From: an uncultured Verrucomicrobiae bacterium
GTDB taxonomy: Bacteria; Verrucomicrobiota; Verrucomicrobiia; Limisphaerales; UBA11358
NCBI GenBank assembly: GCA_963797825.1
Contig: CAWCRR010000041.1
Span: 24,436-88,435 of the forward strand
Reading direction: 5' to 3'
Length of the DNA: 64,000 bases
The position numbers and the translations under genes are program-made. The notes under the pieces are model-generated. The model was not told where the DNA came from. It saw only the letters and a program-made list of their open reading frames with translations, and searched no databases. Shown here piece after piece: positions 1-64,000 of this stretch. The first letter of the stretch is position 1, and each line of letters opens with the position of its first letter.

Positions 1-4
1 AGGT

Positions 5-1156
5 ATGGGCAAAGTTATGAGTGAACTTATGAAAATTGCCGTTCCAAAAGAAACGTTCCTCGGCGAGACCCGCGCGCCCTTGACGCCGGATTGTGTCGCC
101 AAACTGGTTAAACTCGGCGCGGAAGTCGAAGTCGAATCCGGATTAGGCGTCACCGCGGGTTTTCCCGATGAGGTGTATGCGAAAGCCGGCGCCACCGTCA
201 CTCACGACCGCAAAAGCCTTATCAGTTCAGGCGACATCGTCTTGCGCCTTCGCAAACCCGCAATGGAAGAAGTGGCCCTGCTCAAATCCGGCTCGATCCA
301 CGTGAGCCAGTTGGATGCCTTCCGCGAAAAGGAATTGGTCCAAAAATTGGCCGACCGGGGTGTCAGCGCCATCAGCATGGATTTCATCCCGCGCACCACC
401 CGCGCCCAAAAGATGGATGAACTTTCCTCCCAGGCCAATCTCGGCGGATACGAAGCCGTCATCCTCGCCGCCCGCTATTCCAATAAGATTTTCCCCATGA
501 TGACCACCGCCGCGGGCACGATTTTGCCGGCAAAAGTTTTCATCATCGGCGTCGGTGTTGCCGGGCTGCAGGCGATCGCCACGGCCAAACGGCTGGGCGC
601 CAAAGTCACCGCGTACGACACGCGGCCCGTCGTGGAAGAGCAGGTCAAATCCCTCGGCGCCCAGTTCCTGAAGATGGACCTCGGCGAAACCGGCCAGACC
701 AAGGACGGCTATGCCAAGGCTTTGACCGAGGAACAGATCCAAAAGCAGCGTGCGGGGCTGAAGAAAACCTGTTCCGAATCCGATGTGGTCATCACCGCCG
801 CGCAGGTGTTTGGCCGCAAAGCGCCGATCCTGCTCACCGCCGATATGCTCGATTCTATGAAGCCCGGGTCCGTTGTGGTGGACTTGGCGGTTGAAACCGG
901 CGGCAATGTCGAAGGCGTCGTCTATGATCAGGTGACGGATCGCAAAGGCGTGAAGATCATCGGCATCGCCAATCTGCCCGGTCGCGTGCCGTTGCATGCC
1001 AGCCAGGTGTACGCGGCGAACCTGGAAAATTTCATCGAGGAATTTTGGGACAAAAAAACCAAAAATTTCGTCCTCAAACTGGACGACGACATTATCAAAA
1101 GCAGCCTCGTCACCCACGGCGGCAAGATTGTGAACGAAAAATTAAAGCAGAATTAA
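5..1156 (+). CDS. pntAA: NAD(P) transhydrogenase alpha subunit part 1 (PntAA, dI domain)
   Basis: 383-aa ORF. It has an alanine-dehydrogenase-like sequence with the Rossmann motif VFIIGVGVAGLQA and the typical N-terminus MKIAVPKE. The small alpha-2 and beta subunits follow directly. The real start may be the internal ATG at 29. Confidence 0.9.
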   Translation: MGKVMSELMKIAVPKETFLGETRAPLTPDCVAKLVKLGAEVEVESGLGVTAGFPDEVYAKAGATVTHDRKSLISSGDIVLRLRKPAMEEVALLKSGSIHVSQLDAFREKELVQKLADRGVSAISMDFIPRTTRAQKMDELSSQANLGGYEAVILAARYSNKIFPMMTTAAGTILPAKVFIIGVGVAGLQAIATAKRLGAKVTAYDTRPVVEEQVKSLGAQFLKMDLGETGQTKDGYAKALTEEQIQKQRAGLKKTCSESDVVITAAQVFGRKAPILLTADMLDSMKPGSVVVDLAVETGGNVEGVVYDQVTDRKGVKIIGIANLPGRVPLHASQVYAANLENFIEEFWDKKTKNFVLKLDDDIIKSSLVTHGGKIVNEKLKQN

Positions 1157-1163
1157 TTCATTT

Positions 1164-1439
1164 ATGGATACGAACATTCTTTTCATCTTCATCCTCGCCA
1201 TTTTCGTGGGGTTTGAAGTCATCTCCAAAGTGCCCTCCATGCTGCATACGCCGCTGATGTCCGGCACCAACGCCATTCACGGCATCATTTTATTCGGCGG
1301 CATCCTCGTGCTGGCCGACGCCACCACGCCGTTGTCGATGGCGCTTGGATTTGTCGCGGTGATCTTCGGTTCGGCGAATGTCTTTGGCGGTTTCATGGTC
1401 ACGGACCGCATGTTGCAAATGTTTAAGAAAAAGAAATAA
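1164..1439 (+). CDS. pntAB: NAD(P) transhydrogenase alpha subunit part 2 (PntAB, membrane)
   Basis: 91-aa hydrophobic ORF with three predicted helices. It sits 8 nt after pntAA and 3 nt before pntB, the canonical split-alpha arrangement. Confidence 0.85.
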   Translation: MDTNILFIFILAIFVGFEVISKVPSMLHTPLMSGTNAIHGIILFGGILVLADATTPLSMALGFVAVIFGSANVFGGFMVTDRMLQMFKKKK

Positions 1440-1441
1440 TC

Positions 1442-2857
1442 ATGAATTCCCTCATCGCTCTCATCTTCATCGGCGTTGCCGTCCTGTTCATCATCGGCAT
1501 CAAATTTTTGAGTTCGCCGAAAACCGCGCGGAAGGGTAATCTCATCGCCGCCGCGGGCATGATCATCGCCTTCTTTGCCCTGCACAAAGCCACCGGGGAA
1601 TCGGTCTGGACCCAGGGCTGGACGTTTAATTACACCCTCATCGCCATCGGCATCGTCATCGGATTGATCGTCGGGGCCATCGGCGCTTATTCAGTCAAAA
1701 TGACCGCGATGCCGCAAATGGTCGCGCTCTTCAACGGCCTGGGCGGCGGCGCGGCGGCCCTCGTGGCGAGCCTGGATTTTACGACTAATTCGCACAGCGC
1801 AGGACCAGTCCCGGCGTCCCTCACGGTCCCCATGCTCTTTGCCACGCTCATCGGCTCCCTGTCCTTTTCCGGCAGCATCATCGCGTATCTGAAACTCGAG
1901 GGAAAATTTGAAAAGCCCCATACGTTCCCCGGCCAGAATTTTCTGAACGGCTTGATCATGGTCGTCATCCTCGGCTTGTGCGGCTGGCTGACCATCAATG
2001 CGACCGGCAACAACGCCCTGACCGCCTTCATCGTTTTGTTTTCCTTGGCTTTGGTTTTTGGCGTCGCGATGGTCATGCCCATCGGTGGCGCGGACATGCC
2101 GGTGGTCATTTCGTTGCTCAACTCCTTTACCGGCCTGGCCGTCGCCGCGGACGGTTTTGCCATCAACAACCTCGCCATGATCGTGGCCGGAACGCTCGTC
2201 GGCTCCTCGGGCACGTTGCTCACGTTATTGATGTGCAAAGCGATGAACCGCCCGGTCACCAACGTCTTGTTCGGCGCCTTTGGCTCAGCCGGCGGCGCTG
2301 TCGCCGCGTCCAACGGCATTGCCGGAACGGTCAAACCCATCCAGGCGGACGAAGTTGCCCTGCTCTTGACTTATGCGCAGCGCGTCGTGGTGGTTCCCGG
2401 ATACGGCATGGCCGTGGCGCAGGCCCAGCATCAAGTGCGCGAACTCTCCGATGAACTCGGCAAGCGCGGCGTGGAAGTCCAATTTGCGATCCATCCCGTC
2501 GCCGGCCGCATGCCCGGCCACATGAACGTCTTGCTCGCCGAGGCGAATGTCCCCTACGACCAGCTCATCGAGATGGAGCAGATCAACCCTTCCATGGACC
2601 GCGTGGACGTCTGCCTGGTCATCGGCGCCAACGACGTCGTGAACCCTGCCGCGCGCGAGGAAAAAACCAGCCCGATTTACGGCATGCCCATCATCGAAGC
2701 CGACCATTGCAAATCCACCATCGTGATGAAACGCTCGATGGCCGCGGGCTTCGCCGGCATCGAAAATCATTTATTCTACAAAGACAATACCCGGATGCTG
2801 TTCGGCGATGCCAAGGCTTCCCTCAACGCGCTCGTCGCGGCGGTGAAAGCGAACTGA
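1442..2857 (+). CDS. pntB: NAD(P) transhydrogenase beta subunit (PntB)
   Basis: 471-aa ORF. The N-terminal half is polytopic membrane. The C-terminal dIII domain carries VVVPGYGMAVAQAQH and GANDVVNPAA motifs typical of PntB. Confidence 0.92.
   Translation: MNSLIALIFIGVAVLFIIGIKFLSSPKTARKGNLIAAAGMIIAFFALHKATGESVWTQGWTFNYTLIAIGIVIGLIVGAIGAYSVKMTAMPQMVALFNGLGGGAAALVASLDFTTNSHSAGPVPASLTVPMLFATLIGSLSFSGSIIAYLKLEGKFEKPHTFPGQNFLNGLIMVVILGLCGWLTINATGNNALTAFIVLFSLALVFGVAMVMPIGGADMPVVISLLNSFTGLAVAADGFAINNLAMIVAGTLVGSSGTLLTLLMCKAMNRPVTNVLFGAFGSAGGAVAASNGIAGTVKPIQADEVALLLTYAQRVVVVPGYGMAVAQAQHQVRELSDELGKRGVEVQFAIHPVAGRMPGHMNVLLAEANVPYDQLIEMEQINPSMDRVDVCLVIGANDVVNPAAREEKTSPIYGMPIIEADHCKSTIVMKRSMAAGFAGIENHLFYKDNTRMLFGDAKASLNALVAAVKAN
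2810..2857 (+). repeat. Direct repeat copy 1: last 15 codons plus stop of pntB
   Basis: This 48-nt string recurs at 3767-3814 with one difference (AAC to AAT, synonymous Asn). Aligned by eye base by base. Confidence 0.9.
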
Positions 2858-2947
2858 AGACCACCTCGCTCTGGCTTCTCGAAGTTTTTGAGGAGTCTCT
2901 CAGACAAATCAATTGCGCTGAAAGCGCCAAACCATCGTAGCCGGGGG

Positions 2948-2972
2948 CAACGCCCTCGGAATTAGGGCGTTG
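2948..2972. repeat. REP-like perfect hairpin downstream of pntB
   Basis: caacgccct / cggaatt / agggcgttg forms a 9-bp perfect stem with a 7-nt loop. There is no U-tract, so it is not a classical intrinsic terminator. Confidence 0.5.
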
Positions 2973-3049
2973 GGTCGTCTGCGCCCTGAGAGGGCACTCC
3001 AAAAGAACAAATGAAGAGCGCGTTTCTTAGCCTGTGCGCCACAAATTTT

Positions 3050-3460
3050 TTACGATAAAGGATCAAACAATTGGACGCCAGACGGTTCGAAGTGACGCTT
3101 GTTATGGGTGGCTATGATGTGACCGTTCTGCAAGGCGGTGGCCGCGATCAACGAGTCCTCACACGTCATAGTGCGGTTTTTGACTTTTAAATCAGCGATC
3201 AGTTCCTTCCACCGCACTAACACAGGTTCAGTTAATTCTTCAGTGGCTGGCCCAAACTGTAGTCTGGTATCAGCCAACCAGGCCGCCAGGCTTGCCTGGT
3301 GGGTGGCCGGGGCATGGTCCAATCCAAATTGCAACTCGGCCATCGAAACAATGCTTAAGAAAATATCAGCCTCGTTGCTTTTGACCCATGCCGCCAGTTT
3401 TGGGGGAATCTGCCTCCGCTCCAGCATGGACAAAATGTCCGTATCGATCAGAAAGCTCAC
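3050..3460 (-). CDS. vapC: PIN-domain toxin, VapC/FitB family
   Basis: 136 aa. It starts MSFLIDTDILS, with the first acidic PIN residue in context. It overlaps the upstream antitoxin ORF by 4 nt. Confidence 0.85.
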   Translation of the reverse strand: MSFLIDTDILSMLERRQIPPKLAAWVKSNEADIFLSIVSMAELQFGLDHAPATHQASLAAWLADTRLQFGPATEELTEPVLVRWKELIADLKVKNRTMTCEDSLIAATALQNGHIIATHNKRHFEPSGVQLFDPLS

Positions 3461-3705
3461 TTGAATGGCAACCGATGACGTTCAGGAGGTGGAATGGGTG
3501 ACGGACAGCGGGAAAACTGCTTGAGCAATCCAACGGCGCCCCGGCGTTTGCCCGGCTTTGGCGTCAGAACAATGCTGTTCTTGCCATCGCGCACCGGACG
3601 CACCTCCACCGTGCCGCCACCGGACAGTCCGGAAGCATCGCGCCACCATTTGGGCAAGGTGCTTTGGCCCACCTTGGAAACAGTCATGGTATCCAAATCT
3701 TTCAT
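3457..3705 (-). CDS. vapB: AbrB/SpoVT-type antitoxin (VapB)
   Basis: 82 aa. MTVSKVGQSTLPKWWRDASGL resembles the swapped-hairpin AbrB/MazE DNA-binding N-terminus. It is translationally coupled to the PIN toxin. Confidence 0.75.
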   Translation of the reverse strand: MKDLDTMTVSKVGQSTLPKWWRDASGLSGGGTVEVRPVRDGKNSIVLTPKPGKRRGAVGLLKQFSRCPSPIPPPERHRLPFK

Positions 3706-3707
3706 CC

Positions 3708-3740
3708 TTTAAGGATTCCTTAAATCGGCCCGCTTGTCAA
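3708..3740 (-). promoter_or_regulatory. Putative vapBC promoter/operator
   Basis: On the minus strand TTGACA (3735-3740) precedes an 8+1+8 perfect palindrome, tttaaggaNtccttaaa (3708-3724). The palindrome ends 3 nt before the vapB ATG. This fits an autoregulatory operator and a near-leaderless mRNA. Confidence 0.4.
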
Positions 3741-3766
3741 TCCTCGTCGTGGAGCCTCGTCGTGGA

Positions 3767-3814
3767 GCCAAGGCTTCCCTCAACGCGCTCGTCGCGGCGG
3801 TGAAAGCGAATTGA
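3767..3814 (+). repeat. Direct repeat copy 2: orphan pntB coding tail
   Basis: 47 of 48 nt are identical to 2810-2857, including the stop codon. A 12-nt tandem duplication (cctcgtcgtggag x2, 3741-3766) precedes it. Confidence 0.9.
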
Positions 3815-3872
3815 GCTTTAACTGCGAGTGATGCGGATTAATGTGGTCAATCATTCAGTTGGAGTCGGCGGA

Positions 3873-5152
3873 TCAAAGCAGCCGGCCAGAAATGATCGCC
3901 CGATATCGGGCGGGCTTGTCTTTTTTGACGTTCTCAATCACTCCTTCTTCCGTCAGTCTTGCCAGCCATTCTTTTGTTTGAGACCTGGTCACACCGAGGA
4001 GACTCATAATTTCCGCTTCAGTCCGGAAGGCGACAAGCTCGCGGCGGAGTATTTCACGCACAGTTTTGAAAAGCTCTTCGGCAATATCAGGCGTTTCACC
4101 GGCAATGTTGGAAGACCCGGCTGGCTTCACAGGTTGGTTGTAGGCAGCCGGTCGTTCCTGCAATGCGAATGAAAGAGATTCCTGTGTTGGTTCCGCGGCA
4201 ACCGACTCTAACGCGGCTGAAAGCGCTCCAGCCAATTTCCGCGGCGTTCCCCGGATTTGGCCACGCCAATCCGCCATGGTGAATGAGCGCCGAATTTCCC
4301 CGGCCCGAATTGTTTTCGTTTCGGACAAATACCGGAACAAAGTGAAATTTTTCAAGCTGCTCGATTGCTCCCGCCCACGTGCCGCCCGTTTCGAAATCGG
4401 AAGTCACGACCAAAGCTGCGTCTGCTATGGCGTAAATGACCTTGTTGCGTTGCATGGCATTGCCGACATTGAATCCCGCCGCCGGATCGTAAGGCGATAC
4501 AAGCAGCAGCCGGCGGTCCATGAGCGGCTCGCGATTTTCGTTGGCGATTGCCGCACGCTCAAGACTGTCGGCCATCACCGCCACTGCCTCGCCACCGGAT
4601 TGAAGCACACCGTTGATGGCGGCGCGATCAATGCCTTTAGCTCCGCCGGAAATCAGCGTCTGATGCGCCTCCGCGGCGAGTTTTCCAATCCCCTCCGTGT
4701 AACTGATAAGTTCTTCATCCACGTGGCGTGAGCCAACCACCGCCAATCCGCCCTTTTCCAGCAACGCCAAATCACCACAGCCATATAGCAGGGGTGGGGC
4801 ATCCTCCTTCAATCGTGTCTTCAGCCGTTTGGGATAAGATGGATCCGCCCGGCTGATGACCCAGTTGCTTCGGGCGCTCCATCGTTCGATGGCCTGACTC
4901 AATAAAAATCCTCGCCCCAACAAAGCTTCCAGTCTTTCACGCCCAAACTGTTGCGCGCAAAAATCGAGGAGATCGCCCGCGTCAGTCCCAAGCAAATCGG
5001 CGGGTTGTTTTTGTTTTTCACGCAAGAGGCGGGCGAGACTGATTATATTCGCCCAGGCTGAACAACTTTGGCGAAGGATCTCCGCGCCCGGCGATAAGCG
5101 GCGCGGTTAGCAGCAGGATGGCCTGCGTGTTCGATGTCAGCGGTGTGGTCAT
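3873..5152 (-). pseudogene. DprA/Smf-like DNA-processing protein (SLOG Rossmann domain plus C-terminal winged helix), frameshifted
   Basis: Three reading frames are needed. A 44-codon N-terminal piece ([19 protein letters not shown]..) runs from ATG 5152. The DprA core ([19 protein letters not shown]..) lies in ORF 4096..5025. The wHTH tail lies in ORF 3873..4355. The frame switches near 5025 and near 4230-4275. Confidence 0.7.
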
Positions 5153-7234
5153 TCGTCAGCGTTAGCGGTCGAGGCCAGGGCTATAGGATACACCGGCCCG
5201 CTGCCGTTTGAAAGCAACAGATAAGCCGCGACCGTCATCGTCCATCTTGAATCCACCATATCATCCACCAGCAGGACCGCGCCAGCCGGAATATTTGCCA
5301 CTGATCTTCAAGGAACCATCCACATTCCGCGCTTGTTGGCTGCTGTTTGCCATTTGTTTTTGTGCCGGGCGGTCATCCGGTCTTTTCCAGCAGCGGAATG
5401 GAATGGCAGATTTAATGCGGTAGCCAGCCGGCGGGCAAAGTCGCGGCACAAGAGTTCGGATGCCGGCGTGAGGGAATAAAAGCAACCCAAGCGGGCGCCG
5501 GTTGAGGTCGCCCAGGTCTTCACCATCGCCGCGCAGGCTTCGACCAATTGATCGGCAAATCGTCCGTCCTTCGATTTTCCCTTGGCGCACCAATGAACCC
5601 CAGCCCGCGTCGCCCCACATGCAAAGCACACGGCCAGATTGAGCCTGGCACTCCGGCGCAATTCGTCCGCTAATGCCCATTTGAGGCAGTCCGCCTGTTG
5701 GCCATTGACGGCGCGGTTCCAGCGGCAAACTCGTGCGGCGCAGAAATGCGACCGCTTCCCGCGCCAACCCGGCATCAAACGTGTCGGGCAAAGGTGCGAT
5801 ATTCGGAACATGATCGGGAACCGGGTCGCCATCTAATGCGCGAATGAGAAAGTTCCATGTGTCGGGATGTTAGCGCCACATATTCCAGCATCTGCTGTTG
5901 TTCGACGCGACGCAATCCAGTCAGTCGCTCCGCCCGCTCCCAAAATGCGGGAGACAGATTGGCTGTTGTCAAAGTCCATTTGTTTCCCTGCTTCACCGCC
6001 GGGGCGGGCGATTCCAACGATATCAATTGAAGAGCCTTTTCAATGCGCCCTCTCCGGATATTTGCCCGGCTTAATAGTTCATTGACGGAAAGTCCCCCGG
6101 ATGCGTCCCGGAGCGCGGATAGAAGCGATTCAACTTCTTCACGTGATGGAAACGCACTTTCAATGAAAAAATCATTGATGTCTGATTCTTCCACTCCACT
6201 GAGCAGCACCCCATGAGCCGCTGAAATTTGCCGTCCGGCGCGGCCCACCTGCTGATAGTAGGCGACTACGGAGCCGGGCGTTTGGTAATGAATCACAAAG
6301 GCGAGGTCTGGTTTGTCATAGCCCATGCCCAGGGCGGTGGTTGCCACTAAGGCTTTCACGCGATTTTCCAACAAGGCATTCTCCAGTTCAACGCGCCGTT
6401 CGCCGGTCTCGCCGCTGTAAGATTCCGCCCGAATACCTCGCGATTGCAGCCAGCGCGGCGACCTGGACCGCATCGCGCACAGTGAGCGTGTATACAATGC
6501 CACTGCCCGGAATTCCCGGCAGATGCGTTGCCAGCCATGCCATTCGGGCGGCTCTGGCTTGGCATCCGTATCGTCTGAAGAAGTAGCGAAGGCCGGCCCA
6601 ACTCACCACGCGATACTGTTAAATTCGGCCCAAGGATGATTTGCAAATCCTCAAGCACACGGTTGTTCGCTGTCGCCGTCGTGGCGAGCACGCGCAAATT
6701 CGGCGGCAATGTGCGAATCATTCGCTCGATAAGACGATAGTGTGGACGGAAATCATGGCCCCAATCCGAAATGCAGTGCGCCTCATCCACCACCAGTAAC
6801 GAGATGCGTCCCGCCACCGGCCTCAGTACCTCCGCGCGGAAGTGCCCATTCGCCAACCGTTCCGGCGCAACGAGCAGAATGTCCACCTCATTACGGGCCA
6901 GTGCCCCCTCCACACTTTTCCATTCTTCCTGATTCTCAGAATTGATGGTGACCGCTCGAACACCCATCCGATGGGCCGCCACAATCTGGTTTCGCATCAG
7001 CGCCAAAAGCGGCGATATCAGAATGGCCGGCCCCAGACCCTGTTCTCGCAATAATTTAGCCGCAATAAAATAAACGAAGCTTTTTCCCCAACCAGTTCTT
7101 TGCACGACCAACAATCGACCGCGTCCATCGACGACATGCTGAATGGCGTTCGCCTGCCCTTCGTGAAATGCAGCCGCTGGATTCTGCGTGCCGAGGCGCA
7201 GCAATTCGAGGGCGCGTGTTGGGTTATAAGGCAA
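5149..7234 (-). pseudogene. RecQ-family helicase fused to a ComF-like phosphoribosyltransferase domain, multiply frameshifted
   Basis: ORF 6356..7234 carries helicase motifs, including DEAH (VVDEAHCISDWGHDFRPHY). ORF 5775..6503 carries the helicase C domain (ATTALGMGYDKPD, QQVGRAGR). The PRTase-like tail (VLLVDDMVDSRWTMTV) is visible only in a further frame at 5149-5290. At least five frame changes are needed. Its stop overlaps the dprA-like ATG (ATGA). Confidence 0.7.
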
Positions 7235-7262
7235 GGGGATTAGTTCTTATCACCGCGCGCAC

Positions 7263-8939
7263 TTATTTAACGTCCATCGGCGTTATTTTGACAAAATAAA
7301 CGTCATTCTGTCGCATGTCGAAGCTGCGCACGAAAGGCTTGCCGGATTCAATCTGTATTGTCTCCACCGATGTCGGGTCGCCACTGCTTGACTTTCGCAG
7401 AATTCCAACCTGGCCCGGCGTCAATTGCGAGGGCGCGCCGAGGTCGAGATAGCTCGTGTAAACATCGTTTACGCGATAGCCCGTCTGGTAAATTTCCAGG
7501 GAATAGCTTCCGGCGGGAAGATTGGCGATGTTCAGCACCGCCCGGCCAATCGGTTTGGTGGGTATCTCATTTTTATAAAATTGCTGATCGTTCGTTCCTG
7601 CCGGCGGGACAATCGGCGTATAATCCCAAAACAGGGCCTGTACGGAATGATCCGGGCCGGTGCAGACCCAGGACGCCGGGTCGGTATCGACGAGTTCGGT
7701 CGGTCCCAGTTCATTCAGGAATTTGAATGAATAGAAGGCCGGCTTTTTCAGGTCCTCGTAGTTGATCAGGCCGAAACCGCCGTGGAACGGTGTCATCCGC
7801 GGCCCACCCTCTTCAAAAATATCCGTGAACACCCAGTACGACATCGAGTCCACCGAACGATAGGCGCCCTTGACCTTGCTCAGGATAAAGGCCGCCTGCT
7901 GGTACGTGTCGTGCATGAAGTCCGTGGGTGTGTAGGCCGAACTCCATTCCGTGAAATGCAGTGGCAGGCCGGGCAGGGGCGACCGGTCAATCATCTGGCG
8001 CTCCCCGGTCATCCGGCCAATCACTGAATTGGTGTCGGAATCGATCACGGTTCCCCGCTGACCCGTCGCATCCAGATACCCGCTCTTGACACCATACGAA
8101 TGGGACGAGACAAAATCGAGCGGCACGTGGTTGGTATAACAATAGTTGACGAACGATTCGTCCCAGCGGCCGATGGCCGTGGCCGGCCCGCCCACCCGGT
8201 AATCCGGCGAGACGCTCTTGATGGCGTTGGCCGTGACGGTGTACAGCTTGAAATAATCGTCTTTCGAGCCGGTCCAGAAACCGCCCATCAAATCGGGCTC
8301 ATTCCAAACCTCGAAGTACCAGGTCTTCACCTCGTCCTTTCCATAGCGCTCCTGGAAGTGGCTGACCAGATTGCTGATCAAGTTGCCCCATTTGTCATAC
8401 GATTTCGGCGGGGTCACATTGCCGTTCCACCAAAAAATGGTTTTCTTGCCACTGGCCAAAGCGTTGGGCATGAACGAAAGTTCGACAAACGGTTTCACGT
8501 TGATGCTGAGCAGAAAATCATAGAGCGGGTCGATGTATTGCCAATTGTAAATGGGATTGCCGTTAGCATCTTCCTTGTAAACGCCCATGTCATCGCAGAG
8601 CAATCCATGCATGCGGATATATCGGAAGCCGCAGTCGCGCTGCGCCTCCCGCAACTGGTCCTGCCAATCCGCGCGCAGTCCTTCGTTGGCCCGGCCGGCG
8701 CCGATGCACTCCTTGAAAGACGTGTCCAGCGGCCCCTGCACCGCGTTCACATCCACGGAAATTACCCGGACCGGCCCATTTGTTTCTGCCGCCGCGCCCA
8801 TGCCCGGCCCCGCCATGTCCTGGCTGTTCGATTCTCCATTTGAAGACCGGCAACCTGTCAAAGCGAATGCCGTGACTCCCACTGCCAGCATCGTGGCCAA
8901 AGCACAGAACGATTTTTGTAAAATAAGATTTTTCGTCAT
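7263..8939 (-). CDS. Glycoside hydrolase family 39 (beta-xylosidase-like), lipoprotein signal
   Basis: 558 aa. The signal ends in LTGC. The GH39 signature region is FVELSFMPNAL ... WYFEVWNEPDL ... RVGGPATA. Confidence 0.8.
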   Translation of the reverse strand: MTKNLILQKSFCALATMLAVGVTAFALTGCRSSNGESNSQDMAGPGMGAAAETNGPVRVISVDVNAVQGPLDTSFKECIGAGRANEGLRADWQDQLREAQRDCGFRYIRMHGLLCDDMGVYKEDANGNPIYNWQYIDPLYDFLLSINVKPFVELSFMPNALASGKKTIFWWNGNVTPPKSYDKWGNLISNLVSHFQERYGKDEVKTWYFEVWNEPDLMGGFWTGSKDDYFKLYTVTANAIKSVSPDYRVGGPATAIGRWDESFVNYCYTNHVPLDFVSSHSYGVKSGYLDATGQRGTVIDSDTNSVIGRMTGERQMIDRSPLPGLPLHFTEWSSAYTPTDFMHDTYQQAAFILSKVKGAYRSVDSMSYWVFTDIFEEGGPRMTPFHGGFGLINYEDLKKPAFYSFKFLNELGPTELVDTDPASWVCTGPDHSVQALFWDYTPIVPPAGTNDQQFYKNEIPTKPIGRAVLNIANLPAGSYSLEIYQTGYRVNDVYTSYLDLGAPSQLTPGQVGILRKSSSGDPTSVETIQIESGKPFVRSFDMRQNDVYFVKITPMDVK

Positions 8940-9070
8940 AAAAATGGGGATTAAATGAATTCACTTCCAAAGTTGCAGTCCGAACCGCCACAGGTCTAGC
9001 TTTTTTAATTTCAATCACCGGTCTCCAACTGATTTTTGGGCTAACAGCCCGTTAAAAAATTCATTTAATT

Positions 9071-9148
9071 GTAGGAGGCGAGGTAACGAGTCTCAAATTG
9101 AATTGTGTTTTCAGACATCGCTTAGAGCCTCCTTACGTCGTCTCCCAC
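9071..9148. repeat. Inverted pair of GTAG-type 25-nt REP units (family E)
   Basis: gtaggaggcgaggtaacgagtctc (9071-9094) faces agagcctccttacgtcgtctcccac (9124-9148). Related units lie at 19681, 22806 and 23877. Confidence 0.6.
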
Positions 9149-9253
9149 TTTTTAAACAAACTCCTGACCTTTGGCAAAAATTGGTGAACATTTGGCTCAA
9201 CAAGGTTGGTCTCAATCTTTCCCGGAACGATAATTCATCAAACCCATATTCTT

Positions 9254-10562
9254 ATGAACCAGAAAACCCGATTCGATCTGGAACAGGCCGATATTCCCGC
9301 CGCCTGGTATAATCTCAACGCCGACTTTCCCGAACCTTTGCCGCCGCCGCTGCATCCGGGCACCGAAGAGCCGCTGCCGCCGGAAGCGCTGGAGGCGATT
9401 TTTCCGCGCAACCTCATCGAGCAGGAACTCAGCCGCGAAAAGTGGATTGAAATCCCCGACCCGGTGCGCGACATCTATGCGCTCTGGCGGCCCACGCCGT
9501 TGCTGCGCGCCGTGCGATTGGAGCGGGTCCTGAATACCCCGGCGCATATTTATTACAAATACGAAGGCGCCAGCCCCGCCGGCAGCCATAAGGTCAACAC
9601 CTCCGTCGCCCAGGCCTATTACAACAAGATCGCCGGCACCAAACGGCTGGCCACCGAGACCGGCGCGGGCCAATGGGGCGCCTCGCTGGCGTTCGCGTGC
9701 AGCCTGTTCGGCCTGCAATGCAATATCTACATGGTCCGGGTCAGCTACGACCAAAAACCCTATCGCCGGATGCTCATGCACACCTGGGGCGCGCACCGTC
9801 CACGCCAGCCCGAGCGACCAGACGGAATACGGACGCAAACTCCTGGCCGAAGACCCGAAATGTCCCGGCAGCCTCGGCATCGCCATCAGCGAAGCCATCG
9901 AGGACACCGTCAAGACGCCCGACACCAAGTACTCTCTGGGGAGCGTTTTGAACCATGTCTGCCTGCACCAGACCGTCATCGGCGAGGAATCTCTCAAGCA
10001 AATGGAAAAGGCCGGCGAGGAACCGGATGTGATCTTTGGCTGTTGCGGCGGTGGCAGCAATTTCGCCGGGCTGGCCTTTCCGTTCATCGCAAAAAAAATC
10101 CGCAACGGAAAAAAATACCGCCTCGTCGGCGTCGAGCCGACGGCGTGTCCGTCGCTGACGAAAGGCGAATTGCGTTACGATTTCGGCGACACGGCGGAAT
10201 CCACGCCGCTGCTGAAAATGTTCACCCTCGGCCACAAATTCATTCCGCCCAGCATCCACGCCGGCGGTCTGCGTTACCACGGCATGTCCCCGATGGTCAG
10301 CCACGCCCTCAAACTCGGCCTCATCGAAGCGGAGGCGTACCACCAGACAAAAATTTTTGAAGCGGCGATTTTGTTCGCGCGCAACGAAGGCATCGTCCCC
10401 GCGCCGGAATCCGCGCACGCCATCGCCGCCGTCGTGAACGAAGCCGCGAAATGCCGCGAGTCGGGCCAAAAGAAGGTGCTTCTCTTCAACCTCTCCGGCC
10501 ACGGGCTGCTCGATTTGAGTTCGTACGAAAATTACTTGCAGGGAAAAATTCAGGACGCTTAA
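9254..10562 (+). pseudogene. TrpB2-type tryptophan synthase beta-like PLP enzyme, single frameshift
   Basis: The N-terminal part lies in ORF 9206..10360 (HKVNT PLP-lysine context, ETGAGQWG). The rest lies in the frame of ORF 9948..10562 ([11 protein letters not shown]). The frames switch at about 9788-9797, just after HTWGA. This may be a sequencing error. Confidence 0.75.
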
Positions 10563-10573
10563 ACCCAAAATAA

Positions 10574-11455
10574 ATGAAAATTAAATTGATTCTCCTGGCC
10601 GCCGTTTGCGGATTGGCCTTCTCCCTCCACGCGCAATTGCCCGTGGGGAGCCATTACCCCACCGGCGCGGAAGGCATCAAAGGCGCCTCCCTTCCGCGGC
10701 CGGGAATTTACCTGCGCGACTACAATTTTTTCTACAACGCCAACAAGGTGGACGGCATGCCGAATGGCCCGGACATTTTCGCCTACGTCCAGGCGCCACG
10801 CCTGATCTGGATCACCCCCTGGAAAATCCTTGATGCGAATTATGGCATGGATGTCATCGTGCCCTTCGCTTACAAGAACATCGCCGCGCCCTTTGGCGAC
10901 GCGCATCAATTCAATCTCGGCGACATCCAGGTCGAACCGCTGGTCCTCTCGTGGCACTTCAAGCAATTCGATGCCGCCGCCGGTTACGCGATTTGGGTGC
11001 CGACGGGTGAATTTGACGCCAGTACGCCCGCGAAATATCTCAGCAGCGCCGGAAACGGTTTTTGGACGGACATGCTCACCCTCGGCGGCGTCTGGTATCC
11101 CGACCAGAAAAAAACCTGGGCGTTTTCGCTGTTAAACCGTTACGAAATCAACAGCCGCCAGGAGCACACGCACGTGACGCCGGGCGAAATGCTCACCATG
11201 GAATGGGGCCTGAGCAAAACCGTGATGCCTGGTGTGGACGTCGGCCTGGCCGGCTATTACCAGCAACTCGTCACCAAAGACAGCGGCGCGGGCGCATCGC
11301 CGCATTATTCCGACGTCGTCGGCGTCGGCCCGGAAGTCAGCGCGTTCTGGCCGAAAATCAAGACCTTCACGTCGCTCCGCTACGCTTACGAAGTGACCGC
11401 CCGCAATCGCCCGCAAGGCCAGACCACCGTGCTGACCATCACCAAAATATTTTGA
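10574..11455 (+). CDS. Outer-membrane beta-barrel transporter (MetA-pathway/phenol-degradation-like family)
   Basis: 293 aa with a signal peptide and an alternating beta-strand pattern. There is a C-terminal aromatic residue (..ITKIF). The family call comes from overall resemblance only. Confidence 0.55.
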   Translation: MKIKLILLAAVCGLAFSLHAQLPVGSHYPTGAEGIKGASLPRPGIYLRDYNFFYNANKVDGMPNGPDIFAYVQAPRLIWITPWKILDANYGMDVIVPFAYKNIAAPFGDAHQFNLGDIQVEPLVLSWHFKQFDAAAGYAIWVPTGEFDASTPAKYLSSAGNGFWTDMLTLGGVWYPDQKKTWAFSLLNRYEINSRQEHTHVTPGEMLTMEWGLSKTVMPGVDVGLAGYYQQLVTKDSGAGASPHYSDVVGVGPEVSAFWPKIKTFTSLRYAYEVTARNRPQGQTTVLTITKIF

Positions 11456-11467
11456 CGGTTAAATATT

Positions 11468-11491
11468 CTTTGCGTCTTTGCGTCTTTGCGT
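11468..11491. repeat. Tandem 8-mer (ctttgcgt x3) 12 nt upstream of trpB
   Basis: Read directly from the sequence. The same motif occurs as cgcaaagac near 29165. Confidence 0.8.
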
Positions 11492-11503
11492 GAGAATTGA
11501 ACA

Positions 11504-12718
11504 ATGAGTTCGGTTTTCGCAGACAATTTGCCCGACGCCCAGGGCCATTTCGGTCCCTACGGCGGACGTTATGTGCCGGAGACGCTGATGCACCCGCTGA
11601 AAGAGTTGGAAGAGGAATATTTCCGCGCGCAGCATGATCCGGAATTCCAACGCGAACTTTCCTATTATCTCACGGAATTCGTCGGGCGCCCCACCCCGCT
11701 TTATTTTGCCGAACGCCTCACCAAAGACGCCGGCGGCGCGAAAATTTATCTCAAGCGCGAAGACCTCAACCACACCGGCGCGCACAAGATCAATAACGCC
11801 ATCGGCCAGGTCCTCGTCGCCAAACGGATGGGCAAGACGCGCGTCATCGCCGAGACCGGCGCGGGCCAGCATGGCGTGGCCACGGCCACCGTCGCGGCGA
11901 TGTTCGGCTTGAAATGCTGTATCTACATGGGCGCGGTGGATTGCCGGCGGCAGGAGTTGAACGTCTATCGCATGAAGATGCTCGGCGCGGAAGTCGTGGC
12001 CGTCCATGCGGGACAAAAGACCTTGAAGGAAGCTGTCAACGAGGCCATGCGCGATTGGGTAACGAACATCCGCGACACGCATTACATCCTCGGCACCGCT
12101 TACGGCGCGCATCCCTATCCCGTCATGGTGCGGAATTTCCAGCGCGTCATCGGCGATGAAGCCCGCGCGCAGATTTTGGAAAAGGAAAAGCGGCTGCCGG
12201 ACATGCTCATCGCCTGCGTCGGCGGCGGCTCGAATGCCATCGGCCTGTTCTATCCGTTCCTCGAGGACAAATCCGTGAAGCTCGTCGGCGTGGAAGCAGG
12301 TGGGTTGGGCATCAAACCCGAGCAGCACGCCGCGCGGTTCCAGGGCGGCTCCCTCGGCGTGTTGCAGGGAACGCGCAGTTACATTTTGCAGGACGAATTC
12401 GGCCAGATCCAATCCACCCACAGCGTCAGCGCCGGATTGGATTATGCCGCTGTGGGCCCTGAACACGCCTGGCTGCGCGACGCCAGCCGCGCTGAATACA
12501 CCTACGCCACCGATGCCGAAGCGCTCGAAGGTTTTATGAAACTCGCGCGCCTCGAGGGCATCATTCCCGCGCTCGAAAGCGCGCACGCCATCGCCGAAGT
12601 CATGAAGCGCGCGCCGAAAATGGGCAAGAATGCGCTCATCATTGTGAACCTTTCCGGCCGCGGCGACAAAGACGTGGAGCAGGTCGCGAAGAAATTGAAA
12701 TTGAAGATGCCGAAGTAA
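11504..12718 (+). CDS. trpB: Tryptophan synthase beta chain
   Basis: 404 aa. Motifs are [14 protein letters not shown] (PLP lysine), [10 protein letters not shown] and GGGSNAIG. The protein is full length and intact. Confidence 0.95.
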
Positions 12719-12725
12719 TCGGCTA
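12659..12725 (+). repeat. trpB tail repeat R1 (last 19 codons, stop and 7 nt)
   Basis: This 67-nt segment is repeated at 13133-13199 (about 63/67 identical). A deleted form lies at 13783-13828. Confidence 0.9.
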
Positions 12726-12736
12726 ATTTAGATTAA

Positions 12737-12949
12737 ATGAAAAGAAATTTTACTGCCGTTGTAAAACAGGATGAAGGCTGGTGGATTGGCTGGATTGCGG
12801 AAATTCCCGGGGTCAATTCCCAAGGCAAATCCCGCGCCGAACTTTTGAAAAATTTGCGATCGGCATTGAAAGAAGCATTAGAATTTAACCGCGACGACGC
12901 ACTCGCTGCAGCAAAAACCGATTACGAAGAAGAGCCGATCTTCGTGTGA
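12737..12949 (+). CDS. hicB: HicB-family antitoxin
   Basis: 70 aa. FTAVVKQDEGWWIGWIAEIPGVNSQGKSRAEL is the typical HicB/UPF0150 N-domain. It overlaps the hicA start by 4 nt (GTGA). Confidence 0.8.
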   Translation: MKRNFTAVVKQDEGWWIGWIAEIPGVNSQGKSRAELLKNLRSALKEALEFNRDDALAAAKTDYEEEPIFV

Positions 12950-13131
12950 AGCGGCGCGAGCTAATCCGGCATTTGAGCGCACATGGATGCGTGCTTATCC
13001 GCGAAGGCAGCGATCATTCATGGTGGGGAAATCCGGCAGCCAACCGCCGCTCCGCTGTGCCGAGACATAACGAAATAAACAAATTTCTTGCGCGAAAAAT
13101 TTGCCGCGACCTGGGAATTCCAGAGCCGTGA
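12946..13131 (+). CDS. hicA: HicA-family mRNA interferase toxin
   Basis: 61 aa with a GTG start. LIRHLSAHGCVLIREGSDHSWW..VPRHNEI fits the HicA/YcfA pattern. Confidence 0.8.
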   Translation: MKRRELIRHLSAHGCVLIREGSDHSWWGNPAANRRSAVPRHNEINKFLARKICRDLGIPEP

Positions 13132-13132
13132 G

Positions 13133-13199
13133 CGCGGCGACAAAGACGTGGAGCAGGTGGCGGCCAAATTGAAATTGAAGATGCCGAAGTAATCGGCTA
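13133..13199 (+). repeat. trpB tail repeat R2 (orphan coding tail)
   Basis: It starts 2 nt after the hicA stop. It would encode [19 protein letters not shown]-stop. It differs from R1 by one synonymous change and one replaced codon. Confidence 0.9.
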
Positions 13200-13209
13200 T
13201 TTTATTTTC

Positions 13210-13770
13210 ATGCTTGCGGCAGCTAAACATCGCTTTAGTGTGAAGGAATATTACCGGATGGCGGAAACAGGCGTTTTGCCTTCCAATGCCCGTGTCGAAT
13301 TGCTGAATGGCGAAATCATTGATATGTCACCTATCGGCCCCTTTCATGGCGGAATCACAAAATATTTGAGTAAAATCTTTTTTGGGGCCGCCCAGGGCCG
13401 CTGGATCACGCAAGTCCAGGACCCGGTGCGTTTGGACGATTATTCCGAACCTGAGCCGGACATTGCGCTGCTCAAGCCGATTTCTGATTTTTACCGCAAG
13501 CGGCATCCGCAGCCGGAAGATGTCTTTCTGTTGATTGAAGTCTCCGACACCAGCCTGGAAGCTGATCTTGAACAAAAGCTGCCCGCCTATGGCCGCGCGG
13601 GAATTGTCGAAGTCTGGATTGTGAACCTCAATGCGGCGACGGTTGAAATTTATCGGGAGCCAAACTTCACCGGCTACGGCAGCAAAGCCGTTTTGCGCGC
13701 GGGCGACCAGGCCCAACCGCTGGCGTTTCCCGACGTTGCCGTGGATGTGGCCGAACTGCTGAAACGGTGA
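13210..13770 (+). CDS. Uma2-family (DUF820) putative restriction-endonuclease-like protein
   Basis: 186 aa. The YYRMAE..G....RVELL.GEII.MSP start and the PEPDIAL...E(V)..(S) core are typical of Uma2 proteins. Confidence 0.75.
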   Translation: MLAAAKHRFSVKEYYRMAETGVLPSNARVELLNGEIIDMSPIGPFHGGITKYLSKIFFGAAQGRWITQVQDPVRLDDYSEPEPDIALLKPISDFYRKRHPQPEDVFLLIEVSDTSLEADLEQKLPAYGRAGIVEVWIVNLNAATVEIYREPNFTGYGSKAVLRAGDQAQPLAFPDVAVDVAELLKR

Positions 13771-13782
13771 ACCTCTCTCGGG

Positions 13783-13828
13783 CCGCGCGACGAAGACATG
13801 GAGCAGGTGGCGGCCGAAGTAATCGGCT
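13783..13828 (+). repeat. trpB tail repeat R3 (decayed, 20-nt internal deletion)
   Basis: It shares the gtggcggcc variant with R2. It lacks aaattgaaattgaagatgcc and ends in gaagtaatcggct like R1 and R2. Confidence 0.8.
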
Positions 13829-13895
13829 GATTTGGATTATGTGAAAAGCAATTTTGCTGCCGTTGTAAAACAGGATGGTTCTAATCCGCGAAGGT
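13829..13895 (+). pseudogene. Remnant of a second hicB-hicA copy
   Basis: gatttggattatGTGaaaagcaattttgctgccgttgtaaaacaggatgg matches the R1-hicB junction and the first 13 hicB codons. It is then fused to ctaatccgcgaagg, which resembles hicA codons around LIREG. Confidence 0.65.
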
Positions 13896-13995
13896 CTCTA
13901 ATACTTCAATGATAACCGCCAGAAACACACATTGCGTAGATGAATTTTGAAATATTTTTTGTCCTTTAACAACCTGCTATTGAAGGACTTTTGAC

Positions 13996-15243
13996 TTAAT
14001 GAATACGAATCATGCCAGCATTCCAAACGTCAAGAGTTCCTTTGACACAAAGGATGACACTGGGAAGGATTAAGCCAAGGATCAGACATAACCACATGAA
14101 ATAACTCGTCCAGCACTGGCTTTTTGCGGGCAAAGGCCTCGGAAAATCCGGTGTGACACCTGCCGCAAGCATGCGGTCATAAAGATTAGGATGAATCTTT
14201 GTGGACAACGATGACATCACCGCTGGAGAGCCATTGGATTCATAAAGACGGGCAAGGGCGCGCGCATAGATGGCGCCATCCACCTGAAAATCTCCGACGA
14301 TCTTGTCAGCTCGTTTTTCCATGCTGCGCGCTACGCGGATCACAACGATCCACAAAACAAATATCCCGATGACGAGAAAACCAAACGTGGCAGTGCCATT
14401 GTCGCCAAGCGAAAGAAGTGGCCGGCAAAAAATCCATGGAAAGAAAATGAATGAACCCAATAATCGGATGAACAGCACAACTTTTGGTTCGTCCAAATGT
14501 CCCAACTCATGCGCGCAGACCGCTTGTATTTCATCGTCATTGAGGATGGAAATCAATTTATCGGTGAAAAGTAATTGGCGCTCTAGGGGAAAGGCTGCGG
14601 CATTTGCCACATACGTTGACAAAATCCATGACTTACGGACCGGCACGCCTAATTTTTGAGAGGCCTCGGCCACGAGCGCATTCAAATGGTCCGTGGCTGG
14701 TCGCAACAAACCGAACCATTTCAGGATCAGCAGCCCCAATCCGAAGCGAAAAGCCAGGATCGTAAGAAAGACACCTGTGGCGAAAATCCAAGTGGTAAGG
14801 CCAAAATGGTCGGGCATGGCGAAAGCCGTGACGACTATCAACAACCACATGGGGATAATTAACAACAGACCTGCGGCCAGAAGATGCAACCAAAGTCTAA
14901 AACGTAGCGGGGGGTGCAACTCACGGCTCAAAAAATAGCCGGCAAACACAGCGCCCAGGAACGCGGATATAGCCACCACTAAAATTTGAATCCCTGAAAA
15001 AAAATAACAACACACCAGTGTTAGATTTAACGGGATCAACCAGGTATTCAGGCTGGCGGACTTTGCAACGGGATAGGACAATCTGGCCCGCTCAGTCCAG
15101 TGCTTGCCAACGCTCCTGCGCCAGGGAATAAGCGCAAGCCAGTTCAAACTCCAGGACAACACAAAGGCGATGCAAAAACTTCCGACTGTCAGCGCCAAAA
15201 ACATTGCTGTTGAATAGCAATTTGCTTTAACCAAGTCCAGCAT
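13996..15243 (-). CDS. M48-family membrane zinc metalloprotease
   Basis: 415 aa with multiple TM helices. It carries the HExxH motif in the context AVCAHELGHL. Confidence 0.75.
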   Translation of the reverse strand: MLDLVKANCYSTAMFLALTVGSFCIAFVLSWSLNWLALIPWRRSVGKHWTERARLSYPVAKSASLNTWLIPLNLTLVCCYFFSGIQILVVAISAFLGAVFAGYFLSRELHPPLRFRLWLHLLAAGLLLIIPMWLLIVVTAFAMPDHFGLTTWIFATGVFLTILAFRFGLGLLILKWFGLLRPATDHLNALVAEASQKLGVPVRKSWILSTYVANAAAFPLERQLLFTDKLISILNDDEIQAVCAHELGHLDEPKVVLFIRLLGSFIFFPWIFCRPLLSLGDNGTATFGFLVIGIFVLWIVVIRVARSMEKRADKIVGDFQVDGAIYARALARLYESNGSPAVMSSLSTKIHPNLYDRMLAAGVTPDFPRPLPAKSQCWTSYFMWLCLILGLILPSVILCVKGTLDVWNAGMIRIH

Positions 15244-15301
15244 CGCAAAAAGGCAATTGTTTCATCTCGACATGGATATCTCAAAACCGAACATTCATTG
15301 A

Positions 15302-15670
15302 ATGAACCAATCTCTCACCACCCGCATCGCCGCCATCGCCGGCTTTCTCGCCGTCGCGCTCGGCGCATTCGGCGCGCATGGATTAAAGGGATTGCTCGCG
15401 CAGAACGGGACGGCCACAATTTGGGAAAAGGCGGTCTTCTATCATTTCATCCACGCCGTCATGTTGTTCGTGTTGGCGGATCGAAAACCCTTTCCAGCGG
15501 TCGCCTGGTGGAGCTTCCTCCTCGGAATTATTTTTTTTAGCGGCTCACTTTATTTGCTGGCGGTGACGGATGTCCTTTGGCTCGGCGCGGTGACGCCGAT
15601 CGGCGGCGTCAGTTTTCTGGTGGGCTGGGGATTCCTGGTCTTCAAATCTTCGCGGACGGAAATCAAATAA
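15302..15670 (+). CDS. DUF423 (YgdD-like) small membrane protein
   Basis: 122 aa with four hydrophobic helices. LGAFGAHGLK and YHFIHA motifs are characteristic of DUF423. Confidence 0.75.
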   Translation: MNQSLTTRIAAIAGFLAVALGAFGAHGLKGLLAQNGTATIWEKAVFYHFIHAVMLFVLADRKPFPAVAWWSFLLGIIFFSGSLYLLAVTDVLWLGAVTPIGGVSFLVGWGFLVFKSSRTEIK

Positions 15671-15825
15671 TTGGGGAGCGCACGCGCCTCGCGTGCTGTT
15701 TCGCGCGCCCTCGCGTGAAACATCTTCGCCCTTTCAGCATTTTCCTGATTTAGGGCCTTAACGATAATTGAGGCCCTTGACCGGGCGCAACTCCGGTGTA
15801 AATTTCCCATCGAAAAGGAGTTTTT

Positions 15826-16542
15826 ATGAAAAGATACTGTCTGGCAATCGTCTCATGCCTTTGCCTGGGCGCCACGGCGGCGCAGGCGCAATATAATAAT
15901 CCCCCGCCCCCGCCGAATGGTCCCCCGCCAGGGGAGGGAATGTATATTCTCCCGCCGGACATGGGCCTCTATTTTCGCGGGGCCGTAGGGCCGTCTTTTT
16001 ATCAGGATGGCCGGCTCACCTATTTCGGCGGCCCGGTCAGCAGCCCGGTGCATTATGATACCGGCGTCGCGGCCGATGCTGCCGTCGGATGGGCGTTCAA
16101 CCGCTATGTCTCCGTCGATTTCCAAACCGGATTTCAAGGTGCGCGAATTGATGATGTGCCGGGATATTCTCAATATCATTCAGACGTGTATGACGTGCCG
16201 TTCATGGGCAACATAACGCTGTCGTATCCCATCCCGCGCACCTTTCTTGAGCCGTATATCGGCGGCGGGGCCGGCGGGGCCGACACCTATTTCCATGCGC
16301 ATGATTTCAGCGACGGCGTCACCACGGTATATGGCGAGGAAAACGACGTGGTCTATGCCTGGCAAGTGTTTGGCGGCTTGCGTTTCCGGCTGGCTCCCAA
16401 CATGTGGCTGGGGGCGGAATATAAATATTTCACCACCGGCGATACCAGTTACAGCTATCCTCCCAGCCCGAATTTCAACGTCGGGTTCGATGGCGTGCGT
16501 ACGCACTCGGTCCTGTTTACCTTCGAATGGATGTTCTGGTGA
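15826..16542 (+). CDS. Outer-membrane beta-barrel domain protein
   Basis: 238 aa with a signal peptide and a proline-rich linker. It has amphipathic strands and the C-terminal FTFEWMFW aromatic signature. Confidence 0.6.
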   Translation: MKRYCLAIVSCLCLGATAAQAQYNNPPPPPNGPPPGEGMYILPPDMGLYFRGAVGPSFYQDGRLTYFGGPVSSPVHYDTGVAADAAVGWAFNRYVSVDFQTGFQGARIDDVPGYSQYHSDVYDVPFMGNITLSYPIPRTFLEPYIGGGAGGADTYFHAHDFSDGVTTVYGEENDVVYAWQVFGGLRFRLAPNMWLGAEYKYFTTGDTSYSYPPSPNFNVGFDGVRTHSVLFTFEWMFW

Positions 16543-16639
16543 CAGGCGGGACAATGGCAGGGCGTACTACGACCTCGCGAGCCATGACTCTGTGAGTAAT
16601 GCCTGAACCGGTCGCATAGTGCCGGACACCCCAAACACA

Positions 16640-16868
16640 AAACCCGTCCGCTTGCTGTTCCCTCTCCGCGTCGCGAGTCTGCGAGCGATGGGGAGAGGGT
16701 CAGGGTGAGAATTCCCCGATTCGTTTCGCGCATTGAATCCTTGAACCAGCCGCTTGCTGCCGTGTATTAGAGCTACAACGAGCATCCGCCTGCTGTTCCC
16801 TCTCCGCTCCCATCGGATGGGAGGGGAGAGGGTCAGGGTGAGGTGAGGGTCCGCAGGGTTCATGGGGA
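16640..16868 (-). repeat. Family A repeat copy (ctcaccctgaccctctcccc element)
   Basis: Its reverse complement matches 49486-49800 and 53597-53945, including ggagcggagagggaacagcaggcggatgctcgttgtagctctaat and ttcaatgcgcgaaacgaatcgggg. Boundaries are approximate. Confidence 0.8.
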
Positions 16869-17475
16869 GGTGTCCGTTTCTTCCTTCTTCCTTTACCATC
16901 CAGTTTTGGCTATTGCTGTTGTCGTGAGCCATTCCGCTTCCAACGCGCCGGACAAAACTATCCGCGCGCGGGAGTTGTGCGACCACGGGTCCTGGAAGGA
17001 ACTGCTGGCCTTCGCCAAAAGCTGGCGCGCGGAGGAGCCGTCCGCGGCCAAAGCGGCGTTCTTTCAAGGGCTGGCCCTCGCGTCGATCGGACGGTTCGTC
17101 GAGGCCGAAACCAGCTACCGGCACGCCCTGGCGCTGGACGCGAATGATTTCAAAACCTGGAACAATTTGTCGGGAGTGTTGTTTGATTCGCTGAACAAGC
17201 CGATGGACGGCCTGCGTTGCATGGAGCAGGCGTTGAAGCTGGACCCGCGCAACAAACTCGGCTGGTCCAATCTCGCCAGCATGTTGGGAAGGCTGGGCCG
17301 TCACGAAAAAGCGCTCGAATTCGCCGGACACGCCCTCGAGTTGGACCCCCACTTTGTCGAGGCGCTCCTCCACAAAGCCGCCGCCGCCAAGGCCTTGGGC
17401 AAGCCGGAGATCGTCCGCGAAGTTTCCTTGACCCTGTCCTCCATCGAAGCCGATAAATTCCGTCGCGGCAAGTAA
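16843..17475 (+). CDS. Tetratricopeptide-repeat protein
   Basis: TPR-like 34-aa periodicity is visible (FFQGLALASIGRFVEAETSYRHALALD, NNLSGVL.., WSNLASMLGRLGRHEKALEF). The 5' end overlaps a repeat. The start is uncertain, and GTG at 16924 is possible. Confidence 0.6.
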   Translation: MRVRRVHGEVSVSSFFLYHPVLAIAVVVSHSASNAPDKTIRARELCDHGSWKELLAFAKSWRAEEPSAAKAAFFQGLALASIGRFVEAETSYRHALALDANDFKTWNNLSGVLFDSLNKPMDGLRCMEQALKLDPRNKLGWSNLASMLGRLGRHEKALEFAGHALELDPHFVEALLHKAAAAKALGKPEIVREVSLTLSSIEADKFRRGK

Positions 17476-17495
17476 AGGGCCAGCGGTCTCCTTCG

Positions 17496-17527
17496 ATGTT
17501 GAATGTTGGATGTTGAATGTTGAATGT
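17496..17527. repeat. Heptamer tandem array (atgttga/atgttgg x4.5)
   Basis: Read directly. Shorter copies of the same motif lie at 23914-23927 and 49313-49333. Confidence 0.8.
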
Positions 17528-17689
17528 TTTACCTTCTTCCGCTACCTTGCCTTGAGTCACCAAAGCGTCGCCATGACTGCGCTGTCCCCCTCAGCAAACA
17601 GCGGTGTTAATGTCGCCATTCCCAATGGCGAAAAAATAATTCAAAGGATTTTTCCCTCCACGGGTTCCAACTTGTCAAAAGCACGATGC

Positions 17690-18244
17690 ATGGCCGACGC
17701 CGACGATGACCTGGTGTTGCAATGCCAAAAAGGCAATGCATTGGCGTTTGAAACGCTCGTGCGAAATCATCAACAAATGATCCATGCCCTGACATTTCGG
17801 ATGACCGGGACCGCGGCCGACGCCGAGGACCTCGCGCAGGAAGCCTTTATCCGCGCCTTCGAGCAGATCCAATCGTTCAACGGCGGCGCAAAATTTTCCA
17901 CCTGGCTCTACAGCATCGCCATGCATGCCTGCCTGAACTGGCGCCGGGCCGAGGCGCGGCGCTTCCAGGCCTACGAAAAATGCGCCGAAGAGACCGCTTC
18001 AACCCTTCAACCCTTTAACGGTTCAACCGCCGCCGCCGGCATGGCCCAACTGGCGCAGGCGGCCTTGATGAAGCTGCCCGCCAAACAGCGCGCGGCAGTG
18101 GTCCTGACCATTTACGACGGGTTGAATCATGCCGAAGCGGCAAAAATCTTGGGCTGTTCGGAGACGACCATCTCCTGGCGCGTCTTCACCGCCAAACGAA
18201 AATTGAAACGGCTGCTGTCCGCAAATGGGAAAAGCCATGAATGA
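17690..18244 (+). CDS. ECF-type RNA polymerase sigma-70 family factor
   Basis: Region 2 (DAEDLAQEAFIRAF.., STWLYSIAMHACLNWRR) and region 4 HTH (NHAEAAKILGCSETTISWRVFTAKRKL) are present. I chose the internal ATG at 17690; the ORF opens at 17510. Confidence 0.85.
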   Translation: MADADDDLVLQCQKGNALAFETLVRNHQQMIHALTFRMTGTAADAEDLAQEAFIRAFEQIQSFNGGAKFSTWLYSIAMHACLNWRRAEARRFQAYEKCAEETASTLQPFNGSTAAAGMAQLAQAALMKLPAKQRAAVVLTIYDGLNHAEAAKILGCSETTISWRVFTAKRKLKRLLSANGKSHE

Positions 18245-18569
18245 TTCCGAGCTGGAACAGAAATTGAAATCCGTGCGCGTCCCGCAACGGACGGAAGACT
18301 ATTGGGAGGACTTCCCCTCGCGCGTGTACGCCCAATTGCCGGCGGCCGTGAGTCAGAGGCCGCGAAGAGCCTTCCTGCCCGCCTGGGCATGGGCTGGCGG
18401 GCTGGCGATGGCTTGCGTAGTCTTTACGCTGGTGATTTGGCCGTCGTTCCAACTGGCCATGAAAGATGAGCGCGCGCTTCATCGCGAACTCGCGGAATTG
18501 CCCCGTCATCTGCACGTCCTGATGGCCGATGAACATGGAATGCATTATTTGATCGCCAACCCACAATGA
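18237..18569 (+). CDS. Putative anti-sigma factor (single-pass membrane protein)
   Basis: Its ATG overlaps the sigma stop codon. It has a short cytoplasmic N-terminus, one TM helix (AWAGGLAMACVVFTLVIW) and a small C-terminal domain. The call rests on position. Confidence 0.5.
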   Translation: MNDSELEQKLKSVRVPQRTEDYWEDFPSRVYAQLPAAVSQRPRRAFLPAWAWAGGLAMACVVFTLVIWPSFQLAMKDERALHRELAELPRHLHVLMADEHGMHYLIANPQ

Positions 18570-18570
18570 T

Positions 18571-19668
18571 ATGCTCTCAGAAACAAAACAGGCGAATGAG
18601 AAAAAACCGGAACTGTCCGCGCCGAAAATCCTGGAGGAGCTTGTCCACCAGGCCGAGCGCGCCGGCGCCAGCGACATCCACCTCCAGATGCGGGGCCATG
18701 TCGCCGAAGTCGCTTTCCGGCTCGATGGCGTGATCTCCCCGGTGAAGGAATTACCCGCGGAAGTCGCCGACCGGGTGTTCGGGCGCGTCAAATTTCTCGC
18801 CAAACTCAAGACCTACCAGGAAACCCTGCCGCAGGATGGCCGCATCGCGCGCGATGAATTGAAAAGCCGCAACGATCTCCGCGTGGCCACCTATCCCACC
18901 GTGACCGGCGAGAAAATCGTCCTGCGCCTGTTCAACACGGATTCCGTCAAGGCCTTGGGCGAGATCGGGCTTCCCGAAAATGCCCGGGTGGAATTGGAAA
19001 AGTTTCTCGGCCAGCCCAGCGGCCTGCTTTTGCTCACCGGCCCCGCGGGCAGCGGCAAGACGACAACGATTTATGCCTGTCTGCGTCACCTCGCTGAAAA
19101 GGGCGGACGCCACATCATCACCGTTGAGGACCCCGTCGAGCAGATTGTCTCCGGCACGATGCAAACCGAGATCAACGAGGCCATCGGCCTTGATTTTGCG
19201 AAAGCCGCCCGGCATCTCCTGCGACAGGACCCGCAAGTGCTCATCCTCGGCGAAATCCGGGATGAAGCCACCGCCCAACTCGCCGTGCGCGCCGGCCTGA
19301 CCGGTCATCTGGTCATTTCCACCCTCCACGCCGGTTCCTGTCGCGGCGTGTTCGAGCGGTTGCTCACCATGTGTGCCGATCATTCCGCCGTGGCCAGCGC
19401 TGTGGAACTCGTCTTGAACCAGCGGCTCATCCGCAAAGTGTGTTCGGGGTGCGACGGATCGGGTTGCGATAGCTGCCTGCAAACCGGTTACAACGGGCGC
19501 CTCCCGTTGGTCGAATCATTGCACATGGACGAAAAAGCGCGCGAGCAAGTCCGCCGGCGCGAATTGTCATCGCTCGCCCCCGCGCAGACGCTCGAAGCGT
19601 CCGCCCGTCTGCTCGTGAACCAGGGCGTCACCAATGAAGCCGAGTTCAAACGCATTTTTGGCCTATGA
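18571..19668 (+). CDS. GspE/PilB-family secretion ATPase (short form without N1 domain)
   Basis: 365 aa. It has Walker A LTGPAGSGKTTT, an Asp box, Walker B ILGEIRD, a His box LVISTLHA and a tetracysteine cluster CSGCDGSGCDSC. It starts 1 nt after the anti-sigma ORF. Confidence 0.88.
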   Translation: MLSETKQANEKKPELSAPKILEELVHQAERAGASDIHLQMRGHVAEVAFRLDGVISPVKELPAEVADRVFGRVKFLAKLKTYQETLPQDGRIARDELKSRNDLRVATYPTVTGEKIVLRLFNTDSVKALGEIGLPENARVELEKFLGQPSGLLLLTGPAGSGKTTTIYACLRHLAEKGGRHIITVEDPVEQIVSGTMQTEINEAIGLDFAKAARHLLRQDPQVLILGEIRDEATAQLAVRAGLTGHLVISTLHAGSCRGVFERLLTMCADHSAVASAVELVLNQRLIRKVCSGCDGSGCDSCLQTGYNGRLPLVESLHMDEKAREQVRRRELSSLAPAQTLEASARLLVNQGVTNEAEFKRIFGL

Positions 19669-19680
19669 ATAGTTTAACCT

Positions 19681-20040
19681 GTAGCAGCGGACATGAGTCC
19701 GCTCTAATTTCATTCAAGCACCGAACAAACGACCGAACTGGCTCATATCGGCTTATCCCGAAGGGATGCAGGCTGGTAGCCACGGGTGGAGCGCCGCGGA
19801 ACCCGTGGACAGGAATTCAGGAAGAGAAAACCCGCCCCCTCGGGGCGGAGGAAAATTCGCGCATTGAACCCCCGAACTTGGTAGGGACGGCGCGCTGCGC
19901 CGTCCGCGCCGCGTTCAGCGGCGCAACGTGGGGCGTGATTGAGCGCGCCTTGGTCCATTCGTTCCGCCCGCTCCACGCGGGCGGGGACATCACAGCACGA
20001 TGTCCCTACCGGAATCAGGGTCAGGGTGAGGTGAGGTCGG
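19681..20040. repeat. Cluster of four REP-type units between gspE and the first pilin-like gene
   Basis: A family E unit lies at 19681-19705. A family B doublet lies at 19880-20010 (gtagggacggcgcgctgcgccgtcc ... gggacatcacagcacgatgtccctac). A family A fragment lies at 20015-20040. Confidence 0.75.
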
Positions 20041-20213
20041 GGCAGACTCATATAAAAGATTGTCTCTCTTTCTTCGCCGGCGTTCATAGTCGGGGCTACA
20101 CCCTGGTGGAGCTTTTATGTGTCATCGGCATTATCGGAGTTTTGGCCGGTCTTTATCTGGGTGCCATCGCCCGGGCCTTTCTTCATATCACGAAGTTTCT
20201 CCACCATTTTTAA
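20031..20213 (+). CDS. Minimal prepilin-type protein (N-terminal methylation motif only)
   Basis: ..HSRG/YTLVELLCVIGIIGVLAG.. is a class III signal with Gly at -1 and Glu at +5. Only 38 residues follow the predicted cleavage site. No in-frame ATG exists, so the GTG at 20031 is my guess. The frame stays open back to 19665. Confidence 0.45.
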   Translation: MRSGQTHIKDCLSFFAGVHSRGYTLVELLCVIGIIGVLAGLYLGAIARAFLHITKFLHHF

Positions 20214-20217
20214 AACC

Positions 20218-21231
20218 ATGAAAAACGACGAATTTGCCTTCTTTAACCAACAACTCGCCGCGATGTTGCGCGACGGCATCCCCCTCGAAGGCGCTTTGCA
20301 CCGGCTGTGCGATGACATGCGCCGCGGCAGATTGCGCGACGAATTGCAGGCCCTCGAAGCCGACCTCTCGCGCGGCACGCCGATGGCCGAAGCTCTCAAA
20401 CCGCGCCAATTGCCCGAACTTTACAAACGGATGGTCCTGATCGGCGTCAAAGGAGGTGACCTGCCGGGCGCGTTGACGATGCTGGCGGATTATTTTCAAC
20501 GGCAGAACGACATTTGGACGCGGCTCAAAAGCATGATGACCTATCCGCTGATCGTCATGTTTGCGGGTTTTTTGATTTCAACCGTGATTGCTCTCCTCTG
20601 GTCCTGTGTCATTGGCCCCTCTTTTCGCAGTGTATTCTCAGGCATGGGATTTATGCTTCCCGGCGCAACCCTGCTTGCCTTTCAAACGTTACGAGTGATT
20701 TGGGTATTTCCGGTCATCCTCGGCATTTTTTTTGTTTTAGTGGTCGGAATAGTTTTTCTGCCTGTCCTGCGCGGAAAATTTCTTTGGCGTTTGCCGGCTT
20801 TCAAAGAAGCAACAGTCTCGCGTGTCGCCTCGGCATTGACCCTCCTTTTAAAAAGCGGCGTCAATTTTCCAGAAGCCGTCGGACTTGTTGAACAGCTTGA
20901 GGATCGCAGCACCGCCGCCGAAGACCTGCGGCAATGGAAGGCAAAGCTGGCCACGGGCGTGTCGAAATTCTCAGAGCTTGCCGTGGCTGATAAGGTGTTT
21001 CCGCCGATGTTCGCCTGGATCGTCGCCAGCGCCGGGGAAGATTTGATTGCCGGAATGAATCGCGCGGCGGAAATCTATTATTCACGCGCCGTTTACCGCA
21101 CTGAAATCGCGCTTTTTTCCGTGCTGCCGGTCGCTTCATTATTCCTTGGGGCCATCGTCCTCTCACAGGCGTTTTTGGTGATCAGCATGTTTTTACCGAT
21201 GTTATATATGATCAACGCCATGTCCTCCTGA
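20218..21231 (+). CDS. GspF/PilC-family platform protein, paralogue 1
   Basis: 337 aa from the ATG at 20218. It has two T2SS-F-like cytoplasmic repeats (FFNQLAAMLRDGIPL.., ALTLLLKSGVNFPEA..) and three TM segments. Confidence 0.8.
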   Translation: MKNDEFAFFNQQLAAMLRDGIPLEGALHRLCDDMRRGRLRDELQALEADLSRGTPMAEALKPRQLPELYKRMVLIGVKGGDLPGALTMLADYFQRQNDIWTRLKSMMTYPLIVMFAGFLISTVIALLWSCVIGPSFRSVFSGMGFMLPGATLLAFQTLRVIWVFPVILGIFFVLVVGIVFLPVLRGKFLWRLPAFKEATVSRVASALTLLLKSGVNFPEAVGLVEQLEDRSTAAEDLRQWKAKLATGVSKFSELAVADKVFPPMFAWIVASAGEDLIAGMNRAAEIYYSRAVYRTEIALFSVLPVASLFLGAIVLSQAFLVISMFLPMLYMINAMSS

Positions 21232-21240
21232 ACAAAAAAT

Positions 21241-22395
21241 ATGAGCGACATCTTTTCCTTTTTTTTCGTTTTCTTTTGGTTCGCATTTTTGATCCTCCTT
21301 CCGGGGTTTCTCTTCTCCTTCCTTCTGCATCATTTGCTCTCGATGCCGATGCATCGGCGCGATCGCGCCTTGTTCTTTTTGGACTTGATTGAAACCGTTT
21401 TGCAGCGGGGGCAATCCGTGGAGCAGGCCATCCTTTCCAGCGCAGAAAATCAGGATCGGGCGATGGGCGTGGGCTATTTTTTGTTGGCCGCGCATATTGA
21501 GAATGGCGCTAAACTGGGCGAAGCGTTGGAAAAGGTGCCTTCTTTCCTGCCGCCGCAAGTCAATGCCATGCTTCAGGCCGGCGAAAAGCAGGGTGATCTA
21601 AAGAGAGTTTTGCCAGCTTGTCGTGAAGTTTTGCGGGTGGCGCCGGACACTGTTCGCACCACGATGCATTATATGGTCGCCATTCTGCTTCTTTTTGCCC
21701 CCATCGCCATTTGGTTGATCAGCGTCCTCTCTGTTTTTGTGATCCCGAGATTTAAAGATGTGGCCGCGGGCTCTGATGCTCCCCTCTGGCCGGTGACACG
21801 ATTTGTCTTTGGATATACTTTTCTGTTCATTGATTTTGAAATGATCATATTTTTCGTCTTGGTAGCCGTCGCCACCATCTACATCGGTGGACCCGGTTTT
21901 GTCCGCTATTTCCGCTTCAAAAGCATTCCTGTGGTCGATGAGCTTGAATGGCACATTCCCTGGAAAAGAAAGAAATTGCAACGGACCTTTTCCGCTATGC
22001 TCGCCGTATTGCTGGATGGCGGCGTGCCGGAGGCTGAAGCGGTACGGCTGGCCGGCGATTGCACGGCCAATGAGATTTGCCGCCGTCGGGCGCAGCAAAT
22101 TGTTTTGGCTTTGCAGCAGGGCCGGAAATTGCAAGATGCAATCGGCGCTTTCGATGTTAGTGGCGAGTTTCGTTGGCGGCTGGCGAATGCCACCCATGCG
22201 CAGGGTGGGTTCTTAAAGGCCCTCAATGGCTGGCTTGAGGCCCTGGATGCCAAAGCCTTTCAGCAGGAAGAAACCGCCACTCATGCCCTCACCAGCGGAC
22301 TGGTCATCATCAATGGAGTGATCGTCGGGCTTATCGCGACGGCGATGTTCGGCGTTTTGATCGCGATCTTAAATGGCCAATTGGCAGGATCATGA
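21241..22395 (+). CDS. GspF/PilC-family platform protein, paralogue 2
   Basis: 384 aa. T2SS-F-like repeats are present (LIETVLQRGQSVEQA.., MLAVLLDGGVPEAEA..) with TM helices. It lies 10 nt after paralogue 1. Confidence 0.7.
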   Translation: MSDIFSFFFVFFWFAFLILLPGFLFSFLLHHLLSMPMHRRDRALFFLDLIETVLQRGQSVEQAILSSAENQDRAMGVGYFLLAAHIENGAKLGEALEKVPSFLPPQVNAMLQAGEKQGDLKRVLPACREVLRVAPDTVRTTMHYMVAILLLFAPIAIWLISVLSVFVIPRFKDVAAGSDAPLWPVTRFVFGYTFLFIDFEMIIFFVLVAVATIYIGGPGFVRYFRFKSIPVVDELEWHIPWKRKKLQRTFSAMLAVLLDGGVPEAEAVRLAGDCTANEICRRRAQQIVLALQQGRKLQDAIGAFDVSGEFRWRLANATHAQGGFLKALNGWLEALDAKAFQQEETATHALTSGLVIINGVIVGLIATAMFGVLIAILNGQLAGS

Positions 22396-22787
22396 AAACA
22401 AAATCATTAAACTTCAATCAAGGCCTGATTGCCCGCAGCCGCCGCGCCTATCTGGAAATGGACATGGTGCTCGCCATCATGATCCTCTCGGTGGCCATCG
22501 TCCCCCTCGCTTTTTCCTTCGCGCGCGAACGCGCCGTCCTCCGCGCGGAATATGTCCGCAGCGTCGCGGATGAGATCGTGGACGGTGAGACGGAAATCCT
22601 GGCGGCCGGCGAATGGAAAGATTTTCCCGACGGCGCGCAAACTTACACTGTCCCTGCCCATGCCGCGGCGGAATTGCCGCCGGGCCGCTTCGAATTGACC
22701 AAAAATGGAAACCATCTCCGCCTGGAATGGTTGCCAAACAAACAACAGGGATTTGGCGCCATTTCCCGCGAAATCACCGTCAAATGA
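22392..22787 (+). CDS. Pilin-like small protein with degenerate N-terminal helix
   Basis: 131 aa. RRAYLEMDMVLAIMILSVAIV resembles a pseudopilin N-helix but lacks the canonical G(-1)/E(+5) spacing. It overlaps the gspF-2 stop by 4 nt. Confidence 0.4.
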   Translation: MKTKSLNFNQGLIARSRRAYLEMDMVLAIMILSVAIVPLAFSFARERAVLRAEYVRSVADEIVDGETEILAAGEWKDFPDGAQTYTVPAHAAAELPPGRFELTKNGNHLRLEWLPNKQQGFGAISREITVK

Positions 22788-22840
22788 ACCTGTCTCTAAC
22801 AATTCGTAGCAGCCGACGTGAGGAGGCTCTGGCCGAAAAA

Positions 22841-22868
22841 TCTCAAATCTCAAATCTCAAATCTCAAA
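22841..22868. repeat. Heptanucleotide tandem repeat (tctcaaa x4) ending at a pseudopilin ATG
   Basis: Read directly. A family E REP unit (22806-22830) precedes it. Confidence 0.85.
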
Positions 22869-23341
22869 TGGATCAGAGATGTTCCGGTATGCTGCTCATC
22901 GAGTGCCTGGTTTACATCGCGGTCTTTGCCGTGCTTCTCACCGGGGCAATGACCGCATTCTATTTTTGCTGGGACAGCTCGACCGCTTTGATCGGCGATA
23001 CCGAGCAGATCCATTCCGCTTTGACCGCCGGCGAGCGCTGGCGCTCAGATGTGCGCGCGGCCACTGGGAACATTTCCATTGCGACCACGCCTGGCGGAGA
23101 AACCGTTAAAATCCCCGAAGGCCAAAACGAAATCGACTACCTTTTCGCCTCCGGCCAGGTCTCCCGCCAAAGCGGATCAGCGAAGGCGGTGGTGCTTTCG
23201 AGAGTGAAAACCTCCGGAATGGAAATGGACGCGCGCGGCGGCGTGACTGCCTGGCGATGGGAACTGGAATTGACGCCGCGCCGGAACGAAACCCACCTCC
23301 CGCTGTCATTCACCTTTGAAGCCGCTCAACCCAAGCCATGA
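22868..23341 (+). CDS. Pseudopilin-like protein (prepilin N-terminal cleavage/methylation motif)
   Basis: MDQRCSG/MLLIECLVYIAVFAVLL has a 7-aa leader, Gly at -1 and Glu at +5. It is 157 aa from the ATG at 22868. An alternative ATG at 22784 overlaps the previous stop. Confidence 0.65.
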   Translation: MDQRCSGMLLIECLVYIAVFAVLLTGAMTAFYFCWDSSTALIGDTEQIHSALTAGERWRSDVRAATGNISIATTPGGETVKIPEGQNEIDYLFASGQVSRQSGSAKAVVLSRVKTSGMEMDARGGVTAWRWELELTPRRNETHLPLSFTFEAAQPKP

Positions 23342-23559
23342 AAATACCAACACCAAACCAGTTTGCGCACCGCGACCGCGGCATGGCGACAATTCTTTTC
23401 ATCGCGCTGCTGGCGATCATGATCGTGCTGGTCACCGCCAATCTTCATGCCCTGGCGCGTCTGCACCGCGAAGTCAAATTACTCGAGCAGCAACAAATCA
23501 AGCGGTTGGAAACTTCCCAAACCAATTCAATCACGGTCACCCATTTGACCTTAAAATGA
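23338..23559 (+). CDS. GspK-like minimal pilin-type protein
   Basis: 73 aa. ..HRDRG/MATILFIALLAIMIVLV is a pilin-type hydrophobic helix without Glu+5, as in GspK-type minor pseudopilins. It has an ATGA overlap with the preceding gene. Confidence 0.4.
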   Translation: MKIPTPNQFAHRDRGMATILFIALLAIMIVLVTANLHALARLHREVKLLEQQQIKRLETSQTNSITVTHLTLK

Positions 23560-23828
23560 ATAACGGCCCCGCCAAAATCAAAATGATCAATGCTTCGATG
23601 CGATGCTTCACCTTTGGCATGCTTGCCCTGCTGCCCATCATCGGAATTCCCTTTGGAATCATCGCCCTGGTCTATGCCGGGAAAGCCCGCGCCGGACAAA
23701 AGAAATTTTGGAACCCCGCTCACGCCCATGTGCTGGCGGGCGGCCTTGTCGCCGCATTATGCACCATTTTGTGGAGTTTTATCTTCATACTAATCATCTT
23801 TAATCTCCTAAACCCAGGCCCGGATTGA
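23556..23828 (+). CDS. Small two-TM membrane protein, last gene of the cluster
   Basis: 90 aa from an ATG that overlaps the previous stop (ATGA). It has two long hydrophobic helices. I recognised no family. Confidence 0.4.
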   Translation: MNNGPAKIKMINASMRCFTFGMLALLPIIGIPFGIIALVYAGKARAGQKKFWNPAHAHVLAGGLVAALCTILWSFIFILIIFNLLNPGPD

Positions 23829-24002
23829 GGGGGTAAAGGGGGCCTTAATCCTAATCCTAATCTCACTGGATAGGTCGTAGGAGACGACGTGAGGAGTCTC
23901 TAATCTTCTCTCCGTTGGATGTTGGATGTCTTTCCATCTTCCATCCCCGGCTTCCCTTCCGCCGCTCCTTGTTTTCCCTATAATTTCAGCTAGAATGACC
24001 GC

Positions 24003-25166
24003 GTGATCTACGACGCGTCACTTGATGAGCTTCTGCAAAAGGTCTGGAACGGCACACGCATTTCCCAGGCCGATGCCTTGCGTCTTTATCATTTGCCCCT
24101 GGAAGAACTGGGCGCGCTCGCCGACCGCCGTCGGCAATTGGCCAAGGCCAAAGATTTCAATGGTCGCGGCAACGACATCGTCACCTACATCGTTGACCGC
24201 AACGTCAATTACACCAACGTCTGCAACGTCTATTGCAAGTTTTGCGCCTTTTACCGCGTGGAAAAAGACGACGATTCGTATGTGATTTCGTTCGACGAGA
24301 TGGACCGGAAGATCGAGGAGACCATCGCCCTCGGCGGCACGCAAATGCTGATGCAGGGCGGGCACCATCCCAAATTGACCAAGCAGTGGTACCTCGACCT
24401 GTTGTCGCACGTCAAAAGCAAATATCCCGATTTCAATATCCACGGATTCAGCCCCAGCGAGTTCATCCATTTCCGCGAAGTTTTTAACGAGCCACTGGAA
24501 AAGATCATTGGCGATTTCAAGGCCGCGGGCCTCGGCTCGATCCCTGGAGGCGGCGGCGAAATTTTGGTGGACCGCGTGCGCCAGCGTATTTCACCGCTCA
24601 AAGCCATGAGCGATGACTGGCTCGAGGTCATGGACGTGGCCCACCGGCTTGGCTTGTATTCCAGCGCCACCATGATGTTCGGCCACGTCGAGACCATCGA
24701 GGACCGCATCGAACATCTCGATCGGCTGCGGGCGCAACAGGACAAATCATTAAAGCGGAAAGCGGAAAGCGAAAAGGCGGAAAACGCCGCGAGAGATTCT
24801 GTTTCCGCCTTCCGCTTTTCTCCGGGCCATTTCACGGCTTTCATCTGCTGGACGTTTCAGGCCGAGCATACCAGGTTGAAGGCCCCAACGGTCGGCGCGC
24901 AGGAATACTTGCGCACCCAGGCGCTGGGCCGGATTTATTTGGACAATTTCACCAACGTGCAAAGCTCCTGGGTCACCCAGGGACTCGAGATCGGCCAGGT
25001 GGCCCTCAAATTCGGCGCCAACGATTTGGGCAGCATCATGATCGAAGAAAATGTCGTGTCCCAGGCCGGTACCACCTTTCGCATGACCGTGGAGGACATG
25101 AAACGGCTCATTTCCGAACTGGGCTATGAGCCGCACCAGAGGAATAATTGGTACCGATTGGTGTAA
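24003..25166 (+). CDS. Radical SAM enzyme of the futalosine menaquinone pathway (MqnC/MqnE-CofH family)
   Basis: 387 aa with a GTG start. Motifs are YIVDRNVNYTNVCNVYCKFCAFYR (CxxxCxxC), QGGHHP, IPGGGGEIL and the C-terminal FGANDLGSIMIEENV. Confidence 0.8.
   Translation: MIYDASLDELLQKVWNGTRISQADALRLYHLPLEELGALADRRRQLAKAKDFNGRGNDIVTYIVDRNVNYTNVCNVYCKFCAFYRVEKDDDSYVISFDEMDRKIEETIALGGTQMLMQGGHHPKLTKQWYLDLLSHVKSKYPDFNIHGFSPSEFIHFREVFNEPLEKIIGDFKAAGLGSIPGGGGEILVDRVRQRISPLKAMSDDWLEVMDVAHRLGLYSSATMMFGHVETIEDRIEHLDRLRAQQDKSLKRKAESEKAENAARDSVSAFRFSPGHFTAFICWTFQAEHTRLKAPTVGAQEYLRTQALGRIYLDNFTNVQSSWVTQGLEIGQVALKFGANDLGSIMIEENVVSQAGTTFRMTVEDMKRLISELGYEPHQRNNWYRLV
24744..24824. repeat. In-frame palindromic insert inside the radical SAM gene
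   Basis: These 81 nt encode KSLKRKAESEKAENAARDSVSAFRFSP. They contain gcggaaagcggaaagcgaaaaggcggaaa ... tttccgccttccgcttttc, with a 10-bp perfect stem core (24774-24783 pairing with 24802-24811). Confidence 0.6.
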
Positions 25167-25249
25167 CGTTTAAGACGCCTCCCCGTATTGCGGTTGACAG
25201 CACCCGCAACCGGCGCGAAGGTGTGGTGTTATATAAATAGAGTTATTTT

Positions 25250-25930
25250 ATGAAAATTTTAAACCTTCAATACTGGCTGGTTGGCGCTGCCGTTGCCGCT
25301 TTCCTGGCCGGCGCCGCACAGGCCCAAAATACCCCGGATGTTTCCGTTGTGAATTCGACCGCTCCCGCTGTGACCGCCGCGCCTGCGACCCCCGCGCCGG
25401 AATTGGCCAGCAGCGTTTCCCAAGTCCTGCAGCTTTCTCAGGCGAAAATCAGCGACGGCACCATCGTCAGTTTTATCAACAACTCCAGCACGAGCTATCC
25501 GCTCGCGGCGTCGCAAATCGTTTATCTGAAACAGCAGGGCGTCTCCGACGCAGTGCTCAACGCGATGCTCAACCAACACCCGGCAATTATCGCTTCCAGC
25601 GCGCCGGAGCCGGATAATTCCACGCCCGCCCAAACGGCGACAGCTACCGCTCCCACAGTGACGACGTACGAAACCGTTCCCTCCTCCTCGGTTTACGTCA
25701 TCCCGGATACCCAAACTTATTACTATGACAGCGGGTATTACGGTTATCCGTATTATGGATATCCGTATTACTATGGGCCGGGTGTTTCCATCGGACTGGG
25801 CTGGGGCTGGCATGGCGGCTACGGCGGTGGCTGGCACGGTGGCTATGGTGGCGGTTGGCATGGCGGTGGCGGCGGCTGGCACGGCGGCGGCGGTGGCTGG
25901 CACGGCGGCGGCGGTGGCTGGCATCGCTGA
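25250..25930 (+). CDS. Secreted low-complexity protein with Tyr-rich segment and C-terminal (GGGWH)n repeats
   Basis: 226 aa with a signal peptide. It contains YYYDSGYYGYPYYGYPYYYGP followed by six WHGG(Y/G)GGG repeats. Confidence 0.55.
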   Translation: MKILNLQYWLVGAAVAAFLAGAAQAQNTPDVSVVNSTAPAVTAAPATPAPELASSVSQVLQLSQAKISDGTIVSFINNSSTSYPLAASQIVYLKQQGVSDAVLNAMLNQHPAIIASSAPEPDNSTPAQTATATAPTVTTYETVPSSSVYVIPDTQTYYYDSGYYGYPYYGYPYYYGPGVSIGLGWGWHGGYGGGWHGGYGGGWHGGGGGWHGGGGGWHGGGGGWHR

Positions 25931-25965
25931 AATCGACAAATATCCGGTTTTGGTTAAGTTAAGCC

Positions 25966-27045
25966 ATGAAAGGCGAAGTGGTTTACCTCTATGCATTCGA
26001 CGTGGCGAATGAAATCATCACCTCGCGCGTGCAGGAAATCTTGTCCGAAAAGCCGTTCCCCTTCGAAATTAAGATGGACCGGACGCTTCCCAAGGACATG
26101 CCTCTCTACAAACCGCTGGCCATCGAACCCCATTCACTCCAGGGAACCGTCCGCGGCGCGCCCATGAGCCTGCTCATCCGCATCTACAACGTCGGCGTCG
26201 TCACCGTGATGGTGCGCGTGCCCTTTGAGATGGATTCGCTGGCCGGCTTGATGCCGTTCCATAATGCCAGGCTGGATAATGGCGAACCGCTCGATTCCTT
26301 TGCGCTGAATTTTTGCGGCCAGGTTTCCGCCAGCCTGAAGGATTTGATGGTCGGCCGGCAGGAATGTCCAACGCCGGAGGCCTATACCGTTTTTTGCCTG
26401 ACGGATTTGGACGATGCGAACGATGTAAATGCCTGGCTGGCCGCGCACCGGCGCGACGTCGCCGGCCTGCTGGCCGAGACCCCCCCGGAAAATTTGAGCG
26501 AAGCCCAGGTCAACGAGGTGCTGCGCATCCAGCGCTCCTTCGAGAACACCGATTTGGCGGTGATCGATTGGGACGCCGCGCTCATCGCCGATCTGGCCGG
26601 CTATGTGGACGACGTGCTCTATGCCCTCGAATTGGCCAACCTCCAGCTCGAAGAATTTCGCGTGATGGACCGGCGCCTGGACCTGTATCTCGACCGGGCC
26701 TACGACGATCTGGAACGGCGGCGGCTGCCCATGTTTGGAGCCGCGAACAAGATGTTGCGTCAATTGCGCCGGTTCCGGGTGGACGTGGCCAAGCTGGCCG
26801 ATGAAGTCACCCATATCACCAAATTCTTCGGAGATTGGCACCTGGCGCGCGTTTATTTGGGCGCGCGCGACCGGTTTTACCTCGATCAATGGCGAGCCAG
26901 CGTGGAGCAACGGCTGGCGCAACTGGACAAGCTTTATAGTGTCGTCCATTCGGAAGTGAATGAAATGCGCATGCTTTGGCTGGAAATCATCATCGTCATC
27001 TTTTTTGCCGTCGATCTGGCCATCCTGGTCTGGCTAAAACATTGA
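25966..27045 (+). CDS. Hypothetical protein with C-terminal membrane anchor
   Basis: 359-aa clean ORF with one terminal TM helix (LWLEIIIVIFFAVDLAILVWL). It possibly resembles DUF155/RMD1, which I could not verify. Confidence 0.4.
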   Translation: MKGEVVYLYAFDVANEIITSRVQEILSEKPFPFEIKMDRTLPKDMPLYKPLAIEPHSLQGTVRGAPMSLLIRIYNVGVVTVMVRVPFEMDSLAGLMPFHNARLDNGEPLDSFALNFCGQVSASLKDLMVGRQECPTPEAYTVFCLTDLDDANDVNAWLAAHRRDVAGLLAETPPENLSEAQVNEVLRIQRSFENTDLAVIDWDAALIADLAGYVDDVLYALELANLQLEEFRVMDRRLDLYLDRAYDDLERRRLPMFGAANKMLRQLRRFRVDVAKLADEVTHITKFFGDWHLARVYLGARDRFYLDQWRASVEQRLAQLDKLYSVVHSEVNEMRMLWLEIIIVIFFAVDLAILVWLKH

Positions 27046-27120
27046 TAAACTATACACAATCAACAGTTTACAACTATTTCTGTTGAATTCAAACCAGTTC
27101 CAACCAATGACAACAAGCTC

Positions 27121-27150
27121 AAACGAATTCTAATGAATTCTAATGAATTC
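27121..27150. repeat. Decamer tandem array (NaaNgaattc x3) just upstream of a TTGACA hexamer
   Basis: aaacgaattc taatgaattc taatgaattc is followed by ttgaca at 27156-27161, about 50 nt upstream of rplU. Confidence 0.8.
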
Positions 27151-27207
27151 CAATGTTGACAACCATCGGAAATCTGGTTTAATTTCCGACCCTTTGCGGG
27201 ATAATTT

Positions 27208-27516
27208 ATGTACGCAGTTTTAGAAACAGGCAGCAAACAATATCGCGTCGTCGCCGGCGACACGCTCGAAATCGAACGCCTCGACGTCGAGGCGGGCAAA
27301 CCGTTCACGTTTGACCGCGTGCTCATGGTCGGCGGCGAAAAGGTCACCGTCGGCGCGCCCACCGTTACCGGGGCCACCGTGGTGGCCGACGTCGTGGCGC
27401 ACAAACGCGGCGAGAAGAAACTCACGTTCAAGATGAAACGCCGCAAGGGCTACCACAAAACCATCGGCCACCGCCAGGAACTGACGGTCGTCAAAATCAC
27501 CGCCATCAACCTCTGA
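27208..27516 (+). CDS. rplU: 50S ribosomal protein L21
   Basis: 102 aa starting MYAVLETGSKQYRV, with the KRRKGYHKTIGHRQ motif. Confidence 0.95.
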   Translation: MYAVLETGSKQYRVVAGDTLEIERLDVEAGKPFTFDRVLMVGGEKVTVGAPTVTGATVVADVVAHKRGEKKLTFKMKRRKGYHKTIGHRQELTVVKITAINL

Positions 27517-27558
27517 TTCCGACTCTCAACTCTCACCTTTCAACTATTTACTAATTAT

Positions 27559-27822
27559 ATGGCACATAAAAAAGGTCAAGGCAGCGTCAAGAACGGGCGC
27601 GACAGCGTCAGCAAACGGCTGGGCGTGAAAGAATTTGGCGGCGCCCTCGTCACCGCCGGCAGCATCATCATCCGCCAGCGCGGCGCCAAATTCATCGCGG
27701 GCAAAAACGTCGGCACCGGACGCGACTGGACGTTGTTCGCGCTTACAGATGGCAAAGTGCTATTCGACAAAAACAGCAAGCGCGTGAATGTGGTCGCGGA
27801 AGCCGTTACGGCCAAGAATTGA
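27559..27822 (+). CDS. rpmA: 50S ribosomal protein L27
   Basis: 87 aa starting [15 protein letters not shown], with the IIIRQRG motif. Confidence 0.95.
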
Positions 27823-27852
27823 CGGAATTTAACCATCCCCGTGAAATTTCAA

Positions 27853-27880
27853 AAGCGAGGTTCACGCCTCGCTTTTTTAT
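27853..27880 (+). terminator. Rho-independent terminator after rpmA
   Basis: aagcgagg-ttcacg-cctcgctt forms an 8-bp stem followed by a T-run (tttttattt). Confidence 0.75.
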
Positions 27881-27983
27881 TTAGGGTAAAGACAGAATTA
27901 ACAAAATGAACAGAATTCTATTTCCCTCTTCGGCAAATTCTGTGAATTCTGTCGATGAACTCAAACCTTGAAAATCTGATTTC

Positions 27984-29156
27984 ATGTTTATTGACGAAAT
28001 AAAAATTTACGCGCGGGCGGGGCACGGTGGCAAAGGCTGTGTCGCGTTCCATCGCGAAGCCTATGTCGATAAGGGCGGTCCCAGCGGCGGCAACGGCGGG
28101 CGCGGCGGCAGTGTCATCCTGCAGGCCGACCACGACCTCAACAATCTCATCGCGCAATATTATCAGCCGCGCCTGATCGCCAAGGATGGTGAACACGGCA
28201 TGGGCAAGGGAATGGATGGCCACGCCGGGAATGACCTCATCATCAAGGTTCCCTGTGGCACCCTGGTCTGGAAATTGGCGAGCCAAGCTGTTCCGGGCGA
28301 CGAGGAAGCCGGGAATGAAGAAGATGATGATGCGAAGCCTGTTTTCAAGACCAGCTCAGGCAAACGACCATTGATCCGCAGCGCGCGTGGCCAGGTCGCG
28401 CAGGAGATTGATTTGAGCAAAGAGAGTGCCGGCGAAAACAAAAGCCATCCGGAAAAGGGCGAACTGGTGGCCGACCTTACGCAGCACGGACAACAATTTA
28501 TTTTGTGTGGCGGCGGGCGGGGCGGATTGGGCAATCGCAATTTTGCCACCGCCGCGCGCCAGTCACCGCGCTTTGCGCAGCCCGGCGAGCCGGGCGGCGA
28601 GGGGGATTATCTTTTTGAATTGCGCATCATGGCTGAAGTCGGTTTGGTCGGCTATCCCAACGCGGGCAAATCCACCCTGCTGACGGCCATTTCCAAGGCC
28701 CGGCCCAAAATCGCGCCGTATCCCTTTACGACCTTGCATCCGCAGATCGGCATCCTGGAATATGAAGATTGGCACCGGCTCACTGTCTGCGACGTGCCGG
28801 GCCTGATCGAAGGCGCGCATCAAAACGTCGGCCTCGGCCACGCCTTCCTCCGCCACATCGAGCGCTGCAAAATTCTCGTGCTCCTCCTGGACATGGCCGG
28901 CACGGACGGCCGCAAGCCGTGGGATGATTACAAACAACTCCTGCGCGAACTGGAATTTTACGATCCGGCCTTGCTCGAGAAACCCCGATTCATCGTCGCC
29001 AACAAGATGGACGAAGCCGTAGCAGAAGAATTATTGAAACAGTTCAAAAAGAAGATCAAAAAAGTATCGGTCCTTCCGATTTCCGCCGCGTTCGACCAGG
29101 GGGTTGATAAATTTAAAAAAATGATCCGAACGGAAGTTGAAGCGGCGGCGGAGTAA
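27984..29156 (+). CDS. obg: GTPase Obg/CgtA
   Basis: 390 aa. It has the glycine-rich Obg fold (GGKGCVAFHRE..GGPSGGNGGRGG), G1 GYPNAGKST, G3 DVPGLIEGA and G4 NKMD. It contains an insertion of about 60 aa relative to the Obg proteins I remember. Confidence 0.92.
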   Translation: MFIDEIKIYARAGHGGKGCVAFHREAYVDKGGPSGGNGGRGGSVILQADHDLNNLIAQYYQPRLIAKDGEHGMGKGMDGHAGNDLIIKVPCGTLVWKLASQAVPGDEEAGNEEDDDAKPVFKTSSGKRPLIRSARGQVAQEIDLSKESAGENKSHPEKGELVADLTQHGQQFILCGGGRGGLGNRNFATAARQSPRFAQPGEPGGEGDYLFELRIMAEVGLVGYPNAGKSTLLTAISKARPKIAPYPFTTLHPQIGILEYEDWHRLTVCDVPGLIEGAHQNVGLGHAFLRHIERCKILVLLLDMAGTDGRKPWDDYKQLLRELEFYDPALLEKPRFIVANKMDEAVAEELLKQFKKKIKKVSVLPISAAFDQGVDKFKKMIRTEVEAAAE

Positions 29157-29258
29157 GTGTCTCATGCAAAGGCGCAAAGACACGAAAGGGAAGATAGAAA
29201 TGGGGATGTTTCGCGCGAGGCGCGCGAAACGGCACGCGAGGCGCGTACGCTCCCCCAA

Positions 29259-29825
29259 TCAGATTTCCAAAAACCGCATCACGGTGTCGCCGTGCTTGAG
29301 CATTTTGGCTTCACGCCACGGCGCGACAAGTTCCAAAGTGTCGCGCTTGGTATGGCCCAGGACAAATCGCCCGCCTGAAGCGAGGAGCTTTGGCAGATTT
29401 TTGTCATCGAGCAATTGCTGTGCAAACGATTCGGAACGGCATCCGACGTTCTTTTCGCCATAGGGCGGGTCGGCGAGGACCAGGTCAAACTGTTCACCGT
29501 TTTGAGCCAGTTGCGCGAGCGCCGTGAAAACATCCTGCGTTCGCACATGCAGGTTCGCATCGGAAATGGCTCCGGCATTTTGTTGGATGAAGTTGGCGTG
29601 TTTGTGGGATTTCTCGATGCACAACGCGGAGACCGCGCCGCGGCTCAAACATTCCAGGCTCAACGCGCCGCTGCCGGCGAACAGCTCCAGCACCCTGGCC
29701 CCTTCCACGCGCGCGCCCAATGAATTGAAGATGGCCTGTTTGACGAGGTCCGGCGTCGGACGCACGTCCAGCCCCTTTGGGACTTTCAGAATCCTCCGCG
29801 CGGCATTGCCACCAGTGATGCGCAT
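29259..29825 (-). CDS. rsmD: 16S rRNA (guanine966-N2)-methyltransferase RsmD
   Basis: 188 aa. Motifs are MRITGG..RPT.D.VKQAIFN, ELFAGSGALSLE and the DPPY catalytic motif. Confidence 0.85.
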   Translation of the reverse strand: MRITGGNAARRILKVPKGLDVRPTPDLVKQAIFNSLGARVEGARVLELFAGSGALSLECLSRGAVSALCIEKSHKHANFIQQNAGAISDANLHVRTQDVFTALAQLAQNGEQFDLVLADPPYGEKNVGCRSESFAQQLLDDKNLPKLLASGGRFVLGHTKRDTLELVAPWREAKMLKHGDTVMRFLEI

Positions 29826-29828
29826 CGG

Positions 29829-30626
29829 CTATTTAAAAATTTCCGCGAAGAAATCTTTCATGGCCTGCCACGAGCGTTTGTCCGCCTTCTCATTATATTT
29901 CGCGCCGTTGAGGTTTTCCTTGTCCACAGCGGGCTGGGTGAAGGCATGGACCGCGCCGCCGTAGAAGACGATTTGCCAATCCACGTTATTATCGCGCATC
30001 TCGCTTTCGAATGCCGTCAGGTCGCCGGCGCTTTGGAACGGATCATTCGCGCCGGCCAGCACGAGCACTTTGCATTTGATGTTTTTGCCATCGGCGGGGG
30101 TCGGCGAATCCAACCCGCCGTGAAAACTGACCACGCCGTCCAATTGCGCGCCGCTGCGGGCCAATTCCAGCACGGTCGTCCCGCCGAAACAATAACCGAT
30201 GGCCGCCACGCGGCTGGTGTCCACCAACGGATTACTTTTCAGTTCATCCAGGCCGGCATTGACGCGTTCGCGCAGGAGCTTGCGGTCATTCTTATATTTG
30301 CCGGCCTCGGCGCCGGAATCCTGCGGAGACTGCGGGCGGATGCCTTTGCCATAGATGTCCGCGCAAAAGGCGACGTATCCGAGTTGCGCCAGTTGCTGTG
30401 CGCGCATCTTTTCGTAATCAGTGAGGCCATGCCATTGATGGACGACCAGCACGCCGGGGCGTTTGCCGGAAACGCTGTCGTCGTAGGCGAGATAGCCTTC
30501 CAGGGTGGTATTGCCGTCCTGGTAGTCCACAGTTTGGGTAATGATCTTGCCATGCATCGTCATGGCGCACAATAAGGCAGTAATCGCACAAAGCAAATGT
30601 TTCATAGCGGGGGAATTCATAAACAA
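29829..30626 (-). CDS. Dienelactone hydrolase family protein (secreted)
   Basis: It has a signal peptide, the nucleophile context GYCFGG and HGG.D later in the sequence. The more likely start is the ATG at 30605 (MKHLL). Confidence 0.75.
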   Translation of the reverse strand: MFMNSPAMKHLLCAITALLCAMTMHGKIITQTVDYQDGNTTLEGYLAYDDSVSGKRPGVLVVHQWHGLTDYEKMRAQQLAQLGYVAFCADIYGKGIRPQSPQDSGAEAGKYKNDRKLLRERVNAGLDELKSNPLVDTSRVAAIGYCFGGTTVLELARSGAQLDGVVSFHGGLDSPTPADGKNIKCKVLVLAGANDPFQSAGDLTAFESEMRDNNVDWQIVFYGGAVHAFTQPAVDKENLNGAKYNEKADKRSWQAMKDFFAEIFK

Positions 30627-30650
30627 AATCTCGCCTGATGGAAATCATTT

Positions 30651-30680
30651 TATCCGTGTGCATCCGTGTTTATCCGTGTT
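30651..30680. repeat. Decamer tandem array (NatccgtgtN x3) 12 nt upstream of the ABC ATPase GTG start
   Basis: tatccgtgtg catccgtgtt tatccgtgtt, read directly. Confidence 0.8.
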
Positions 30681-30692
30681 TAAAATTGTGGT

Positions 30693-31493
30693 GTGAGACC
30701 GATTCTCGAAATCTCCGGCCTGAAAATCGTGCGCGACGGGGTGACGATCCTTGATGGCGTGGATTGGTGTGCCGAGCGCGGCCAGCATTGGGTCATCCTG
30801 GGCGCGAATGGTTCCGGCAAGACCTCGTTGTTGAGCGCGCTAACGGGTTATCTTATGCCGACGGGCGGGGAAATCGTTCTGCTCGGCAAAAACTACGGAC
30901 AATCCGACTGGCGCGAGCTTCGCAAGAAAATCGGCATCGTGAGTTCCGCGGTCCGGCAAATGATGGCTGACGACGAGCCGGCCCTTGAAACCATTGCCAG
31001 CGGCAAATCCGCCATGATTGATTTTTGGGGCAAGCTTTCGCGCGCGGAAAAGAATCGCGCATGGAAAATCCTCCGCCAAATCGAATGCGCGCATCTCGCG
31101 GAACGTCCCTGGCGCGTGCTTTCGCAAGGCGAACGGCAACGCATTCTGATCGGGCGCGCCTTGATGGCCGCGCCGCGCGTGTTGATCCTGGATGAGCCGT
31201 GCGCCGGCCTGGACCCGGCTGCCCGCGAACAATTTCTGCAATTCATCCAACAGCTTGGCACCCAAAAAGACGCGCCGACGCTCGTTTTCGTCACCCATCA
31301 TGTGGAGGAAATCATGCCGGTCTTCTCACATGTGCTGATTTTGGAGAAGGGGCGGGTGCTCGCTGCTGGGGAAAAATCCACGACATTGACGGCAGGCAAC
31401 CTGGCCCGCGCGTTTGCGGCGAGATTGAAATTGCGCCGCAAGGCCGGTCGTTACGCGATGAGTATTACAGCGAAGTCGAGAGCGGTGATTTAA
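30693..31493 (+). CDS. ABC transporter ATP-binding protein (stand-alone)
   Basis: 266 aa. It has Walker A GANGSGKTS, the signature LSQGERQR, Walker B LILDEP and an H-loop. No permease gene is adjacent. Confidence 0.8.
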   Translation: MRPILEISGLKIVRDGVTILDGVDWCAERGQHWVILGANGSGKTSLLSALTGYLMPTGGEIVLLGKNYGQSDWRELRKKIGIVSSAVRQMMADDEPALETIASGKSAMIDFWGKLSRAEKNRAWKILRQIECAHLAERPWRVLSQGERQRILIGRALMAAPRVLILDEPCAGLDPAAREQFLQFIQQLGTQKDAPTLVFVTHHVEEIMPVFSHVLILEKGRVLAAGEKSTTLTAGNLARAFAARLKLRRKAGRYAMSITAKSRAVI

Positions 31494-31520
31494 CCTGCAT
31501 ATTTCACAGTACCGTTGCCT

Positions 31521-31668
31521 CTCATTAACACCGTGGCTTCAGCCCGGTGCAAAACGCAGTGCGGCGGTTCAACCGTTTCAACGGTTTGCGAAACGCGAGA
31601 AGCCGTTGAAACGGCTGACGGCTCGCCCAGACCCGCCAACACCGGGCTGAAGCCACGGTGTTAATGAG
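31521..31668. repeat. 148-bp element with perfect 29-bp inverted termini between convergent genes
   Basis: ctcattaacaccgtggcttcagcccggtg (31521-31549) is the exact reverse complement of 31640-31668. The interior holds two smaller palindromes (ccgtttcaacgg, ccgttgaaacgg). Confidence 0.8.
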
Positions 31669-31701
31669 ACTACAGAAGATGATTGCGAAAACGCCCCGAT
31701 C

Positions 31702-33195
31702 TTACGCCGGCGCTGGGGCCGTCACCGGTGCCATCACCGGTTTTTCCTGCCAGCCAAACATCTTGCCGCGCTTGATCAGCTCCACGATCTCCGGCGGCAC
31801 ATCGTTTTCCCAGGTGGCATCGCCCGATTGGATTTTCGTCAGCACGAACGGCGGGAACAGCGAAAGGTAATCCGGATTGTAATCCTTTATGCTGACGATG
31901 TATCCATTCTCCAGCAGGTGCGCATAGAGATGCCGCAGATGGTCGGCCACCTGCAAATTGTCCGCCGTGATGATCTGGCCATCGGCTGCTTCCCGGATCC
32001 AGATGCCGCTCTCGCCCTGGGGCGCGGTCGCATCGGAAAAAGATTTTTTGGCCGGATCTCGGAAAGGATAGACGTAAAGTTTCGTGGTGCCCTTGAAGAG
32101 GCGTCCGAGCGATTCCAACAAGCCGCCGGGCAAATCCGCGTAGAATTTCTCGTCAAAAATCCCGCGCAAACTCGGGATGCCCAGCGCGATGCCCTGCATT
32201 TTTTGCGTGTACCGCGAGAGATATTCCACCAGGCGATAGTACCGGCCAAAATTGGAAATGAGCACCGGCTTGCCCAGCGTGCTCAAAAGGTCCACGCGGT
32301 CCAGAAAATCCTTGTGCGCCAACGTCTCGTCTTCCAGCACGCTGTGCAGCGTCATCTCCATGAGGATGACCGGCTCCTGGCCCTGCACTTCCGGTTCGCT
32401 CAAGAAATGTTGGTGCGCGCGGTCCAAAATATCCAGGGTCGTCTTGGTGATGGGCCGAAAACTGCCGCGCTCCACCAACACCGATTTTTGATACAGCACT
32501 TCGCCCGGGATCACCACCTCGCCGTCCGCGGTGAACATCGCCGCCTCGGACATCTGGTGTTGCACCAGTTGCAACGCCATCAAACGGTTGTCCACCGCTG
32601 CAAAACTTTCCCCCGAGAATTTGATCATGTCGATCTCGATGCGCTCGCGGTTCAGGTCATCCATCAAGGCGGTAATGATCTTGTCCGGCTCCTGGAAATT
32701 ATAGAACGACGCGTGGATGAGATTCACGCCGACGATGCCCAGCGCCTCCGACTGATGCAGACTGTGATCCTCGAGCATCCGGACATGGATGATAATTTCC
32801 GAGGGCTTTTCATGCGGACGGGTCTGGAATTTCATGCCCAGCCAGCCGTGCCCGCCGTCGCGCCGCGTGGTGACGGTGTTGGCAAAAACAAAAAAGGTGC
32901 ATTTATCCCCGCGGGTCTTGTCGAGCCGCTGCAAAAGCAGGTCGAATTCGTAATTCAACATCGATTGCAGGCGCTGGCGGCTCACGTAACGGTCGGCGGT
33001 GCCGTAGATCGCATCGCTGACGGCCATGTCGTAGGCGGAGATGGTCTTGGCGACGGTGCCGGACGCCTTGCCCACGTGGAAGAACCAGCGCGCTGTTTCC
33101 TGGCCCGCGCCGATCTCGGCAAACGTGCCGTACCGTTTGGCGTCCATATTGATTTGCAACGCCTTTTGGCCGGTGCTGAATTTATCGTCGGGCAT
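31702..33195 (-). CDS. Conserved hypothetical protein
   Basis: 497-aa uninterrupted ORF with protein-like composition (RYGTFAEIGAGQETARWFF..). I recognised no catalytic motif. The antisense 489-aa ORF is treated as a shadow. Confidence 0.5.
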   Translation of the reverse strand: MPDDKFSTGQKALQINMDAKRYGTFAEIGAGQETARWFFHVGKASGTVAKTISAYDMAVSDAIYGTADRYVSRQRLQSMLNYEFDLLLQRLDKTRGDKCTFFVFANTVTTRRDGGHGWLGMKFQTRPHEKPSEIIIHVRMLEDHSLHQSEALGIVGVNLIHASFYNFQEPDKIITALMDDLNRERIEIDMIKFSGESFAAVDNRLMALQLVQHQMSEAAMFTADGEVVIPGEVLYQKSVLVERGSFRPITKTTLDILDRAHQHFLSEPEVQGQEPVILMEMTLHSVLEDETLAHKDFLDRVDLLSTLGKPVLISNFGRYYRLVEYLSRYTQKMQGIALGIPSLRGIFDEKFYADLPGGLLESLGRLFKGTTKLYVYPFRDPAKKSFSDATAPQGESGIWIREAADGQIITADNLQVADHLRHLYAHLLENGYIVSIKDYNPDYLSLFPPFVLTKIQSGDATWENDVPPEIVELIKRGKMFGWQEKPVMAPVTAPAPA

Positions 33196-33451
33196 AAGAT
33201 CCTTGGCGGCAATCTAGCGGAAGAATTCCCGCGTGTCCATTGTGGAAGAATTTGGGTAGTGGGCTACTTTCGATTTGAGTTTCCGTTTCCGGTCTGACTG
33301 TGGCAGAGTTTGGACATGATTAAACCGAAAAAGGCTCGCAAAGGTGATTCCGCCCAGGTAGCGCATAGCGTCTTTTCAGACGTGATAAGAATTTCCGAAA
33401 AACCAATTAAGGCACCTGTAAAGCCATCACGCAAACCACGTCAAAAATGAT

Positions 33452-34687
33452 TCAGCGCTCAATACCATCACCAACCACCCACATTTTAGACTCAGTGATC
33501 AATTTTTCGGACAATGAGTGGATAATGGTATAAGGCTGCACGAGAGGGTTTGAGAATCGGTATCGGAATCTTCTCGACGATCCCTGTCTTTCCAAGACAC
33601 ATCCCCTTTTAGTTGAAATAAACTCATTGAGGTGCCTTTGAATATCCGAAACCGTACAGTCCTCGCCTGTTATAATTGCCATCGTTCTTGCTACTTCTGA
33701 TGCTTGAAAGAACCCTTGTTCATCATTCCCGCACAATGCACATGCGAGAAGTGTCATTTTGTAAGTGCTGGATTTGTGCGCGCTTGAAACAGCGGTATAA
33801 TAAACATGTGCAACGGTTTGCTTCGTCTTAACGATATGATTAACCGCGCTTTCAAAATCCGACTCGATTATTTCTTCGGATTTTCTGTCCACAGCGGCCA
33901 ATCCTGACTCAAGAGCAAGAAGGTGCGTGTAATGAGGTAATCCATGTGATAACCTTATTATTTTTTCCCTCACTTCGGTGGTCATATTTATCCCCGATTT
34001 TTCAAGCCCCTTATCAATGACTTCACCTAATTCTAAATCCGTCATTCGATACATTGGAATTTGTACCAATGCCCTTTCAATAGATTGATGTTCGGCAATT
34101 AGTTCATTGACCGATTGCGCAACGCCCACCAATAAAAGTGTAGTCTCTATGTTGTGATCGGAAAGGTTCTTTATTGTATCTGCCATTAAAGTCCGGCAAC
34201 TCTTATCCTGGATTCGATTAAATTCATCAAAGACAATCAATGTTCGTTCCTTCAATGTGGACAGTGCCCGCCTTACATCGTCAGGAACGACTTTTGCAGG
34301 AATAAGATCGTTAAGATTTTTCTCCGTTTCGGTTTCTTGTTTTGCAAAACCGGGAGATGAAGATTTGATCTTAAATGTTAGTTCTTTGAACGCTTTATGC
34401 CAAAGCGATGAAAAGTCATCGGAGCTATCACAATTAATCGTATCCGAATTAACAATTTTGATCCCGGCCTGCGATGCAAGTTCGGCTAAAACTTTTGCTA
34501 GGGAAGTTTTTCCGACACCCGGCTCGCCATACATAATAGCGTGTTGGCCATGTTGGATAATTGCTCCAATCACCATATCGGTTTGCGTTTGTCGTCCGGC
34601 GAAAAGGCTGTATTTTTCAATTGGCGCTCCCGGCCTAAAAGCCAATCTCAAAAAAGTTCTCATTGCGACTTGATCTTCATCTTTCAT
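33452..34687 (-). CDS. ORC/Cdc6-like AAA+ ATPase with C-terminal winged-helix region (passenger gene)
   Basis: Walker A is YGEPGVGKTSLA and Walker B is LIVFDEFN. The C-terminal part looks wHTH-like. I chose the ATG at 34687 (MKDEDQ); the ORF opens at 34750. Confidence 0.65.
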   Translation of the reverse strand: MKDEDQVAMRTFLRLAFRPGAPIEKYSLFAGRQTQTDMVIGAIIQHGQHAIMYGEPGVGKTSLAKVLAELASQAGIKIVNSDTINCDSSDDFSSLWHKAFKELTFKIKSSSPGFAKQETETEKNLNDLIPAKVVPDDVRRALSTLKERTLIVFDEFNRIQDKSCRTLMADTIKNLSDHNIETTLLLVGVAQSVNELIAEHQSIERALVQIPMYRMTDLELGEVIDKGLEKSGINMTTEVREKIIRLSHGLPHYTHLLALESGLAAVDRKSEEIIESDFESAVNHIVKTKQTVAHVYYTAVSSAHKSSTYKMTLLACALCGNDEQGFFQASEVARTMAIITGEDCTVSDIQRHLNEFISTKRGCVLERQGSSRRFRYRFSNPLVQPYTIIHSLSEKLITESKMWVVGDGIER

Positions 34688-34784
34688 GTCTAAATTGTAA
34701 CCTAATATAATAAATATGCAACTAAAAAATAAGTATTGACACCAATACAATTAAGTGTGACACTAAAGCCTGTAATTTGAAATT

Positions 34785-35615
34785 ATGAATTGCTTAAGCA
34801 CAGAAGAAAGAGCTAGAGTGGTAAATTGTTTGATTGAGGGTTGCAGCTTGCGCTCCACAGTACGCTTAACTGGCGTTGCCAAGAAAACCGTGTCACGCAT
34901 CTTGGTTGAAGTCGGCGAAGCTTGTGCGGCCTATCATGACCGGATTATGCGGAACCTGCCATGCAAGGTGATTCAGGTGGACGAGGTTTGGTCTTTCACT
35001 TATTGCAAACAGGCCAACATTCCAGACCACTTACAAGGGCAAGACGGTATAGGGGACACCTGGACATGGATCGCCATTGATGCTGACTCAAAACTCATCC
35101 CCTCATGGCATGTTGGATTGCGTGATTCCGCCGCCGCTTATCACTTTATTCACGATTTAGCCGGACGGCTAGCACATCGCGTCCAGCTAACCAGCGACGG
35201 CCACAGGCCGTATTTGGAAGCTGTGGAAGATGCCTTTGGCAGCGAGATTGATTATTCGATGCTGATAAAAATGTATGGGCGCGAAACTGGCATTGGTGAA
35301 GTCCGCTATTCACCGCCAGTTTGTATTGGGGCGCGCCGTCGTAAAATCATCGGGAATCCAGACCGCAATCTGGTTTCCACCAGCTATGTTGAACGCCAGA
35401 ATTTGACGCTTCGCATGACTAACCGCCGTTTTACCCGCCTGACGAATGCCTTTTCAAAAAAAATTGAGAACCACAAGCACATGATTGCGATTTACGCCAT
35501 GAATTATAATTTTTGCCGGATTCATCAGACTTTACGTTGCACTCCGGCAATGGAGGCTAAAATCACAGACCGCGTTTGGAGCTTGGAAGAAATGATAAAT
35601 TCGATTACCAATTAA
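34785..35615 (+). CDS. IS1-family transposase (single-ORF type)
   Basis: 276 aa with an N-terminal HTH. DDE-type core blocks are VIQVDEVWSF, WTWIAIDADSKL, LTSDGHRPY, YVERQNLTLRMTNRRFTRLTNAFSKK and NYNFCRIHQTL. Confidence 0.8.
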   Translation: MNCLSTEERARVVNCLIEGCSLRSTVRLTGVAKKTVSRILVEVGEACAAYHDRIMRNLPCKVIQVDEVWSFTYCKQANIPDHLQGQDGIGDTWTWIAIDADSKLIPSWHVGLRDSAAAYHFIHDLAGRLAHRVQLTSDGHRPYLEAVEDAFGSEIDYSMLIKMYGRETGIGEVRYSPPVCIGARRRKIIGNPDRNLVSTSYVERQNLTLRMTNRRFTRLTNAFSKKIENHKHMIAIYAMNYNFCRIHQTLRCTPAMEAKITDRVWSLEEMINSITN

Positions 35616-35617
35616 TT

Positions 35618-36253
35618 ATGTCCAACATCAATCAGAACCAACCCACCATTCCCGCTGTTCATTTTCCGCCACAAGCAATTCCGCAGCCGATTCAGACAGC
35701 AAAAACGATTTACATTAATTTTTTTGACGGCATAAACGAGCCGAAAGTTAAGGCGTTAATGGGAATGATTTCTCAAATGGTCGCCCAAAATCGTCCAGAA
35801 ACGTTATATTTTCTGTTCTCGTCTCCTGGCGGTTCCGTAGATGCAGGAATCGTGCTTTATAATTTTCTCCGGGCTTTGCCTGTGGAAATCGTTATGCACA
35901 ACACTGGAACTGTTGCTTCTATTGGGACGGTTATTTATATGGCTGGATCGAAACGATATGCCGCGCCCCAATCAACATTTTTATTTCACGGAGTTCAGAC
36001 CCTTTTCCCACCCAATGCCCCCATGTCGCATCAGCAACTTTTTGAGAGGCTCAGCATGGTCCGGCAGGATGAAAATAAAATAGCTGGAATTATAGCCTCC
36101 CGATCAAGTTTGTCAGAAAAGGAGATTCGGAAACTATTTCACCAAGGGGAATCCAAAGACTTGGCGTTTGCTCAAAGCAAATCCATCGTCCACGAAGTTC
36201 GAGACCCTGCTATCCCCAAAGACGCACCATTCGTCACCGTTAACCTCAATTGA
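35618..36253 (+). CDS. ClpP/S14-like serine peptidase (passenger gene)
   Basis: 211 aa. FSSPGGSVDAG, TGTVASIGTVIYMAG (Ser nucleophile context) and FLFHGV (His) align with ClpP blocks. It starts 2 nt after the transposase stop. Confidence 0.65.
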   Translation: MSNINQNQPTIPAVHFPPQAIPQPIQTAKTIYINFFDGINEPKVKALMGMISQMVAQNRPETLYFLFSSPGGSVDAGIVLYNFLRALPVEIVMHNTGTVASIGTVIYMAGSKRYAAPQSTFLFHGVQTLFPPNAPMSHQQLFERLSMVRQDENKIAGIIASRSSLSEKEIRKLFHQGESKDLAFAQSKSIVHEVRDPAIPKDAPFVTVNLN

Positions 36254-36712
36254 GGCGGTTGGAATACCCTCCTCAAAAGCCGTTTTTATAGCATTTTGCT
36301 CTGTCTCTAGCTCTATTTTTTGGGCAATGTTCATTTGGTGAATGACGTTATGTCACCATAATTGGTTGCATATGTCAACGACTTAGTGAAATTTTTCACA
36401 ATCTTCAAAATCAGGTTGAGTGCTAAGCATGTTTTATGCCCACGTTGTTTTGAAAGGTAAAACATCATACCAAGCAGAAAGTTCCGGTACAAAATCATAC
36501 AATTTGGAATTTTTTACCCAAAGTAGCCCACTACCAGAATTTGGGCGTTCTTCGGTCATTCGTGCTTCGTCATTAATTAGTCATTATGGTTTAGAAATTA
36601 GTCATTCCACATCATCCGCCCAACTTCTCCACCCTCGATCTTTCTTCCTTCTACCTTTCCAGCCACTTCATTTCCTCTTTTCGCCGCCTGCAATTGCGCT
36701 ATACTGGTTGGC

Positions 36713-37786
36713 ATGTATCGGACGCAGGATTTACATGTCAGAGAGATTGTCCGCCTGGCCTCGCCGCGCGAGCTGAAAAGCGAAACGCCATCGGGCGAGG
36801 CCGCGGCCGCCACGGTCGCGCGCAGCCGCGAGCGCGTCATCCGCATTTTGCGGCAGGAGGACCCCCGGCTGCTCGTCGTCATCGGACCTTGCTCCATCCA
36901 TGACCGCAAAGCCGCGCTGGAATACGCGGAAAAATTGAACGTCCTGCGCAAGGAATTCGCCGACCGCATGGAGATCATCATGCGCGTTTATTTTGAAAAG
37001 CCGCGCACGATCATCGGCTGGAAAGGCCTCATCAACGACCCGCACCTGGACGGTTCGCAGGACATCGAGACCGGCCTGAAAATCGCGCGTCAACTGTTGC
37101 TGGAGATCATCGGCATGGGTTTGCCCGCGGCCACGGAATTTTTGGACCCCATCGTGCCGCAATACATCGCCGACCTCATTTCCTGGGCGGCCATCGGCGC
37201 GCGCACCACCGAATCGCAAACGCATCGCGAGATGGCGAGCGGCCTTTCCATGCCGGTCGGCCTCAAAAACTCCACGGACGGCAGCTTGCAGGTCGCGATA
37301 GACGGCATGGGCGCCACGCGCCATTCGCACAGCTTTCTGGGCATCAACGAAGACGGCGCCACGGCCATCGTGCGCACCACGGGCAACCCGCACGCGCACG
37401 TCGTCCTGCGGGGCGGGCGGGCGAAAACCAATTACGACGCCGAGAGCATCCGCGCGGCGGAAGAAAAATTGATTTCTGACAAATTGCCGCCGGTGCTGAT
37501 GGTGGATTGCAGCCATGCCAATTCGGAAAAACAGCATAAACGGCAGGAAGACGTCTGGCACAGCGTCATTCAACAGCGAGTCGAAGGCACGCGCTCGCTC
37601 ATCGGCTTGATGGTCGAGAGCAACCTGTTTGAAGGCAACCAGCCCATGCGGGACAGCTTGAAGGACCTGCGTTACGGCGTAAGCATTACCGATTCGTGCA
37701 TCGGATGGGAAACCACCGAGCGGATGCTGCGCTGGGGATACGAAACCTTGGGAAAAGCCATCCCCGCCAAAGTTTCCGCAGTTTGA
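36713..37786 (+). CDS. 3-deoxy-7-phosphoheptulonate (DAHP) synthase, class I (AroF/G/H type)
   Basis: 357 aa. Motifs are [27 protein letters not shown] and DCSHANS. Confidence 0.9.
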
Positions 37787-37787
37787 T

Positions 37788-38813
37788 ATGAGCAGGACCG
37801 GTTACGACCCGATCAGACCGTGGTTCCTGGCATTGGAATCCATGGGCGAGTTCATCGGCATGCGCTTCGCCCGCATCCCCCCCGGAAAATCCGAGCCGGA
37901 CTGGATTTACATTCGCCATTGCGATTATGACGGCATCGGCGCCATCAAAAAAATGTTCACCGAACGCGGCGGAGCGGTCGGAGAACTGCCGCAAGCGCGC
38001 CATCCCGCCAAACCATCATTCGGTTCCCTATTCAAACTGATGAAGTTACAGATGCAACCGCGCCGGCGGTTACATTGGAAGGAATTGGGGAACAGCAAAC
38101 AATTGAGCGGCATCCCACAACCCGCGCCCGCCGCCGCGTGGTATGTTTTCAGTGAGGCCGACACGTTGCGGATGCGGAAATATTGCAACACGGCCGGTGT
38201 GACGGTGAATTCCTTTTTATTGGAGCAACTGACTGCAATCATCCGGCCCTATCTGGAAGAAGGCGCGTCGGCTTCCGTTCCCTGGATGATACCGGTCAAT
38301 TTGCGGGGCCGGGTAATGTCGTCAGGTGAATTGGCCAACCAGACCAGTTACCTCAGCGTCACGGTGCGGCCCGCCGATACCATCCGCGATATCCATCAAA
38401 GCACCCAGGCGGCGATGGACCGCGAGGAACATTGCACCAATTGGTTCGCCTACGGCCTCGGCAGATATGTGCCGCAGCCCGTGAAAAGATTTTTGATCGC
38501 CAAAGAGCTTGCGACCTCGCAATGGAACCTCGGCGCGTTCTCAAATCTCGGCGCGTGGGATTCGGAGAAAAAGATCACCTCGCCCGATTGCATCGGGGCC
38601 TGGCTCGTGGCGCCGCCGGTGTTGCGCTTTCAACTGGTTGGCGCGGGCTGCATCACGTTCCAAAATCGCCTGAGCCTGCTCATCCAAACGCATCCGGAAT
38701 TGACGACCGATGCCGCCGTTTGCCGGAAATGGATCCAGGAATGGGTGACGGCGATTGAAACGGACTTGGCCAAACCCGATGCCAGCCGCATTTCCGCACC
38801 CGTCCCGGCTTAA
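37788..38813 (+). CDS. Hypothetical acyltransferase-like protein with HxxxDG motif
   Basis: 341 aa. RHCDYDGIGA fits the HxxxDG motif of condensation/WS-DGAT/CAT-type acyltransferases. It starts 2 nt after the DAHP synthase stop. Confidence 0.35.
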   Translation: MSRTGYDPIRPWFLALESMGEFIGMRFARIPPGKSEPDWIYIRHCDYDGIGAIKKMFTERGGAVGELPQARHPAKPSFGSLFKLMKLQMQPRRRLHWKELGNSKQLSGIPQPAPAAAWYVFSEADTLRMRKYCNTAGVTVNSFLLEQLTAIIRPYLEEGASASVPWMIPVNLRGRVMSSGELANQTSYLSVTVRPADTIRDIHQSTQAAMDREEHCTNWFAYGLGRYVPQPVKRFLIAKELATSQWNLGAFSNLGAWDSEKKITSPDCIGAWLVAPPVLRFQLVGAGCITFQNRLSLLIQTHPELTTDAAVCRKWIQEWVTAIETDLAKPDASRISAPVPA

Positions 38814-40049
38814 AATTTATACGTCGCCGAAATATTCACCGCTTTATTGAAGACCGTGTATTTTCCATCGGCAGTTTGACCGCTCATAGATGGCGGGCTT
38901 CCCGAAACGTTGCGTTGTGCGTAGGCAAATTGAAATGCCGCCACCCAATCCCAGCGCTTCCCGTGGTGGCCGAAACCGACGCCGCCGAGACTCAAATCCG
39001 CATCGTCAATCAATGGATTGTAAGTGGACGAGGGACAGGAATTTGCACTATACATATAGCCGACGCTGGCGAAATAACCGTCCCAAAGTTGACGGGTGAC
39101 TCCGAATTCATAGATGAAGCTGTCCTGAAAATTAAATGTGAGAGTTGGGGGAGGGCCTGGGAATGGGCTTGCGCTAAAAGTGGCGGTTTTGTCCAAGCTC
39201 CATTTCGACCAATCCAGGTCCACTTCGAAATTCCAGTTTGTAGTTGGACGAAACGAAACGCCACCGGTGATATATTCCGGGAAATGAAGGGTAGCGCTGC
39301 TATTGACGGATGCAGGAAATGGCGCGCCAAAATTTTGTCCGGCTTTGCCACGATATGTTATTTCTGTGCTCGAACGGTAATTCAGGCCAAGAGACCACAT
39401 CGGATCTGGTTGCCATAAGATGCCTGCGCCATAACCAGGATCCCCATCCTGTGCCTTTATAATTAAAACGGTTGCCGGGTGAGAAGAAGAGCGCATTTTG
39501 AAGGGTTACTTGTGAAAAATTGAAATTCGGTCCGATGGCGACCGATAAGGTTTTGGATATTTTCCATGCGACAACCGGGTTTACGCTCACGTATTCAAGG
39601 CTCCCTTGTTCGGCGATGGAATTAAACGGCGTATTGTTTCCCCAATTGACTGACAATCCGTAAGGAGCATAGACACCAAGACCCACGGAAAGTGGAATGT
39701 TCGTGAACGTGTCCACAAAATAAAATTGGGGGACGGCTTGCGGCGTCGTGTCCGTTTTCGCGCTTCCGGCAGGAGAAGAATACTTTGAGTCCGCAGATAT
39801 GACATAGAGACCGGCGCTCGCCTGTATGCCTGGCAACTGCGTGATGCCGGCCGGATTGTAGTAAATGGCGGCAGGGTCATCGGCGGTGGCGGTGAAGGCG
39901 TCGCCCCGCGCGATGGCTTCGGGGTCCTGGTTGGGCAGACGAAAGGCATTGGCCCAAAGGGCATCAACAGAAAGAATAAGTACCGCGGCCGCGGCAAAAA
40001 TCCTGGCAAACGCACTGCTTGCAATTTTCTTATTTAGATTTTTTTTCAT
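38810..40049 (-). pseudogene. FadL/TodX-family outer-membrane hydrophobic-compound channel, one frameshift
   Basis: The N-terminal 200 aa (signal, NAFRLPNQDPEAIARGDAF, YYNPAG) lie in ORF 39300..40139 from the ATG at 40049. The remainder (GYGAGILWQP ... ATYKF) lies in ORF 38810..39496. The frame changes near 39440-39465. Confidence 0.7.
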
Positions 40050-40277
40050 AAAAAAAAATAATTTATCGGTCTTTTTTGGTTTCCTTATGTAACAATTTAT
40101 CGCCTTTATTCGGGACACTAATGTCCATTGTTTTGACAAACACTTTTAGATTACTGAGTTACACCTGGTTTTTTACACTGAGCTTAACATGGCAAAGCAA
40201 TGGCAATGCCAGTCCACAAATGAATCGTCTCCGGCAAACCGTTAGCAAATATCCCGCCGGACAACAATCCCTTTGTT

Positions 40278-41798
40278 TTGGCGCGGAAAATGTTCCATTT
40301 TAGCGGTATGAAGCAGGCATTAACAGGCAACGGCCACGGCGCGGAGAGTCAGGCGAAGAAAAATCTCCCGGCGTCCGCCAAAGCCGCGTCCGTTGACAAG
40401 GGAAATCAGGTCACGTTCCAGACTGCGGAACACGTGAAGCTGCATGGCAGCCTTTCGCGGGTGACGCGGCACCTGGCAGTCTTTGAACTTTACAGCCCGA
40501 TTGCCACGCCTCGATTTTCAGAAGTGCTGAGCGAGTTCACGATTATGATGCAATCCCGCGCCGCCTATTCAGGACGCGCGGTCCTTTCCAAAGTGCTGGA
40601 TGCGGGCACCAAAGTCATCTGCGAGGCAATGCTGGATGTGATGGACTGGCAGGATTTGAATTTGATCTCGGCGTTGCAACAGGAGGGGCAGATTGCCAAA
40701 GAGTTCAGGGAGTTTCTCGCCGAATGGCAAAAAAATTTCAAGGTTGCTCCCGAATTCAAGGTGGCCGTGGCGGACATGCAGACGTTTCTCGAGGATTTCC
40801 GGTTGTGGATGGAGCAGACGGAACTCAAGCTGCAGGCCCAGCCGTTTGATCGGCAGGCGTCGGAGCGCAAAATTTTGGAAGCGCTGGTGGGTCCGGTCAT
40901 GCCCAGCCTGGCGTCCTTGTTTGAAAGATTCGAAAGATTGATCTACGAGATACCGAAGGACGCCCAGGACGCCTCCATCCTCTACGCCAAGCGGATGCTG
41001 CATCCGTCGGTTCTGTGCTCTCCGTTCATGCGCCGGACTTTTGAGAAGCCGCTCGGTTACGCCGGTGATTATGAAATGGTAAACATGATGACCCGCGACC
41101 CGTTCCAGGGCGATTCCCTGTTTGCGAAAGTCCTGAACACATTTTTTTTAAACACGCCGCCGGTGGTGGCCCACCGCAACCGGATCGATTCCCTCACCGA
41201 GCGTCTGCATTCCGAAGTATTCCGCAAGTCGGTCAAAGGCCAGCCAACGAAAATTTTCAACCTGGGCTGCGGCCCCGCCCTGGAGATCCAGCGTTTCCTG
41301 GCCAAGTCGCCGCTGTCGGATAACGTTGAATTCACGCTCCTCGATTTCAACGATGAGACCATCGAATACACGCAGCGGAATCTTGCGCAGATCTGCCGCA
41401 AATATGACAGTGACTGCATGATCCGCGTCATAAAAAAATCCGTGGCCCAATTGATCAAGGACAGCTCCGGCTTTGCGCGCGGCTCATTTGACCTGGTCTA
41501 TTGCGCCGGACTCTTTGATTATCTGCCCGACCCGGTTTGCTCCAGGTTGATGGCGATCTTTTGGAATTTGGTAGCCCCCGGAGGGCTGTTGCTGGTTTCC
41601 AATGTCCACTCCAACAATCCCTCGCGCGGCTGGATGGAATATATGGTGGACTGGCATTTGATTTATCGCGACGCCGGGCAAATGCATGACATTCTGCCGC
41701 CGGATGTTCCCAGGGAACAGGTCCGGATTTTTGTCGAAGAAATCGGCGTAAATATTTTTGCGGAAATTCGAAGACCGTTAGATGCTGAAAATCCGTAA
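40278..41798 (+). CDS. Class I SAM-dependent methyltransferase with long N-terminal extension (PhcB-like architecture)
   Basis: 506 aa. Motif I is IFNLGCGPALE, followed by LLDFND and FDLVYCAGLFDYL in the C-terminal third. The roughly 280-aa N-terminal region has no recognised function. Confidence 0.65.
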   Translation: MARKMFHFSGMKQALTGNGHGAESQAKKNLPASAKAASVDKGNQVTFQTAEHVKLHGSLSRVTRHLAVFELYSPIATPRFSEVLSEFTIMMQSRAAYSGRAVLSKVLDAGTKVICEAMLDVMDWQDLNLISALQQEGQIAKEFREFLAEWQKNFKVAPEFKVAVADMQTFLEDFRLWMEQTELKLQAQPFDRQASERKILEALVGPVMPSLASLFERFERLIYEIPKDAQDASILYAKRMLHPSVLCSPFMRRTFEKPLGYAGDYEMVNMMTRDPFQGDSLFAKVLNTFFLNTPPVVAHRNRIDSLTERLHSEVFRKSVKGQPTKIFNLGCGPALEIQRFLAKSPLSDNVEFTLLDFNDETIEYTQRNLAQICRKYDSDCMIRVIKKSVAQLIKDSSGFARGSFDLVYCAGLFDYLPDPVCSRLMAIFWNLVAPGGLLLVSNVHSNNPSRGWMEYMVDWHLIYRDAGQMHDILPPDVPREQVRIFVEEIGVNIFAEIRRPLDAENP

Positions 41799-41800
41799 TA

Positions 41801-44509
41801 TTGGCTAAAACCCTTAAAATGGCTGATTTTCAACAAAATTTAACTGAAATTAACCGCGCCTTTATGGAAGCGGAGCGCGCCGTTCGCATCCGCAATTTCC
41901 GCATCGCCTGCATCTTGGCTGCGGTCTTTTCCCTGTCGGGCAGCAGTTTGGATGTCCTGCTGTATCGGGACCATTTCCAGGAATTTCTCAAACTCCGCCT
42001 AATCCTCGCCGGGTTGCTGTTATTCATTTGGTGGCTGGTCAAAACTCCGGTGGGAATGCGGATTCACCGGTTTTTGGGGTTGATGTTGCCGGCATTGCCG
42101 ACATTTTTTCTGGCCATTATGCTCTATCGAACCAGCCCCAGTTCGGGCTATTATGCGGGCTTTAACCTGGTTTTGCTCGGCACCGTGATCATCCTTCGTT
42201 GGACTTTTATCGATACGGTGATCATGACGTGCGAGGTCTTGGGGATGTATCTTATCGCTGCTTTATTGAACCCGCCGGGCGGGCCGGGGGACATCTACGG
42301 GTCGCGCGTTTTTCTTACCAACGTCTTTTTCGTCGTGGTTACAGGCGTTTTTGTCATTATCGGCAATTACTATTACAATCAAATCCGCTTTCGCGAGTTT
42401 GCGTTTCGATACGAGCTTGACAAGAACAAGCGTGAACTCGAGGAGACCAACCGCAAACTCGTTGAACTGGACCAACTGAAGAGCCGCTTTTTCGCCAACA
42501 TCAGCCATGAGATGCGCACCCCGCTCACGCTGCTGCTCGGCCCGCTGGAAACCTTGATGCAACGATTTGAGCGCTCCATCGACGAAGATTCGCGCGATCT
42601 GCTCGGCACCATGCACGCCAATGGCATGAGACTTCTGAAATTGATCAATGATCTGCTCGACCTCATCCGCATGGAAGCCGGGCGCATGGACATTAAAAAC
42701 GACCCCCTCGCGGTCGCCGATTTCATCAAGGGCCTGGCCAGCGCCGTCCGGCAGGTCGCCCAAAACAAACAGATCGCTTTTGATGCCTCGGTGGACCCGC
42801 AATTGACCGCCATCCTCACCGACCGCGACAAGCTCGAAAAAATTTTACTCAATCTAATGTTCAATGCCCTCAAATTCACCCAGGAAGGCGGAAAGGTTTG
42901 GGTGCGGGCGGAGAAGGAAGGCGATAATTTTGCGCTGGTCGTGGGCGATACGGGCATCGGCATTGCGGAAAGAAATCTGCCGTTTATTTTCGATCGCTTC
43001 TGGCAGGCAGACAATTCTTCCCGCCGGAAACACGCCGGCGTCGGCATCGGCCTGGCCCTGGTGAAGGAGTTGACCGAAATGATGCGCGGCAGCGTTGAAG
43101 TAAAAAGCATAGAAGGCAAAGGCACCACCTTCACGGTGAAATTGCCCTTCCATGAGGCCCCAATGCCGCAAAAGACACAATCGCCCGGCTCTTTGCTTCC
43201 GGACAATGACTCGGAATCCGGGGAGTGGCTGGCCGGCTTGTATCGGCGCGCTGAGTTGTTTCCGACCGCGACCCTGGCGAGAACCAAAGCGGCGCCGGGG
43301 GATAGGGGCGGCACGCGCGCCATGGTCCTGCTGGCCGACGATGAGCCGGACATGCGCCGCTATTTGAAATCCGAGTTGGACGCCGATTATAATGTGCTGG
43401 AAGCGGTGGATGGCGTTGACGCGCTGGAGAAGGCGACCGAGCAACTGCCGGACATCATTTTGCTCGATATGATGATGCCGCAAATGGACGGCCTGGATGT
43501 TTGCCGCGAATTGCGCAAGCGCCAGGCCACCTTGAACATTCCCATCATTTTGCTCACGGCGCGCGCGGACGAAGAAACGAAATTCGACGCGTTGGAGATG
43601 GGAGCCAATGATTTCCTCGCCAAACCGTTTTCATCCACCGAATTGCAGGCGAGGATTCGCAACCTCATCGAATCGCATCATTACCAGCGCAAATTGACCA
43701 AACAAAACGTCGCCCTGACCTCCGCCATCGAGCAGATCAAGGAAACGGAAATGCAATTGGTGCAGTCGGAGAAGCTGGCATCGCTCGGGCGCATGAGCGC
43801 CGGGATCATCCATGAGATCAACAATCCGTTGAATTACACCCTGACGGGCTTGTTCGCCTTGCGCAACAAAGGCAAGCTGCTTCCGCCGGAGGATCGCCTC
43901 GAGTACAACGACATTCTGAACGATGTGGAAGAGGGCATCAAACGCGTCCGCAACATCGTCTCGGACCTGCGCACCTTCACTCACCCGGGCGGCGGCGGCG
44001 GTGAAATGGTGGAAGTGGATGATGCGGTGGATGCCTCCCTTCGGTTTTTGGCTGGCGAATGGAAGGGGAAAGTCCATATTGAAAAGAATTTGCCGGCCCA
44101 TTTGGCAGTCTGGGGGAACCGGAATAAGTTGGTTCATGTCCTGGTCAATTTGCTGCAGAACTCAATGGACGCGCTGTCGGACAAAACGTTTGAAGGTTCT
44201 GAACAGCGCACGATTTGGATCGATGGACATGCGAAAGGGGACCGCAATTCCATCGTCATTCGTGACAATGGCCCGGGCATCGAGCCGCAGGTGCTGGACA
44301 AGATTTTTGATCCGTTTTTTACGACTAAAGATGTCGGCAAGGGCATGGGGCTGGGCTTGAGCATTTGCTATCGGATCTTGCAGGGTTTTGGCGGAACCAT
44401 TTCCGTCAGGAGCGAACGCGGAAAAAATTGCGAGTTTACCATCGAATTGCCGGCTAAAGAAAGGCCGGCGGAACTGGAGACAAATGATGAACAACTTTTA
44501 CGATTATAA
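41801..44509 (+). CDS. Hybrid sensor kinase with architecture TM sensor - HisKA/HATPase - REC - second HisKA/HATPase
   Basis: 902 aa with about six N-terminal TM helices. The first core has H-box SHEMRTPL, DTGIGI and GVGIGLAL. The REC domain has LLADDEPDMR..DMMMPQMDG. The second core has IHEINNPLN, DNGPGI and GKGMGLGLS. Confidence 0.85.
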   Translation: MAKTLKMADFQQNLTEINRAFMEAERAVRIRNFRIACILAAVFSLSGSSLDVLLYRDHFQEFLKLRLILAGLLLFIWWLVKTPVGMRIHRFLGLMLPALPTFFLAIMLYRTSPSSGYYAGFNLVLLGTVIILRWTFIDTVIMTCEVLGMYLIAALLNPPGGPGDIYGSRVFLTNVFFVVVTGVFVIIGNYYYNQIRFREFAFRYELDKNKRELEETNRKLVELDQLKSRFFANISHEMRTPLTLLLGPLETLMQRFERSIDEDSRDLLGTMHANGMRLLKLINDLLDLIRMEAGRMDIKNDPLAVADFIKGLASAVRQVAQNKQIAFDASVDPQLTAILTDRDKLEKILLNLMFNALKFTQEGGKVWVRAEKEGDNFALVVGDTGIGIAERNLPFIFDRFWQADNSSRRKHAGVGIGLALVKELTEMMRGSVEVKSIEGKGTTFTVKLPFHEAPMPQKTQSPGSLLPDNDSESGEWLAGLYRRAELFPTATLARTKAAPGDRGGTRAMVLLADDEPDMRRYLKSELDADYNVLEAVDGVDALEKATEQLPDIILLDMMMPQMDGLDVCRELRKRQATLNIPIILLTARADEETKFDALEMGANDFLAKPFSSTELQARIRNLIESHHYQRKLTKQNVALTSAIEQIKETEMQLVQSEKLASLGRMSAGIIHEINNPLNYTLTGLFALRNKGKLLPPEDRLEYNDILNDVEEGIKRVRNIVSDLRTFTHPGGGGGEMVEVDDAVDASLRFLAGEWKGKVHIEKNLPAHLAVWGNRNKLVHVLVNLLQNSMDALSDKTFEGSEQRTIWIDGHAKGDRNSIVIRDNGPGIEPQVLDKIFDPFFTTKDVGKGMGLGLSICYRILQGFGGTISVRSERGKNCEFTIELPAKERPAELETNDEQLLRL

Positions 44510-45746
44510 AAAATATGCGATCCTGTACGTGGACGACGAGGAAAAGTCGCTGTCGAATTTCTCGCGCGCCTTTGGAGGGGAGTTCCGCGTTTTTACGGCT
44601 TCGACAGCGCAGGCCGGGTTTGCGCTCCTGCAAAAGCACGCCGACGAGATCGGCCTGTTGATGACCGATCAGCGGATGCCGGGCGAAAAGGGCGTCTGGC
44701 TTCTGGAGAAAGCGCGGCAATTTCGCCCCAACACTTTGCGCGTGCTGGTGACGGCCTACGCGGACATGGAGGCGGCCATCGCCGCTGTCAACAGCGGCGC
44801 CATTTACAAATATGTCACCAAGCCCTGGGACCCGCCGCAATTGGAATTGACGCTGCGGCAGGGGCTGGAGTTTTTCATGGTGCAAACCGAGCGCGACCAG
44901 TTGCTGCACGAAAAAATGTCCGTGCTGCGCAACATGATGATCGCCGACCGCATCGTCAGCCTGGGGTTGCTCGCCGCCGGCCTGAGCCATCAGATCCGCA
45001 ATTCGCTCGTGGCCGTGAAAACATTCCTCGACCTGGCGCCCAAAAAAATGGCGGAGGAGCGCGCCAGCACCAATGGCCTTCGCAATCCAGACTTTTGGAA
45101 GGACTACCACTCGAACGTCCAATCCCAGATCGAAAAGATCAACGGTTTGTTGAAGGATTTGTGGGTGGCGTCCGAAAATTCGTCCACCCCGTTTGCCGAT
45201 GAGGTTTCCCTGCACGAAGCCGTTGCCGAAAGCCTGGAGGCTTTTAAGGAGCCATTCGCCGGAAGGCGGATCGAAGTGGAGACCAATATTCCAGAGTCCT
45301 TGCCAAAAATGAAGGTGGACAAGCCCAAATTCAAGCGCCTGTTCGAGCTGATCTTCAAGGAGGAGATCGCGACCCTGCCGGCCGGTTGCAAAATTTCCCT
45401 GTCGGCGGAATTGCAAGGCGGCGCCAAGCCCGAAATTTTTGTCCGCATCAGCGACAACGGTCCCGGCCTGCCGCCGGACGCCCTGCGCGTGGTGTTCGAT
45501 CCGTTCGTCGTGCGTGAATCCGTTCCCAGCGAATATGGCATCAACCTGATGGCCTGCTTTTTTATCGTGCATCACCACGGCGGAACGATTGACGCCAAGA
45601 GTTTGTCTGGCCGCGGAACGACCTTCACGATCCGGTTGCCGTTGCACCCCGAACGGGCGCCCATGGAAAAGCCCGGCGACAATGATTATCTCCAGAAGGC
45701 CCTGCTGAACGACGAACTGTGGAAGAAATTGATCGCAGGGGGCTGA
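44484..45746 (+). CDS. Response regulator receiver fused to a kinase-like output domain
   Basis: The REC domain has ILYVDDEEKS..MTDQRMPGEKG..KPWD. It is followed by H-box-like SHQIRNSL, SDNGPGL and a weak N-box. I chose the ATG at 44484; the ORF opens at 44388 and overlaps the upstream kinase. Confidence 0.8.
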   Translation: MMNNFYDYKKYAILYVDDEEKSLSNFSRAFGGEFRVFTASTAQAGFALLQKHADEIGLLMTDQRMPGEKGVWLLEKARQFRPNTLRVLVTAYADMEAAIAAVNSGAIYKYVTKPWDPPQLELTLRQGLEFFMVQTERDQLLHEKMSVLRNMMIADRIVSLGLLAAGLSHQIRNSLVAVKTFLDLAPKKMAEERASTNGLRNPDFWKDYHSNVQSQIEKINGLLKDLWVASENSSTPFADEVSLHEAVAESLEAFKEPFAGRRIEVETNIPESLPKMKVDKPKFKRLFELIFKEEIATLPAGCKISLSAELQGGAKPEIFVRISDNGPGLPPDALRVVFDPFVVRESVPSEYGINLMACFFIVHHHGGTIDAKSLSGRGTTFTIRLPLHPERAPMEKPGDNDYLQKALLNDELWKKLIAGG

Positions 45747-45997
45747 TTGGAATTCATTGGAATTCATTGGAATTGGTTGAGAGGAATTTGAGTTGAAGGT
45801 TGAGAGCATAAACGTCAATTCGCGTCAATTCGCGTCAATTTGCGTCCGGGGGTTTTCCTTATTAAATGTAAATTCGCGTTAATTCGCGTTAATTCGCGTA
45901 ATGTGACCAAAGAAGCTTTAAACGCAAGATCGCGCAAGACCGCGCAAGAAGGCGCAACGAACGGACGATTGGATAAATGGATAAATGGATAATTGGA
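45746..45997. repeat. Five adjacent 9-10-bp tandem arrays
   Basis: The arrays are attggaattc x2.5, gtcaattcgc x3, aattcgcgtt x3, cgcaagaNcg x3 and ggataaat(g) x3, read in series. Confidence 0.85.
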
Positions 45998-46292
45998 TTG
46001 TTGGAGGGTTGGGGAGGATTCAGAAGCCCCGTTACCTCCTCCCTCCGCAGTGCTGCTACGGAGGACGGGTCGGCTCCTACGATAACATTTTGGCGCACTT
46101 CGCATGTTGGCATGATACCACAAGGGAAAGGGACGTAATGTTGCCCCGTAACAAAATCGTCAACCACGAAAGGACGCGAATAAACGCCAATTTGGGCCTG
46201 AAAAGTGGAAACATTTAATTGTGGAGTGCGGATCGCGAAGTGCGGAATTGTTACAGAAGGGAATAAAGAAAATGAACCCCCCGGGAAAGGGA

Positions 46293-46571
46293 TCAAATCC
46301 CCATGACTTCTCGCAATTTCGTATCAACCTGTATTTGATGCATCTTCATTGCTAAAAGCAAATTTCGATAGTCTACCAATCCAGCCTTCCAGTGTGGATG
46401 CTCATAGCCATTTGCTAGGTAAAACTTTTTGAAAATAAGAACGTGGCGTTTCATCAGCGGCTCGGCTTGCTCCAGACGGTTCATGGCAATGAGCACCGTT
46501 GAGAGATTGTGAAGATGGATGGCAAGAGTTGGATGATCCGGGCCAAAGCTTTTCTCGTCGATGGCCAACAT
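46293..46571 (-). pseudogene. C-terminal fragment of a TPR (kinesin-light-chain-like) protein
   Basis: 92 aa. GPDHPTLAIHLHNLSTVLIAMNRLEQAEPLMKRHV is a TPR_12-like repeat. No upstream continuation exists. Confidence 0.5.
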
Positions 46572-46628
46572 AATCGAACGGGTCAGTAGTCAGTAATCCA
46601 AAGTCGGGAAAGGTGCAGGGTACAAAGA

Positions 46629-47003
46629 ATGAAAGTGTCAAAAGTGAGGACTGACACGTTTTGGCGGTATTTGTGTCCCAAGTTTCACCGCCAAAGCTTT
46701 CATGAATTTGCCAAGGAAAGCATTTTATGGAGCCGTTGGGCGGCCGCTTACTATTTACAGCAACGCACCAAAGGCGGCTCGCATCACACTGCGGTCCGCG
46801 CCCTGGCCTTCAAATGGCAGCGGATTATCTGGCGCTGCTGGCAGGACCGGCGACCCTATGACCAGACCATCTATGAAGCATCCTTGATAAAACATGGCAG
46901 CCCGATTGTCGCGCTGTTCGACCGCGTGGACTTGGGCAAAAGCCCGTGGAAACATCCGGCGAACAAAATTGAAAAATCCGTTGACGGATTACCTCAGAGG
47001 TGA
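46629..47003 (+). pseudogene. 3' fragment of an IS110-family transposase gene
   Basis: AAYYLQQRTKGGSHHTAVRALAFKWQRIIWRCWQDRRPYDQTIY is the conserved IS110/IS116/IS902 C-terminal block. The N-terminal DEDD domain is absent. Confidence 0.7.
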
Positions 47004-47095
47004 GCTGAGCCACGCCGACGGGCGAGTGGCTCCGCAAGCTCGATAACCGTTGTATAACCCAAACCATCCATAAACTCAAGGGGCAGTCGGCGTTG

Positions 47096-48593
47096 TGTCG
47101 GAACTTAATGAGAATGTCCCTATTTGAACTTAATGGAAATGTCCCTATTGGGAGAGGATGGCGGCAGCCATCCTGTCCCGGACATGGAGACATTGACAAT
47201 GAATCGGAAAGAACGGAATCGGATCACGATCATGGCGGGGATCAAAAGCAAAGCGCTGAGCCAGGTGGAGGCAGCGGGACTGATGGGGGTGGGCTATCGG
47301 CAAGCCAAGCGGATCTGGCGGCGGTATCAAGCGCAAGGGGATGCTGGTTTGGTGCATGGGCTGCGCGGCAAACCGGGGCTGCGGCGCAAGGCCCCCGCCG
47401 TGCGCACGCTAGTGCTGGCGCGTTACGCTGAGGAACGCTACGCGGATTTCGGACCCACGCTGCTGGCCGAGGAGTTGGCCAAGGAAGGGATCGTGGTGGA
47501 TCACGACACGGTCCGGCGGTGGTTGCTGGCCGAGGGGAAGCTCACGGTGCGCCGACGCAAGCAAGTGCATCGGCAATGGCGGGAGCGCAAGCCCTGTTTC
47601 GGGGCGATGGTGCAACTGGACGGCTCGCATCACGACTGGTTTGAAGGACGGCGGGAGAAGTGTGTACTGATGGTGATGGTGGATGACGCGACCAACCGGA
47701 TGCGGGCGCGTTTTTCCGAGGAAGAAACGACGCGGGCCAGCTACGATGTGTTGGAAAGCTGGGGACGCAAGCACCGTTTGCCTGGGAGCTTGTACGTGGA
47801 TCGGGACAGCATCTACCGCTGCGAAGGGGCGGCCAGCGTAGCCGATCAACTGGCCGGCAAAGAACGGCAAACGCAGTTTGGCCGGGCGATGGCGACGTTG
47901 GGGGTGGAACTAATTTTGGCCAATAGTCCGCAGGCCAAAGGCCGGGTGGAACGGATGAACGGAGTGTTGCAAGACCGACTGGTCAAGGCATTGCGACTGG
48001 CCAAGATCAACGACCTGGAAAGTGCGAACCGGTTTCTGGAAGAAACCTATCTGGGAGAGTTCAACCAGCGGTTTGCGCGGAAGGCGGCCAGCCCGATGGA
48101 CGCGCATCGAGGGCTGCCCCGGAACTTGAACGAAGTTTTGAGTTGGGAAGAAGAACGGGTGGTGCAACGGGATTGGACCGTGGGCTGTGAAGGAAAATGG
48201 TATCAACTGGACCAGCAACATGAGGCGTTGAGCCTGGTTGGACGCAAAGTGGTGGTGCGGACGCTGCGGGACGGGCGGGTGCAACTGGTCTATCGCGGGC
48301 AGAAACTCAAGTGGCGCCAACTGCCGCAACGGCCCGCGCATCTCAAGCCAGTCAAGCCCCTAACCGCCAGACCCGCGAATCAACCGCCAGGGGCAGGCCA
48401 CCCGTGGCGGCGTCCGCTGTTGGCGGGCGGGCGGGCAGTGCGGTTTGGGTTGGGGGATTCCGGTCGGCCTCCGCTACGCTCCGGCCTCCCTCCATCCCCC
48501 AACCCAAACCGGGAAACAAACAAACAACATCAACCAACAAAAGGGGACATTTTCTCCTAAGTTATCAAGGGGACATTTCTATTAAGTTTTGAC
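47096..48593 (+). mobile_element. ISNCY-family insertion sequence (about 1.5 kb)
   Basis: The imperfect terminal IRs are tgtcggaacttaatgagaatgtccc and gggacatttctattaagttttgac. Each end carries a second subterminal copy of the aacttaatgNaaatgtccc motif. A 17-bp direct repeat aggggcagtcggcgttg flanks both ends (47079-47095, 48594-48610). Confidence 0.85.
47184..48560 (+). CDS. ISNCY-family DDE transposase
   Basis: It has an N-terminal HTH (LSQVEAAGLMGVGYRQAKRIWRRY). The integrase-core blocks are VQLDGSHHDWF, VMVDDATN and QAKGRVERMNGVLQDRL. I chose the ATG at 47184; the ORF opens at 47124. Confidence 0.85.
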   Translation: METLTMNRKERNRITIMAGIKSKALSQVEAAGLMGVGYRQAKRIWRRYQAQGDAGLVHGLRGKPGLRRKAPAVRTLVLARYAEERYADFGPTLLAEELAKEGIVVDHDTVRRWLLAEGKLTVRRRKQVHRQWRERKPCFGAMVQLDGSHHDWFEGRREKCVLMVMVDDATNRMRARFSEEETTRASYDVLESWGRKHRLPGSLYVDRDSIYRCEGAASVADQLAGKERQTQFGRAMATLGVELILANSPQAKGRVERMNGVLQDRLVKALRLAKINDLESANRFLEETYLGEFNQRFARKAASPMDAHRGLPRNLNEVLSWEEERVVQRDWTVGCEGKWYQLDQQHEALSLVGRKVVVRTLRDGRVQLVYRGQKLKWRQLPQRPAHLKPVKPLTARPANQPPGAGHPWRRPLLAGGRAVRFGLGDSGRPPLRSGLPPSPNPNRETNKQHQPTKGDIFS

Positions 48594-49367
48594 AGGGGCA
48601 GTCGGCGTTGGCTCCAGCGCGGAGGCGCAATCACGCTTCAAATTTTCGGGTCAATCTGCGACTTGAGCTTCTCGACATCCTTTTTCAGTGCTGACACCTG
48701 ACTCAGCGCTGCCAACCCAAAAATAAAACCCATCACCCCAAAAATGTATCCAAGTGCTTCCATATCTTTGATTCCTTTCTTTTGTGTTTTTCGATGCGCC
48801 TAACATATTATTAGGCCGCAAACTGCGGTAATAATTTTGTCGGTTTCAAGACTATATTTCTTTGTTTTCCATTTGTCCAGAACAGCTTAACCTCGGAAAT
48901 CCTGAAGATATGAATATTGCAATTGCCGCACGCAAGGAAAAGTTTGTCCCCGATCCAAAGTTGCGCTTGCGGGAGCGAAAAGAAAAGGGGTCTGTTAATG
49001 ATATTGTCATATTTTTAGAAAACTTCGCAATGGTTTTCCGGCCCGAACCCTTTGTTTTCGCCGGCTCAACAGGAAGGCCAGGCCCCGTCTCCGCTTCGCT
49101 TCGACGCGACCGCGCCGAAGCCGTAGCGAAGGCGGGGAGTGCGGTGGCTGGCGGGGAATGGGGCTGACACCGCTTTCGAATGGCCTCGGCGCGTGCGAAC
49201 GTAAAAGCGGTGTGAAGCCCCCACCCCTCACCCACCGCACTGCACGACGCTGGCGCGCTTTTCGGCCATCCCCAGCCGGAGCGTGGCTACAGAATTAGTT
49301 GAACCGCTCTCTATGTTGAATGTTGGATGTTGGATGCCACGGCCCGGTGCAACGCGCACGGACAATT

Positions 49368-49437
49368 GAATCGCAAACCCACCGGTGAATCGGTGGGCTA
49401 TGGTCTTTCGCCCTGCCGGGCTTTCCCAGGGTGTCTT
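49368..49437. repeat. Family D repeat copy
   Basis: gaatcgcaaacccaccgNtgaatcggtgggctatggtctttcgccctgccgggctttccc is shared with 53481-53540. It contains the hairpin cccaccg/cggtggg. Confidence 0.8.
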
Positions 49438-49485
49438 TGCGGAGAATGAGGAATGCAGAATGAAGAAATAGGGCAATGCCCCCCT

Positions 49486-49800
49486 GAACCCCGCGGACCC
49501 TCACCTCACCCTGACCCTCTCCCCTCCCATCCGACCGGCCTTCGCCTCGCTTCGGCGGGGCAGGCCCGCCTTCGCCCGGCTACGGCCCGGCAGGTGGGAG
49601 CGGAGAGGGAACAGCAGGCGGATGCTCGTTGTAGCTCTAATGTAGGGCAGCAAGCGGCAGGTTCATTCGTCTTTGCTGCGCTTCCGCCGCCGCTAAAGCT
49701 TCCATCTTCGCTAAAGCTACGACGGACGTGATGGCGAGACAAGTTGACGCGACAAGGGGGTTCAATGCGCGAAACGAATCGGGAATTTTTACAGGGCGTA
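49486..49800 (+). repeat. Family A repeat copy
   Basis: It starts with ctcacctcaccctgaccctctcccctcccatccga. The segment around 49600-49790 is nearly identical to 53720-53910. Boundaries are approximate. Confidence 0.8.
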
Positions 49801-49913
49801 GCATTCGTGGATGGCTCTCCGCCGATGGCGTTGCCCCCGGCTACGATAGTTCAGGCCGCAGGCCTGCTGATTTCAGGTTGCCCCGCGTGCGTCGCGCCGA
49901 ATACTCTTGGCGG

Positions 49914-50987
49914 ATGCGGTTGCTCGACCGATACCTGTTCCGCGAATTGCTTACGCCGCTGGCTTATTGCCTCGGCGGGTTCCTTATTTTCTTGATGTCA
50001 TGGAACCTCTTCAACGAGTTGGACAAGTTGCAGCAGGCAAAATTGCATTTGGTGGATATCGTCGAATATTGCATCGCCATGACGCCGGAATTTCTGGCCA
50101 CAATATTGCCCCTGGTATTGCTGCTCGCGTTGCTTTTCGCGCTGACGAATCACGCCCGGCATAATGAAATCACGGCCATGCGCGCCGCCGGCCTGAGTTT
50201 ATGGCGGATTTGCCTGCCCTATTTCATCGTTGGTTGCGCGGCGGGAATCGTTTTGTTTGTGTTGAACGAATTTTGCATGCTGCGCTGCGCGGATTGGGGG
50301 GACCAGATCTTGAACCGTTATGTTCCCCACCAAACCTATGAACCGGCCAAGGAGGGTTTTCAAAATGATCGGGTGAACCGGAAATGGATTTTTGACAAAT
50401 TGGATTACCCCAAGGCGGAACTGCTCCATGTCCAGGTCAACTGGCAGGCGCCGGGCGAGTCGGGCCTGCAATTGAACGCCGACCATGCAATGTATGCCAA
50501 TGGCGTGTGGACTTTTTATGACGTATCGGAATATGGCCAGCACGTGCTGGCGCAAACCAATGCGCTGGCGATGCCTGAATTCCACGAAACGCCGGAAGAG
50601 ATGAGAATTGAAATCGAAATCAACAATGCGGAACTGCTCGGCTCGCACAAGATTGCTGTTCCGCTGCCGGACATCTTTGATTATCTGCGCCTGCGTCCGG
50701 GAGAGGCGTCGCCGTGGTTGAGAACGCAGTTGCAAGAGCACCTCGCCGCCCCGTTCGTCTGTCCCATTGTTGTGCTGATTGCGATCCCCTTTGGCGCAGG
50801 CTCCGGCCGGCGCAATTTGTTTTTCGGTGTCGCCGGCAGCATTTTTATCGTGTTTGCTTACATTGTGATTCAAAAGGTCGGCATCGCCATTGGGCAGACG
50901 GGAAATTTACCGGCCTGGCTGGCCGCGTGGTCGCCGGATTTTCTCTTTGCCGCCGCCGGGATTTTTTTGACGATGCGCGTGAGATGA
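49914..50987 (+). CDS. LptF/LptG-family (YjgP/YjgQ) permease
   Basis: 357 aa from the ATG at 49914. The MRLLDRYLFRELL N-terminus is typical of the family. It has six TM segments around a periplasmic beta-jellyroll-sized loop. Confidence 0.8.
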   Translation: MRLLDRYLFRELLTPLAYCLGGFLIFLMSWNLFNELDKLQQAKLHLVDIVEYCIAMTPEFLATILPLVLLLALLFALTNHARHNEITAMRAAGLSLWRICLPYFIVGCAAGIVLFVLNEFCMLRCADWGDQILNRYVPHQTYEPAKEGFQNDRVNRKWIFDKLDYPKAELLHVQVNWQAPGESGLQLNADHAMYANGVWTFYDVSEYGQHVLAQTNALAMPEFHETPEEMRIEIEINNAELLGSHKIAVPLPDIFDYLRLRPGEASPWLRTQLQEHLAAPFVCPIVVLIAIPFGAGSGRRNLFFGVAGSIFIVFAYIVIQKVGIAIGQTGNLPAWLAAWSPDFLFAAAGIFLTMRVR

Positions 50988-50988
50988 A

Positions 50989-51167
50989 GGCGCATCTTGA
51001 CACTGTCTTGAATCGTTCCGCCCGCTCTGCGCGGGCGGGGACATCGCAGCCCGTCCTCCGTAGCGACACTGCGGAGGGTGGACGCGATGTCCCTACCAAA
51101 AGCGCTGCTGGACGCGGCGCGGACGGCGCAGCGCGCCGTCCCTACCAGGAACAGTGTCAAGATGCGA
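50989..51167. repeat. TIR-bounded REP composite (family B) filling the whole intergenic region
   Basis: ggcgcatcttgacactgtc at the left faces gacagtgtcaagatgcg at the right. The interior carries gggacatcgc..gcgatgtccctac and ggacggcgcagcgcgccgtccctac hairpins. The sister element is at 57537-57705. Confidence 0.75.
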
Positions 51168-52890
51168 GTGCGATAAAACCGTGAACGACGAATTGGAAAA
51201 AACGAAAGCGCGCCTGGAGCGGCTGCAATTGCTCTACCAGGTCAGCAACGTCATCCATTCAACGCTCGAACCGCAGGAAGCGTTGCAATTGATCGTGCGC
51301 GAGGCCGTTCGCCTGATGAATGCGAGCAGCGGGTCGCTGGTGCTCATCAACCCCACAACCAGCTTCCTGGAGATCCATGCCTCGCAAAACCTGCCCGCGT
51401 CGGCGGCGAAATTGCAATTGCGGGTGGGCGAAGGCGTCACGGGCTGGGTGGCACGCCACGGAAAACCCGCGTGCGTCGGCGACGTGCGGCATGACGAGCG
51501 CTACATCGTGGCGCGCCGGGGCGTGAGGTCGGAATTGGCCGTGCCGTTGGAAGTCAATGGCGAGGTCCGCGGGGTGATCAATGTCGATTCCGACCGCGCG
51601 AATGCCTTCAGCCATGACGACCAGGAATTGTTGCAAGAGCTTGCCGTTCAAGCGGCTAAAGTCATCCAGAACACCTGGCTCTTCGAGCAGTTGCGTTTAA
51701 AGGCCCGGTTATTCGAATCCCTGGTTGCGGTCAGCCGCGCGATCAATTCCACGTTGAACCTTGATGAAGCCTTGCGGGCCATCACGCGGGAGGCCAGCGA
51801 ATTAATGCGGGCGCGCATGTGCTCGCTGATGATGCTGGATGATTCGCGCGAATGGCTGGATCTGCGCGCGAGCCACGGCGCGGGGGCGGCTTATCTCAAA
51901 AAACCGCGATTGAGCGTGGGAGACAGTTTCCTGGGCGTGGTGGTGCGCCGGAAAAAGCCGATGCAACTGGAAAATGTCCAGACTTCGACCCGCTATCAAA
52001 ACGTGGAGATGGCTCGGCGCGAGGGCCTGATTTCCCTGCTCAGCGTGCCGCTGCTCTTTGCCAATGAAGCGATCGGCACGCTGAACGTTTATAGCGGCGA
52101 GCCTTATCATTTTTCCAACGAGGAAATCCGCATCCTGAGCGCCCTGGCGGAACTCTCGGCCATCGCCATCGAGAAAGCGCGGCTGTACGAGCGCATCGTG
52201 GACGTGGAAGAGCAATTGCGGCAGAACGAAAAATTGTCCGCACTCGGATTGCTCGCGGCGGAGGTCGCCCACGAAATCCGCAATCCGCTCACGGTGATGA
52301 AATTGTTGTATCATTCGCTGCAACTGAAATTTCCCGCCGGCGATCCCCGCACCAAAGACGCCCAGATCATCGATGGAAAAATCGAGCATCTCAACAAGAT
52401 CGTGGAACAGGTCCTGGATTTTGCGCGCACCACCGAGCCGACTCTGGCGCCGGTGGACCTGAACGAACTCATTGACGAATTGGGACTTCTGGTGCGGCAT
52501 AAAATGGCCAATCAGAACATCAAAATGCTCTTGAAATTACAGGCGGATTTGCCGTCCGTCATGGGCGACGCCACCCAGTTGGAGCAGGCATTTTTGAACC
52601 TGATTCTTAACGCCGCCGAAGCCATGCCCGAAGGCGGAACGTTGACGGTGAGATCACGCGCCGTTTCACCCACGCAGATCGCCGTGGAATTCAAGGATAC
52701 CGGGGCCGGCATGAGTGAAGAATTGCAACGCCGCGCCTTCACCGCTGTCTTGAGCTCCACCAAAGCCAAAGGGACCGGCCTGGGATTGGCTATTATCGGC
52801 AGGATTGTTGAAACGCATCACGGCGCCATCCGCATCAAATCCTCTCCCGGCCGCGGAACGAATATCATTATCACCTTGCCAGTGAAATAG
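51154..52890 (+). CDS. Cytoplasmic sensor histidine kinase with two GAF domains
   Basis: 578 aa. It has a coiled N-terminus and two GAF-like regions. The kinase motifs are H-box EVAHEIRNPLT, N-box LNLILNAAEA, DTGAGM and GTGLGLAI. The ATG at 51154 lies inside the repeat, and GTG at 51181 is an alternative start. Confidence 0.85.
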   Translation: MSRCECDKTVNDELEKTKARLERLQLLYQVSNVIHSTLEPQEALQLIVREAVRLMNASSGSLVLINPTTSFLEIHASQNLPASAAKLQLRVGEGVTGWVARHGKPACVGDVRHDERYIVARRGVRSELAVPLEVNGEVRGVINVDSDRANAFSHDDQELLQELAVQAAKVIQNTWLFEQLRLKARLFESLVAVSRAINSTLNLDEALRAITREASELMRARMCSLMMLDDSREWLDLRASHGAGAAYLKKPRLSVGDSFLGVVVRRKKPMQLENVQTSTRYQNVEMARREGLISLLSVPLLFANEAIGTLNVYSGEPYHFSNEEIRILSALAELSAIAIEKARLYERIVDVEEQLRQNEKLSALGLLAAEVAHEIRNPLTVMKLLYHSLQLKFPAGDPRTKDAQIIDGKIEHLNKIVEQVLDFARTTEPTLAPVDLNELIDELGLLVRHKMANQNIKMLLKLQADLPSVMGDATQLEQAFLNLILNAAEAMPEGGTLTVRSRAVSPTQIAVEFKDTGAGMSEELQRRAFTAVLSSTKAKGTGLGLAIIGRIVETHHGAIRIKSSPGRGTNIIITLPVK

Positions 52891-53024
52891 TCTGGCGGGG
52901 AGTCGGTAGTTTGTAGTCAGTAACGCCAATTGGCCCGAACTAACACAGAACTGAATGGCGGGAAGCGGGAAAGCCTCAAAAAAAATCACAAAAGTTAGCC
53001 TTTCTCTTTTCTCACCCCTCACCC

Positions 53025-53196
53025 CACTGCTGTCCAGTTAAGAGTTGGTCAAAAATGATTTCAATCAATGTTCATCGGGTTAAAGGCAAAGGGCGAGGTG
53101 TCCTCGATTGAAAATCAAATGTGCAAATCACCAAGTTGTTTTCCTTGGAAATACGCATATTTTAATCTTCAAATTGGCCTTAACTGGACAGCAGTG
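53025..53196. mobile_element. 172-bp MITE with 18-bp perfect TIRs and 10-bp target duplication
   Basis: cactgctgtccagttaag (53025-53042) is the reverse complement of 53179-53196. Both ends are flanked by cccctcaccc (53015-53024, 53197-53206). The interior is AT-rich. Confidence 0.8.
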
Positions 53197-53206
53197 CCCC
53201 TCACCC

Positions 53207-53325
53207 TGACCCTTTCCATGAACCTTGGGGAACCCTCACCTCACCCTGACCCTCTCCCCTCCCATCCGACCGGCCTTCGCCCGGCTACGGCCCGGCAGGT
53301 GGGAGCGGAGAGGGGACAGGAAGAG
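53207..53325 (+). repeat. Family A repeat, partial copy
   Basis: ccatgaaccttggggaaccctcacctcaccctgaccctctcccctcccatccgaccggcc... matches the first part of 53597-53945. Confidence 0.75.
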
Positions 53326-53480
53326 GACATCAACTGTTGTTCAATGCCAAGCACGATGCGGCAGGTTCATGGTGCCAATGCAGGCGAAAAAGCGCGAGGA
53401 GGCTCTCCATGAACCGGGGATGGAGGGGACAGATAGGACGCGGGGAATTCTGCCGTCCCTACCGGGACTCCGTCTGAAAT

Positions 53481-53540
53481 GAATCGCAAACCCACCGATG
53501 AATCGGTGGGCTATGGTCTTTCGCCCTGCCGGGCTTTCCC
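53481..53540. repeat. Family D repeat copy
   Basis: See 49368-49437. The two copies are nearly identical over about 60 nt. Confidence 0.8.
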
Positions 53541-53596
53541 GACGAAGGAACCCTCTGGTCCACGCCGGCGCGCACGGAGTGACGCGCCCTACCGCC

Positions 53597-53945
53597 CTTT
53601 CCATGAACCTTGGGGAACCCTCACCTCACCCTGACCCTCTCCCCTCCCATCAGACCCGCCTTCGCCCACGGCTACGGCGGGGCAGGCCCGCCTTCGCCTG
53701 GCTACGGCGCGGCAAGTGGGAGCGGAGAGGGAACAGCAGGCGGATGCTCGTTGTAGCTCTAATACACGGCAGCAAGCGGTTGGTTCATCCGTCTTCGCTG
53801 CGCTTCCGCCGCCGCTAAAGCTTCCATCTTCGCTAAAGCTACGACGGACGTGATGGCGAGACAAGTTGACGCGACAAGCGGGTTCAATGCGCGAAATGAA
53901 TCGGGGAATTCTCTCCCCGTTGAGGGGAGAGGGAACAGGGAATGG
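53597..53945 (+). repeat. Family A repeat, full copy
   Basis: It matches 49486-49800 and the reverse complement of 16640-16868. Confidence 0.8.
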
Positions 53946-54028
53946 ACGTTTTAATATTAAGCGGTGAGGCTTCAAAGACATACGCAGACTATTTGAAACA
54001 TCCTGACCGATACGGATACTAACAAAGG

Positions 54029-55324
54029 CTACTTGGCTTTCGGCTGGAAAAAGGAAAACCAGACGGCAATTGCCAGCAGGAGGAGATTAAAACCGCCGAG
54101 GACTTGTAACGCCATTTCCATGACCTTTACATCCGGGATATGGCCATAATATCGATGCAGCACGGCGGGGAGGGTGAATCCATAGGCAAGGGCGAGCAAG
54201 ACCATCGGTGGAACGATCTTGAATTTCCCGCGCGCCAACAAATCGTTGACGAGCACATTTCCCAGGGCCAGCGGAATCATCGCGCCGGCATACCAGGGCA
54301 GAAGCGCGGTGGTTTCGTCAATATAGGCGCTTTTGAAAACAATTTTCACGGCCAGAGGCCCGACCAGGCATAAGCCGACCGTGCAAATGCCCGCAAGTAT
54401 TCCGGTGCCAATCAAAACGATGCCGAGCAGATTGCTTTTTTCCGATTTCGCGGTGGCATGGACGATTTTGGGGAACATCACGGCCGCCAGGGGAAGCACC
54501 AGCCAGAGCAGCGCCCGCGACAATGTCCCGGCCGCGACGTAGGGCGCCATTTCATCACTGGAGAAAAACGCCATGCAATAGATGGTATCCGTGGTGAAGA
54601 GGAATTGGCACGCGCCAAAGCCGAGAAATAACGGAACGACCTGCCGCAGCAAAGGGCCGCCGTCGAATTTTTCAGGTTTGGCCGTCCACAAATCGCGCGA
54701 ACGCCACATCCCGATGAATGCCCACGCGCCGATGCCGCACACCGCGCCGAGAACCATCCCGGTGGCCCCGCTGCCGAGGGCCAGGACCATGAAGATGGCG
54801 ATGAAGGAGCGCCCGGCGCCGTTGGCAATCGTCCCCCAACCGAGCCAAAAGAAATCCTGCCGCCCTTGTAGGACGCCGGCGAACAGTGGCATCCATAGAT
54901 TCATCAGCACCGCTGCCAGGGTCACATACAAAATATTCGAGCCGGGCAATTTCCATTCCTGGATGATCCGGCCCTGGTAGAAACAAATGACAGAGGCAGC
55001 GACCGCCCAGATGATAAAGGTCCAGAGCCAGCCCAGCCGGATCATCCCGGCGAGCTGCCGTTCGCGGCTGGTCACCAGCGCTTGCGCGGTTTGCTGCGCG
55101 TAAACCATCTGCAAGGGGATCGTCGGGATGCACGCCGTAACCATCAGCATCGTCCCAAAGATGCTGTATTGGGCCTCGGGAATCCGCTTGGAGAGAAAAT
55201 GGACGCCGAGGGTGAGGATGCCCGAGATGATATTGGCCATCATGAGCCAGCCGCTTTGGCGAAAGAATGCCGCGTGCGGTTTATGATCAACGGTCGGGAT
55301 GCCGGCAATTTTTTCAGCGGACAT
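54029..55324 (-). CDS. Polysaccharide/oligosaccharide flippase (MOP superfamily, Wzx-like)
   Basis: 431 aa with 12 or more TM helices. Composition and topology fit polysaccharide biosynthesis flippases. No soluble domain is present. Confidence 0.6.
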   Translation of the reverse strand: MSAEKIAGIPTVDHKPHAAFFRQSGWLMMANIISGILTLGVHFLSKRIPEAQYSIFGTMLMVTACIPTIPLQMVYAQQTAQALVTSRERQLAGMIRLGWLWTFIIWAVAASVICFYQGRIIQEWKLPGSNILYVTLAAVLMNLWMPLFAGVLQGRQDFFWLGWGTIANGAGRSFIAIFMVLALGSGATGMVLGAVCGIGAWAFIGMWRSRDLWTAKPEKFDGGPLLRQVVPLFLGFGACQFLFTTDTIYCMAFFSSDEMAPYVAAGTLSRALLWLVLPLAAVMFPKIVHATAKSEKSNLLGIVLIGTGILAGICTVGLCLVGPLAVKIVFKSAYIDETTALLPWYAGAMIPLALGNVLVNDLLARGKFKIVPPMVLLALAYGFTLPAVLHRYYGHIPDVKVMEMALQVLGGFNLLLLAIAVWFSFFQPKAK

Positions 55325-55377
55325 TGGCGCGCCAAGAGTGCCGGAAGGGGAAGAGATTTACAATGCCGTTCGGTGGC

Positions 55378-55525
55378 GTAGGGCAGGCATCCTGCCTGCC
55401 GGTGAGAGCGGCTTCCAGCCGCGAGTTTTGACGCCGCCTCACAATGGTAATTTCCTTCGGCGCGACACTGTTTGCAACTTCGGGCAGGATGCCCGAAGAA
55501 CCGGCAGGCTGGAAGCCTGCCCTAC
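55378..55525 (+). repeat. REP doublet (family C) downstream of the RAYT gene
   Basis: gtagggcaggcatcctgcctgccgg ... ccggcaggctggaagcctgccctac is an inverted pair of GTAG-type REPs around a spacer of about 95 nt. The same 150-nt unit lies in the same orientation at 56161-56313. Confidence 0.85.
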
Positions 55526-55532
55526 ATCATGC

Positions 55533-56258
55533 CTACATCGGCGGACAGTATGCACTGCTCCATTGCCAGTCTTCGGGGCGCGTGCAAAGCCTGGCGCTGA
55601 CCGGGTTGTTTACCGTGTAAGCCGCGCAACGTAAACGATCGTCATCATCACGAATGAGATGATCATAGGACTCGGTTTGCCAGAAGATGCCCGAACGGCC
55701 CAAAAATTTGTTGGCCGCTTTGGACGTAAACGATTTCCAACTGTGCAATATGCGGCTCAACGTCTCCGTTTGACGCGGCCAGACAACGACATGCACATGA
55801 TTCGGCATAATCACCCACGAACGCAGGTCGTAGCGTTGCCCGTCGAAGAATTTCAGCGCCTCAGCGACGACCTTTGCGATTTCCGGCTGGCGAAGAAAAC
55901 AATCTCCATGCCCGGCGTCGAGATAGGCGTCCACGCGGGCGGAATACCAGCGGAATAGCTCCTCTTGTTCCCGCCAGGTGAGCGGGCGTTTGGCGGCAAG
56001 CGCGTGTTGGAGTATCTGCTCGCGCTCCTCTCTGAATTTTTGCAGGACACTTGCGGGCAACGTGCCGGCCAGCCGGAATGTGACAAAGTAGCTGCTACCT
56101 TCCCTTTTCAGATGTGGCAGATGATCGCGCGAATGGAAGCCGGCGGTGAGTCGGCGCGGCGTAGGGCAGGCATCTTGCCTGCCGGTGGCAGCGGCTTCCA
56201 GCCGCGATGTTCGAGCACCGCTTTTCTGCCGCGATGTATTATCCGATGGCATAATCAT
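55533..56258 (-). CDS. REP-associated tyrosine transposase (RAYT, IS200/IS605 Y1 superfamily)
   Basis: It has HLPHL..SYFVTFRL, the HUH motif MPNHVHVVV, and WQ..SYDHLIRD with the catalytic Tyr region. The ORF's first 30 or so codons run into the upstream REP doublet, so the start is uncertain. Confidence 0.85.
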   Translation of the reverse strand: MIMPSDNTSRQKSGARTSRLEAAATGRQDACPTPRRLTAGFHSRDHLPHLKREGSSYFVTFRLAGTLPASVLQKFREEREQILQHALAAKRPLTWREQEELFRWYSARVDAYLDAGHGDCFLRQPEIAKVVAEALKFFDGQRYDLRSWVIMPNHVHVVVWPRQTETLSRILHSWKSFTSKAANKFLGRSGIFWQTESYDHLIRDDDDRLRCAAYTVNNPVSARLCTRPEDWQWSSAYCPPM

Positions 56259-56313
56259 TCAACGACTTCGGGCAGGATGCCCGAAGAACCGGCAGGCTGG
56301 AAGCCTGCCCTAC
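56161..56313 (+). repeat. REP doublet (family C) upstream of the RAYT gene
   Basis: This is a direct copy of 55378-55525. The outer REP arms are near-identical and the spacer has diverged. Confidence 0.85.
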
Positions 56314-56316
56314 ATT

Positions 56317-57471
56317 TCAGGGCAACGACCGGAGGTATTTCAAAATCAAATTTTTTCCGCGTTCCAGCTCTGAAAGGGAGATCCATTCGTCGGCCGTGTG
56401 CGCCTGGGCCACGTTGCCGGGACCGAAAACCACGCTGGGGATGCCCCCGGACGACAGGATCGCCGCATCACAGAAAAAATGGACGCCCGCGGCTTTTTTT
56501 TGGCCGAGAGCCTCCATAAATCCGCGGACCAGCGGCAGTTTGGGATTGGTTTCCAGGGGCAGGGCCGGCGCCAGTTTTTTTACCGCGAGGGTGGCGTGGA
56601 AATTTTTTGACCGGAGAAGTTTTTGAAGCTCGCGTTTCACGCCGGCATCCGTTTCCCCGGGCATGGTGCGGCGGTCGATGGTGATGGTGCAACGGTCCGG
56701 CACGATGTTCGGTTGCCGTCCGCCACAGATTACACCCACGTTCACTGTGGCGTGCCCGAGCAATTTGTGTGTGCAGCGCCGCAAACGCGACGCGTAATCC
56801 GTTTGGAGGTAATTAACGAGGTGCGCCATTTCGTGGATGGCATTTTTGCCGAGATGCGGTGTCGAGCCATGCGCGGCCACGCCACGCGTTTCAAGCTCCA
56901 GCCAAAGATTGCCCTTATGCGCGGTGACCACTTGCAATCCGGTCGGTTCCCCGACAATGGCCAGGCTGGCTTTTAGCGGCGTGGTTTTTTTCGATCCCTG
57001 GCCAACCAATGCACGAGAGCCGGCTTGCGCATGCTCCTCATCGATCAGGCCGGCGAAAATGATTTCCGTCTCCGATGGACGTGATTTTCCCTCCGCCAAT
57101 TCGCATAGCGCGGTGAGCATGGCGGCGACGGAGCCTTTGGTATCGCACGCGCCACGGCCATGGAGGCGGCCATGCTTGCGGCGTGGGGTAAAGCCTTCGG
57201 CGTTGACGGTATCCAGATGCGGCGCGAGCAAGATGGTGAGGCGGGTTTTCCCCGAGGGCAGCAAGCGCGCTATAAAATTTGGCCGCCCGGGCAGCACCGG
57301 TTGAAATTCAATCTCCAACCCGGCGCGCGAGGCGATGGCCGCCAGGAATTCCGCGACGTTCCGCTCGCCGAACTTATGGCCGCTGCGGACCGCGCTGTCC
57401 TGCCCGGCGAAGGCGGGGTTGACGCTCGGCAGCGCGATGAGTTCGGCCAGCAGCTTTTCGGTGCGCGTCAT
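56317..57471 (-). CDS. M20-family metallopeptidase (ArgE/DapE-like deacylase)
   Basis: 384 aa from the ATG at 57471 (MTRTEKLLAELIALPSVNP). It has LAPHLDTV, HGRGACDTKG and the LIDEE metal-ligand blocks. Confidence 0.8.
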   Translation of the reverse strand: MTRTEKLLAELIALPSVNPAFAGQDSAVRSGHKFGERNVAEFLAAIASRAGLEIEFQPVLPGRPNFIARLLPSGKTRLTILLAPHLDTVNAEGFTPRRKHGRLHGRGACDTKGSVAAMLTALCELAEGKSRPSETEIIFAGLIDEEHAQAGSRALVGQGSKKTTPLKASLAIVGEPTGLQVVTAHKGNLWLELETRGVAAHGSTPHLGKNAIHEMAHLVNYLQTDYASRLRRCTHKLLGHATVNVGVICGGRQPNIVPDRCTITIDRRTMPGETDAGVKRELQKLLRSKNFHATLAVKKLAPALPLETNPKLPLVRGFMEALGQKKAAGVHFFCDAAILSSGGIPSVVFGPGNVAQAHTADEWISLSELERGKNLILKYLRSLP

Positions 57472-57536
57472 GCGCGCAGGGTAACGGTTTGCGCTCCTGA
57501 AAATCAATGTTTGATGCGTGAGGGCGCACCCAAAGG

Positions 57537-57705
57537 GCGCATCTTGACTGTCCTTGGTAGGGACGGCGCGCTGCGCCGTCCGCGCCGCGTCCAGCGGCGC
57601 AACCGTATGTGTAAACATTAGACATTCGTTCCGCCCGCTCTGCGCGGGCGGGGACATCGCAGCGCGATGTCCCTACCAAATCAAGGACAGTGTCAAGATG
57701 CGCCC
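57537..57705. repeat. TIR-bounded REP composite (family B), sister of 50989-51167
   Basis: ggcgcatcttgactgtccttggtagggac at the left faces gtccctaccaaatcaaggacagtgtcaagatgcgcc at the right. The flanks cacccaaag and cacccaag may be a target duplication. Confidence 0.75.
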
Positions 57706-57787
57706 CACCCAAGCGGTTGACGAGGGCGTCAACCGCTGCACGCGAGGGCGCGTGCGCTCCCCCCGGTTGATCTGAGTTTGCGAAAAA

Positions 57788-58372
57788 TTAGGGTGCGGGT
57801 TTGCGGCTGGCGATGACCATCAACAAGGACAAAATCGCAAAGACCGCCGGGGAAAAACGCTCCTCCACCGTCATCGCGGCGCCGCCCGCAAAGGACAGAG
57901 TGTTGGTCAATACGAACCCCACCCAGACGTTACCGACGGCACGCTGCGGATGGCGCCACAGCTCGATAAATCCGGGGACCGTGGCGAACGTGGTCGCGAG
58001 CGTGGCAAAGATGATCGCGGTGCGCGCCCCGCCTAAGCCCCATCCGGCCAGGCAAACCAAGACCAGCGCCAGGACCACGCTGTCCAATCGGCCCCAGGCA
58101 AACCGCCCCTTCATGATGAGCAATCCAGTGAGAATCCAGCCGCCCATGGCATATCCCAACGGCAAAAGAAAATTCCCATGCTGGACGATGGTGCTGGCGG
58201 CGAGAATGGAATCGAGCATGGCCCAGAGCAGCCAGGTGGAAAAACTTTGGCCGTCGCCGTTGCGTTTGATGACTTCCAGTGACATCGGAATGAACATCAG
58301 CAAGGTGCCGGCGCCGCCGGCAATTTTTAAGGCTTCATGAATTTCCATCCGCGACAATATATCGTTGAACAT
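57788..58372 (-). CDS. Hypothetical polytopic membrane protein
   Basis: It has about seven hydrophobic helices. I recognised no family. The start is ambiguous (ATG at 58372 or 58348; the ORF opens at 58459). Confidence 0.45.
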   Translation of the reverse strand: MFNDILSRMEIHEALKIAGGAGTLLMFIPMSLEVIKRNGDGQSFSTWLLWAMLDSILAASTIVQHGNFLLPLGYAMGGWILTGLLIMKGRFAWGRLDSVVLALVLVCLAGWGLGGARTAIIFATLATTFATVPGFIELWRHPQRAVGNVWVGFVLTNTLSFAGGAAMTVEERFSPAVFAILSLLMVIASRKPAP

Positions 58373-58434
58373 ATTTACGTCGAGACTCGTCAGAATTACT
58401 GGACAGCGTAATTTTCTGATGCAAAAATAAACCA

Positions 58435-58857
58435 GTGAAACAGAAGCGGGAAAGAACAAGAGCCATCCTATTGGTTGAAGCCTCCGGCTTCTCCTTCATG
58501 ATCGCCATGTCCTGGCTCACGGAATTGTTTCGCATCCCGCACTATCTTTTTGGCGAGCCATTCGCGCCGGATTGGCGGCGCGCGATCTTGCGCACGGTGG
58601 TCTTGTTGTTGATTTGGGCGTGGGTCCATTTTCTGACGCGGCGGCTGCTGAAGCGTTTGCATCATCTGGAGGAATATTTGCGGATCTGCGGCTGGTGCCG
58701 CAAGGTCTGTCACGAGGGCGAATGGATGGAAATGGAGAAGTATTTTAAATCCAAATTTGCCACGAAAACATCCCACGGCATGTGCCCGGAATGCCTGGCC
58801 AGGAAAAAAATCGAATTGACGCCGGGAGAAACGCCGACGGTAACACCCGCCCCATAG
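58435..58857 (+). CDS. Hypothetical membrane protein with C-terminal CxxC...CxxC zinc-ribbon-like motif
   Basis: 140 aa with two TM helices, then ICGWCRKVCHEGEW....SHGMCPEC. Confidence 0.45.
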   Translation: MKQKRERTRAILLVEASGFSFMIAMSWLTELFRIPHYLFGEPFAPDWRRAILRTVVLLLIWAWVHFLTRRLLKRLHHLEEYLRICGWCRKVCHEGEWMEMEKYFKSKFATKTSHGMCPECLARKKIELTPGETPTVTPAP

Positions 58858-58905
58858 TTTTACGCTGCGGCCTTTGCAACCCGGCTCGGCCTTATTTCGA
58901 GAAAA

Positions 58906-59392
58906 TCAATTGTATTCGCCGGTCGCCTGGCGGCAATCTGCCAGCAATTCATCTTCTTTTGTGGCGAGAAGATAATTTTTGGCCATGCGAAAATTTTTCT
59001 TTGCTTCCTGAGCATCTCCCTGTTTCGCCAGCACGCAACAAAGATAGGCGCGAGCGATGCTTAAATGCCCGTCCTTAAACGGCCGCCACTTCACCTTATC
59101 AACGAGACTGATCGCGGTTTCAAGATCGCGCTTCGCCGAGGCATAGTCGCCTTCCAGATAAGCGATGACGCCCAAACAGCGAAGGCGAAAGGGCTTGGCA
59201 ATTTCTGTCATTGGGCTTTTATCCGCTTCGGCCATAGCTTCCCGGGCCTTGTTGGAATTGCGTGCATAGCTGTAATTCGGAAAAACCATCAGCCAATAAC
59301 ATCGCCTTCGCTTCATTGGCGCTATCGGCGGTAATCTCTCTGATTACGGTTTTCCCAAAACGGTCTTTGGCAGTCCAAACATAATCGGGCAT
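58906..59392 (-). pseudogene. TPR-like small protein, possibly frameshifted
   Basis: ORF 59219..59425 (from the ATG at 59392, with a GGAGG upstream) and ORF 58906..59316 overlap in different frames. The latter has TPR-like helices (GDYASAKRDLETAISL, ARAYLCCVLAKQGDAQEAKKNF). They could also be two separate genes. Confidence 0.3.
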
Positions 59393-59414
59393 ATTTCCTC
59401 CGGAAGAGTTTTGT

Positions 59415-59759
59415 TTAGGGCACACGTCGCCTCTTAAAAATCAGTTCGACAATAAAAGCCCAAAATAATCCGGCCAGAACGCTGCCAACTAAAAGCCACA
59501 CTGGTGGGTCAGCAGGTATCAACGCCCCAGCAACCACCACTGGCCATGCAAACACGAACCATGTGATAACAACCACCCTTCCAAAAACCGAATCATCGCC
59601 GGGAATCATAAGACTTGTAACAAAGATGGTTGCCGTCACACAGACTGCGACAATGATAAAACGCATCCATTTGTCTGAAGACCTATCGCAGGCCCGAATG
59701 GTTGCGAAGAACTTTCTCACTAGTTTTTGGCGCGCTAATTTGTCTAAAAGTGGTTCCAT
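59415..59759 (-). CDS. Hypothetical three-TM membrane protein
   Basis: 114-aa ORF with three hydrophobic helices. No motif was recognised. Confidence 0.35.
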   Translation of the reverse strand: MEPLLDKLARQKLVRKFFATIRACDRSSDKWMRFIIVAVCVTATIFVTSLMIPGDDSVFGRVVVITWFVFAWPVVVAGALIPADPPVWLLVGSVLAGLFWAFIVELIFKRRRVP

Positions 59760-59867
59760 AATCAGTGTGGCCTAATGTTCCAAAGCTGAGCTGCGGGGTG
59801 GGAAACGGCAAGCTCAAAATCATCACAATCTAATCACACACGACCGAAAGGTTCAACCGTCCCGGTA

Positions 59868-59896
59868 TTGACTTGATGTCAAAATGGTAATACCAT
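59868..59896 (+). promoter_or_regulatory. Putative promoter/operator of the RHH-PIN operon
   Basis: TTGACT lies at 59868-59873 inside the palindrome ttgac-ttgat-gtcaa. The perfect palindrome atggta-a-taccat (59884-59896) ends 6 nt before the ATG. Confidence 0.4.
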
Positions 59897-59902
59897 TAGG
59901 GT

Positions 59903-60130
59903 ATGGAAACGGTCACGTTAAAAATGGATCGCCGGCACGTCGCCTTTTTGAATGAGCGCGCAAAAAAGCTGGGCCGCTCGCGCGCAGCGGTTGTCCGTGA
60001 TCTGATTGACGAGCATTTGATGCCGAAAAAGCGGCCGTCGCTGTTTGACTTGACCAAAGATCTCTGCGGCAGCGTGCGCGGGCCAAAGGATTTGTCCACG
60101 CGGCCTTTGACGGGCTATGGCCGCGACTAG
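59903..60130 (+). CDS. Ribbon-helix-helix (CopG-like) antitoxin
   Basis: 75 aa. VTLKMDRRHVAFLNERAKKLGRSRAAVVRDLIDEHL fits a beta-strand, helix, helix pattern. It overlaps the PIN gene by 14 nt. Confidence 0.7.
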   Translation: METVTLKMDRRHVAFLNERAKKLGRSRAAVVRDLIDEHLMPKKRPSLFDLTKDLCGSVRGPKDLSTRPLTGYGRD

Positions 60131-60536
60131 AATTTTTGCCGACACAGGCCCGCTCGTTGCGTACGTCAGCGGGACCGACCAATATCATCGCTGGGCCTAT
60201 GCGACTTTTGGCTCGTTCTACGAACCCATTTACACCTGTGAAGCCGTGATTTCAGAAGTTCTCTTTTTGTTACGCTCGGCGGATTTGGGAACTGAACCGT
60301 TTTTGCAAATGTTGGAACGCGGCGCGGTGCGACTCGATTTCAGCGTGGAAGAAAATCGTGCCGACATTTTGAACCTGCTGCGCAAATACGCCGACCAACC
60401 GATGAGCCTGGCCGACGCCTGCCTTGTGCGCATGGCGGAATTGCATGACCGCTGCCAGATATTGACCGCGGACAAGGATTTTTCAGTTTATCGCCGGAAG
60501 GGACGGGGTGTGATCCCGTTGCTCGCGCCATTTTGA
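60117..60536 (+). CDS. vapC: PIN-domain toxin (VapC family)
   Basis: 139 aa. IFADTGPLVAY carries the first Asp, EAVISEV the Glu, and LADACLV and LTADKDF the remaining acidic residues. Confidence 0.8.
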   Translation: MAATRIFADTGPLVAYVSGTDQYHRWAYATFGSFYEPIYTCEAVISEVLFLLRSADLGTEPFLQMLERGAVRLDFSVEENRADILNLLRKYADQPMSLADACLVRMAELHDRCQILTADKDFSVYRRKGRGVIPLLAPF

Positions 60537-62648
60537 TCAGACTATCTCCAACGGGCATTTCGGCAGCGCGTCAATAAAGGACTGCCCGTATTGCTTCGTT
60601 AATATCCGGTTGTCCAGGACCACGATGATGCCGGTGTCGGTTTTGGTGCGGATCAAGCGCCCGACGCCCTGCCGGAATTTCAAAATGGCCTCGGGCAGGG
60701 AGAACTCGCCAAAGGAATTGCCGCCGCGGGCTTCGATCGCCTCGAGGCGCGCCTCGATCAGGGGATGGTCCGGCACGGCAAACGGCAATCGCGTGATGAT
60801 GACGTTGGAGAGCGCTTCCCCGGGAACGTCCACGCCCTGCCAAAAACTGTCCGTGCCGAAAAGGACGGAGTCCACGTCATCCTTGAATTTCTCCAGCATC
60901 GTCGAGCGCGGCATGCCGGTGCCCTGCACGAAGCAGGCGACGCCAAGCCGGTCAAAAACCGGTTGCATGGCCTCGGCGATCTCCTGCATGAGCTTGTAGT
61001 TGGTGAACAACACAAACGCCTTGCCGTGCGTCATCTTCACAAAATGTTCGATCCAATGGATCAGGGCGTCCCGATAACCGGTTTCCCGCGGGTCGGGCAT
61101 TTTTTTGGCCACGAACAGTTTCATCTGGCGCTCGTAATCGAAGGGCGTGCCGACTTGCAGTTTCTCAGCCGATTCGGCGCCGACGCGTTTGGCGAAATAA
61201 GCCAGAGGAGTGGAATTGGATGAGGCGCCTCGCGTCACCCGTCCTGAGCCGGCGCTGGTGGCCAGCGTCGCGCTGGTCATGACGATGGAGGTATCACTCC
61301 CAAACAAGCGGCGGCGCAAAAAATCCGCCACGTCGATGGGAGCGGCATTCAACGACACGTTTTTATGGGCCTTGCCGCCGCGTTCGACCCAATAGACATG
61401 TTCGCCGGCGCTTTGGCTTAAAAACATCGCCACCTCTTCCCGCAATTCGACCAGCCGGCGGTTGCACTCGACCAGTTCCTGCCCGAGGTCTTTGTCGTCA
61501 CTGGTCTTGATGAGTTCGCTGACCGCTTCGCGCAAGCGCTGGATGGGGAGGGTCACGTTGTCCTGGACCAGTTCAGCGCGGCGGATGCGCAATTCGGTCC
61601 AGGCGCGCCGGCGTTCATTTTCGTTTCCGCCGAACCTGTTTTTGACGGTGGATTTTTGGATTTCCTCGCAGGCCTCCTCGACGTTCTCGAAAAATTTATC
61701 GGCCTCCGCCAGGATGTCCGCGACCAATTTCACCGCCGCGCCTTTGCGCAACGTGGCGAGCAGCCCTTTCTCCGTGCGCGGATTCCACAGGCGATTCAGG
61801 GAGTACCGCATTTGCCCGCTCGAAACGCTCAAGCCGATATGCCGCGAAGCGACGTGCTCGACGGTGTGGGCCTCATCAAAGATGACAAAATCGTTCTTAA
61901 AGAGGATGCCTCCCTCCTGATCCTCGTCCACGCCGCCCAACAACGTGAAGAACAGCGTGTGATTCAAGACCAGCACATCGGAGGAAAGGATCTTGTTTCG
62001 CGCGCGCTGGAAGAAGCAAACGCCGTGGTCCCGGGCGAAATCCGACGGGTGCCCGCAAATTTTTGGCGAACAAAGCCCGCGCTCGGAACACACCTGCGCC
62101 CAAACCTTCGGGTCAGGCTCGACGTCGAAATCGGACAGGCTGCCGTCGGCCGTTTTTTTGGACCACTCATAAATGCGGCGAAGCTCCCCGGCCTCGGACG
62201 ACGTGAAGAGGTTTCCGCTCTGCTGCATCGCTTTCTGCAAGCGGCGCGTGCAGAGATAATTCGCGCGGCCCTTGAGCATGGTGAAGCTGAATTTTACCGG
62301 CGCGGGCATCGCGCCGAGCACGCCGGCGAGCATGGGCAGGTCTTTTTCGGTGAGCTGCTCCTGCAGGTTGATGGTATGCGTCGAAACGACGGCTTTCTTG
62401 TTTTGAGAAACGGCGAACAGGATGGCCGGCACCAGGTAGGCCAGCGATTTGCCGACGCCCGTCCCGGCTTCCACGGCGAGGTGTTCGCGGCCTTGCAATG
62501 CCCGCGCCACCGCCACGGCCATTTGTTGTTGCTGCGGCCGGAATTCAAAATTTTTCGCCCGGGACAAAATTCCCTTCGGCGAAAAAATTTCCTCGACCTG
62601 GGAGACCAGGCCGGCGCCGATCGGCTGATTTTCGACGATGGCAATCAT
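60537..62648 (-). CDS. DinG/XPD-family ATP-dependent DNA helicase
   Basis: 703 aa. It has Walker A EAGTGVGKSLAYL, a DEAH box FDEAHTVEH, no obvious 4-Cys FeS cluster, and C-terminal motifs TSATL and FWQGVDVPG. Confidence 0.85.
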   Translation of the reverse strand: MIAIVENQPIGAGLVSQVEEIFSPKGILSRAKNFEFRPQQQQMAVAVARALQGREHLAVEAGTGVGKSLAYLVPAILFAVSQNKKAVVSTHTINLQEQLTEKDLPMLAGVLGAMPAPVKFSFTMLKGRANYLCTRRLQKAMQQSGNLFTSSEAGELRRIYEWSKKTADGSLSDFDVEPDPKVWAQVCSERGLCSPKICGHPSDFARDHGVCFFQRARNKILSSDVLVLNHTLFFTLLGGVDEDQEGGILFKNDFVIFDEAHTVEHVASRHIGLSVSSGQMRYSLNRLWNPRTEKGLLATLRKGAAVKLVADILAEADKFFENVEEACEEIQKSTVKNRFGGNENERRRAWTELRIRRAELVQDNVTLPIQRLREAVSELIKTSDDKDLGQELVECNRRLVELREEVAMFLSQSAGEHVYWVERGGKAHKNVSLNAAPIDVADFLRRRLFGSDTSIVMTSATLATSAGSGRVTRGASSNSTPLAYFAKRVGAESAEKLQVGTPFDYERQMKLFVAKKMPDPRETGYRDALIHWIEHFVKMTHGKAFVLFTNYKLMQEIAEAMQPVFDRLGVACFVQGTGMPRSTMLEKFKDDVDSVLFGTDSFWQGVDVPGEALSNVIITRLPFAVPDHPLIEARLEAIEARGGNSFGEFSLPEAILKFRQGVGRLIRTKTDTGIIVVLDNRILTKQYGQSFIDALPKCPLEIV

Positions 62649-62763
62649 TCGTCATCATTCTGCGCTCGAAAATCTTTTTGAGCGAGGATGATTTGAGCCG
62701 GGGAACAATTTATTTGATTGAGTGGGCGGATTTTTATGACAAATTTGCCCGGCGCGGGCGGAT

Positions 62764-63747
62764 GTGTTGAAACCAAAATTACTCATCGTGGAATTGTGGG
62801 GGCTGGGCGATCTGATCATCGCCACGCCGTTATTGCGCGCGGCCATCGAGCGGTTCGACGTGACCCTCCTGGCCAAGCCCTACGCGGTCGATCTGCAACG
62901 CCGTCTCTGGCCGGAAGTGCGAGTCGTTCCCTTCGTGGCGCCCTGGACGGCGTTCAAAAACAAATACCGGCTTTGGCGCTGGCCTCTGCCGCAGATCCTC
63001 CGCCTCCGCCGGCAATTAACGGGCGAGCGTTTCGACGCGGGGCTTTCGGCCCGCTGGGACCCGCGCGACCACTTTTTGCTTAATCTGGTCGGGGCCAAAA
63101 GGAGGATTGGCTTTCCCCGGATGCGCAGCGGAATCTATTTGACGGATGCCCTCACGCGGCCAGGGCCCGAGGCGCATCGTTATGAGTCATGGCGCGTCAT
63201 CGCGCGCGCGTTGGACCTGGAATTGCCGCCGCGCGACCAAATTTCCATACCCTCCACCGCACAAAATCGCGACACCGTGCTCATCCACACCGGGGCCGGA
63301 CAACCGATCCGCGTTTGGCCCCTGGAACATTACCGGAATCTGGCGATCCACTTGAGAAGCAAAAAATTCAACGTGCAAATCGCTTGCGACGCCGACCAGC
63401 GCGATTGGTGGCTGCGCGCCGGGGAGGAAAAAGTGGCGACGCCCGCGACGGTGGCGGAATTGATTGAACTGACGGACCGTGCCGCCGCGTTTATCGGCAA
63501 TGATTCCGGCCCCGGCCATCTGGCGGCATTTTGCGGGGTGCCGACGTTCACGATTTTTGGGCCGCAATTGCCCGAATGGTTCGCGCCCTTGCATCCGCAG
63601 GCCGAATGGATCGCGGGGAAAGCCTGCCCGTACCTGCCGTGCTCGGACTATTGCCGTTTTCCCGAGCCATTCTGCATCCGCAAAATCACTGAAGAGGAAG
63701 TGCTGGAACGGATCGGAAAATTCCTGGAGGACCGGGTCAAAAAATAG
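62764..63747 (+). CDS. Glycosyltransferase family 9 (heptosyltransferase-like)
   Basis: 327 aa with a GTG start. Blocks are LIVELWGLGDLIIATPLLRA and the C-terminal FIGNDSGPGHLAAFCGVPTFTIFGP. Confidence 0.8.
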   Translation: MLKPKLLIVELWGLGDLIIATPLLRAAIERFDVTLLAKPYAVDLQRRLWPEVRVVPFVAPWTAFKNKYRLWRWPLPQILRLRRQLTGERFDAGLSARWDPRDHFLLNLVGAKRRIGFPRMRSGIYLTDALTRPGPEAHRYESWRVIARALDLELPPRDQISIPSTAQNRDTVLIHTGAGQPIRVWPLEHYRNLAIHLRSKKFNVQIACDADQRDWWLRAGEEKVATPATVAELIELTDRAAAFIGNDSGPGHLAAFCGVPTFTIFGPQLPEWFAPLHPQAEWIAGKACPYLPCSDYCRFPEPFCIRKITEEEVLERIGKFLEDRVKK

Positions 63748-63779
63748 GGGCATCAGAACGGTTCAAATGGTCCTGAAAC

Positions 63780-64000
63780 TCACTTCTGCTTCACGATTTC
63801 GTCGTAAATCCACGCATACGTTTTTTCCATGCCTTTGCGCAGAGGCAAGTCCGGCTCCCATCCGAGCGTTTTTTTGATGAGCATGTTATCGCTGTTGCGG
63901 CCATTGACGCCTTTCGGCGCGTCCAATTTATACTTCCGCTTCAATTTGATCCCGGCGATGTCTTCAACGATGTCCACCAATTGATTGATGCTCACTTTCT
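63780..64000 (-). CDS. NAD-dependent sugar epimerase/dehydratase, C-terminal part (gene continues beyond the window)
   Basis: ..INQLVDIVEDIAGIKLKRKY..PKGVNGRNSDN..LGWEP..L..G.EKTY.WI resembles GDP-mannose 3,5-epimerase-type SDR proteins. The ORF is open at the window edge. Confidence 0.6.
   Translation of the reverse strand, partial: KVSINQLVDIVEDIAGIKLKRKYKLDAPKGVNGRNSDNMLIKKTLGWEPDLPLRKGMEKTYAWIYDEIVKQK

Follow-up and report, generated by a model that had tools for sequence, protein, structure and literature searches.

Gene content of the locus

The segment described here belongs to a 64-kb stretch of DNA that was analysed as a whole and is referred to as the window. It carries six genes (Table 1), all of which had been claimed for 36713-45746 in a preliminary description of this DNA and all of which are present at or very near the positions given there. 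Three of them, encoding a methyltransferase, a hybrid sensor kinase and a Rec-controlled histidine kinase (REC-kinase), are tightly packed such that the kinase start codon lies 2 nt past the methyltransferase stop codon and the last 26 nt of the kinase gene are shared with the REC-kinase gene. The methyltransferase probably starts at ATG 40308; a TTG upstream, at 40278, would yield a protein of 506 aa. Divergent from the methyltransferase gene is a gene for a FadL-type channel, which is convergent with an acyltransferase-like gene (4-nt overlap), and the ATG of the latter is found 1 nt after the stop codon of a DAHP synthase gene.

Table 1. Genes of the locus, with positions in the window and the basis of each assignment
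Feature	Position	Strand	Basis
DAHP synthase, class I-alpha (AroF/G/H type)	36713-37786	+	NCBIfam NF009395, TIGR00034
Condensation-fold acyltransferase-like protein, free-standing, 341 aa	37788-38813	+	HxxxDG, AlphaFold2/Foldseek
FadL/TodX-type outer-membrane channel	38810-40139 (two ORFs, 39300-40139 and 38810-39496)	-	Pfam Toluene_X
PhcB-family SAM-dependent methyltransferase, 496 aa	40308-41798	+	PhcB homology
Hybrid sensor kinase, 902 aa	41801-44509	+	Pfam, PhcS profile comparison
Rec-controlled histidine kinase (REC-DHp-CA), PhcR-like, 420 aa	44484-45746	+	Pfam, PhcR alignment

The G+C content of the locus resembles that of the remainder of the window. A scan for sigma-70 promoters and intrinsic terminators (36.3-46.4 kb) left the operon ends unmarked, with fewer promoter-like sites than in shuffled sequence. 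A low-GC island (33.4-36.3 kb) and an IS/HTH-integrase insertion (46.3-48.6 kb) are both absent from a 92%-identical relative. In an intact relative, LptF/G is the gene that follows the REC-kinase, and a second FadL, a GDSL lipase, a fatty-acid desaturase and LpxD recur near the loci of relatives.

The methyltransferase, kinase and REC-kinase genes

Across the phylum, the three genes are kept closely packed, as observed in the gene neighbourhoods of 80 Verrucomicrobiota genomes at species level; these are the top 80 of at least 597 species-level matches. Among these best 80 matches, the methyltransferase gene is followed within 200 nt by a kinase gene at 76 of 77 loci, the same arrangement as in Burkholderiales, and the full trio is found at 60 of 62. 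The phc operons of Cupriavidus and Paraburkholderia were used as reference sequences, standing in for Ralstonia; in Cupriavidus, gene order and domains are those of the canonical phcBSRQ operon.

The methyltransferase is 35% identical to Cupriavidus PhcB (458 aa, E 1e-104) and 37% identical to the Paraburkholderia homologue. This homology extends over the full length (~455 aa aligned), including the non-Rossmann N-terminal part, and the motifs KPLGYAGDY, HRxR and YCAGLFDYL are invariant in the methyltransferases of both phyla. An N-terminal region of ~280 aa, initially taken for an extra part of the protein, aligns residue for residue with PhcB from Cupriavidus and Paraburkholderia; it is common to PhcB and therefore a hallmark of the family. 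In an AlphaFold2 model (mean pLDDT 88.6), the predicted domains are an N-terminal beta-barrel (aa 33-109), a helical domain (119-308) and a Rossmann methyltransferase domain (314-488). The beta-barrel and helical parts matched no Pfam family, either in the window protein or in Cupriavidus PhcB. A sequence search of the PDB gave one marginal match, to the Rossmann part only, and Foldseek matches were limited to the methyltransferase domain and cap, with none for the N-terminal domains. Being a full-length PhcB homologue with a linked kinase gene at nearly all loci from the best 80 matches, the methyltransferase does not fall into an unrelated clade. Cyclopropane-fatty-acid and ubiquinone methylases were considered and rejected, as no such family was matched above threshold in Pfam or NCBIfam. 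At 35% identity to PhcB, the enzyme could act on a substrate other than 3-hydroxy fatty acids.

The hybrid kinase is organised as a multi-pass membrane sensor of the PhcS type (MASE8-like, aa 1-205), a first DHp-CA core (~215-460), a receiver (~505-625) and a second DHp-CA core (~635-890), with HisKA and HATPase_c each found twice by Pfam in addition to Response_reg. By hhalign, the profile of the sensor matches that of the PhcS sensor over 198 columns (probability 99.9%, E 1.8e-34), and core 2 shares 35% identity with the PhcS core (E 9e-49). MASE8 itself was not detected by hmmscan in the N-terminus of the window kinase, even at E up to 1; it is listed in precomputed annotation for an 84-87% identical orthologue and for PhcS. 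The profile comparison and this orthologue annotation are the basis on which we assign the sensor to the MASE8-like, PhcS type. A literature search on MASE8 returned nothing relevant.

PhcS of the phc system is devoid of the DHp-CA-REC module that is inserted in the Verrucomicrobiota kinase at 54 of 60 loci from the best 80 matches. Six loci in this best-80 set possess a short kinase with the architecture of PhcS, where the sensor is attached directly to core 2, and the long kinase is therefore an insertion variant of PhcS.

The REC-kinase (Pfam REC, HisKA and HATPase_c) is 28% identical to PhcR over 391 aa (E 6e-38), and in hhalign a profile of its family matches the whole length of PhcR (354 columns, probability 100%). 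Its REC domain is nearer to PhcQ than to PhcR, with 44% identity to the REC plus linker of PhcQ (156 aa). While PhcQ is encoded by a separate, fourth gene of the phc operon, no PhcQ-like gene was found in the 64-kb window, where PhcQ matched only the REC of the REC-kinase by tblastn. The receiver residues are intact and the G2 box of the CA domain is degenerate. That the N-box is weak had been recognised earlier, and it is indeed the Mg-ATP asparagine that is replaced, by Thr. In an alignment of the window sequence with 60 orthologues, this Asn is present in 14 of the 61 REC-kinases and absent in 47, a further difference from the phc system. REC-kinases of this type are not generic neighbours of hybrid kinases: among the best 80 matches, strong REC matches (at least 47% identity) occur only directly after a PhcS-type kinase, and the other REC matches near these 80 loci have identities of 24-30%.

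Genes adjoining the trio

Both halves of the FadL gene match Pfam Toluene_X (PF03349; 83.9 and 59.1 bits, cut-off 29.7); the matches span positions 8-172 and 193-408 of the profile. The frameshift reported for this gene does exist in the window sequence, as one extra base at 39442 within a C4 run, but the gene itself is probably intact. An independent 201-nt contig from soil metagenome run X1 (word depth ~2) differs from the window sequence only in that it lacks base 39442. Deletion of this base restores a single ORF, so the frameshift probably stems from an assembly error or else represents a minor variant. In a close relative, the FadL gene is intact and encodes 410 aa. Among the best 80 matches, FadL is found within 900 nt of the methyltransferase gene, in either orientation, at 45 of 69 loci, while about a third of the loci have no adjacent FadL. 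Such an attached channel, accompanied in one clade by the acyltransferase, distinguishes the Verrucomicrobiota loci from the phc system.

The 341-aa acyltransferase-like protein matched no Pfam family. The HxxxDG motif ascribed to it is borne out by H44, D48 and G49, which are invariant in 50 homologues. In Foldseek, the AlphaFold2 model (mean pLDDT 88.4) matched PapA5 and the C, Cy and E domains of NRPSs (best E 2.6e-10, query-normalised TM-scores 0.42-0.62) as well as TRI3. The HxxxDG motif and a two-lobed condensation fold are shared with PapA5, WS/DGAT and TRI3, which are free-standing acyltransferases of the condensation superfamily, and the C-terminal part of WS/DGAT is weakly matched; these proteins are, however, longer (~420-510 aa). 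There are ~700 homologues, and those labelled by organism are almost all from Verrucomicrobiota. The gene is present at 13 of 63 surveyed loci (from the best 80 matches), and distant family members adjoin FadL and the trio in three of three cases. It is a clade-specific accessory of the locus, confined to a Limisphaerales-type clade that includes this genome.

The DAHP synthase scores well above the cut-offs of both of its families (NF009395, 519.4 bits vs 343; TIGR00034, 491.5 bits vs 173.2). It had been counted as part of the locus, a view that we abandon: the gene lies within 7 kb upstream at only 15 of 55 loci from the best 80 matches, and it is absent near the acyltransferase gene in two loci that carry the latter (L088 and L089). 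As a component of the system it was rejected because of this poorly conserved linkage, and it is probably a bystander that reflects local synteny only.

A candidate phc-type signalling cassette

We interpret the trio as the counterpart, in Verrucomicrobiota, of the phc cassette for cell-density signalling in Ralstonia and Cupriavidus, with a probability of roughly 70%. In the phc system, PhcB makes 3-OH MAME or 3-OH PAME, and PhcS together with PhcR responds to them (PMC13320629). The gene order is the same (methyltransferase, membrane kinase, Rec-kinase) and each of the three proteins is homologous to its counterpart, which supports the phc-like reading put forward in the preliminary description. 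From these homologies we infer that an ester signal is both produced and sensed.

A second system, LvrA/LvrB of Leptospira (acting on LvrC), has the same order of domains, sensor-DHp-CA-REC-DHp-CA followed by REC-DHp-CA, encoded in one operon. LvrA (PAS-DHp-CA-REC-DHp-CA) phosphorylates the Rec-kinase LvrB, which is activated by phosphorylation of its receiver (PMC5863495, PMC13269768). Of the NCBIfam families, LvrA matches the hybrid kinase best, but at 326 bits the score is far below the LvrA cut-off of 1200, and the REC-kinase likewise stays far below the cut-off of the LvrB family (54.8 vs 500 bits; NF047465 and NF047466 are the LvrA/LvrB families). Unlike the window kinase with its membrane sensor and linked methyltransferase, LvrA is cytoplasmic, has a PAS sensor and is not linked to a signal synthase. 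LvrB has an active catalytic domain; in the REC-kinase, the N-box of this domain is degenerate. As to the channel, FadL takes part in the handling of long-chain AHL quorum signals in rhizobia (PMC9938287). An outer-membrane FadL channel is functionally tied to a hydrophobic quorum signal there, and gene neighbourhood suggests a similar link here; the rhizobial FadL gene, however, is located away from the genes for synthase and receptor, and an AHL serves as the signal.

A mechanism consistent with these precedents would begin with the methyltransferase, which would use SAM to O-methylate a fatty acid of the 3-hydroxy or a related type; the resulting methyl ester would be volatile and able to permeate membranes. 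The ester would build up with cell density, cross the outer membrane via the adjoining FadL channel and bind to the membrane sensor of the hybrid kinase. Core 1 would then autophosphorylate and pass the phosphoryl group to the internal receiver, which, by analogy to LvrA/LvrB, would switch on the PhcS-like core 2, and this in turn would phosphorylate the receiver of the REC-kinase. As the catalytic domain of the latter is devoid of the Mg-ATP asparagine, an autonomous kinase is less probable than a phosphotransfer, phosphatase or scaffold element acting toward an output partner; given the loss of this residue in most orthologues, this last step would differ from both PhcR and LvrB. In the Limisphaerales-type clade, the condensation-fold acyltransferase, which forms a pair with FadL, may have a role in modifying or processing the lipid.

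A wider scenario, which we put forward tentatively and at somewhat less than even odds, is that phc-type methyl ester quorum sensing is widely used in Verrucomicrobiota, with a dedicated FadL conduit, an LvrA-like multi-step PhcS relay and a pseudo-kinase Rec-HK, such that the small acyltransferase yields a modified (e.g. O-acylated) signal in the Limisphaerales-type clade. Phc-type signalling would then be ancient and span phyla.

To our knowledge, work on phc signalling has hardly gone beyond Cupriavidus and the plant pathogen Ralstonia, and we know of no autoinducer or other cell-to-cell signalling system described for Verrucomicrobiota. The literature searched held no report of phcB-like systems in this phylum or of their broad distribution. 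The statement that such systems are not described in the lineage thus holds for that literature, but not for databases, as homologues of the methyltransferase already bear the PhcB product name in JGI annotation. Judging from the genes, Verrucomicrobiota may use a fatty-acid methyl ester signal. If the cassette works as in Ralstonia, signalling by lipid methyl esters would occur widely among bacteria that are abundant in soil and freshwater, with matches in at least 597 species-level genomes, and a natural set of PhcB/PhcS pairs would be available for studies of signal specificity. The kinase would provide an example of a simple sensor kinase rebuilt into a multi-step relay, and the cultured carriers Prosthecobacter and Verrucomicrobium spinosum would make the chemistry directly accessible.

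Alternatively, the trio could be homologous to phc but operate as a cell-autonomous circuit for homeostasis of the membrane lipids or envelope, where an endogenous lipid or metabolite is methylated and the kinase senses the state of the membrane, with no diffusible signal involved. We consider this unlikely, although the adjoining genes have envelope or lipid functions (FadL and LptF/G; in relatives also the desaturase, LpxD and the GDSL lipase) and PhcQ, which like the LysR-type PhcA is an output regulator of the Ralstonia system, was not found in the 64-kb window. A synthase and sensor pair has been kept between two phyla, in the order known from a proven quorum-sensing system, and a conduit in the outer membrane fits an external ligand.

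It is quite improbable that the phc likeness is only architectural and that the methyltransferase acts on something else, either an aromatic or shikimate-derived acid or, in the manner of CheR, a protein. Such a substrate would be in line with the DAHP synthase gene 1 nt from the acyltransferase gene, with a chorismate-binding enzyme encoded near one related locus, and with a weak match of the Paraburkholderia homologue to CheR (E 0.0011, below the cut-off). However, the DAHP synthase is linked to only a minority of the loci from the best 80 matches, hydrophobic compounds are the cargo of FadL channels, and the full-length homology to PhcB, including its motifs and the non-Rossmann helical domain, argues for related substrates.

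Decay or loss of function of the locus in this genome is very improbable: the FadL frameshift, the degenerate catalytic domain of the REC-kinase and the flanking IS/HTH-integrase insertion and low-GC island might suggest it, but the frameshift comes down to one homopolymer base that the independent contig lacks, the insertions lie outside the genes of the locus, all three core ORFs are intact, and the N-box loss is common to most orthologues and therefore represents a conserved state rather than recent decay.

Homology of the methyltransferase to PhcB

All of the open reading frames named in the preliminary description were found in the window sequence, and several are tightly packed. The methyltransferase stop codon lies 2 nt from the start codon of the membrane kinase gene, the latter overlaps the Rec-kinase gene by 26 nt, and the 341-aa ORF begins a single nucleotide after the stop codon of the DAHP synthase.

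Features of the locus and its flanks (window coordinates; L002 is the locus of a 92%-identical close relative)
Feature	Coordinates	Strand	Remarks
497-aa protein	31702–33195	−	no Pfam match
Low-GC island	~33.4–36.3 kb		GC 0.44 vs about 0.55; not in L002
STAND/AAA-type ATPase	33452–34750	−	in low-GC island
IS1-like transposase	34785–35615		in low-GC island
ClpP-like protease	35576–36253		in low-GC island
DAHP synthase	36713–37786		Pfam DAHP_synth_1; NCBIfam NF009395, 519 bits (cut-off 343)
341-aa ORF	37788–38813		no Pfam family; sole match weak, to C-terminal part of wax-ester synthase/DGAT
FadL/TodX channel	39300–40139 and 38810–39496	−	two overlapping ORFs
Methyltransferase	40278–41798		start 40308 (496 aa) from gene models of the relative; generic Methyltransf_25 and Methyltransf_12 matches only (aa 327–440)
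Hybrid membrane kinase	41801–44509		902 aa; HisKA-HATPase, REC, second HisKA-HATPase
Rec-kinase	44484–45746		REC-HisKA-HATPase; start (420 aa) from gene models of the relative
Transposase/HTH-integrase insertion	46293–48560		splits Rec-kinase from LptF/G
578-aa ORF	51154–52890	+	after LptF/G

Searching the database with the methyltransferase gave over 5000 relatives, and the organism-labelled ones among the best 120 are nearly all Verrucomicrobiota metagenome-assembled genomes. The JGI product name of relatives is [quoted passage not shown], which we take to be the KEGG product name for PhcB. The phc operons used for comparison were those of Paraburkholderia graminis plasmid pPHS1_P, where tblastn against plasmids located a full-length homologue with genes for a kinase and two response regulators after it, and of Cupriavidus, whose proteins were retrieved at 68% identity with the Paraburkholderia protein as query. 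A Cupriavidus locus (L006) has the canonical order of PhcB (463 aa), PhcS (443 aa, MASE8-HisKA-HATPase), PhcR (381 aa, REC-HisKA-HATPase) and PhcQ (332 aa, REC). The Phc proteins of Ralstonia, Cupriavidus and Paraburkholderia have been handled as homologues (PMC6989110).

The window methyltransferase aligns with Cupriavidus PhcB at 35% identity over 458 residues (aa 35–486 vs 11–459, E 1e-104) and is 37% identical to the Paraburkholderia homologue, with KPLGYAGDY, HRxR and YCAGLFDYL among the motifs invariant in both phyla. Judged from these alignments, it is a true PhcB homologue. Because the alignment is near full-length, the N-terminal region of about 280 aa, at first taken for a long extra segment, is common to PhcB and not an addition. 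An AlphaFold2 model (mean pLDDT 88.6) comprises a beta-barrel (aa 33–109), a helical domain (119–308) and a Rossmann methyltransferase domain (314–488). Foldseek matched the methyltransferase domain and cap only, mostly in natural-product methyltransferases (query-normalised TM-score ≤0.37), and neither Pfam, a PDB sequence search nor Foldseek yielded a family or solved structure covering the N-terminal parts. With the PhcB-specific N-terminal region as sole query, 1149 cluster representatives were found at E ≤1e-3 and 157 at 1e-30.

Plasmid matches in Rhizobium, Pseudanabaena, Deinococcus and Pantoea are shorter and cover the C-terminal half only (from about aa 200–240, 25–31% identity), representing a related family in which the N-terminal barrel is missing, along with the greater part of the helical domain. 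The P. graminis operon (within pPHS1_P 424625–441971, on a conjugative plasmid of 494 kb) encodes the methyltransferase, a PhcS-like kinase, a 134-aa REC-only protein in the place of PhcR and a PhcQ-like regulator, with a cyclopropane-fatty-acid synthase family gene upstream. In both Cupriavidus loci (L005 and L006, 5698–7551), a cytochrome b561-type gene and two YceI-like genes directly precede phcB; YceI proteins bind lipids or polyisoprenoids.

Architecture of the two kinases

A profile of 77 Verrucomicrobiota sensor regions matched the PhcS membrane region in hhalign (99.9% probability, E 1.8e-34, 198 columns), the motif SPYYAGLNL being common to both, and the PhcS core has 35% identity (E 9e-49) with the second kinase core (core 2, aa 631–887). 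MASE8 was not detected in the window kinase by hmmscan, and is listed in the precomputed annotation of a close orthologue and of PhcS. Between sensor and core 2 lie a complete classical DHp-CA core (core 1) and a receiver. The resulting order, sensor-DHp-CA-REC-DHp-CA, is that of Leptospira LvrA, described as PAS-DHp-CA-REC-DHp-CA (PMC5863495); LvrA is also the best NCBIfam match, at 326 bits far under the 1200-bit cut-off. A short kinase with the sensor joined directly to core 2, as in PhcS, occurs in six surveyed loci. The presence of such short kinases in Verrucomicrobiota indicates that the hybrid arose by insertion of a DHp-CA-REC module, and by these comparisons the window kinase is a rebuilt PhcS. 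Eight Verrucomicrobiota loci (L008, L011, L037, L054, L070, L075, L087 and L089) have a kinase of about 453 aa with plain PhcS architecture in place of the 900-aa hybrid.

The third protein is, on alignment, a Rec-controlled kinase like PhcR: Cupriavidus PhcR is 28% identical over 391 residues (E 6e-38), and the family profile matches PhcR with 100% probability over 354 columns. Its receiver and linker are nearer PhcQ (44% identity over 156 aa; 197 profile columns). PhcR is regarded as the prototypical Rec-HK in a 2026 structural study, in which the catalytic domain of LvrB is freed by receiver phosphorylation (PMC13269768). In an alignment of the window protein and 60 orthologues, Asp18, Asp62 and Lys113 of the receiver are invariant and Thr90 occurs in 60 of the 61 sequences, while the DHp histidine is present in 44, a neighbouring histidine in 43, and the Mg-ATP-binding asparagine of the N-box in only 14, the window protein having Thr. 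The G2 box is down to one conserved glycine. The weak N-box noted in the preliminary description is thus borne out, and is a conserved trait.

Conservation of the neighbourhood

When one genome was scanned per species, at least 597 proved to encode a relative; analysis covered the best 80 loci, mostly labelled as Verrucomicrobiota, including Limisphaerales, Verrucomicrobiaceae, Prosthecobacter and Opitutaceae. Among those of the 80 with enough flank, the methyltransferase is followed within 200 nt by the start of a PhcS-type sensor in 76 of 77, and the full trio is present in 60 of 62 (54 with the long kinase, 6 with the short). Strong matches to the Rec-kinase receiver are confined to the position immediately following the PhcS-type kinase; the remaining REC matches in these loci show 24–30% identity. 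Upstream, a FadL gene lies within 900 nt in 45/69 loci (24 divergent, 21 co-directional), the 341-aa protein within 2.5 kb in 13/63, and DAHP synthase within 7 kb in 15/55. Several loci, among them L013, L017, L047, L056 and L038, show the typical Verrucomicrobiota cassette under titles such as Akkermansia muciniphila (freshwater MAGs), Bifidobacteriaceae or Pseudomonadales, probably through taxonomic mislabelling or faulty binning in public records.

The 341-aa protein has about 700 homologues, the organism-labelled ones nearly all from Verrucomicrobiota and some named “NRPS condensation-like” by JGI; H44, D48 and G49 are invariant across the 50 homologues compared. Structural matches to its model (mean pLDDT 88.4) are NRPS condensation, cyclization and epimerization domains as well as PapA5 and TRI3. 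Each of three distant members has FadL and the trio next to it, and for two of the three a FadL gene of the same orientation lies slightly upstream; their loci also contain a fatty-acid desaturase, GDSL lipase or second FadL, and DAHP synthase in only one case. We conclude that the protein is a clade-specific accessory of the locus, predicted to act on a hydrophobic acyl substrate.

Proposed circuit, alternatives and flanking insertions

The trio is thus shown, at the level of sequence, to be homologous to phcB, phcS and phcR. Synthase then sensor is the order in Burkholderiales as well as in Verrucomicrobiota, with about 35% identity between them, which speaks for functional coupling of synthase and sensor beyond inherited synteny alone. 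From the Ralstonia system (PMC13320629), together with LvrA and LvrB, we infer a circuit where a lipid methyl ester would be made by the methyltransferase, would cross the outer membrane via FadL and would be sensed by the membrane domain of the kinase, with a relay from core 1 through the internal receiver and core 2 to the Rec-kinase. In rhizobia there is a precedent for a part played by FadL with hydrophobic quorum signals (PMC9938287). The Verrucomicrobiota cassette differs from Phc in the kinase-receiver module inserted in the kinase, the degenerate catalytic domain of the Rec-kinase, the attached FadL and acyltransferase genes, and the absence of a PhcQ gene within the window.

The main rival to such ester signalling is a cell-autonomous lipid or envelope circuit formed by the same cassette; a methyltransferase with alternative substrates is less likely. 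Gene decay at the locus is also less likely. The FadL gene had been described as now frameshifted, and a 1-nt insertion is indeed present on alignment with the close relative, whose 410-aa gene is intact, but this insertion is probably an error: a 201-nt soil-metagenome contig (word depth ~2) is identical to 39284–39485 save for the missing base 39442, which lies within a CCCC run and whose removal gives a single ORF with unchanged stop codon.

In the literature searched, no paper was found that ties phcB to Verrucomicrobiota or reports a wide distribution; the PhcB name is already applied to Verrucomicrobiota proteins in automated annotation. Cultured carriers exist. A homologue is encoded in the genome of a Prosthecobacter sp. 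(P0103). A 668-aa methyltransferase relative of Verrucomicrobium spinosum (P0511, WP_009961516.1), found through P0499, is annotated by NCBI as “response regulator”, and its PhcB-like part begins at about residue 190; this cultured type strain thus appears to have a fusion of receiver and PhcB.

Relative to L002, the window has two insertions, both outside the cassette genes. The low-GC island (33400–36300) may be a mobile or defence-type insertion. The second holds a TPR fragment, a small ORF and a 478-aa HTH/integrase-like transposase; in L002, LptF/G directly follows the Rec-kinase. The 497-aa protein has a correspondingly placed 494-aa counterpart in L002 and in a further locus (L003). At the position of the 578-aa ORF, L002 has a GAF-GAF-HisKA-HATPase kinase, and in several related loci the trio is followed by a GAF-containing kinase, in some cases with a REC at its N-terminus; this ORF or kinase could be a further relay partner.
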